Assembly: GCA_051362555.1 (NCBI GenBank)
Contig: CM120649.1
Location: 1,488,001-1,552,000, forward strand
DNA from: Lingula anatina
Taxonomy: Eukaryota; Animalia; Brachiopoda
Length of the DNA: 64,000 bases
Direction: 5' to 3'
The first letter of the stretch is position 1. The number at the start of each line of letters is the position of its first letter. The notes below the pieces were generated by a model. The model was given only the letters and a program-made list of their open reading frames with translations, did no database searches and was not told where the DNA came from. Shown here piece after piece: positions 1 through 64,000 of this stretch. The position numbers and the translations under genes were made by a program.

Positions 1-1807
1 ACTTAGTCTGTTGGTGTCAAGCTATAAGTTTAAGTTGTCTGTTATTTTAATTTACATAATTTCTATAATAGTAAGAAAATATTTGTTACTGTACCAGTTT
101 TTGCACACTGAAAAATTGGAGAGAAGCGGGGCACAGAAGAAAAATATTAATGTTTTAGTGCATAAAGGACAGATAGGAATATTGAAAGGCAATGTAAAAT
201 GAATAATCCATATCCAGCTTGTGTATAATGAATGTTTTTATCCTAATAGCTTTGAAAACTATATCAGTGTGTTTGTCTCATTTGCCTTCCAATGTAAATA
301 TCAAGGCTTATTTTTAAAATAATTTTTATGAAAAAAGGGAGCAGAAATCTAACACTTTTCTATTTTGTATGTGTAACTTTTAATCATTGGGACACTTGAA
401 GTTTGGCCCTGCCTTCACGATTATTATAGGCTGCCATTTTAGCCACAAAAATCTCAAAAATTTTAGAAAAGCATGGTTTGCGACATAAACAAACTGAAGT
501 GTGGGAAAAATATAGAAACTTCTTGTAAATTAAAACTAACTGATGCCTTGTAGGCTGAATGCAGGGAAAGGAGGTAGATAATTAAATTTAATAAGAAAAA
601 ATTGGAATCGAGTGTTTTGCGTGTCTTAAATAGGAATGCAGTCTGTCCCAGCCATACAATGTGGGGTGCGTGACAGCTGTGAAAAAAGTACAAAGTTTGT
701 TTATTTTTTAGCTTTTCTTGTAAAGAGGGTAAAAAGGAATGTGTTAAGGTAAGAATAAGTGCTATTCTTAGTTCATAAAGTACATTATATCTTCAACAGA
801 TCGTATATAAAATAGTCATAAATTGGTCCATCTTCAGAATTTCCATGCATCCTACCTACAGAAGTCCCCATTCCACCCTCGATCTGTTAGATCTTTAAGT
901 AGTCCAATCCAGACTTCACATAGTTTATTATTATTACCTCCACCAAAAAACGTATGTTTTTGCCAGTATTGATTTGTCTGTCTCTTTCAATAATTGTAGT
1001 AACAATATGGAAGGAAGGATTTTGATTGATTTCTTAGGAAAGGCCAGAATTAAAAAGAAAGAAATGTTCATTATTGTATCATAATTAATCTCCTGCTCAA
1101 GTTATGGAGTTATTGCCTTAAAACAATACAGATTTTTGTGGAATGAAATATTTGTTTCTCATTATAATATTAATTATATGTATGTTTGTTTTATACCCTT
1201 CAAACCAGTCAAGTTGCATGCATATATATTTTCTTGCATTAATTATCTTTATATTTTGTTGAAATGAAAGTGAATAAAATGGAAATATATTTAAACTGAT
1301 AAAATATAAAACTTAAAATGATAACAAATACAATTAGTTATAAGTATCAGTTCATCCAGAATATTACTTTAATTTTCTGGTAACTACTCATACTTACAAT
1401 TAGAAAAGTTTTATAGTTTTTATTGGAATATTTTTTCTCCACAACATTGCAAATTCTTAATATTTTTTCTAGCCGTTTGAAAACAACATGTATCAGAATT
1501 TTTTAAAAATCATTTACAGAGGTATTGTGGCTAATGTTGTGTTGATAGCTGCTTTCTTGTCTACATGTAGTTGATTTTTTGAGTTGATGCTCCTGTTTGA
1601 TGTAACAATACTTGATATAATCATTGGTCTGAAAAAAAATTGCAATGCCTTTCTTAATTGTTTAAAAATTGTTTTACATCTTGTACATAAAAAATTATCT
1701 AATGTAAGTATAGCTGTACTTTGTTAAATTAGACCTAATGGATAAATAAATTCATTGCTACAGATATGTGTAACTTGTTTTTATTGGTCTAACATCGGTT
1801 TATTTTT

Positions 1808-1844
<37 letters not shown>

Positions 1845-2045
1845 CAACAAATTCTACAGTATTGCTAAATTAAACTAAATGGTTATGTCTTACATATACC
1901 ATTTTAAATAAACGATTAAACATGACCAGACGTCAATACGTTAATATGAAAACATTAAGGGAAAAAAGATTGCCTGAATGTCCATTTGTCAGATTCGGCG
2001 CAATCAGGGATCCCCGTGTTGTGAAATTGGCGCAACTATCGCAAT

Positions 2046-2082
2046 GTCGCTTAGCAACAGCGTTCTGCATGGCCGCCATGTT
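2046..2082 (+). promoter_or_regulatory. ANKMY1 promoter region: RFX X-box plus YY1-like motif
   Basis: GTCGCTTAGCAAC (2046-2058) fits the X-box consensus GTNRCC-N0-3-RGYAAC with one mismatch; GCCGCCATGTT at 2072-2082. Locally CpG-enriched; consistent with a cilia-related gene. Confidence 0.6.
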
Positions 2083-2183
2083 CTTTTACTACTGGAAAGC
2101 AGAAGCATGAGAGAAGCTTGTAAACAGATTGCATTAATGATTTTAAAGGAACTTTGAATCAATATCATGAACAGGAAGGCGAG
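2060..2183 (+). other. Probable 5' non-coding first exon of ANKMY1 (start approximate), with a short uORF
   Basis: Donor GAG|gtaaga at 2183/2184. Splicing to acceptor tttcag|C at 2758 gives ATG(2167)-NRKAS-TAG upstream of the main ATG at 2785. Confidence 0.5.
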
Positions 2184-2784
2184 GTAAGAATGTGAGGTTG
2201 ATACAGATGTAAACTGAGTCTCTTGTTAGACAAAACTTTGGCTGTTATCCAGTGATTCTTCAATCACACGACGTTTGCTCGCCCGTTTGCTCAAGCACCT
2301 GTCCTTCGGTCTCCTGCATTTATTTAGTGACAGGGAATCAAAAATGTTTTGGAATTAAACAAGGCTGTATTTATATCGATATTATTTCCTCTATGAGGTA
2401 CTGATTTACTAAAATTGATTATCATATTGATTAAAACCTTCAGAATTTACATGCATTGTTTGTGATAGAACGGGGATTTCAATATTGGATCTGATATATT
2501 TCATATTTCAAAATCAAAATTAAATTGAAAAAAAAAATCCATGTGTTACTACAAAATGAATTTATTCCTGAAATCATGAGTATTGATAAATTACATCTTC
2601 AAAGTATTGTAAAAAATAATTTATGTACCAGTATTACATGTAGGGTTTGAAAAACAATCTAATGCCTGAAATTTAAAACAAGGGAGGTTTTCTAGTCTGA
2701 GAAGAGGAGTTATAGGCAGCCCGTACAAAATATAGTAATGTTAAATCCTCATTTCAGCTAGTATAGAGACATTTAGCACCAGTC

Positions 2785-5700
2785 ATGTCCAGCTACGCCC
2801 TTCCGCGGCTCATCTCTGCGGCCAGGGAGAACACGTCATCCAGTATAGGCTACAAGAGTGGAGCATCGTACAGTGGAGATGTAGAAAATAATAAGAAGGT
2901 CGGGCGAGGTCTGTTTGTGTGGCCAAGTGGGGCACGCTACGAGGGGGATTTCTCTGATGGTCTGAGGACTGGGTCAGGTAGGTCACCAGTGTGCACATAT
3001 TGTATTGGGGGGGGGGGGGGGGGGAGATCCAGTGATATTTTCTGACAGTCTTCCCAGTTGTTTTTTTATCCATCCTCAATTTTCTACTGTCTTGTACGTG
3101 ACAGAAAAATTAAATACCCGTCAATGTAAACTTGAAAAATTCTGACCATCTCCCAGAAGACCCAAATGATGATCTGAATCCACGCTTGTTTATGCCATCA
3201 GAATTTATCTTGAAACAATTAAGTTAAATGTGCCTTAAAATATTTATAACATATTTGTATTGAGTCATAATATTTCTAGCAGCCAAATTAAATACATAAA
3301 TTAAATTTGAAAATAAAAACAAAGTGATAGTAAATAGAAATTTTAAAGAGATATTTATATTATAGTCCCATTAAAATTTCAAAAGTTGAAGGTGCTGTAT
3401 GTAATTGATATTCATACTTGTTATATTACAATAAAAGATATTGAATTTTGAATTTGGTATAAGAAAGGTGTTCGAATAAAATGGGTGAAATGTTTGATCT
3501 GAGAGGGATTTTGATCTGAGAGGGATGTTGTTGATGATCAATTTGAAATTTGCTTCTTTTTAGGTGTTCAGCAGTGGCCTGATGGTAGCTGTTACAGTGG
3601 AGATTTCCAAAAAGATCTCAGACATGGAGAGGGGGACCATACATGGAGCAACGGAGAGGTAAAATTGACTTGGTGAAGCTAACAAGACTAAAGGAAAATA
3701 TTTGTATGATTTATGAAAAAAAAAAAAATCACCAAATGAGCGGGTATCTTACATTCAGGGTAAAACACAATTCAATGATGGATGGAATTTGTGTGTCTTT
3801 TAAATATGAAGGTGTATACCCAAAATATAAATATTTATTGAAGTAATAGGAGGTGGGCAGCAGGCAGATATTTTTGATCTGTGAGTTTTTTCCGTAATAT
3901 ATTTTCATAGATAATATGACTTTTGCTCATATTAAACTTTAAATGAAATAATTCTGTTGTTGTTTCCAGCACTACAAGGGTCAGTTTTTCTTTGACCATC
4001 GCCATGGGAAGGGGACATACACCTGGCCTGATGGGTCATCTTACACAGGCACCTTCTATCTCGACCAGAAGGAAGGCTATGGGAAGTTCTCTTTCGCCAA
4101 TGGAGAGGTGTTTGAGGTACATTCTGAAATTTCATTATAATTTTGGGTTTTGAAAACATTTTCATTCAAACAATATTTTGATAAGAATATTTTTCACTTT
4201 ATGGCTTGCGTTTAAGCTACTTTTCTATGAGTTATTCACTGTTTTAGTTTTTGCTAATATTCTAAAAAAAAAAAAAAGAACTGAAATAATTATGTACAAC
4301 TTTTTAATTATTATTAATGTTGTTGTTGTTGTTATTGTCATTGTTATGGTTGTTCTTTGTAACAGCTGTTGTTGTTGTTGTTGTTATTTATTTATTTATT
4401 TATATTTATTTATTTTACTTTGTACCATCACAGGGTCTGTACCACAGAGACGAGCGGTCTGGTCCTGGCGTGCTGACCTACCCAGATGGACGCCAGGACG
4501 TCGGCCTGTGGTCAGGAGAACAGATCTGTAAACTCTGCTCAGACCTTCCTGGGGCCTTCACCATGACTGACCATCAGGAGTTTGACTACGACCCTACAGA
4601 GCATGAGCTGGACATTGTAGTGGACGGGAGAGAGTACTCCACTGACCGTTCTGTGGTCACTCCTGTGCTCTGTCCACCACAGCAGTTTGATTACAATGGG
4701 CCCAATACAAAGGTAAGTTAATGCAAAAATTTATTAAGAAGTGTGTAGAAGAGTTGTATATTGGTGGACATAGATCGTTTGAATATATCAGTGCTATTAT
4801 GTCAAATTTAAATTAATCATAGAATGGCAATGAAGAAAAAAATATTGATGTTCATTTGACAAAATTTATAATTCAATAAATGGTATTCGTAAAATCAATG
4901 AATAGTATGTAAATCTTGTGATTCAGTATTTTTTAAGATCCAAATGATATTGTACATATTTGGGAGCCGTAATGACCCAGGTTTTTATTATATATAGCTT
5001 GGTCAACACATAATTTTAAGCATCACTGTTGACTCAATAACTCAGAATTAAGTTTGCATATATCTTTAATTTATTCGACTAGGTTCCAGAGAAAACCCAG
5101 CGCCTGTACAGTGCCGCCATTGACCACCGCAGCCTTGGAGCAGAGAGGGACATCTACGAGAAAGCATTTTTCGGAAACGAAAACAAGGACACTGATAAGG
5201 ACACAAAAGAGACAATAAAAGCCTGGAACAACACACCCACCTGGATAACCATGCAAAAACACGTGCACAGGCATAGGCATGCGCAGAGCACGGTGTCATT
5301 TGATGTGGAGAAAGTACTCAAGGGAGAAAGGACGGGTTTTGGGGCAAAGGGCCCCCTGGAGGAGTTGTCGGAGAGATTGATATTGTCAGCCGTGGACGGT
5401 GACATTGATACTGTTATGAAGCTGTTGGTGACAGGGAAAGTCTTTGTGGATGTTGCTGATAAAAATGGACAGACTGCTCTCATAGGTGCTGCTGTGAGTA
5501 GTTTAATTCTTATAGTTTTTTGGAATGATAATACGTAATTCCATATGATTATTTTTAATAAGATTATTTCAAGATGGACAAAAAGATTTTATGTGGCTGC
5601 TGGTAGTTAAATCCTTGCTGTTTAAAAAAGGGGGTTTCAGTAGTATGACATCCTGAGATCTATGAAAAAGACATTCGTTGTCAGCTGGTATGTTATTTTT

Positions 5701-6927
5701 ATAAAACTTCTCTTTACAAACACCTTACACATTGTTATGCCTAATGTATCATAATAGGAATTAATTCAGGTATAATTGTTTTATAATCACAGGTCAACTG
5801 GCACCAAGACATCATCAACCACCTGCTCAACAATGGAGCCGATGTCAACAGACTGAACGACGAAGGCACCTCAGCGCTCGCAGCTTGCCACGTATTCTTC
5901 TACCCCATCGAGTCCTTCAAATACAACATAGCAGAGAGGTATATGGAGAAACCCCCTGAAGTCGAGGGTACGGACTTGGAACTCAAAGGAATTTTAACCA
6001 ATAAAAATGCAGAAAAAACACCAGCAGGAGTGGCAGCACCTGGAGGAAGGGAATTGAGCACCGACAGTGGCTTGCCACAGAGCGAGCTCCGTAAGGGTGA
6101 CCTGGATGTGAAGGTTTCCATTATGGAAGATGGAGCATCCAGTGTGGGTGGTAGATCCGTTTCCTTGAAGGGATCGCAAAAAGATAATTTACAGCCTCAA
6201 GATTCAGTCTCACAGTCGGGAGCATCGGGGGTCACTGATTGGCTGGAAGAGGAAGAAAAACTGAAAATCGCCAAAGAGAAAGGACAAAATTCATACAACG
6301 GAGAGGAAGAAGTTCGTTCAGGTGATTCTGAAAAAGAGAGCAAAGAACAGGACTTGGAATCTCTCCTGGAAGACGCAGAGAAGCTGCAAACCAGTCAAGA
6401 AAAAGAACAACCTGATAGCGACTTTGCCTCTGACACCACCATGAGAAATTATGGTATAGAGGTCAGTGATCAGCTTATAGAAAAGTGCGCCTCTCAGTTG
6501 AGCATCAATGAGAAAATTGTAAGCAGGAAGTCATCCCCTAGAAGCGAACAATCCACAGACTTGGCCAGACTGTTGGCTATTAAAAAGGCAGAACATGTCA
6601 AAATGGAATCCACTATTCGGCTGCTGCTAAAACGCGGTGCCAATCCCAATGCGTCTTGTGTGCCTATGCCGGTGTTGTTTTTTGCTATAAAAGCGGCAGA
6701 TGTGGAGGCAGTCAAGTTATTGTTACTGAAGGGAGCCAGCACCAGTGCCAAGCTCTCAGAACAGGTGAGACAATGAGTTTTGTTTCATTTTGCTTAGAAA
6801 TATCAGAAATATAAAGAAAGAACATTTGTTTTGATGGAAAAAAATTGAGAGAAATTGAAAAAATACCAGTAGTTAAGATCTAAAACTCAGAATTATGAAT
6901 ATGGTTCAAGATAGACTGCTGTTGTTG

Positions 6928-6982
<55 letters not shown>

Positions 6983-8868
6983 GTTGAAGTCACACATCAT
7001 CTTATGTGATGGTACATACATTTTTTCTGGTATTGAGCTATATGGTGTCATCAAGACTCCCTAAATCTCAAGTTTTAGAATGTAGAATTTTCACAGTGTA
7101 TTATTATTATTATTATTATTATCATTATTATTATTATTATTATTTCATTTGCTCAGAAAGGAGGACTAGCACCACTCCACATAGCCTGTGCTATCCCTGG
7201 AGAGGAAGGAGTTCAGATCTCACAGCTCTTGCTGGATGCGCTGGCGGACCCTGATGTCAGAGCCACCGAGGATGACTCCTTCCTGAATAAAGCTTTGGTA
7301 AGGAAGACACTCTTTTCTTTATGTTGAGTGTGACAATTGTCTCATACAAGTGCAAATATTTCACTGTTGTGGGTTTCTCTTAGTACATGTACGATGAAAT
7401 GGGTGTCAGTTAGCTTGACCCTAGGATTTAAACGCCATTCCTCAAAGTAGAAAAAATATTTGATCTCTTTATGATTGATATACTTTTTTTAATTGAGTAA
7501 TACAATGCATCTAACAAATTATTATTATTATTTAAACTGTGTGTTCTAGGAGGAGGAGTGGATAAAGGATGTGATCAGTGATGAAAGTAAAGAGTTGCTG
7601 GGGGGTAGAACTCCACTTCATATTGCATGTGCCAGGGATGACAGTTATAAGGTATGTATACATATACTCAGTATATAATTGGTATAATAAAACAAATAGA
7701 GCTCAGTTTCTTGTAAACAGTGATCAGTGTTGCACAGTGAGAGGAAATAAAACTCTATACACCATAATCAAATTTTCATCTAAAATCTTTGATCAAAAAT
7801 TATAGTTTAAAAAAAGTAAAAAAAAAAAGAATTAATTTGCAATTGAAACTTTGGACTAGCTGTGGGATTTAATTTTGTATTCATTTTCAGATTGAATAAT
7901 TACATTAATCTTTTTTGAAACAGTATATTATTTTAATTTATTGACTTTACACTTCTTGTAACCTATGCTCCTACAATTTTTTACTAGTAAAGGAATGGCT
8001 AAGAGCATATGCTAGCTATAGATACAGGTTGGTTATGTACTCACACTGCTGCGAAACACTGATAAACTTCTACATATACCGATATAATAAATAAGCATGT
8101 CTCACCCACCCTGTGATTGTTTTTCCACATCTTCAACTCGTATCACTCTACATTATAATTTCCTTCACTTCAGTTTGCATGTCAAGTTGTTCACTTGTTG
8201 TTGGATCACCACGCCAATCCCAATCTCTTGTGTAACGGACACTCTCCTCTCTCCCTCGCCATCGCCAGTGGGAATGACCTGGTAAGTGCTGTCACCTATC
8301 TTTTTTATTCACTGAGAGCTTTTTACAAATGTATTATTACAGTGGATTTAAGTTTTGAAGAAAAAAGCATGCATTTACTTTATGAAAACTGTAAGTTGAA
8401 TTGGATGTTGCAGATTTGATGGCATTTTATATTTTCATATTTGATATGAAATGTCAATATTACCCTTTTCTGCGTAATGTTTAAGAGTAATTTTGTGATA
8501 TGTGATAATTTTATCATATGGTATCACACTATCCTGTGATGTCACAATATTATCAAGATCATGTGATGTCACAATCTCGCTATTTGATTCATGATTATTT
8601 TTTTTTGTTGGTCAATAAGTTGAATAGTAACTGTATCTTTTAATTTGATTATAAATGTAAAATTCACTAAATATTTTGCATGTTTCAAAATAATAACAAT
8701 AATAATAATAATTATATTGTTCTAGGCAATAGATGAGCTCCTATGTTATGGCGCCAATCCATCACTTTCCCTGACTCACGGCATTGGCAGTGCTTTGTGT
8801 GTGTCCACTTCTACTGAGTTTGAACACAGGAGATCCCCAACAGGACGTATACAGCTGGTAAGGCTGTG

Positions 8869-8926
<58 letters not shown>

Positions 8927-10756
8927 CTTTTCTTATTTGTGAATTTTGCAAGTCACTCTTCCATTTATTAGCTTTACACAGTGGCACGTGCTTGTGTGCA
9001 TATGGAAGTTGCAATTACACATATTAAAAATATCAAATTTGTAAAACGCAATCCTTATCCTAAATGTACTTAGTTAATAGAAATATTTTTAAAGATTCAC
9101 ATGTAGAAAACGATTACTATGAAACAACAAGGGAAACATTATTTGTCAGACTGTGAAATAGATAAAAAAATTAAGGTCTCATTCTTTTTTTTCTAGATTG
9201 ACAAGTTAATCCGTGCTGGTGCAGACATCCTGGCTCCCATACCTATAGGAATTAAGAGGATCTCTGGGACTGCTGTAGACTTTGCATATCATATGTTTAA
9301 TCTGGTGAGTGGAATATCTTTTTATTGTAATTTTTGTTGTCTACAAGTTTCTATTTTTCGTTTCTACTAGGGTTTAATTTAATGATTTTTTTCCCCTAAG
9401 AAATTGAGTTAGACCAACACAAACCCTTGCAGCATAACTTGAATTTTCCATTCATTTTGTTGCAACCACTGTATACTGTATGTTATTGCAATTCCATCCC
9501 TTCTCCTTTCAGGATCGTAGGATAGCCCACATGCCTTATCATGCACTGACGCATGCTGAGCGTGACACATACAATGCACGGCGTAAGCTGCTGGGGCATG
9601 TGGGTGACATCATGCGTGTGAAGGCTGTAGAGAAAGAGGCTCAGCGCCTAGAGGAGGAGGAGAGAGAGGGGAGGAGAAGTAGGTCATGATGTGTAATTGA
9701 CATGAAGTGTAAAATGAAAGTGAAAGTAGATGATGTAGACTAATTAGTGTAAGTTGATTAGCTCAGACAACCTTGGCTGCTACAATTATTCTGATTGATG
9801 ATAAAACTATAACTACATTGGTGGCATGTTGCCTAGTCATAAAACATTTAACTCTTGTCAAACTTGTTCATTTTCCTATGTGTTAAGATGGTGAAAAATT
9901 AAAACATTTCTGAAAAGATGGTGAAATAATGTTTTTGCACCTTCTGCAAAAAGTTTATTGTTATGTAAGCAGGGACTGTTGGAGAGGGACCAAAGTGTTG
10001 TGCCTCACAGTCACAGGTAAAAGCATGTCAAGTCTTCTCAGAAACGATTAATTGTATTTTTACTGCAATCTTCTGAATTAACAGTATTTAACCCTGTGCC
10101 TTTTCATCTCTGTTAAGGTGTAAGTCCAAGTTCAGGTTTTGTCTACACGGGGACAGGGTCAAAACTGCCACCAGGCACCAAGGCCAAGGGAGGCCGTGCT
10201 GTCCCAGATGACGGACATGTCAAGTTCAATGCAGCGGACACTGGGCGGAAGGGGGACAGGGACCAGGGACACGTCAGGTGAGAAGTGACCTCTTACCTGG
10301 TGACTTTGTTTATTGTATTGTGCGGATTAAATGGTTGAATGATTATGTACTAGTTGTTTTGTTGATAGAGTGGTGAGATTATTGATTGGACTTGATTGAC
10401 TGCTTGAGTGACTGAATTATTGTTGGACCAAATAGTTTTATTGATTTCAATATTTGAATTCCATCTTATACAAGACTTGATTTCAGCCACAATTTAGTTT
10501 GGGTGTCATTAAATTTTAATATGTTTATAAAATATTATAAGAGTTGATGTAGGATTGTGTGATAGTCTCTTTGCAGTGAACATGACAGCATGTATATAAA
10601 GAAATAACTGTGTTTTTTATGTTTGATTCTTATCTAGTTAATAACTGTTAATTTTTATTTAATTTTTTATCTAATATTATGTTGGCTCTTACAAGGGTGG
10701 ATGAGACCGTGTGTGCATGTACGCATGCATTCGTGTTTGTTTAGGTGTGTGTGTCA

Positions 10757-10812
<56 letters not shown>

Positions 10813-13800
10813 AGAGACAGAGAGAGAACTAAAAGGAACCAGCCTTATACTCCCAATAGTGCCTTGGGAAATGTATGCTGCTTAACAATCTCTCAAATGT
10901 TTCTGCCTTATTTTGCTATAGAAGGGGAGTATGCTTCAACCTTTCCTCTGTTATCTTTCAATTCTCAGTGTAGCTACAGGGGTTATGGCTCTTGAGGAGA
11001 GTGAAGCACGGCATCTTCTGTCCCCAGCCAAACGCAAAGCACAGCAGACTAAAGTCAGGTTCGGGTCTTTTCAGTCTTGTCATGCTGCCAGGCTATTGCC
11101 ATCACTATTGCTGGGCCGCCTCATATCACTGCAACATTGTATCACTGCTGTGAATGTTTTTGATGAAAGGCAATGCATGATTGTATCACTGCTGTATATG
11201 CTGTATATTTTTGTTGTTGAATCACTGTTGCAGTTGTGAATGTTTTTGTTGAGCCACCAATACGTTCATGATTGCTTTACTGCTGTGTCCATGTATACTG
11301 ATATTGCTATTGCAACATTGTATCACCGTGAGTTGTGATTGTTCTTGAAGATTGGCCAACACATGTTGTTGCTATTGTCACTGCAACAATGCTGCTGTCA
11401 TTGTTCATGATGAACAACAATGCTGTATCACTGTAATCAGCTGACTGTTGATTCTGCCATATGTTATAATTAAATATTTGCTTAACATGCCCATCCTGGG
11501 TTTCACAGTTTACTGGAAACTGATCTCTTCTTTCAAGAATCTCTTGCTGTTCCAGTTAAGTCATAAACCCAGGGTGTTCAGAGCATCCCAGCAGTGCAGT
11601 TTGAATAATATCACACTTTACTTTTAAATTATTTTCTGGTGGGCCACATTTGGTCCAAAGGAACAAATTTATTATTTAGGCAGATCATTTATAATATTAT
11701 ATATTATATATAATAATATGTTCCTCTTATTTTGTATTGCTGTACTTCACTTTAAGTGAGAAGTGGGCAGTTTAAAGTGAAATCTGATTTTATTCATACT
11801 GCTGCAACATTGTATATAAAACTTGTATATATTGTATACAATTGTATAAATTATCTATGCATTTGCATATGTTTTATATACTTTTGTATACATTGTATAA
11901 ATAGTGATGAATGATGATTGTGATGCACCATGTGTATAACATACTTGATTAATTACCAGTCTGAATCCAATAATCCTAGCTTTTGTCTGCCATGAACTAA
12001 TGCTTTTATTATTAATGATTTATTTTCTGAAGGAACAAGAAGAATTCACTTATAAAGGGCATGCGTGTCAGGTGATTCTTGCTTTATTGTAATAATTGCA
12101 CGCATAGCACTGCTAGCACGCTCTGTGAATTATCTGTAATAAGATGTATACAGACATTTTACAGTAACCCATGACGAGATTCCAGCACAACTACTGCAAT
12201 ATGAGGCACTGTTACGGTGTTTACTCACAAAATTTACACAAAATTATCAATATCTCTAAAGATGATGGTTTGATGTTACTATGTGGGAAAAATGAATAAA
12301 AAGGAAATTGATGGGGATTCAGAAATTTCAGAAAGATGATGAAATATAACTCTTTCTATCTTTTTTTTTTTTTTCTAACTTGAATAATTAAAAAATTTGT
12401 GAGTAATACTTATAGTGTCATGCACATTAGTACAACATGTAGCACACTGTTGGTTGACAGCAAACACAGATTAGATAATAAGCTAGCACTTCGGTATTGA
12501 ATATATATACTAGACCTACTTGTATGCTAGATCCCAATGTATGGTGTTGTTTTTTAATTTGCGACATGCTGCAGGACATTGTAGATACCAGTACAATCAA
12601 TGTACACGGTGTAGTTTGCACAGAACCTTTGACAGTAGAAATATACATAGAGTCAAAACAACCTGTGTGTAATTTTAAATGCTTTTTTGGTATAATTCTG
12701 GGTAATTAAATAAGGATGGCTCAATATCACAAACCAGCCGTGACTGGAAAGCTTAACTACATGCAAAACGGTATGCATGTTTTATCGCCAGAGCACAAAA
12801 TAAGACCCATAAGGTATAAATATGGATTTTACTTACAGATGGTAGGAATTGGGTTTTAGAGCTAGAAAATTTTTCAAATTTTATTGGGGGGGGGGGGGGG
12901 TAATATACCTGTACTTCGCCTTCTCCCATGTACTAGCAAAATCCACCTTAGATTGCAGTGTTGTTTGTTGTAGCAAGGAGTGATCATGAGCACATATAGA
13001 ATAAGAACATAAAACCATTGACTATTATTATTACAGGTTAATAGAGCGCACTAGACTACCACTGGGTGTTACAGAGTTGTTTTTATATAATGATGTGATA
13101 CACGTAAACAAGAGATGGGTTCATTTAGCAACTTAAAAAAGTGTACAAGATATATATATTACATACATGTAGTGTTTGATTGTTGTAACATAACTGTAGT
13201 ACATAACCTCAGTCTGAAAGAAAAGTTTCTTCATTTTAAATATGCCCTTACTAGAACATATATTTTATGTTAATAATGTCAATTTATTTGTGATTCTTTT
13301 TTTCTCAATATTTAGGAAACCTTTACTGAAGTACTGCTACGAATGCGGTCGATCAGTAGGTGTGCGCCTGTCCGTGTGCACACGGTGTAAGGAGGTGTAC
13401 TACTGCAGCAAAGCGTGCAAGCTGAAGGCGTGGAATGCACGACACAAAGAGGAGTGTGTGCGTGTTGGAGGTGAGTAAACAGGAGGACATGCACAACCCA
13501 ACGACTGGCACGCCCCTCTTCTTATAATAGTTACATATAGCTTCCATGCATCCATCCATGTTATCATTGTACACAGATCACAGAATAAGCCAAGCTTTTG
13601 CCAATGTGGTCAGTGGTAATTCAATTTGGTTCCCTTGATTAACACATTTGCCCAGTAATACCCTTTGTGTACAATGTATCAGCTTATCGTAAAAATGACC
13701 ACAAAACTTGTACAAGATAGGTCAACAATAATTTGATGTTATGGTAGATTATAAAGGTTACGCATTACATGGAACCTCCTATATGTTTATGATCTATCAT

Positions 13801-14701
13801 TTTCTCCTCTATGTAACCTAGGTCCAGCTCATCTCATATATATATATATATGATCTATCACTCTCTCTCCATATAACCTAGGTCCAGCCACCAGTCCCAC
13901 CACCAAAGCAGGTCGTATCGACAGCCCCACCCCAGCCACAAACCCAGATAGAGGGGCCCCGGTCACCGTGGATCAACTAACCAGGGATAAAGATGCACAG
14001 AAGATTAAAGTAAGTGGGGAAATGCTTTGTATAGGAGTAGATTTTGATTTGAATTGTATTAATAAAATATAGTCATTGGATCCTACACTCAGTGAAATAT
14101 AGAGTTCAACAAATGTCATATAAGAATGATAAAAATAAAACAATATGTAATCATGGATATTCTGTTATGACAGCATGCTGCACATAAACTGGGAACTGCA
14201 TTGTTTAAGAATATTTTGCTTTGACTTGTCTGGTGTGCAACTGATGTACTAACCCCCAGCAATAGGAACAGTATACAGGAGCGGATGAGGCCCTGTTCTG
14301 GGTCTTCTGGAAGAGGGTCAGATTTTCAAGTTTACATTGACGGGTATCAAATTTTTTCTTTCGGAAGATGATCAAAAATAAAAGCTGGATCAACAAAGAT
14401 AATTTGGAAGACTGTCAGAAAATATCTGTGGATCCGCCCCTGGTATACCGGTATAGTGTAAAAACATAATTTTAAGATATTATCATATTCAACTGCCTAA
14501 GGTTAAAGAGTCAAACTCTCCTCAGTAATATACCCCACTATCTGTCTCCAGGTCCCTGTGCAAGGTCGCAGCCACAGTGCCAAGGTCAGGCAACAGGTCC
14601 ATGCAGGAAAGGACGGGGAATCCACGGGGAACTGGTCCCTGGATGAACTTCAACGCCTCAAACAGAAGTATGGGAAAGTGGATAACTATAGCTTTGAGTG
14701 A
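2785..14701 (+). CDS. ANKMY1: Ankyrin repeat and MYND domain-containing protein 1, ~1178 aa. Coding exons: 2785-2977, 3564-3658, 3970-4116, 4434-4712, 5083-5493, 5793-6764, 7157-7297, 7550-7651, 8174-8281, 8726-8857, 9197-9304, 9513-9678, 10118-10277, 10969-11058, 13316-13470, 13882-14009, 14552-14701
   Basis: All exons are bounded by AG/GT with matching phases (3537 nt, open frame). Domains: N-terminal MORN repeats ([28 protein letters not shown]), ankyrin repeats ([37 protein letters not shown]) and a MYND finger ([41 protein letters not shown]). Ends DNYSFE*. Exon 10969-11058 is a symmetric 90-nt exon and may be optional. Confidence 0.92.
3018..3188 (+). mobile_element. MITE (CAGGGGCGGATCC-type ends), copy A, in an ANKMY1 intron
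   Basis: Shares gatattttctgacagtcttcc and atacccgtcaatgtaaacttgaaaa..tctgacc..ccagaagaccca with the reverse complement of 14276-14442. Confidence 0.6.
6931..6981. repeat. (TTA)n microsatellite
   Basis: Direct reading; (AAT)n runs also at ~17439-17478 and ~40230-40272. Confidence 0.95.
8865..8923. repeat. (TG)n microsatellite next to an ANKMY1 donor site
   Basis: Direct reading; a similar run is at ~10758-10809. Confidence 0.95.
14276..14442 (-). mobile_element. MITE (same family), copy B, in the last ANKMY1 intron
   Basis: Imperfect terminal inverted repeats (TIRs) CAGGAGCGGATG / GGATCCGCCCCTG, flanked by gtata on both sides. Confidence 0.65.
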
Positions 14702-17437
14702 TGTGGTGCTAGTGCTCAACAACCTTGAGTGACCTTGACCTTTGACCTTGGTCATAACCCTGGACTTGGCTTTCACTTTAACCCTTGAACTGAACAGGAG
14801 CCTTATTCCAGACCTTATCTTTGCTCTTAATTTTGAACTTGACATTGGTCTTGACCTTAACTGACTTTGACCTGGAAATCAGCAATAACCTTGCATGCTT
14901 GGAGGTTGACCACGTTTTTTTTTTTTTTTTTTTTTTTTTAATTTGTACTTGATATTTTATTCTTATTTTACACTGCAATTACATGTATTTTGCTTCATTC
15001 TTAATTTGGTCTAAACTGAATTTTTTGCAATGCAAGTAACCCAAGTACACAGCTTATGACATGTATATGTATCTCAGTAAACAGAGTGAAATTGGGGGTA
15101 GAACTGGGAACACACGTGCACTGCTTCTCTGCACTGTAACAATCTACTGCATTTGTTAATTTGGTGCAAAACTTGGTATTTGGTGACACAAAAACTAGTT
15201 TACAGTTTTTTTATGATAACGTATGGTATATAGGAATTCGAAGTGAATGGAGCTATGATTGTTCATTGTTATTATTATCATTATTAAATACTGGAAATAG
15301 TATTGTAAGCGGCAACATGGTTATTGCTTTAACATCATTGTTAAGTATTTTTAGAAGTACTGTTTTTGTATCGGTGACAATGACGTGGCTTATTTTTCTA
15401 TTTTAATATAACTGTGGTATGGATTGTTTTATTGTTGTGACTTTAATTTGTTATTAATAACTATACTGTTGATTTTTGTACAGTGTCACTTAACTGAATT
15501 ATTTTAAGCAAAACCTATTGTGGATGATTATCTGTGTTGTATTGTTAATAATACTTTTTTTTTCTATAAAATGTAAATATTAAATTAAAATGTAATTGTT
15601 ATATTTATGTTTTATTATTTATAAGCCCTGTATTTAAACCATGAATGTCAGTATAAATACTCTCTAAAATAGATTTTTTTAGTAGTCATATCTGAAGGTT
15701 GATTTAATATGAAGAATAAGAAAGCAAGATAGCAATGATATGTAATGCTTGTTTGGAAATTTGCACAATATTTGGCATTGCACAATCTAAGTTTATCTAT
15801 GGCTTAAAACATTGTTTAATCACAATTAATTTTTTCTCTGACTTATTGTACCCAAAAAATATGCACTTTGGTAAGAATTTAGCTTGTGTACTATACTTTT
15901 TCAAAATGCTGTGTTTTTCCCTTATTTTAAGGAGCCTTGAACAACATTAGTACTTGTCAGTTTTGTTATCTAGTGAGTTCAAATAATCAATCACTGCATG
16001 TACATCTAATTAAGGAAGTGATGAAAATGAATTATAGTCTTTTCTTTTATTAATGTTAATTTATTTTACAAGGTAATGGATTGAAGCTTGCACAAGCTTG
16101 GTGGAAAAGAACATTGAAGATTTGGAGGCATTCCATAGTGACAAATCCTGCTGTTATTGTGGTGAAGCACATTGTGTTGAGACTGTCACACCTAGCACAA
16201 TTCAAATGTGATTGTTGCATTGGTCTCCGACTGTTTGATTCGAGTCGTGTGATTCCGTCTCACACGAAAAAACCCGATTTGGCTTCGGGATCGGCCAATG
16301 AGAGTCGCAGTATAATCACAACTGATTTGTTCGCTGTTTCACTTATGATACAGGGTAATCTATAATGTTGTTACAGTGATTAAAATAATGAAATAAATAT
16401 CGTGAATTGTTATATTAAATTTTGTTATACATTGTGATGTTGCATTGGTCTCTGAACTGTAATAAAATGTATCGATAAAGGTGTGAAAAATACAAAAAAG
16501 AAATGATTTTTTGTCTCAAAGAATCTATGATTGTTTACTTAAATTTGGTAGCTTTTCTTTCATGCTTTGCAGAAAAATACAAGATACCATTCAATGTTTG
16601 TTGAATGATGTAACCTCAGAAAATAAAATGTATTTCCCCTTGCACATACTGGTGTACCTATGTTTCTTATCGGGTAACTTTTTTTTTTTTTTTTTTGCAC
16701 CACAAATAAAATAACGAAAAGTCAACGAGAGTTTTGAACAATATTCTATACCACGTATCGGAACTAAGTAAATTCCATTCCATAATGACAGCTGTTTATG
16801 CTGTAATATTATACCAAGTCACCGCCATATACCAAGATTTTTCCACATACCCAAATTCAGGCAAGGCTGTTTTCATTGTTCGTGAATGACTTACAATAAA
16901 AAAAGTATTAAGAGATCAAAGGTGAAGATTCTCGCTGTCCTTGAAGGGCCGATGGAACGACAATTACATAATCCTTCTGCACGGTAAACTAATCGATGCA
17001 AAGTAGCAGTGAAAAGGTAGAAAAAAATATGGCATGGCATGGGGAGCAAAAAGTTGGAAATCTGCTGATAGTCGCAAAAAATCTCATCCCCAAAGCAGGC
17101 ATCGCTAATTACGTGTACCACTAAAACAATATGACTTTCCCTGCAGTCAATGTGGAGGTAATAGTATAGAACGAGCTTAGATTTAAAGGTGCATTAAATA
17201 TAATTTTATTAAAGCCAATAGGGAAAAAGGTATATATACAAACTGTACAGATATTTCTCTACAAATAATCATGGCATTAGAAAGAACTAAACTGCCAAAA
17301 TATCAATTATTTTATCAAAAAATGTAAATGCAAGACTTTCTGAAAAGGTTCATCAGGTTGCACTGGCTATAATATATATCCAAACTGATTTGGTTAAATT
17401 CCTACCAAGATTCTTCCCTCCAAAAAAAAAAAGATAA

Positions 17438-17480
<43 letters not shown>

Positions 17481-17645
17481 GGAATGATGTTTTGTAACCT
17501 GATTAGTCTACAGATTCAGTCAGTCATAGTTAGGTATGAGACACAATACATGAAACAAGGATGAGCCTTCCACTTAGTGAAAAAATTCTAAAACCACTAA
17601 ATGGGGTAAAGGGGGGTAAAGGGGTCACAGCAGTGATCTCTAATA

Positions 17646-17680
<35 letters not shown>

Positions 17681-17899
17681 TTGTTTACAAAATGTCAGAA
17701 ATTCGAAGTAGAAAAAAAATCTAATTTCTGCTGATATCCTTCAAATTCAAACTTGCCACTAATAATCATTTGTCCTGATTTCTTTACAAATTATGTACTG
17801 ATAAAAATTATGCAATTGCCTTTTTCACAAGAGAACAAAATTGACCAGATTTATTAATGTCTATTTTTCAAATGTGAACATGCTAGGAGATGCAGATGC

Positions 17900-18460
17900 A
17901 GCCATGAAATAAGGTGTTTTCAAGCCGCTTTCAGGGTGGCTTGACATTAACACCCCACAGTCGGTGCTGGTACTTACACTTTATAAACCTACAAAATAAC
18001 AACAAAGGCAGTCTGCTTTTCAAGTGTCACGTCACAAAGCACCACCAGTATCTACATAAACAACAACAACAACAATGGAAAAACCCACACAAAGAGAAAA
18101 ACTATATTTGTCGCAGTGAATGTTTTTACGTCCTCTCTTAGGTCATATACATCTTACAAAGTTCACAAGAACTTCAGACACATACCTTGACTAAAGACAG
18201 CCATGACTTCTTCAAGGTGTTTTCAAGCCACTGCTGTTAAGATGGCTTGACATTAACACCCCACAGGCTGTACACGTATTTACACTTTATTAACCTCCAA
18301 AATAACAACAAAGACAGACTGCTTTTCAAGGTCGCGTCACTAAGCACTACCTATGTAAACAAAAAACAGTGGAAAAACCCACACAAAGAGTAAAACTTGT
18401 ATTTGGCACAGGACTTAGTGAATGTTTTTACGTCCTCTCGTAGGTCATACAAAGTTAACG
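17900..18460. repeat. ~300-bp direct duplication
   Basis: agccatga..aaggtgttttcaagcc..ggcttgacattaacaccccacag..gaatgtttttacgtcctctc occurs at ~17900 and ~18199; a third copy is at ~58519. Confidence 0.8.
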
Positions 18461-19239
18461 TTAAGTAAGAGGTGGATGAATGTGCAGGTAACAGAAAAAT
18501 ATATTGGATAAATAGAAATTTTAGTATAATCCAACTTTTACTTAAGATTTAAACTATACAGAGTGTATTTTTACACGCATAAAAGCGTCTTTTACCTAGA
18601 CAGGTGCCATGATTTTATTCTAAAATATATATATGTGTTATCTATCTTGATATAACACTCCAATTTCAGATCATAGCCTTTCATTAAGAAGATAACAGTG
18701 AAACCTCAGTTTAGGTCAGTTGGGACATCTCAGAGGCAGCAACCTTGGGTTACCTGAAAAACTGCCTCATATAAAATCTGAATTTCAAGCAGAGACAAAT
18801 TTCTTTCAGGTGAGTAAAGACAAAATGATGCCTGTCCTCCACTTGCCCTTTTACTTTCTCCAAAACATGAGCTCGGTCTGCTTTACTAAATTCACTAGTA
18901 TTTTCATGCTTGACAGCCGCTTTCTTCAATCACTGCAGTACACCCAAACCCAATATAGAGGTGCTTTTCACATGCTGAAGTGTCAAAAAAAATAAAATTG
19001 AATGAATTCAAAGTTGTATTCAATTTTTCAAAAAAGATATATGTGTATAGAACAAAAATCTACGACTGTCTCAATTTAAATTCAAATTTTAATTTTTATT
19101 ATGTCTTTTACGTTAAGCAAAGAGTCCTAAATAGTTTTTTTAAAAATGTACGGTAACGTATGTTCCAGGTCATTGCATTTCAATTTTTATACTGCGTACC
19201 AATATATTTTGTGGTGGCTCAGTCATGGTTGATTAGACA

Positions 19240-19420
19240 TGACGTAAGGAGGTTTTTATAAATATTTAAATTGTTACTCAAGGAGGGTCCAATTCTGTTC
19301 TTTCATTACCCGGGAAAACCACTTTTTACTTCCCAGAAAGGAACGGACCCTTCACCATATAAGGCCTAATTCTGAAACACCCCATTTCTGTGACTAGTGA
19401 ACGTGGGTTTTCATTTTCTG
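19240..19420 (+). promoter_or_regulatory. Putative immune-responsive motif cluster upstream of paralog 1
   Basis: CRE-like TGACGTAA (~19240), kappaB-like GGGAAAACCA (19312-19321), GAS TTCCCAGAA (19330-19338), IRF-like GAAAATGAAAAC on the - strand (~19407-19418). Confidence 0.45.
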
Positions 19421-19462
19421 TCCCTTTTTGAAATTAAATCATCATTGATTCGTAATTTTCAG

Positions 19463-19602
19463 GGTTTTAGTGTGCATTATCAGTGAGATATATAAAGATT
19501 TATTTACTGTGATTTGTGATTTGATTATTCTATTTACCATGAACTGTGATCACTACCCCTACTCCCCAACGGGACTCTCCTTTGGGGCAGTTCAGCAATT
19601 AG
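19463..19602 (+). other. Probable 5' UTR exon of paralog 1 (homolog at ~31973-32102 for paralog 2)
   Basis: Conserved block ending cagttcagcaattag|gtaattt (paralog 2: cagttcagcaaactg|gtaattt). An acceptor lies 10 nt before each ATG, so an upstream exon is expected. 5' boundary uncertain. Confidence 0.5.
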
Positions 19603-19932
19603 GTAATTTATTATTCACGGTCACTTGTGGGTTTCAATCAACATATTAAAATTCATTGACGTGGAGCTACAAATTGCAAAATTATTGACTTATACATCAA
19701 TGTTATAATCCGGTTGTAAAAATATTGCTATGTGCACAAGTTTATACAAAAATAATTATTATTAAAAGAGTAAAAGCAAAAAATCAAAAACGAATTCATG
19801 TCATATACAATATATTAAAAGTGAATATGTATACCTTTACATATTACTTGCCCAAGGTCATAAATAACAATGAATTCTTTATTATTTATGAAATGATTGA
19901 CAAGAATTTTAATTAATTTCAGAGGTGAAACG

Positions 19933-22900
19933 ATGGCATTATCAAAACCTTTTCTCACACCTCAAATTGATGTGGAGCAAGAGAATTATCTTCGCATGAG
20001 AGTGTTTCTGGAACGTGCTACAGATGTTCTTAGAGATGTATTGACTAGAGAATTACAGAAAGCTTATCCAGGGGACTTTGACCCATCTACAGGCATATTG
20101 TATAATGTTCTGAGCATTCCAGCTGTAAGAAAAAACTTGCTTCAGTTAAGTAGGAGAAATGTTCTGAATGCAAGCCAAAAGCAGATTTTGTATCCAGCTG
20201 GGGCCCCTTCCATAACTGCAAAGGTACATGATTTTGATGTCACCTTAACTGTCCTGTTGTTAAGGAATATCACCACACTGAATCCAAGCGCCAAATGGGA
20301 CAGGCCTCCCAGCACTGACCTGTCCACAGAAGCTGACATTGGTCGAGTGAAGACATATCGAAACAACCATATGCATAGTACGGCCAGGCTTCCAGCAGCA
20401 ACATTTCAAAGTGACTTTGACGGTCTCAAGACAGTACTACTACGTCTGTCAAATATCTATACAGACCAAGACTATGACCAACTTCTCATTAAACCAATAC
20501 AATCGTCAGGTATACTGTTAAGAATTACAAACAATAAAGAATTTACTTTTTGACATGTAACTAATATATTATTACAGTTACTATAGATAATTGAAGATTA
20601 TTTATATAGGAAATTGAATATTCCCCATTTATGGCATTCCATTTGCTTCAAAAATTTGAAACGGAAAATATATATCTAAAGATAATCATATGTATTTATA
20701 AATATTATTTTTCATTTTGAAGCAAAACATATATGTGAATAAGATTTCATGCATTACCAAGGCTTTATATATTCATGAAAAAAAAAATGACCTTGAAAAT
20801 ATTTTCATGCATTTAATAACTTGAAGATTTTGGAATATAAATACTTGTTTTCAAATATGTTTTCGAATATGATTTTTTTTTTCAAATATAAAAACTTTCT
20901 TGGTGACGTCGGCAAAATGTGTGTACACAGAGCGTTCGCATTCGGGTGTACCTAATTACCGTCTACAACCGACCACTACCGTCCACATATTTTTTTGATG
21001 AATATATAAAGCCTTTGTAATTTTAATTTGGTTAGCAAGAATTGGACATGAAAATAAAAGAAAGTTGACATGCTTCTTCATATTTGTTGTCATGTTCATT
21101 GGCCACTTACATAAGTTGATTGCAAATGTTTCATCCATTGTTTCAGGAGTACCTACTGCTTGCCAACTCATGTCCGTGAACCTCCCTAGAAAAGTCAGTG
21201 ACTTTTGTGGACGAGAGGATTTGTTAACAGCGATCCAACAAAATGTTGAGAACAACTCAGATGTTTTACTTCTGACAGGAATGGGTGGCATTGGTAAAAC
21301 TAGCATAGCTGTAGAGATGGGGCATCGCATGAGTGATGAAGGTAGAAATGTTCTGTTTTTTGATATGAGGCAGGTTGAAAATCTTGATTCTGTTCAGTTA
21401 TCACTAGTTCAACAATATAATCCTCAGATATTTCTGAAAGACATATATGCTGACTGTCAGAATTTGTTTCAAAAGACTCTGTCTGATATCAAATCAGCAA
21501 CTGTAGTTATTTTTGACAACATTGATAATTTACTTAGAGACCGGACACTGAAACAGTTCTTGATATTACTTCAGGATATGTTGAAAGCATCAAAGCACAT
21601 ATCTTTAGTCTGTACCAGCCGTGAATCATTTGACCTCATGTCAGTGAAAATGGTTGAAATACATGTCCCACCTCTTGATGATAATACATCAACACAGCTC
21701 CTTTCTGCAGTAACACCTGCTCCTCCAATTGAGAAGGAAGCAGGGATATTGAAAGAAATAGCCGCTAGGTGTGGGTACTGTCCACTTGCCTTGAAATTAC
21801 TAGCTCCGCAAATTAGAGAGAAAGGAAGTTTGCGAGTACTAGAGAAAATGGAGAAAAAAGGTGTTCTTAAAGTAGCAAATAGATCTTCATTTGTAGGACT
21901 AGTGCCATGTTTTGAAATATCTTTTGAGGCAATGTCTGCCAGAGAAAAAGACCTGTTTTGTAGTCTCTATCTGTTCCCAGTGTCTTTTCATTTGAGTGAT
22001 GTTTCAAACATTCTTAAAATGGATGAGGGTGAATGTGAAGACATTTTTGATAGTCTCACATTCAAGTCTGTTGTAAATCGTGTAAGTGACCAGGTGTATG
22101 ATCTGCATCCTCTGTTAAATGCTTTTTCTGAGTCCCAAGCAATACAATTTCCTGACAAAAAATCAAATATGGAAATTTCATACTGCAAATATTATTCTGA
22201 CAGGGCAGCTACACTGGCAGTAACATTTGAATTCTCAGTTCCAAAATATTCAAATGAAACAGAAGCCATACTTCCACATTTGCTGTGCAGTGGAAATATT
22301 TTATTAAATTATCTAAGCAAATACCCTCAAGGAAGATCAACAAGCACTACTGCAATGTACAGTGATGTTGACACAGACTATGATGATTTCATACAAAGAC
22401 TACTGGCAATTGCCAAAGTAATGATAGAAGTGTATTTGTTTAATGAGTCTCTGCAGCTATTAAAAAAATTAGAAAATATTCTCCAAACTACACAAAACAG
22501 TGTGCCTCTAAAAAAACAAACCAGTATACACCGTAAGTTATCTTCAGTATACGAGTGCATTGGGAATGTTTTGCTTGGTATGAGTAAGTATGATGATGCA
22601 TTGATATATCACAAGCAAAGTCTGGAAATACGTGAAGAGCTGCTTGGAACCAAGCACATTACCACTGCTATATCATACGACAATATTGGTATGACACTAA
22701 GAGGCATGGGTCAGTTTAATGATGCAGTGCTAAGCTACATGAAATGTCTTGATATATGTAAAGAGCTTTTTGGCACGGAGCACACTGAAACTGCTGAATC
22801 ATACAACAATATTGCTGCCGTGCTACGTGAAATGGGTAAGTATGATGACGCTCTGACATATTTTAAGAAAGGTCTTGCAATAAATAAAAAGTGTTTTAGT

Positions 22901-25540
22901 ATGAAACCCACTAAAACTGCTGACTCATACAGGAAAATTGGTCGCCTGCTACAACATATGGGTAAGATTGAAGATGCATTGACTTTTCATAAGAAATGTC
23001 TTGAAATTCGTAAAGAGGTGCATGGCACCAAGCACACTGAATCTGCTGTATCATACAAAAATATTGGTCTTGCACTTCATGGTATGTGTAACTATGATGA
23101 TGCTCTGACATATTATATGAAAAGTCTTGAAATACGTGAAGAGCTGCTTGGTATTAAACACCCTGAAACTGCTGATTCGTACTGCGGTATTGGTCTACTG
23201 CTATATGACATGGGTAAGTATGATGATGCATTGACATATCATCAGAGAAGTCTTGAAATACGTGAAAAGGTGTTTGGCACCAAGCACACTGAATCTGCTG
23301 TATCATACATTAGTTTTGGTCTTGCATTTCATGGAATGGGTAAGTATGATGATGCTCTGGAATATCATATGAAAAGTATTCGAATACGTGAAGAGCTGCT
23401 TGGTACTAAACACCATGAAACTGCTGACTCATACAACAGTATTGGTGATCTGCTACGTGACATGGGTAAGTACGATGATGCATTTACATATCAAAGGAAA
23501 AGTCTTGAAATACAAGAAAAGCTGTTTGGCACCAAACACACTACAACTGCTAGATCATACAGCAGCATTGGGACTTTACTAGTTTGTATGGGTAAGTATG
23601 ATGATGCATTGATATATCATAAGAAAAGTCTTGCAATACACGAGGAGCTGCTTGGCACCGAGCACATTACAACCGCTACCTCCTACATCAGTATTGGTAT
23701 TGTACTACATGACATGGGTAAGTATGACGATGCATTGACATACCATAAGAAAGGTCTTGAAATACGTGAAAAGATGTTTGGTACCGAGCACATTAAAACT
23801 GCTGACTCATACATCAATGTTGGTAATCTGCTACTTGACAAAGGTAAGTATGATGATGCATTGAAATATCATAAGAAAAGTCTTCAAATAAGACTTAAGT
23901 TGCTTGGCACCAAACACACTGTGACTGCTGGATTATACACCAATATTGGTGGTGCACTACATCACATGCATAAGTATGATGATGCATTGGCATATTATAA
24001 GAAAAGTATTGAAATATGCAAAGTTCTGCTTGGCACTAAACATCTTGTAACTGCTGCATCATACAACAATATTGGTCTCCTACTAAATGACATGGGTAAG
24101 TATGATGATGCAATGACATATTACAATAAAAGTCTTGAAATACGTGAAGAGCTGCTTGGCACCGAGCACATTGAAACTGCTGCATCATACAACCAAATCA
24201 GCCTTGTACTACGTGACATGTGTAAATTCTCTGATGCATTTACATATCAAAAGAAAAGTCTTGAAATACACGAAGAGTTGTTTGGTACCAAACACACTAA
24301 AACTGCTCACTCATACCACAATATTGGCTTTATTCTACATGCCATGGGTAAGTATGATGACGCACTGACATATTATAAGAAAAGTCTTGCAATACGCGAA
24401 GAGCTGCTTGGTACCAAACACACTATAACTGCTGATTCATACAACAATATTGGTAATCTGCTACGTGACATGGGTAAGTACAAAGATGCATTGACATTTC
24501 AAAGGAAAAGTCTTAAAATACGAGAAAAGCTGCTAGGCACCAAACACACTACAACTGCTAGATCATACAACAGTATTGGTAATCTTCTAGCTGGCATGGG
24601 TAAGTATGATGATGCATTGACATATCACAAGAAAGGTCTTGAAATATGTGAAGAGCTGCTTGGCACTGAGCACATCGATACTGCTACCTCATACAACAAT
24701 GTTGGTGCTACCCTAAATGGCATGGGTAAGTATGATGATGCATTGACATATCACAAGAAAGGTCTTGAAATACGTGAAGGGCTGCCTGGCACTGAGCACC
24801 CTGATACTGCTGACGCAAACAACAATATTGGTCACCTTCTACATGACATGGGTAAGTTTGATGATGCAATGGTATATCTTAGAAAAAGTCTTAAATTACG
24901 TGAAGTGGTGCTTGGTACCCAACACGCTGAAACTGCTGAATCATATGATAAAGTTGGTGCTGTACTATGTGACATGGGAAGGTATGACGATGCACTGACG
25001 TATCACAAAAAAAGTCTTGAAATACGTGAAGAGCTGCTTGGGACCAAACACACTACAACTGCTGACTCATACAACAGAATTGGTGTTGTACTACATGACT
25101 TGGGTAGGTATGATGATGCACTGAAATATCACAAAAAAAGTCTTGAAATATGTGAAGAGCTGCTTGAATACACTGACATTGCTCGCTCATACTGCAATAT
25201 TGGTGCTGCACTACATAGCCTGCATAAGTGTTCAGAGTCTCTTAAATACTTGAAGAAAAGTATTGATATATATGAAACTCAACTTGGTGTCAAGCATGTT
25301 AAAACAGCTTCTTGTTACCTATATATTGGAACAATTTTGGTAGAAGTTAAGTTGTACAGAGATGGAGTTCTTTATTTGAAGAAATGTGCATCAGTTCAAG
25401 AAGAGTTACTTGGTGTCACCCATCAACATACAATAGAAGCATGTAAAATGGTTGGTTCTGTTTTGATAATAATGGGGCAATTTTCAGAAGCAACCAAGTA
25501 CTTCCAAAAAATTAACTGGAACATTGCCATTATTTTTTAG
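19933..25540 (+). CDS. HEPN(DZIP3-like)-STAND NTPase-TPR protein, paralog 1; exons 19933-20509 and 21147-25540; ~1656 aa, ~24 TPRs
   Basis: Exon 1: DFDVTLTVLLLRNI..KWDRPPSTDLSTEADIGRVKTYRNNHMH (Rx4H). Phase-1 intron TCAG|gtatac..tttcag|GA. Exon 2: FCGREDLL, Walker A GMGGIGKTS, Walker B VVIFDNID, sensor-1 LVCTSR, GLPL-like CGYCPLAL, MHD-like YDLHPLL, then 126-nt (42-aa) repeats TAxSYxxIGxxLxxMGKYDDALTYHKKSLEIREELLGTKH. Confidence 0.9.
20755..21020. mobile_element. Inverted-repeat-flanked insertion in the paralog 1 intron
   Basis: ttaccaaggctttatatattcatgaaaaaa pairs with tttttgatgaatatataaagcctttgtaa; not present in the paralog 2 or 3 introns. Confidence 0.5.
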
Positions 25541-27593
25541 ACTTTTCACCCCCCTAAACGCCATGTGGAATTAGGAACGATGCATATATATTAAGCTATA
25601 GAAGCCCAAACAAGATTCAAATATAGATTTTAATAAAATGTGAATATAAACAAATCTGTAAAAAAATATATATCTATATATTGGGTGGAAATTGCCCAAG
25701 AAAATCTTATAAATGACATCAACACAACTGAGTTGAAGATATACCTAGTTCTACGTACACACGCCCATGTCTGCTTTCAAGAGATTGATGACCCTGAACT
25801 TGTACAATGACAGCTTCATTACATGTAAGCATGTGTGCGTGCGTGTGTGCATTTGTTTATGGGTGTTTGGAAGTGTTCCCTTTTTTACTGGAAGAATAAG
25901 AGATTAATATCATATTCCCATTTTAAACAAGTCTCACTAAAATAAGAAAGAGAAAAAACCTGAGAGGTAGGATCAACTTGTAACTTATTTCAAGTGCTTT
26001 GATGGCTTTCCTTTCCTGAATATCAATGTAATCTTGGACAAATAGCTGTACAGAAAATATTAATTAGTTTGTATTTGGAATATTTTTGCTATAAAAACTA
26101 CTAGTATAACATATATGACATTAATCCCATACTTTGAACAAAGAGATAATTGCAATAAGCTTGAATTTCATTTACACACTTGCCTGTATTTTGCTTTGCT
26201 TTGGTGGTTCAAATTATTGCTCTAAGTGCCAATCCTGGGATAAGTCACAACTAATGGTTGCCCACCATAAATGACATACATGTACAAGAACAAATTACGT
26301 CATTTATCAACTATGTCTTGGCTGCACCACTTAGCAATGACGTTCTTGTATGTTGCATACGGTGGATGACTTGTGCATCAGTTGTAACTGATAAATAATG
26401 GATGTTGTATTTTTGACAGCATCAAGGTATTGTTTGTCATGAAGCTGTATTAAGGATTATTTATATTGATATACTCAATGTTATATAATTTCTGTATATA
26501 TTTTATATCTAAAGACATCTAAAATATTTGAAATACTGATAGCACGGTATTGGTATTCCGTGAAAATTAATTTTATTATATTCCCTGAGATGGACCGAGG
26601 ACCATGATAATATTATTATTAAGTCATGAGTTTTGCAATTCCAATATGAATTACGGTTATGACTGGTTCTTTTCAAAGGGAAAAATATGAAAGTTTACAG
26701 ATACTCCATTTCTTTAAGTCATAAATACTCAAAACATTCCTAGTGAGTGGTAGCAACAAAACTGTAAAGCTGGCCACTTTATAGTTTTATTCTAAACAGT
26801 AAAACATCACAAATGCTACAAAGATTTTTTAATGATTTCAAAATTGTGTATCTGAAAGATTCATACTTTTACTTTATTGAAAAGAATGCACAAGTACTGT
26901 TTTTGTGATTAATCCAGTGTCATTATAATACTATATAACCCAGCTCTATGAATTATATATTAAAAGATAGCGGAAATGTCTGAATTTCTACTAGATGCAG
27001 TATTGTTTAGAGACAAATTATATATTCTCTTAAATATGAAAGATAAAATTTATTAGTTTACGATGCATATTCCACAATATCTTCAGAAAATATATCAAAT
27101 ACTGTTGGATGGCACGTTATTGAAAGATAAATGCCATTATACATAACATGCTGATATTATTAAATGTGGCAAGTTAAACACCTAATAATGATGAGTTATT
27201 TCAATCTCATTGTACTGTTATTAACTCTCAGTGATGTAAACAATTATAAAGTGTTGCACTAGACAACTGTTGCATTGTGATATTATAAAACTAATAATAA
27301 ATTATAAAAGTAAAACAAAATTGTTGTTGTGTATTTCTTAAAAACTACACTCCCCTATTAGTTTCATGTTAATCAACGCAAAAAAAAATGGTATTTCAAG
27401 ACAATCAACTTTACCGGATGTACTATTTTAATACATTATTGGCTTATCCAGCTGTGACAAAGGCTATAGTGGTAGTATGTATAAGAAACAATGCATGTTT
27501 TCACACTGTTTATTAAATGAGAAATGGTACACATGGAAAAAACAAGATGGAAATGCACACACACCCACACACAGTTAGTACTACTTAACTTAC

Positions 27594-27753
27594 CTACGTA
27601 TCCATTTGGATCTCTTCCATGCCGTTCATACCTTTCATTGAGATAAATACTAATTTTCAAAGCCTCCCTAAGACTGCTGGTCCCCTCCAGGATTTTCTTG
27701 GCCCAACACATTCTGAGGAATCCTAGCATCTTGCCCACTTTTACCATTTATAG
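27594..27753 (-). pseudogene. phr: Class II CPD photolyase penultimate exon, copy 1 (degenerate)
   Basis: aag|[53 protein letters not shown]|gtaagt. Matches the class II photolyase motif [27 protein letters not shown]; has an in-frame TAA and Y>C, W>G changes. Confidence 0.88.
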
Positions 27754-29161
27754 CTTGGAAAATGAGACCAAGTACCCGGGATTAATCTATTATTACAAGA
27801 TAATTCATCCTGCAGTGCTTGAATGGTTTATTAAATTTTAGCCTTCGGATATATATTTGTCAATGAATTAGAATTGGATTTTTTTCTTCAAACTGTGTGG
27901 TCTTATAATTTTATTCTTTTCTTCTGAGTAAATGGTAAGGATGTAATGCCTAGGCGAATTGCCACCTTCAATTATACTGCAACAATATTAACCTTCTTGT
28001 GAATAAAGATGTTTAAAAAAATCTGAGTAAATCAAGTAAAGGAAATATGTGTACCATACAATGCCAAACCGGGCAAATGTTCTGCAAAATACAGTTCGAA
28101 ATACTATAATACATCCCTTCCTCCAAAATCTTCTCATAAAAATGCCCAAGCATTTAATTTATATTTCCTCAAGCAGATTTACATATATATGAATTTAAAA
28201 TAGTTTATCAATTAGTATCATTTTATCTGTTATTATTTTATCCAAAAACTGTCTACCAATTGGAAATTTGTTTAATGCCCCCCTCCCCCCGGAATAAAAA
28301 ATAAAAATAAATTACCCAGTTTACTATACTCTGCAAAGGGTCCTGTAAAAGGAAACAAAGAATGACTTTCATGACCCAATATTCATGTTTGCTTTCACGA
28401 CCAAAGCTCACTTATAATTTCAAAAGCAGCATGATTTTTGTAATGATGTGTTATATTATAATATATTATTGAGGCTGTGTGTATTATGCATCCATAATAT
28501 TTTCTGTATTTGCAAAAAAAAAAAAAAAAAAAAAAAAAATAATAATAATAGACTCCAATGGTCATTAAATACCCTGTGACATCAGTCAATGTGATTACAC
28601 TTAATGAGTTTAAGTATAAAGGTATATTTATTAAAATCCATCAGGTGAAAGTACATATCCAAACTACAATTGTTCTTCTACATGTATATTTAATCATCAG
28701 ACTTTAGAAGACTATGAAAATATTAATTATTTTCTAAATTTTAAAGTACATTATGGCTTTCTGCAAAGGTTTATCAGCTTGGTATGTACATGCACTGGCT
28801 TTATATAAAATACACTGGTAACATGAAACTTTTTCTTAACTGAATTGGTTAGATTCCAATTACCCATGCTCTTCTTATAAAATAGTCACATGAAATTCTT
28901 TCCTGAGTATTAATTTTTTTTTCAAAACCTGATAATTCAACAGATTCAGTCCATCATACTACAGATCAATCCTCAATTTATGAAATCATGAATCCTTGAA
29001 ATTCTAACTTGCCAAGGATAATCCTTCGTCCAGATATCATAAAAATGTACTGATACTGGTGCATCACTGCCTTTTACAACAGGGAACTCCATGAACCATA
29101 TTTACATGTATTATATGTCACAACTAATGCCTGTTCTTGAAAATAAACATGACTACAGATA

Positions 29162-29310
29162 TTAGTGCTTCTTTCCTCCATATTTTCTAACAAAAGCTGG
29201 GACATCAAATTTCCTTTCGCATCCTTGATAATTCATGAAGCGTATCTTTCCAAACACAGGTCTCTCTCCCCATCCCTGGTCATGAATACCACATATGCTC
29301 CACATACAAC
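29162..29310 (-). pseudogene. phr: Class II CPD photolyase last coding exon, copy 1 (intact frame)
   Basis: ttccag|[49 protein letters not shown]. Phase-compatible with the penultimate exon; AATAAA on - at ~28627-28632. Confidence 0.88.
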
Positions 29311-31784
29311 CTGGAACAATAAACAACAGTTATGTATTACTAATTGAATTGTTGAGGATATAAGATAATTTACTGAGAAGTAATTGTTTAGCATCTTGAT
29401 TGGCGATATAAATAACATACAGGAATAAATATGTGACTGACAGTCACAGAAATATTGGAGGTAATACCCACATATTTTGTAAGCTCTTGATAAAAAGAAA
29501 AACAATAATTTAAAAGGAATAAATATGATATGTTCATACTGGTCAACAAGTGTAAATCCCCCCTCCTCCCTGCCACCGCCACCATTTTTTAGTGTGAACA
29601 TGTCGTGATTAATCCCAGGAATGAGCTAGCTGTGTAAACCAAAATCAAAACCCATCGCATGATGGAGAAGAATACTGATCTAGAAATGATGGGAAATGGT
29701 GTTGATCTAACCAAATGCATCACATTCGCATACTAGCTTTCTCTCTCTGTCTCTCTGTCTCTCTCTCACACACACACACAAAGCCAGACACAGACACACT
29801 GATGCACATGCACTGACAAATTCACTGATACACATTCAAAAACAACAACAACAACAACAACAACAATGCCAACAACACACTGACACTTGCTGCGATCATG
29901 ACAGTCACAATATGTACTAAAACAGGCTAGAGTCTGCACATGTAATAATTAACATTTTTAACCTCAATAATAACAACGAAAGCAGTCTTCTTTTCCAAGG
30001 GTCACATTCAGCGTTTGCTGATTAAACAAAAACCATGATAAAACCCACACAGAAAGATAAGACTATTAGCACAGTATTTTATGACTTTAGGACTTTAGAC
30101 TTTACGTCCTCTCCTAACGTGAAGTAGGAAGTGGGTACATAAACAGGTAAAAGAATTATAAAATATATTGTTGATTACTGTATACATGGAACCTTTTGGA
30201 GTATTAAATCATTAACTTAACTCAACAGTTTACTTTTAAGCTGTTTTGGCATGATGAAAATATGTCTTTAACTTGGACAGGGGCCAAACCTACATGTACT
30301 GTATAGTGCTTATGTTTCTCACTGGACTTATGGAACATTAGAACATTCCAGAACTAAGCAAACAAAGTGGGCTAGAGAGTTTTAGAGAAACAAATTGCAT
30401 GGGCAAAGTTGAAACAAGCTGAAACATAGTTCATCTTTACTAAGACATAAAATGAAATCAAAACCATGCAATCTATGTTGATTGAACACTTCATTTTCAG
30501 ACAAAGCCTTGTCATTAAGAAGATCAACAGTGAAACCTCAGTGGACGTCATTTGGGACATCTCACAGGCAGTAACATTGGGTCACCTGAAAAATTAACAC
30601 GTAAAAAAAAAAAGAAAAGAAAAAATCTGAATATCAACCAGGGACAGATTCGCTCCCAGGTGAGTAAAGACAATATGATGCCTGGGTGTCCTACACTTGA
30701 CATTTTAATTACTCCTAAATTCAGAGAATTAGCCAGAAGTGGACAGACTGGGAGTGTAATTATAAATTCTGGGAGTGTAATAGCAATGAGGTCAAATGGA
30801 CCGAGATGCTGCCAGAGTCCGGGGGGGGGATATATGATTTTTTTGAGGCCATTTGGTGCATTCTGGTGACATTTTGAAATCAAAATATTGTTTGATCAAG
30901 TTTTATCATATTTCATAATTTCAAAGAATAATTGTAATGGCAATTACATATTATATTCCAATCTGAAAAATATTGCTTTAACTATTAAACAACAAAAACA
31001 CAATATCTAGACAAATTCACCTTTGATTTTATGCACGTAGTTTTACATTTTAAACCATTTAGAGTAATCTTTGTCACCAGTTAGCTGACTAAACTGTTTT
31101 TAAGGTCAAACCATTTTCATCTGGATCTTAAAACACAATTAAATATTTAAATTGACTTTAAAATGCATGTAGTGTACTATCCGTGGCAAGTTGACATATA
31201 ACGACAGAGCAGCAATGTTATTTCTGAACTGAGCCAAATATGGTCGTTTTTGTTTACCCAAGACACAAGCCTTTTTCTGGGTTTTAAACACAATTTTATG
31301 TATTATTTATCATGAATAAAAATGTATGGTAAACACACGGCTTCATCATGGGCCATGATTTGAAAAACTGACAGTGTTTCATGAAAAATGGCTGTGCAAA
31401 ACATGGCCACAGCCTCCTTCTTGGTATGTACCAACAGCTACAGTTGAGCTCCGGAATGTTTCCGAAAGGAACAATTTTTAACAACTTAACTGGTTACTTT
31501 TTATAACACCTCCCCTCTTTTATGAATGGATTGTGTACATAATGCATGTTTGCTCACTATATTATCAACTGACAATATTTAAGTGATTAATTGCAGCATG
31601 GGATGTTATCTCCTGTGACCATTGAAGTGTCAGCTCTAGTACCCTATAAGTATCTCGGTTACCTAGATGGGTGCTTTCGGTAACAAAATGTAACAAACTG
31701 ATAACAAGCTGGAGCGTTCTTTCTGAGCTCAACGGCTAGATTTGCCACATTTGGTGGTGTAATACCAAAAAAAAAAAGAGTTTT

Positions 31785-31930
31785 AGGAGGGTACCATTCT
31801 GTACATTCATTACCAGTGAAAACCACTTTTTATTTCAAGGAAATTCATGAAACCTTCACCTTATGAACCGTGATTCATGAATCATCACATTTCTGTGACT
31901 AGTGAACCTGGGTTTTAATTTTCTGCCCTT
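31785..31930 (+). promoter_or_regulatory. Homologous motif cluster upstream of paralog 2
   Basis: Aligns with ~19280-19420. GAS TTCAAGGAA (31834-31842) is at the same position; the kappaB- and IRF-like motifs are altered. Confidence 0.4.
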
Positions 31931-32399
31931 TCTGAAATGAAGTCAATTTACCTGGTGATTTGTGATTTCCAGCATTTTCGACATGCACTACAGTGTGATA
32001 TTAACTAACATTTATTTACTCTGATTTGTGAATTTGATAATCACTACCTGCCTACCCCCACCCCCCCCATGAAACGCTCACTTAGAGCAGTTCAGCAAAC
32101 TGGTAATTTGTTATTAATGGTCACTTGTTGGTACAAATCTACATATAATCAATTAACTGAGTGGGTTATGTAGATTGCATCAATGTTGTAATCCGATTAT
32201 AAAAAATATTACCTGTGAGCACCACATTATACACAATCATTTAATAAATGGAAATTATAAATAGAGAATTAATTTATGTCAAGCATGATTATATAACAGG
32301 TGACAACAACATATTGTTAAGTCAATGCCTTAAATTACAAATAACTCTTATAATCATTTAAAAAATGATTGAATTGAATTCTTTTTCAGAACTGAAAAA

Positions 32400-35300
32400 A
32401 TGGCATTATCAAAACCTTTCCTCACACCTCAAATGGACGAGGAACAAGAGAATTATCTTCGCATGAGAGTGTTTCTGGAACGTGCTACGGATGTTCTTAG
32501 AGATGTATTGACAAGAGAATTACAGAAAACTTATCCACGGGACTTTGACCCATCCACAGGCATATTGTGTAATGTTTTGAACAACCCAACTGTAAGAAAA
32601 AACTTGCTTCAGTTAAGTAGGAGAAATGTTCTGAATGCAAGCCAAAAGCAGATTTTGTATCCAGCTGGGAGCCCTTCCTCAACTGCAAAAGTAAATGATT
32701 TTGATGTCACTTTAACTGTCATGCTTTTACGTAATATCACCACATTGAATCCAAACGCCAAATGGGACAGGCCTCTCAGCACTGACCTGTCCACAGAAGC
32801 AGACATTGGTCGAGTGAAGACATATCGTAACAAACATATGCATGGTGCAGCCAGGCTTCCAGCAACAACATTTCAAAGTGACTTTGACGGTCTCAAGACA
32901 GTACTGCTACGTTTGTCAAAGATCTATACAGATCAAGACTATGACAAAGTACTCATTGATCCAATACAAACCTCAGGTATACAATTTTGAAATTAAAAAA
33001 AGAAAACTTTACAAAGATTGAATTATATTGGCATATAATTGTATATAATTTTTAATTAAAAATATTCAATTTTCTTGCTAATGAATTAATACATAGCATG
33101 GAGGATTTTTTCTACATATAAAATGTTTAACTGTTCCTAGTACCAGGAACTATCACGAAAATATTTTAATGATTATACAAAATGCAAAACTTTTATTAAT
33201 AAAATTAATGAATTATTAAGGCGAAAGAGTACATTTTTGTTTTATTTATTTTTTTGGTCAAATGTGAATTTGGAATGCCAGATGAGAGCTACATTGGTTC
33301 CCTTTTATTTTGGCCAAGAAGAATTTTGGAAAAAAGGAATTCTAGATGAAATATAATATATAAAATGTTTCTTATATTCTTATAAAATGTTTCTTATATT
33401 CTTATATTGCTATGCTGAAATAAGTTACAATGCCCCAATATTATTTATTCAAAATACTCATTTTTTTCAAATTAAGTGAAATATTGTATACATTGTTTCA
33501 GGAGTACCTACTGCCTGTCAACTCATGTCCATGAACCTCCCTAGAAAAGACAGTAACTTTTGTGGACGAGAGGATTTGCTGAAAGAGATCCAACAAGATG
33601 TTGAGAACTCAGAGATTGTGCTCCTGACAGGGATGGGTGGTATTGGCAAGACCAGCATTGCTGTAGAGATGGGGCATCGCATGAGTGAAGAAGGTAGAGA
33701 TGTTTTCTTTCTAGACATGAGGCAGGTTAAAAATCTAGATTCTTTTCAGTTATCACTGGTGCAACACTACAATCCTAAGATGTTTTTGAAAGAAATATAT
33801 GGTGATTATCAAAACTTATTTCAAAAGGTTCTTTCTGAGATAAACTCGTCAACTGTGGTTATTTTTGACAGCATTGATCATTTTATAAGAGCTAAGAAAG
33901 CAGAACAGTTTTTACAATTATGTCAGGATATGTTGAAAGCATCAAAGCACATGTCTTTAGTTTGTACAAGCCGCCAATCATTTGACCTAACATCTGTGAA
34001 AGTAAACGAAAAAGCAATATCCCATCTTGATGTTAAATCATCAACTTGGCTACTATCAGGTGGGGCTTCTGCTCCCCAAACAGAAGAACAGGCTAAAATA
34101 TTGGAAGAAATAGCTGCTAGATGTGGGTACTGTCCTCTTGCCTTGAAATTACTAGCACCTCAAATAAAAAAGAAAGGGGTTTTGCGAATGCAAGAGAAAA
34201 TAGACAGAAAGGGTGTTCTTGAAGTAGCAGATACATCTGAATTTGAAGGAATGAAGTCAACATTTGAAATATCATTTGAAGCATTGTCTGATAGCGAAAA
34301 AGATATGTTCTGCAGTCTGTTCATATTCCCAGTGTCGTTTCATTTGACTGATGTTTCAAACATTCTCCAAAAAGAAGAGGACGAGTGTGAAGACATTCTT
34401 GATAGTCTCACATCCAAGTCCCTTGTAAACCAAGTGAGTGATCAGGTTTATGATCTACATCTCCTGTTAAAGGCTTTTTCTGAGTCCCAAGCAAAACAAA
34501 TTCCAGATAAAATATCAAAGATGGAAATTTCATACTGCAAATATTATGGTGAAAGGGCAGCTTTACTGGTAGTAATATTTGAATCCACAGTTCCAAAATT
34601 TGCAAATGAAAGAGCAGAAATCATACTTCCACATTTGTTGTACAGTGGAAAACTTTTGCTAAAACATCTAAGCCAATACCTTCAAAATAAATCAACAAGC
34701 ACTACTGCACTAGTCAAGGATTCTGACACAGACTATGATGATTTCATACTAAGGCTTCTGGCCATAACCAATGTATTGAGACAAATGTATTTGTTAAATG
34801 AGCCTCTGCACCTATTAAAAGAGTTAGCAAATGTTCTAAAAACAAAACAAAACGTGCTTCGTAACAGACAAACCAAAATGCACTTATCTTCAGTATATCA
34901 CAGTATTGGGACAGTTTTGTTTGTTATGGGTAAGTATGACGCTGCATTGGAATACCACAAGAGAAGTCTTGAAATATGTAAAGAGCTGTTTGGCACCCAG
35001 CACACTCAAACCGCTGGAAAATACAGCAATATTGGTCTTGTGCTACATGAGCTGGGTAAGTTTAATGACGCATTAACATATCAAAAGAAAGGTCTTGAAA
35101 TACAAGAAAAGGTGCTAGGTACCAACCACCCTTGTATTGCTGGACCATACAGCAACTATGGAAATCTGCTACATGACATGGGAAAGTATGATGATGCATT
35201 GACATATTACCGGAAAGGTCTTGCAATTCAAGAACTGCTGCTAGGCACCAATCACACTGAAACTGCTGGCTCATACAGCAATATTGGTCTTGTGCTATAT

Positions 35301-36692
35301 GAGATGGGTAAGTTTGATAATGCATTAACATATCAAAAGAAAGCTCTTGAAATACAAGAAAATGTGATAGGTACCAACCACCCTGAAACTGCTGGCTCAT
35401 ACAGCAATATTGGTCTTGTGCTACATGCCATGGGTAAGTATGATGATGCATTGACATATCACATGAAAGGTCTTGAAATACATGAAAAGGTGCTAGGTAC
35501 TAACCACCCTCGTACTGCTGACTCATACGGCAATATTGCTCGTGTACTATGTTACATAGGTAACTATGATGATGCATTAACACATCAAATGAAAGGTCTT
35601 GAAATACATGAAAAGGTACCAGGTACCAATCACCCTAAAAGTGCTGACTCATACACCAACTATGGTACTCTGCTACTTAAAATGGGCAAGTTTAATGATG
35701 CTCTGACATATCACATGAAAGGTCTTGCAATTCAGGAACAGCTGCTAGGCACCAATCACACTAAAACTGCTGGCTTATACAACAATATTGGTATTGTACT
35801 ACGTGACATGGGTAAGTATGATGATGCATTAATATATTAAAAGAAAGGTCTTGAAATACAAGAAAAGGTGCTAGGTACCAACCACCCTTGTACTGCTGGC
35901 TCATACACCAACTATGGAAATCTGCTACATGACATGGGAAAGTATGATGATGCATTGACATATTACCGGAAAGGTCTTGCAATTCAAGAACAGCTGCTAG
36001 GCACCAATCACACTAAAACTGCTGGCTTATACAACAATATTGGTCTTGTACTACGTGGCATGGGTAAGTATGATGATGCATTAATATATCAAAAGAAAGG
36101 TCTTGCAATTCAAGAACAGCGGCTAGGCACCAATCACACTGAAACTGCTGGCTCATACAGCAATATTGGTATTGTGCTACATGACATGGGTAAGTATGAT
36201 AATGCATTGACATATCAAAAGAAAGGTCTTAAAATACTTGAAGAGGTGCTCGGCACCAAACACACTAAAACTGCTCAGTTATACTACAACCTTAGTATTT
36301 TACTACATAGCATGGGTGAGAATGCAGAGTCTCTTAAAAATATGAAGAAGGCACTTGATATATATGAAACACATTTTAGTGTCAAGCATGAAAAAACGGC
36401 TTCATGTTACCTGAAAATTGGAAAAAATTTGGTTGAAGTAAAGTTGTACAGAGATGGAGTTCTTTATTTGAAGAAATGTGCATCAGTTCAAGAAGAGTTA
36501 CATGGTCTGACTCACCCCAGTACAATAGATACATGTAAAATGATTGGTACTGTTCTCATACTGATGTCACAATTTACAGAAGCAATCAAATATTTCGAAA
36601 AAATTAACTGGAACTTTGTCATTGACAAAATTCTGTATTTTAGCCACCCTCACCCTAAACTCGATGTGGAATTTGGAATGATGTATATATGA
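32400..36692 (+). pseudogene. HEPN-STAND-TPR paralog 2; exons 32400-32976 and 33502-36692; in-frame TAA at 35838-35840 (pseudogene or truncated allele)
   Basis: Same exon structure and motifs (YRNKHMH, GMGGIGKTS, IFDSID, CGYCPLAL). ORFs 33525-35840 and 35868-36692 share a frame; TAT TAA AAG corresponds to TAT CAA AAG in sister repeats. ~14 TPRs (1255 aa) if read through, 971 aa as truncated. Confidence 0.8.
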
Positions 36693-38593
36693 AAAACAAT
36701 AGGAACCCAAGCAGGAATCAAATATTTAAGTATAATGTATATACAAACATTCAGTAAAAGAAAATATGTATCTGATGGAAATCATTTGAGAAAATCCCTT
36801 AAATGACCTGTTACATCAACATATAACTGAGCTGAAGTTATGCTAAGATACATGTACCGTGTTATCTGTATATATGTTTATGTCTGCTTTCAACAGTTTA
36901 TTAGCCCTGAACCTGTAAAATACCAGCTTGATTACATATGTGTGCATGAGTGGGTGTAAGAAAGAGTATTTCCCTTTTTTACTGAAAGATAAGAAAACTT
37001 GTATCAGACTACCATATTAAAACATCTCATCAAAATAACAAAGGGGTGGGAACAACTTGTAACATTGATCAAGTGCTTTGATGACTTTCCATTCCTGAAT
37101 ACCAATATATTTTAGGGCAAATAATTGTACAGAAAATAATTAAGGTAGTATTTAATGATTTTTTTATTTAAAACATAAAGATATGCCATTTTTGTCACAG
37201 GTGGTGCTTTGAACAAGATGATAATATTTATTGCATTTGTATTTTGCTTTTACACTTACCTGTGTTTTCTAGGCTTTTGTGACTTCAACCTTTTGTTCAA
37301 AGTGCCAGTCATGGGATAAGTCAGATACAACTACTTGTCGTCCACTGTACGTGACATATAAAAGCACATTTTATCTGGGCTGTGCCTTGACATACTAACA
37401 ACTTTTATATGTCGAATACAGCGTAACACTATGTAGTAACTAGTACATAATCTAAACTTGCATAAATATATTGTTTGTTATATAACTGAACTCTAAACTG
37501 AGTTTTTTTACATAGTTTTAGCATCAGGTTCTGTTAAAGAACTGAAATAGTGAAGGACTATATTACATTATTTCCCATCAGATTGGGTTAACCGACTGTA
37601 GAATTCTTTCCAAAACATTGTTGAATATGAGTTACAACAAAGTATAACAATTACTATAATATAAGTTATGGAGTTTTACTGACAGAAAATATATTTTGAA
37701 AAGAGATATATGCAACAGACCGGTCCAAAATTCCAATGTTAATTAATTATTAAATAATGTGTGTACATGTGTTCAAATTGTTTTCAAGTGACAAATAGTA
37801 TTATTTTTTTAGTTTTATTCATATCAAAAATGTAATCTGAATTAAGTGCTTAATAAGGATGTTCAAACATTATATATCAATTATTACTGGTTTTTGTAAT
37901 TCTTATATAATGTATATCAGATAAATCACATAACGGAGTGACTTTATGATGTGTATATTAAGGGATAGCCATCGTAATGTCTTAAATACAACTGGTTGTA
38001 TCATTATTAAGAGACAAATTATTATGCATGTAGTCATGGAAATATCCCATGTTGCATGTTTTTAATTTGTTCACAGTGCGTATTCCAGAATATCTTAAGA
38101 AGATATTTTTCTATTACAGTTAGATGGAGATTGATTAAGAGAGAAATCCATTATACAGTATATAATGTGATGTACCTAGATGTAGGAAGTTATGATGAGT
38201 TATTTCAACCTCATTGTACCGTTATTATCAATAAGTGGTCTGAACTGTGGTAGTGTTGCACTAGACAACTGTTAACATTGTGATGTAATAAAAATGATAA
38301 TACATTCTTAAAGTAAAACAAGTGTTGTTGTGTGTTTCTTAAAGCTACCCTTCCATGTATGTTTTATGTAAATCACTGTCAAAAAATCCACAGTTTAAGT
38401 CAGTCATTATGGAATCTGTGAACATTTGTGGTGTAAGATAATAAAGGAAAAAAGTTCCCTTTAAGATCAATTACTCTGTCAAATGTACAGTTTTAATACA
38501 TAATTATTTTAGAGAGATGTCACACATAAAAAACAACATATCTGCGTCCACACAAAAACACACACACACACAGTTAGTACTACTTAAGCATAC

Positions 38594-38753
38594 CTAGATA
38601 TCCATTAGGGTTCCTTCCATTCACTTCATACTTATCATTGAGATAAATACTAATTTTCAAAGCCTTCTCAGGTCTGCTGGTCCACTCCAGGATTTTCTTG
38701 GCCCAGTACATTCTGAGAAATCCATAAATCTTTCCCTCTTTTACCATTTGAAG
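38594..38753 (-). pseudogene. phr: Class II CPD photolyase penultimate exon, copy 2
   Basis: ttttcccag|[54 protein letters not shown]|gtatgc. Open frame, but two conserved Asp residues are changed to Asn. Confidence 0.88.
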
Positions 38754-39050
38754 CTGGGAAAATGAGACCAAGTACCCGGGAATTCATCTGTTAATATATC
38801 AAAGATAATTCGTGTTGTCGATTTTCATCCCTCTTCCTTATTGATTGTGATTTTTTAATTGTATTTTCCTTTTCAACTGAGTCACTCAACTAAAGGATAT
38901 ATATATTCCATGCAATGCCCAACCAGGCAAATGTCGTGCAAAATACAGTTTATAAATAGTATAATGCATTACATAATCTTCTCATAAAAATGCCGACACA
39001 TTTTTTTCTTGATTTTTCCTCAAACAGATTTATGTATGCATTTTAAATAG

Positions 39051-39299
39051 TACCCAACTGCCAGACTCGGCACGAATAATGCATCAGTATGCCCTTCCAA
39101 GTATCAGATGTGACACCACTCTTGCCTAGTACACGATGTGATAGTGATGATTCTCAGCGGGGTTGGAAAGAAGTCCATCTCTACTCAAAATTTGTTCAGG
39201 GGTATGATACTGTGAAATGCGTACTCAAACACACCTTGGAAACGGGTAGTGTGGTCCGATCTGAATTCGCAATCATTTGGTGAGTCTGGTACTTGGGTA
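39051..39299. mobile_element. MITE
   Basis: TIRs TACCCAACTGCCAGACTC / GAGTCTGGTACTTGGGTA; absent from the paralogous position at ~28200. Confidence 0.7.
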
Positions 39300-40228
39300 G
39301 GTCTGGTACACCTTTCTTTTCATCGGCAAAGCTCATGCTTAAATTAAAAAGCACTGTTTATGTAATATTATGTATTGTCATCTGCCTGTGTGTATGTTAT
39401 GAATTCATTATATTTTCTGTATTTTGAATAAAGGAATAAAAAATAAGAAGACGTGTTAGTAGTTTCCATTCTGATCTTTACTTATAAGAACAATTACAAA
39501 ATACCCTGTAACATCAGTCAATGTGATTACACTTAATGAGGATAAAAGTAGATTTATTAAAATCCAGCAACTGAAAGTATATACAGACACAATATCTGTT
39601 CCGCTATATGTCATCATGACATAAAATGTGACCATGGAGATATTAATTATTTTCTAAAGTTAAATTACAAGGCTTTGTAAAAAGAACAATCTAAATTGAT
39701 CGACCCATCTTAAGGGTTTTCTTGCTAAATTGCTTTTAGTGTAAATGGCTTATATGCCTGGCACACCTGCTAAAGATACTAAACAATAGTCAATTACCCT
39801 ATCACAGCTTTAGTGGGCGTGCGAGACATAAACCGCTAAAGTTGAAAGCAATCCAGTGAGAGCCCCCTTGAAGATAGTTCACTCCAAAGTTAGTGCCATA
39901 GCCTCTGGGAATGGTCTTTAAATTATGATTCTTGTCATCATGATGTGAACATATTATTTAGTAAAATAAACGATTGTGTGTCCCTGTACCAGTGAATGAT
40001 AATTTAAGTACCTTATGTGCAGAAACTGGGGTTGACATAGGGTTCGGCTGAATACAGATCAATAAAGAATTGAAAACATTTAGCAGGTTTAACTTGGATA
40101 TCGAAGAATAAGTCAATATGTTTTTTGACCTTTTAAACAAGCCAAATGTGGTGATAATACTGCCATACTGTGATAATGTTGTGTAGTGAGCAGTGTGAAA
40201 GACGGCCAATGTCTCAATGTAACATGTA

Positions 40229-40273
<45 letters not shown>

Positions 40274-64000: not shown

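Follow-up and report, generated by a model that had tools for sequence, protein, structure and literature searches.

What kind of protein carries a long C-terminal array of 42-aa TPRs that vary at a few set positions, and what drives the variation? A locus of the brachiopod Lingula anatina raises this question, and we addressed it in the 64-kb stretch of DNA that contains it (the window). The array belongs to a two-exon gene on the forward strand (19933..25540; g1), the product of which is 1656 aa long, has no internal stop once the intron is removed, and combines a HEPN_DZIP3 domain, a STAND/NB-ARC ATPase, and the TPRs (Table 1). Exon 1 shares 83% identity with the beginning of L. anatina protein P0001, and a single 1512-codon open frame (exon 2) holds the ATPase and all repeats. 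The ATPase scores 34.3 bits against a cut-off of 23.5 (Pfam PF00931), and five of its segments are what we take to be the Walker A, Walker B, CTSR, GYCPLAL, and MHD-like motifs. The RNase motif of HEPN domains (Rx4-6H, with R followed by N) is present as RNNHMH in g1 and as RNKHMH in its paralogues g2 and g3, and all 8 HEPN-bearing relatives in the set P0001-P0009 keep Rx4H or Rx4-6H; the domain is predicted to be an RNase effector. HEPN and ATPase also co-occur within one protein in relatives. The effector-NBD-repeats layout of NLR-like STAND proteins is complete in g1, with an N-terminal effector, an ATPase with intact motifs, and C-terminal superstructure repeats, although it is not an NLR in the strict sense, as no LRR occurs among the best 25 of 43 Pfam families and TPRs fill the C-terminal part. 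The HEPN exon and ATPase, both absent from the first-pass annotation, make g1 NLR-like; its product is likely an immune receptor.

Table 1. Features of g1 and its tandem paralogues, in positions of the window.
Feature	Position	Strand	Basis or detail
g1 exon 1: ATG and HEPN_DZIP3 (predicted RNase effector)	19933..20509	+	Pfam PF18738, E=2.3e-30
HEPN Rx4H motif, RNNHMH	20359..20376	+	sequence; intact
g1 intron, 637 nt, GT..AG, phase 1	20510..21146	+	frame preserved across splice
STAND/NB-ARC ATPase	21170..22216	+	Pfam NB-ARC PF00931, E=2e-8
Walker A, GMGGIGKTS	21278-21304	+	motif in g1 ATPase
Walker B, VVIFDNID	21503-21526	+	motif in g1 ATPase
CTSR	21611-21622	+	motif in g1 ATPase
GYCPLAL	21773-21793	+	motif in g1 ATPase
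YDLHPL (MHD-like)	22097-22114	+	motif in g1 ATPase
Helical linker, ATPase to repeats	22217..22537	+	omega 1.05 across three paralogues, 104 codons
g1 putative sensor array of 24 42-aa TPRs (21 regular and three capping units)	22538..25540	+	TPR profile and register
Paralogue g2	32400..36692	+	HEPN exon 32400-32976, exon 2 33502-36692
g2 repeats, at least 13	from 34884	+	TPR register
g2 in-frame TAA, repeat 8	35838-35840	+	assembly sequence
Paralogue g3	48944..53494	+	HEPN exon 48944-49520, exon 2 50730-53494; open frame of 1113 aa
g3 repeats, 11	from 52115	+	TPR register

The array is made of kinesin-light-chain-type TPRs, 21 of them in exact 126-nt register (22538-25183), and three degenerate capping units complete it (22538-25537). 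The roughly 49 repeats initially annotated correspond to the total of the three tandem paralogues in the window (24 + 13 + 11 = 48 at the score cut-off used) and not to g1 alone. The broad residue choice described for two positions was recovered, with D, E, V, R, T, A, I, G, and H at position 3 and L, A, N, M, R, D, T, I, G, F, and H at position 10 of the 19 full g1 repeats, and V at position 10 of repeat 21. Entropy over 34 repeats is highest at positions 10, 6, 3, 42, 13, 32, and 14, and the same positions lead the list in 76 repeats of eight distant L. anatina paralogues. As had been proposed from their spacing, positions 3, 6, 7, 10, 13, and 14 lie on one helix face, covering 220-340 degrees of the helical wheel. 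Hypervariability was correctly placed in helix A but is not confined to it, since positions 25, 32, and 42, outside this helix, are also fast. The scaffold, by contrast, is conserved rather than invariant as had been claimed: across the 19 g1 repeats just 3 of 42 positions never vary, one residue occupies at least 17 of the 19 at 15 of 42 positions, and mean pairwise identity is 58% for amino acids and 75% for nucleotides. Likewise, a 20-nt DNA motif described as nearly constant is exact in 6 of 19 repeats and within one mismatch in 11 of 19, with up to six mismatches.

Aligned to the consensus TPR, repeat position n corresponds to TPR position n-1, which places variable positions 3, 6, 7, 10, 13, and 14 at TPR positions 2, 5, 6, 9, 12, and 13, all concave-face ligand contacts (PMC1261162). 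The available text on the KLC1 crystal structures names 16 peptide-contact residues (PMC6214655), and in our numbering, worked out by hand, 15 of the 16 fall inside aligned repeats, on positions 3, 6, 7, 10, 11, 13, 14, 18, and 32. By this mapping, a gapless alignment to TPR and KLC1 and not a measurement on model coordinates, the sites are neither buried nor scattered but coincide with concave-face and KLC1 contact positions. A predicted model of 10 repeats is a solenoid (pLDDT 88) that matches KLC1 (7ai4) with an rmsd of 1.7 A and a TMt of 0.90; a single-sequence model of ATPase and repeats has an unusable ATPase (pLDDT <50 over residues 1-375). The fast positions are predicted to line the binding groove.

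Nonsynonymous change is in excess at these positions, and site models, tree-free counts, and simulations agree on this. In the 19 full g1 repeats, omega is 2.08 at groove sites (p=1.6e-4 against 1) and 0.53 elsewhere, and the fixed-site groove omega is 1.82 (p=5e-5) for 34 repeats and 2.10 (p=0.017) for 10 g2 repeats; a groove omega of about 2 is modest. Comparison of M1a with M2a gives p=0.011, 5e-6, and 0.006 for the 19 g1, 34, and 10 g2 repeats, respectively, in a test that is liberal under mosaic nulls (5/49 above 5.99, with 2/49 reaching the 9.0 of g1). The units compared are repeats of paralogous origin and not alleles, their tree has weak support, and the codon models were run with our own code rather than PAML. 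Because multi-base changes inflate path-counted silent rates at groove codons (pS 0.48), the analysis relied on fourfold sites and likelihood models. The fast sites are positions 3, 6, 10, and 13, together with 7, 11, 14, 25, 32, and 42; of these, position 7 stays at or below 1 (omega 0.5-1.0), and no named contact corresponds to the fast positions 25 and 42. In the groove, diversity at the second codon position reaches 0.61 versus 0.22 at fourfold sites (0.16 within helix A), which rules out a local mutation hotspot; CpG context is slightly commoner at groove codons (19/204 vs 62/1224). The ATPase (omega 0.28 among the three paralogues) and the HEPN domain (0.39) are under purifying selection.

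The array is likely the ligand sensor of a HEPN-ATPase-TPR receptor, with positive selection likely driving change in its groove. The proposal of a modular recognition surface under diversifying selection is supported by groove omega and concave-face mapping, and neither of the two conditions named as refuting it held; ongoing selection is not fully separable from old diversity that selection has kept while conversion homogenised the rest. The premature stop in g2 and the scarcity of RNA reads matching g1 count against the receptor reading. By analogy with KLC1 and other TPR complexes, the repeats would form a superhelix in which Asn at positions 6/7 may grip the backbone of an extended protein ligand while positions 3, 10, 13, 14, and 32 would read its side chains. 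As in NLRs and bacterial Avs, ligand binding might release the ATPase and lead to oligomerisation, upon which HEPN domains would pair and cut RNA, resulting in cell arrest or death. New specificities could arise by point change at groove codons and by gain, loss, and exchange of repeats within and between paralogues.

An omega above 1 among repeats could be mimicked with no arms race if the groove residues were old, each held by purifying selection for one fixed partner, and gene conversion had evened the scaffold and silent sites, a scenario we regard as unlikely. Conversion is plausible in the cluster, where g1 and g2 differ at about 0.10 of fourfold sites in the HEPN exons versus 0.37 in the ATPases, and the turn of P0001 from g1-like to g2-like inside its ATPase fits it as well. 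A fixed array is also favored by its agreement, letter for letter, with short-read contigs of two DNA runs (0 other letters in 16 of 16 listed pieces), both from one study and one possibly the source of the assembly; the same agreement confirms the letters of the array, and the repeat variation is therefore not an assembly error. However, the six closest repeat pairs still differ about three times as often in the groove (24/86) as at silent sites (17/166), and this excess, found with pairs picked by non-groove likeness, persists when they are picked by whole likeness (p=0.003). Repeat numbers (24, 13, and 11, and 14 regular repeats in P0001) and groove strings are also unlike among paralogues, and the L. 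anatina proteins of the collection all stay at or below 70% identity to the g1 ATPase region, whereas the neighbouring ANKMY1 exon reaches 99%.

It is very improbable, and largely refuted, that the groove positions are merely exposed, unconstrained, and drifting neutrally, with the excess produced by tree error, recombination, or constrained silent sites. In TPRs generally, variability is highest at the groove positions (PMC1261162), and the invariant third positions of Ala2 and Leu29 hint at silent-site constraint or homogenisation. Silent sites look near neutral from the divergence of g2 and g3 at fourfold sites (0.12-0.16) and in introns (59 mismatches in 438 columns). Of the 102 groove codons compared in 17 disjoint closest pairs, 59 had changed, whereas 35% would be expected under neutrality (bootstrap 95% interval of the excess, 0.12-0.35), a count that ignores the number of differing bases; many of these changes (34/59) involve two or three bases, a kind of change that models with single steps may misinterpret. 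Of 315 neutral simulations (0/49 and 0/266), most with recombination, none reached 2.08, the estimates with groove omega set to 1 averaging 0.9-1.0 (sd 0.24, maximum 1.78), and helix B as a class has an omega of 0.6. Slightly less probable still is that the protein serves outside immunity as an adaptor or scaffold, in the manner of kinesin light chain or nephrocystin-3, and has many repeats by chance. In favor of this, the solved 42-aa repeats nearest to the array are those of KLC, automatic annotation calls one relative nephrocystin-3-like, and Pfam TPR_NPHP3 matches the array. Housekeeping adaptors are, to our knowledge, not expected to have an N-terminal HEPN with intact Rx4H or a STAND ATPase, to form a tandem cluster in which one copy bears a stop, to have expanded within one lineage (14 named relatives in L. 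anatina), or to show omega above 1.

The likely sensor role invites comparison with known systems. Fungal NB-ARC-TPR NLRs with high internal conservation (HIC), such as Podospora Pa_2_10340, share the STAND ATPase and 42-aa TPRs, vary in repeat number, exchange repeats between paralogues, and have positively selected, polymorphic sites on concave helices, modelled on KLC2 (PMC4986451, PMC13449251). Positively selected concave-face sites also occur in the Lingula array, whereas mean pairwise amino acid identity within the three paralogues' arrays (58%, 67%, and 57%) is below the >85% between repeats of HIC proteins (PMC4986451); identity to own consensus, a stand-in for the Psim of at least 0.7 used for HIC NLRs (PMC13449251), is 0.72, 0.78, and 0.74 with capping and irregular repeats left out. 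Lingula further differs in its HEPN_DZIP3 effector and animal host, and its repeat-number differences are known among paralogues only. Ectocarpus NB-ARC-TPR genes likewise have 126-nt/42-aa units, site-model positive selection, clustering, and birth and death, but each repeat is one exon and is shuffled as such (PMC3341825), whereas the Lingula repeats and ATPase share a single exon. Coral and bivalve NLR-like genes, in the available parts of the reports, likewise have N-terminal HEPN_DZIP3 (DZIP3/hRUL138-like) with Rx4H and tandem expansions, and coral NB-ARC is usually paired with TPR; those parts give domain counts and haplotype variation rather than repeat-position selection, and describe oyster HEPN fusions with NACHT, unlike the NB-ARC of Lingula (PMC10236652, PMC9646362, PMC8260672, PMC3710099). 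Bacterial Avs also combine a sensor, an ATPase switch, and a nuclease effector within a single chain, and their TPR-like sensor directly binds protein, triggering oligomerisation, but reads conserved folds by shape over large surfaces (PMC13581612), whereas the near-copy repeats of Lingula vary at set groove positions; g1 is only about 22-28% identical to bacterial STANDs. The KLC TPR domain (PDB 7ai4, 6fuz) aligns without gaps and shares the Asn pair at positions 6/7 but has six conserved repeats for fixed cargo motifs and neither ATPase nor HEPN (PMC6214655).

Podospora and Ectocarpus NB-ARC-TPR proteins already show the fast-groove pattern, and NLR-like genes of coral and oyster have the domains, so the principle is not new and the significance is moderate. 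Lophotrochozoan TPR-type NLR-like genes have been counted before, and the literature searched yielded no site-level selection test of such repeats in an animal; our per-site test directly extends the receptor-diversifying scheme of fungi and brown algae to a lophotrochozoan. TPR-bearing NLRs have been treated as not involved in pathogen recognition (PMC6321704), and selection on the groove argues, against this view, that the Lingula TPRs do recognise something variable. It is conceivable, although doubtful, that the family is an animal counterpart of fungal variable NLRs, made up of single-chain sensor-RNase receptors with a TPR groove code that selected point changes and repeat exchange re-program so fast that receptor sets differ for the most part between individuals of one species and serve to recognise pathogens or non-self. 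With its clean repeat register and a sensor encoded in one exon, the gene is a tractable system in which to study invertebrate immune specificity and HEPN activation.

Four RNA runs were searched, two of which gave solely reads of a small intron repeat, one a single read, and one 124 reads, mostly 90-99% alike to g1. Only 1 of 147 reads is at least 99% alike, so that reads of g1 proper are almost missing, and of the 34 listed differences in the HEPN exon, 21 agree with g2 or g3; the reads therefore do not demonstrate that g1 itself is expressed. Coverage of g1 is low in DNA runs X8 and X18, and in run X2 the contigs over the repeats have roughly half the depth of the ATPase contigs; neither is taken as a sign of absence or of a second allele. 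Short-read contigs are too short to span the array. Three RNA reads with three starts skip exactly the 637 nt of the intron and probably come from paralogues or other alleles. The close members of the ATPase subfamily are all from L. anatina, and the next match is from a soft coral (E=2e-48).

The g1 gene is composed of two exons separated by a 637-nt GT..AG intron that keeps the frame, with the TPR repeat array forming its end and a predicted product of 1656 aa, and it is followed by two tandem paralogues, g2 and g3. The arrays differ in length, with 24 repeats in g1, 13 in g2, and 11 in g3. Short-read contigs from two runs showed zero differing letters from g1 in 16/16 pieces among the matches listed. 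Three RNA reads skip the g1 intron exactly, and these likely derive from paralogues or other alleles rather than from g1 itself. The premature stop in g2 (35838-35840), beyond which the open frame continues for 283 codons, could mean that this copy has recently become a pseudogene or that its sensor is truncated to 7 repeats, or it could be erroneous. The neighboring ANKMY1 gene has a large exon at 99% identity to the L. anatina ANKMY1 protein, which assigns the window to L. anatina or a very close relative.

Gene features on the contig, in window coordinates
Feature	Position	Strand	Description
ANKMY1 gene, intron-rich (MORN, ankyrin, MYND)	2785-14698	+	near-identity with L. anatina protein in most exons
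g1 exon 1	19933-20509	+	DZIP3/hRUL138-like HEPN domain, E=2e-30, motif RNNHMH
g1 exon 2	21147-25540	+	NB-ARC-type STAND ATPase, then helical linker, then TPRs
g2, layout as g1	32400-36692	+	in-frame TAA in repeat 8
g3, layout as g1	48944-53494	+	HEPN exon and ATPase/TPR exon

Variation was assessed in 34 of the 48 repeats (19 from g1, 10 from g2, and 5 from g3), excluding first, capping, and indel-bearing units, and entropy was greatest at positions 10, 6, 3, 42, 13, 32, and 14. In 76 repeats from eight distant L. anatina paralogues, the five most variable positions were 3, 13, 6, 14, and 10, and per-position variability correlated with that in the window (Spearman 0.69). The scaffold, described as invariant in the first-pass annotation, is conserved but not invariant, as mean amino acid identity in g1 is 58% and only three positions are fixed.

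Selection was tested with our own GY94 code and IQ-TREE trees. Comparison of M1a with M2a gave p=0.011 for g1, 0.006 for g2, and 5e-6 for all 34 repeats; F1x4 codon frequencies left these values similar or lowered them, except for g2 (0.01). M8a versus M8 gave p=0.006 (g1) and 0.001 (g2). When six groove sites (3, 6, 7, 10, 13, and 14) were fixed in advance, omega in g1 was 2.08 versus 0.53 elsewhere (p=1.6e-4), and the groove values were 1.82 for all 34 repeats and 2.10 for g2. These sites were literature-defined, and the choice was not fully blind, as the first reading of the sequence had indicated them, yet two outside sources agree. Omega was 0.28 for the ATPase and 0.39 for HEPN as controls, and silent and intron divergence between g2 and g3 were in agreement. 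Neutral simulations, in which 1 to 42 segments were shuffled independently, reached an omega of 2.08 in 0/49 and 0/266 cases. The M2a test alone is liberal under these nulls (5/49 above 5.99). Tree-free counts concur with an excess of nonsynonymous change: groove second-position diversity was 0.61 versus a fourfold diversity of 0.22, and among 17 disjoint closest pairs, 59/102 groove codons had changed versus 35% expected. The main surviving alternative is position-specific purifying selection combined with conversion of the scaffold.

The ten repeats modeled are predicted to fold as a TPR solenoid (pLDDT 88; rmsd to KLC1 1.7 A). Alignment to the consensus TPR places repeat positions 3, 6, 7, 10, 13, and 14 at TPR positions 2, 5, 6, 9, 12, and 13, which are concave-face peptide contacts (PMC1261162). 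KLC1 contacts were mapped by gapless alignment of repeats using residue numbers from PMC6214655, with every residue letter agreeing with the numbering: K340 falls on position 3; N259, N301, and N343 on 6; N302, N344, and N386 on 7; V305 and L347 on 10; L348 on 11; R266 on 13; K309 and N351 on 14; Y313 on 18; and R327 on 32, while N469 lies beyond the aligned repeats. By alignment, the six groove sites share one predicted face, as had been proposed from their helical spacing. The mapping of R327 explains fast site 32, outside helix A; fast sites 25 and 42 match no named contact, although 42 adjoins the groove.

In Podospora NB-ARC proteins, the concave face of the 42-aa TPRs is reported to be under positive selection (PMC4986451), and site-model selection is reported for 42-aa TPR exons of Ectocarpus (PMC3341825). 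NLRs with high internal conservation are reported from animals too, in a paper whose main text names neither Lingula nor HEPN (PMC13449251), and HEPN_DZIP3 is reported on animal NACHT/NB-ARC proteins (PMC10236652, PMC9646362, PMC8260672). No site-level selection test on animal STAND-TPR repeats was found among the results listed by searches of a mainly open-access literature. It is well supported that g1 is an animal example of an already known receptor design, and the first-pass annotation, which had proposed a recognition surface under diversifying selection, was real in its observation and mainly correct in its interpretation.

The layout, motifs, selection signal, and differing repeat numbers are direct observations, and Asn occupies position 7 in 24/34 repeats. 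The groove would take an extended protein ligand, gripped by this Asn ladder. Cleavage of RNA by HEPN requires pairing of HEPN domains. The ATPase may switch and oligomerize as in Avs receptors (PMC13581612), and the HEPN domains would pair and RNA would be cut (PMC3710099).

A search with the ATPase returned 57 proteins, nine of them from L. anatina at 35-70% identity, eight of which carry HEPN; the rest, at E=2e-8 or weaker, were for the most part STANDs from bacteria or without a name, and admitting shorter lengths added four L. anatina proteins. Of the 1.84 billion representatives covered by a profile search, 10 matched at E up to 1e-30, with L. anatina ranked 1-6, a soft-coral protein seventh, and three of the 10 unnamed; DUF4559 or CARD precedes NB-ARC-TPR in some weaker matches. 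No protein near-identical to g1 was among those listed by either search, a result that rapid turnover or incomplete reference annotation may explain. The large DNA runs X18 and X19, labelled as this species too, contained only 4% of the words sampled from g1 (19900-25600); possible but unproven explanations are presence/absence variation and a cryptic species.

Fourfold difference among the HEPN exons (19933-20509, 32400-32976, 48944-49520) is 0.09-0.12, whereas that between the g1 ATPase and g2/g3 is far higher, at 0.36-0.37, a contrast that suggests gene conversion at the level of the exon or a chimeric origin of g1. Compared with g1 (21149-22537) and g2 (33504-34883), the ATPase of the L. 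anatina reference protein P0001 is g1-like at its start and g2/g3-like past approximately alignment column 160, and P0001 is likely a recombinant. Both the mosaic ATPase of P0001 and the unusual similarity among the HEPN exons suggest that the paralogues exchange sequence. The ATPase-repeat linker (22217-22537) has an omega of ~1.05 among paralogues, far above that of the ATPase; it may contain degenerate repeats or evolve in concert with the sensor.

The g1 intron contains a pair of 32-nt inverted repeats (20753-20784 and 20990-21021, within 20753-21021), a MITE-like insertion, and a 40-nt stretch between them has matches in RNA reads and contigs that stem from other places in the genome. Upstream non-coding DNA of g1 (19281-19750) and g2 (31785-32240) is ~71% alike, and an acceptor-like tttcag lies 5' of the ATG in both; an upstream non-coding exon is possible in each. 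Dispersed repeat copies, 72-79% alike, surround the cluster (17899-18865, 30471-30719, and 56465-58818), and tandem repeats occur at 60240-60774 (199-nt unit, 2.6 copies) and 62137-62269 (25-nt unit, ~5 copies).
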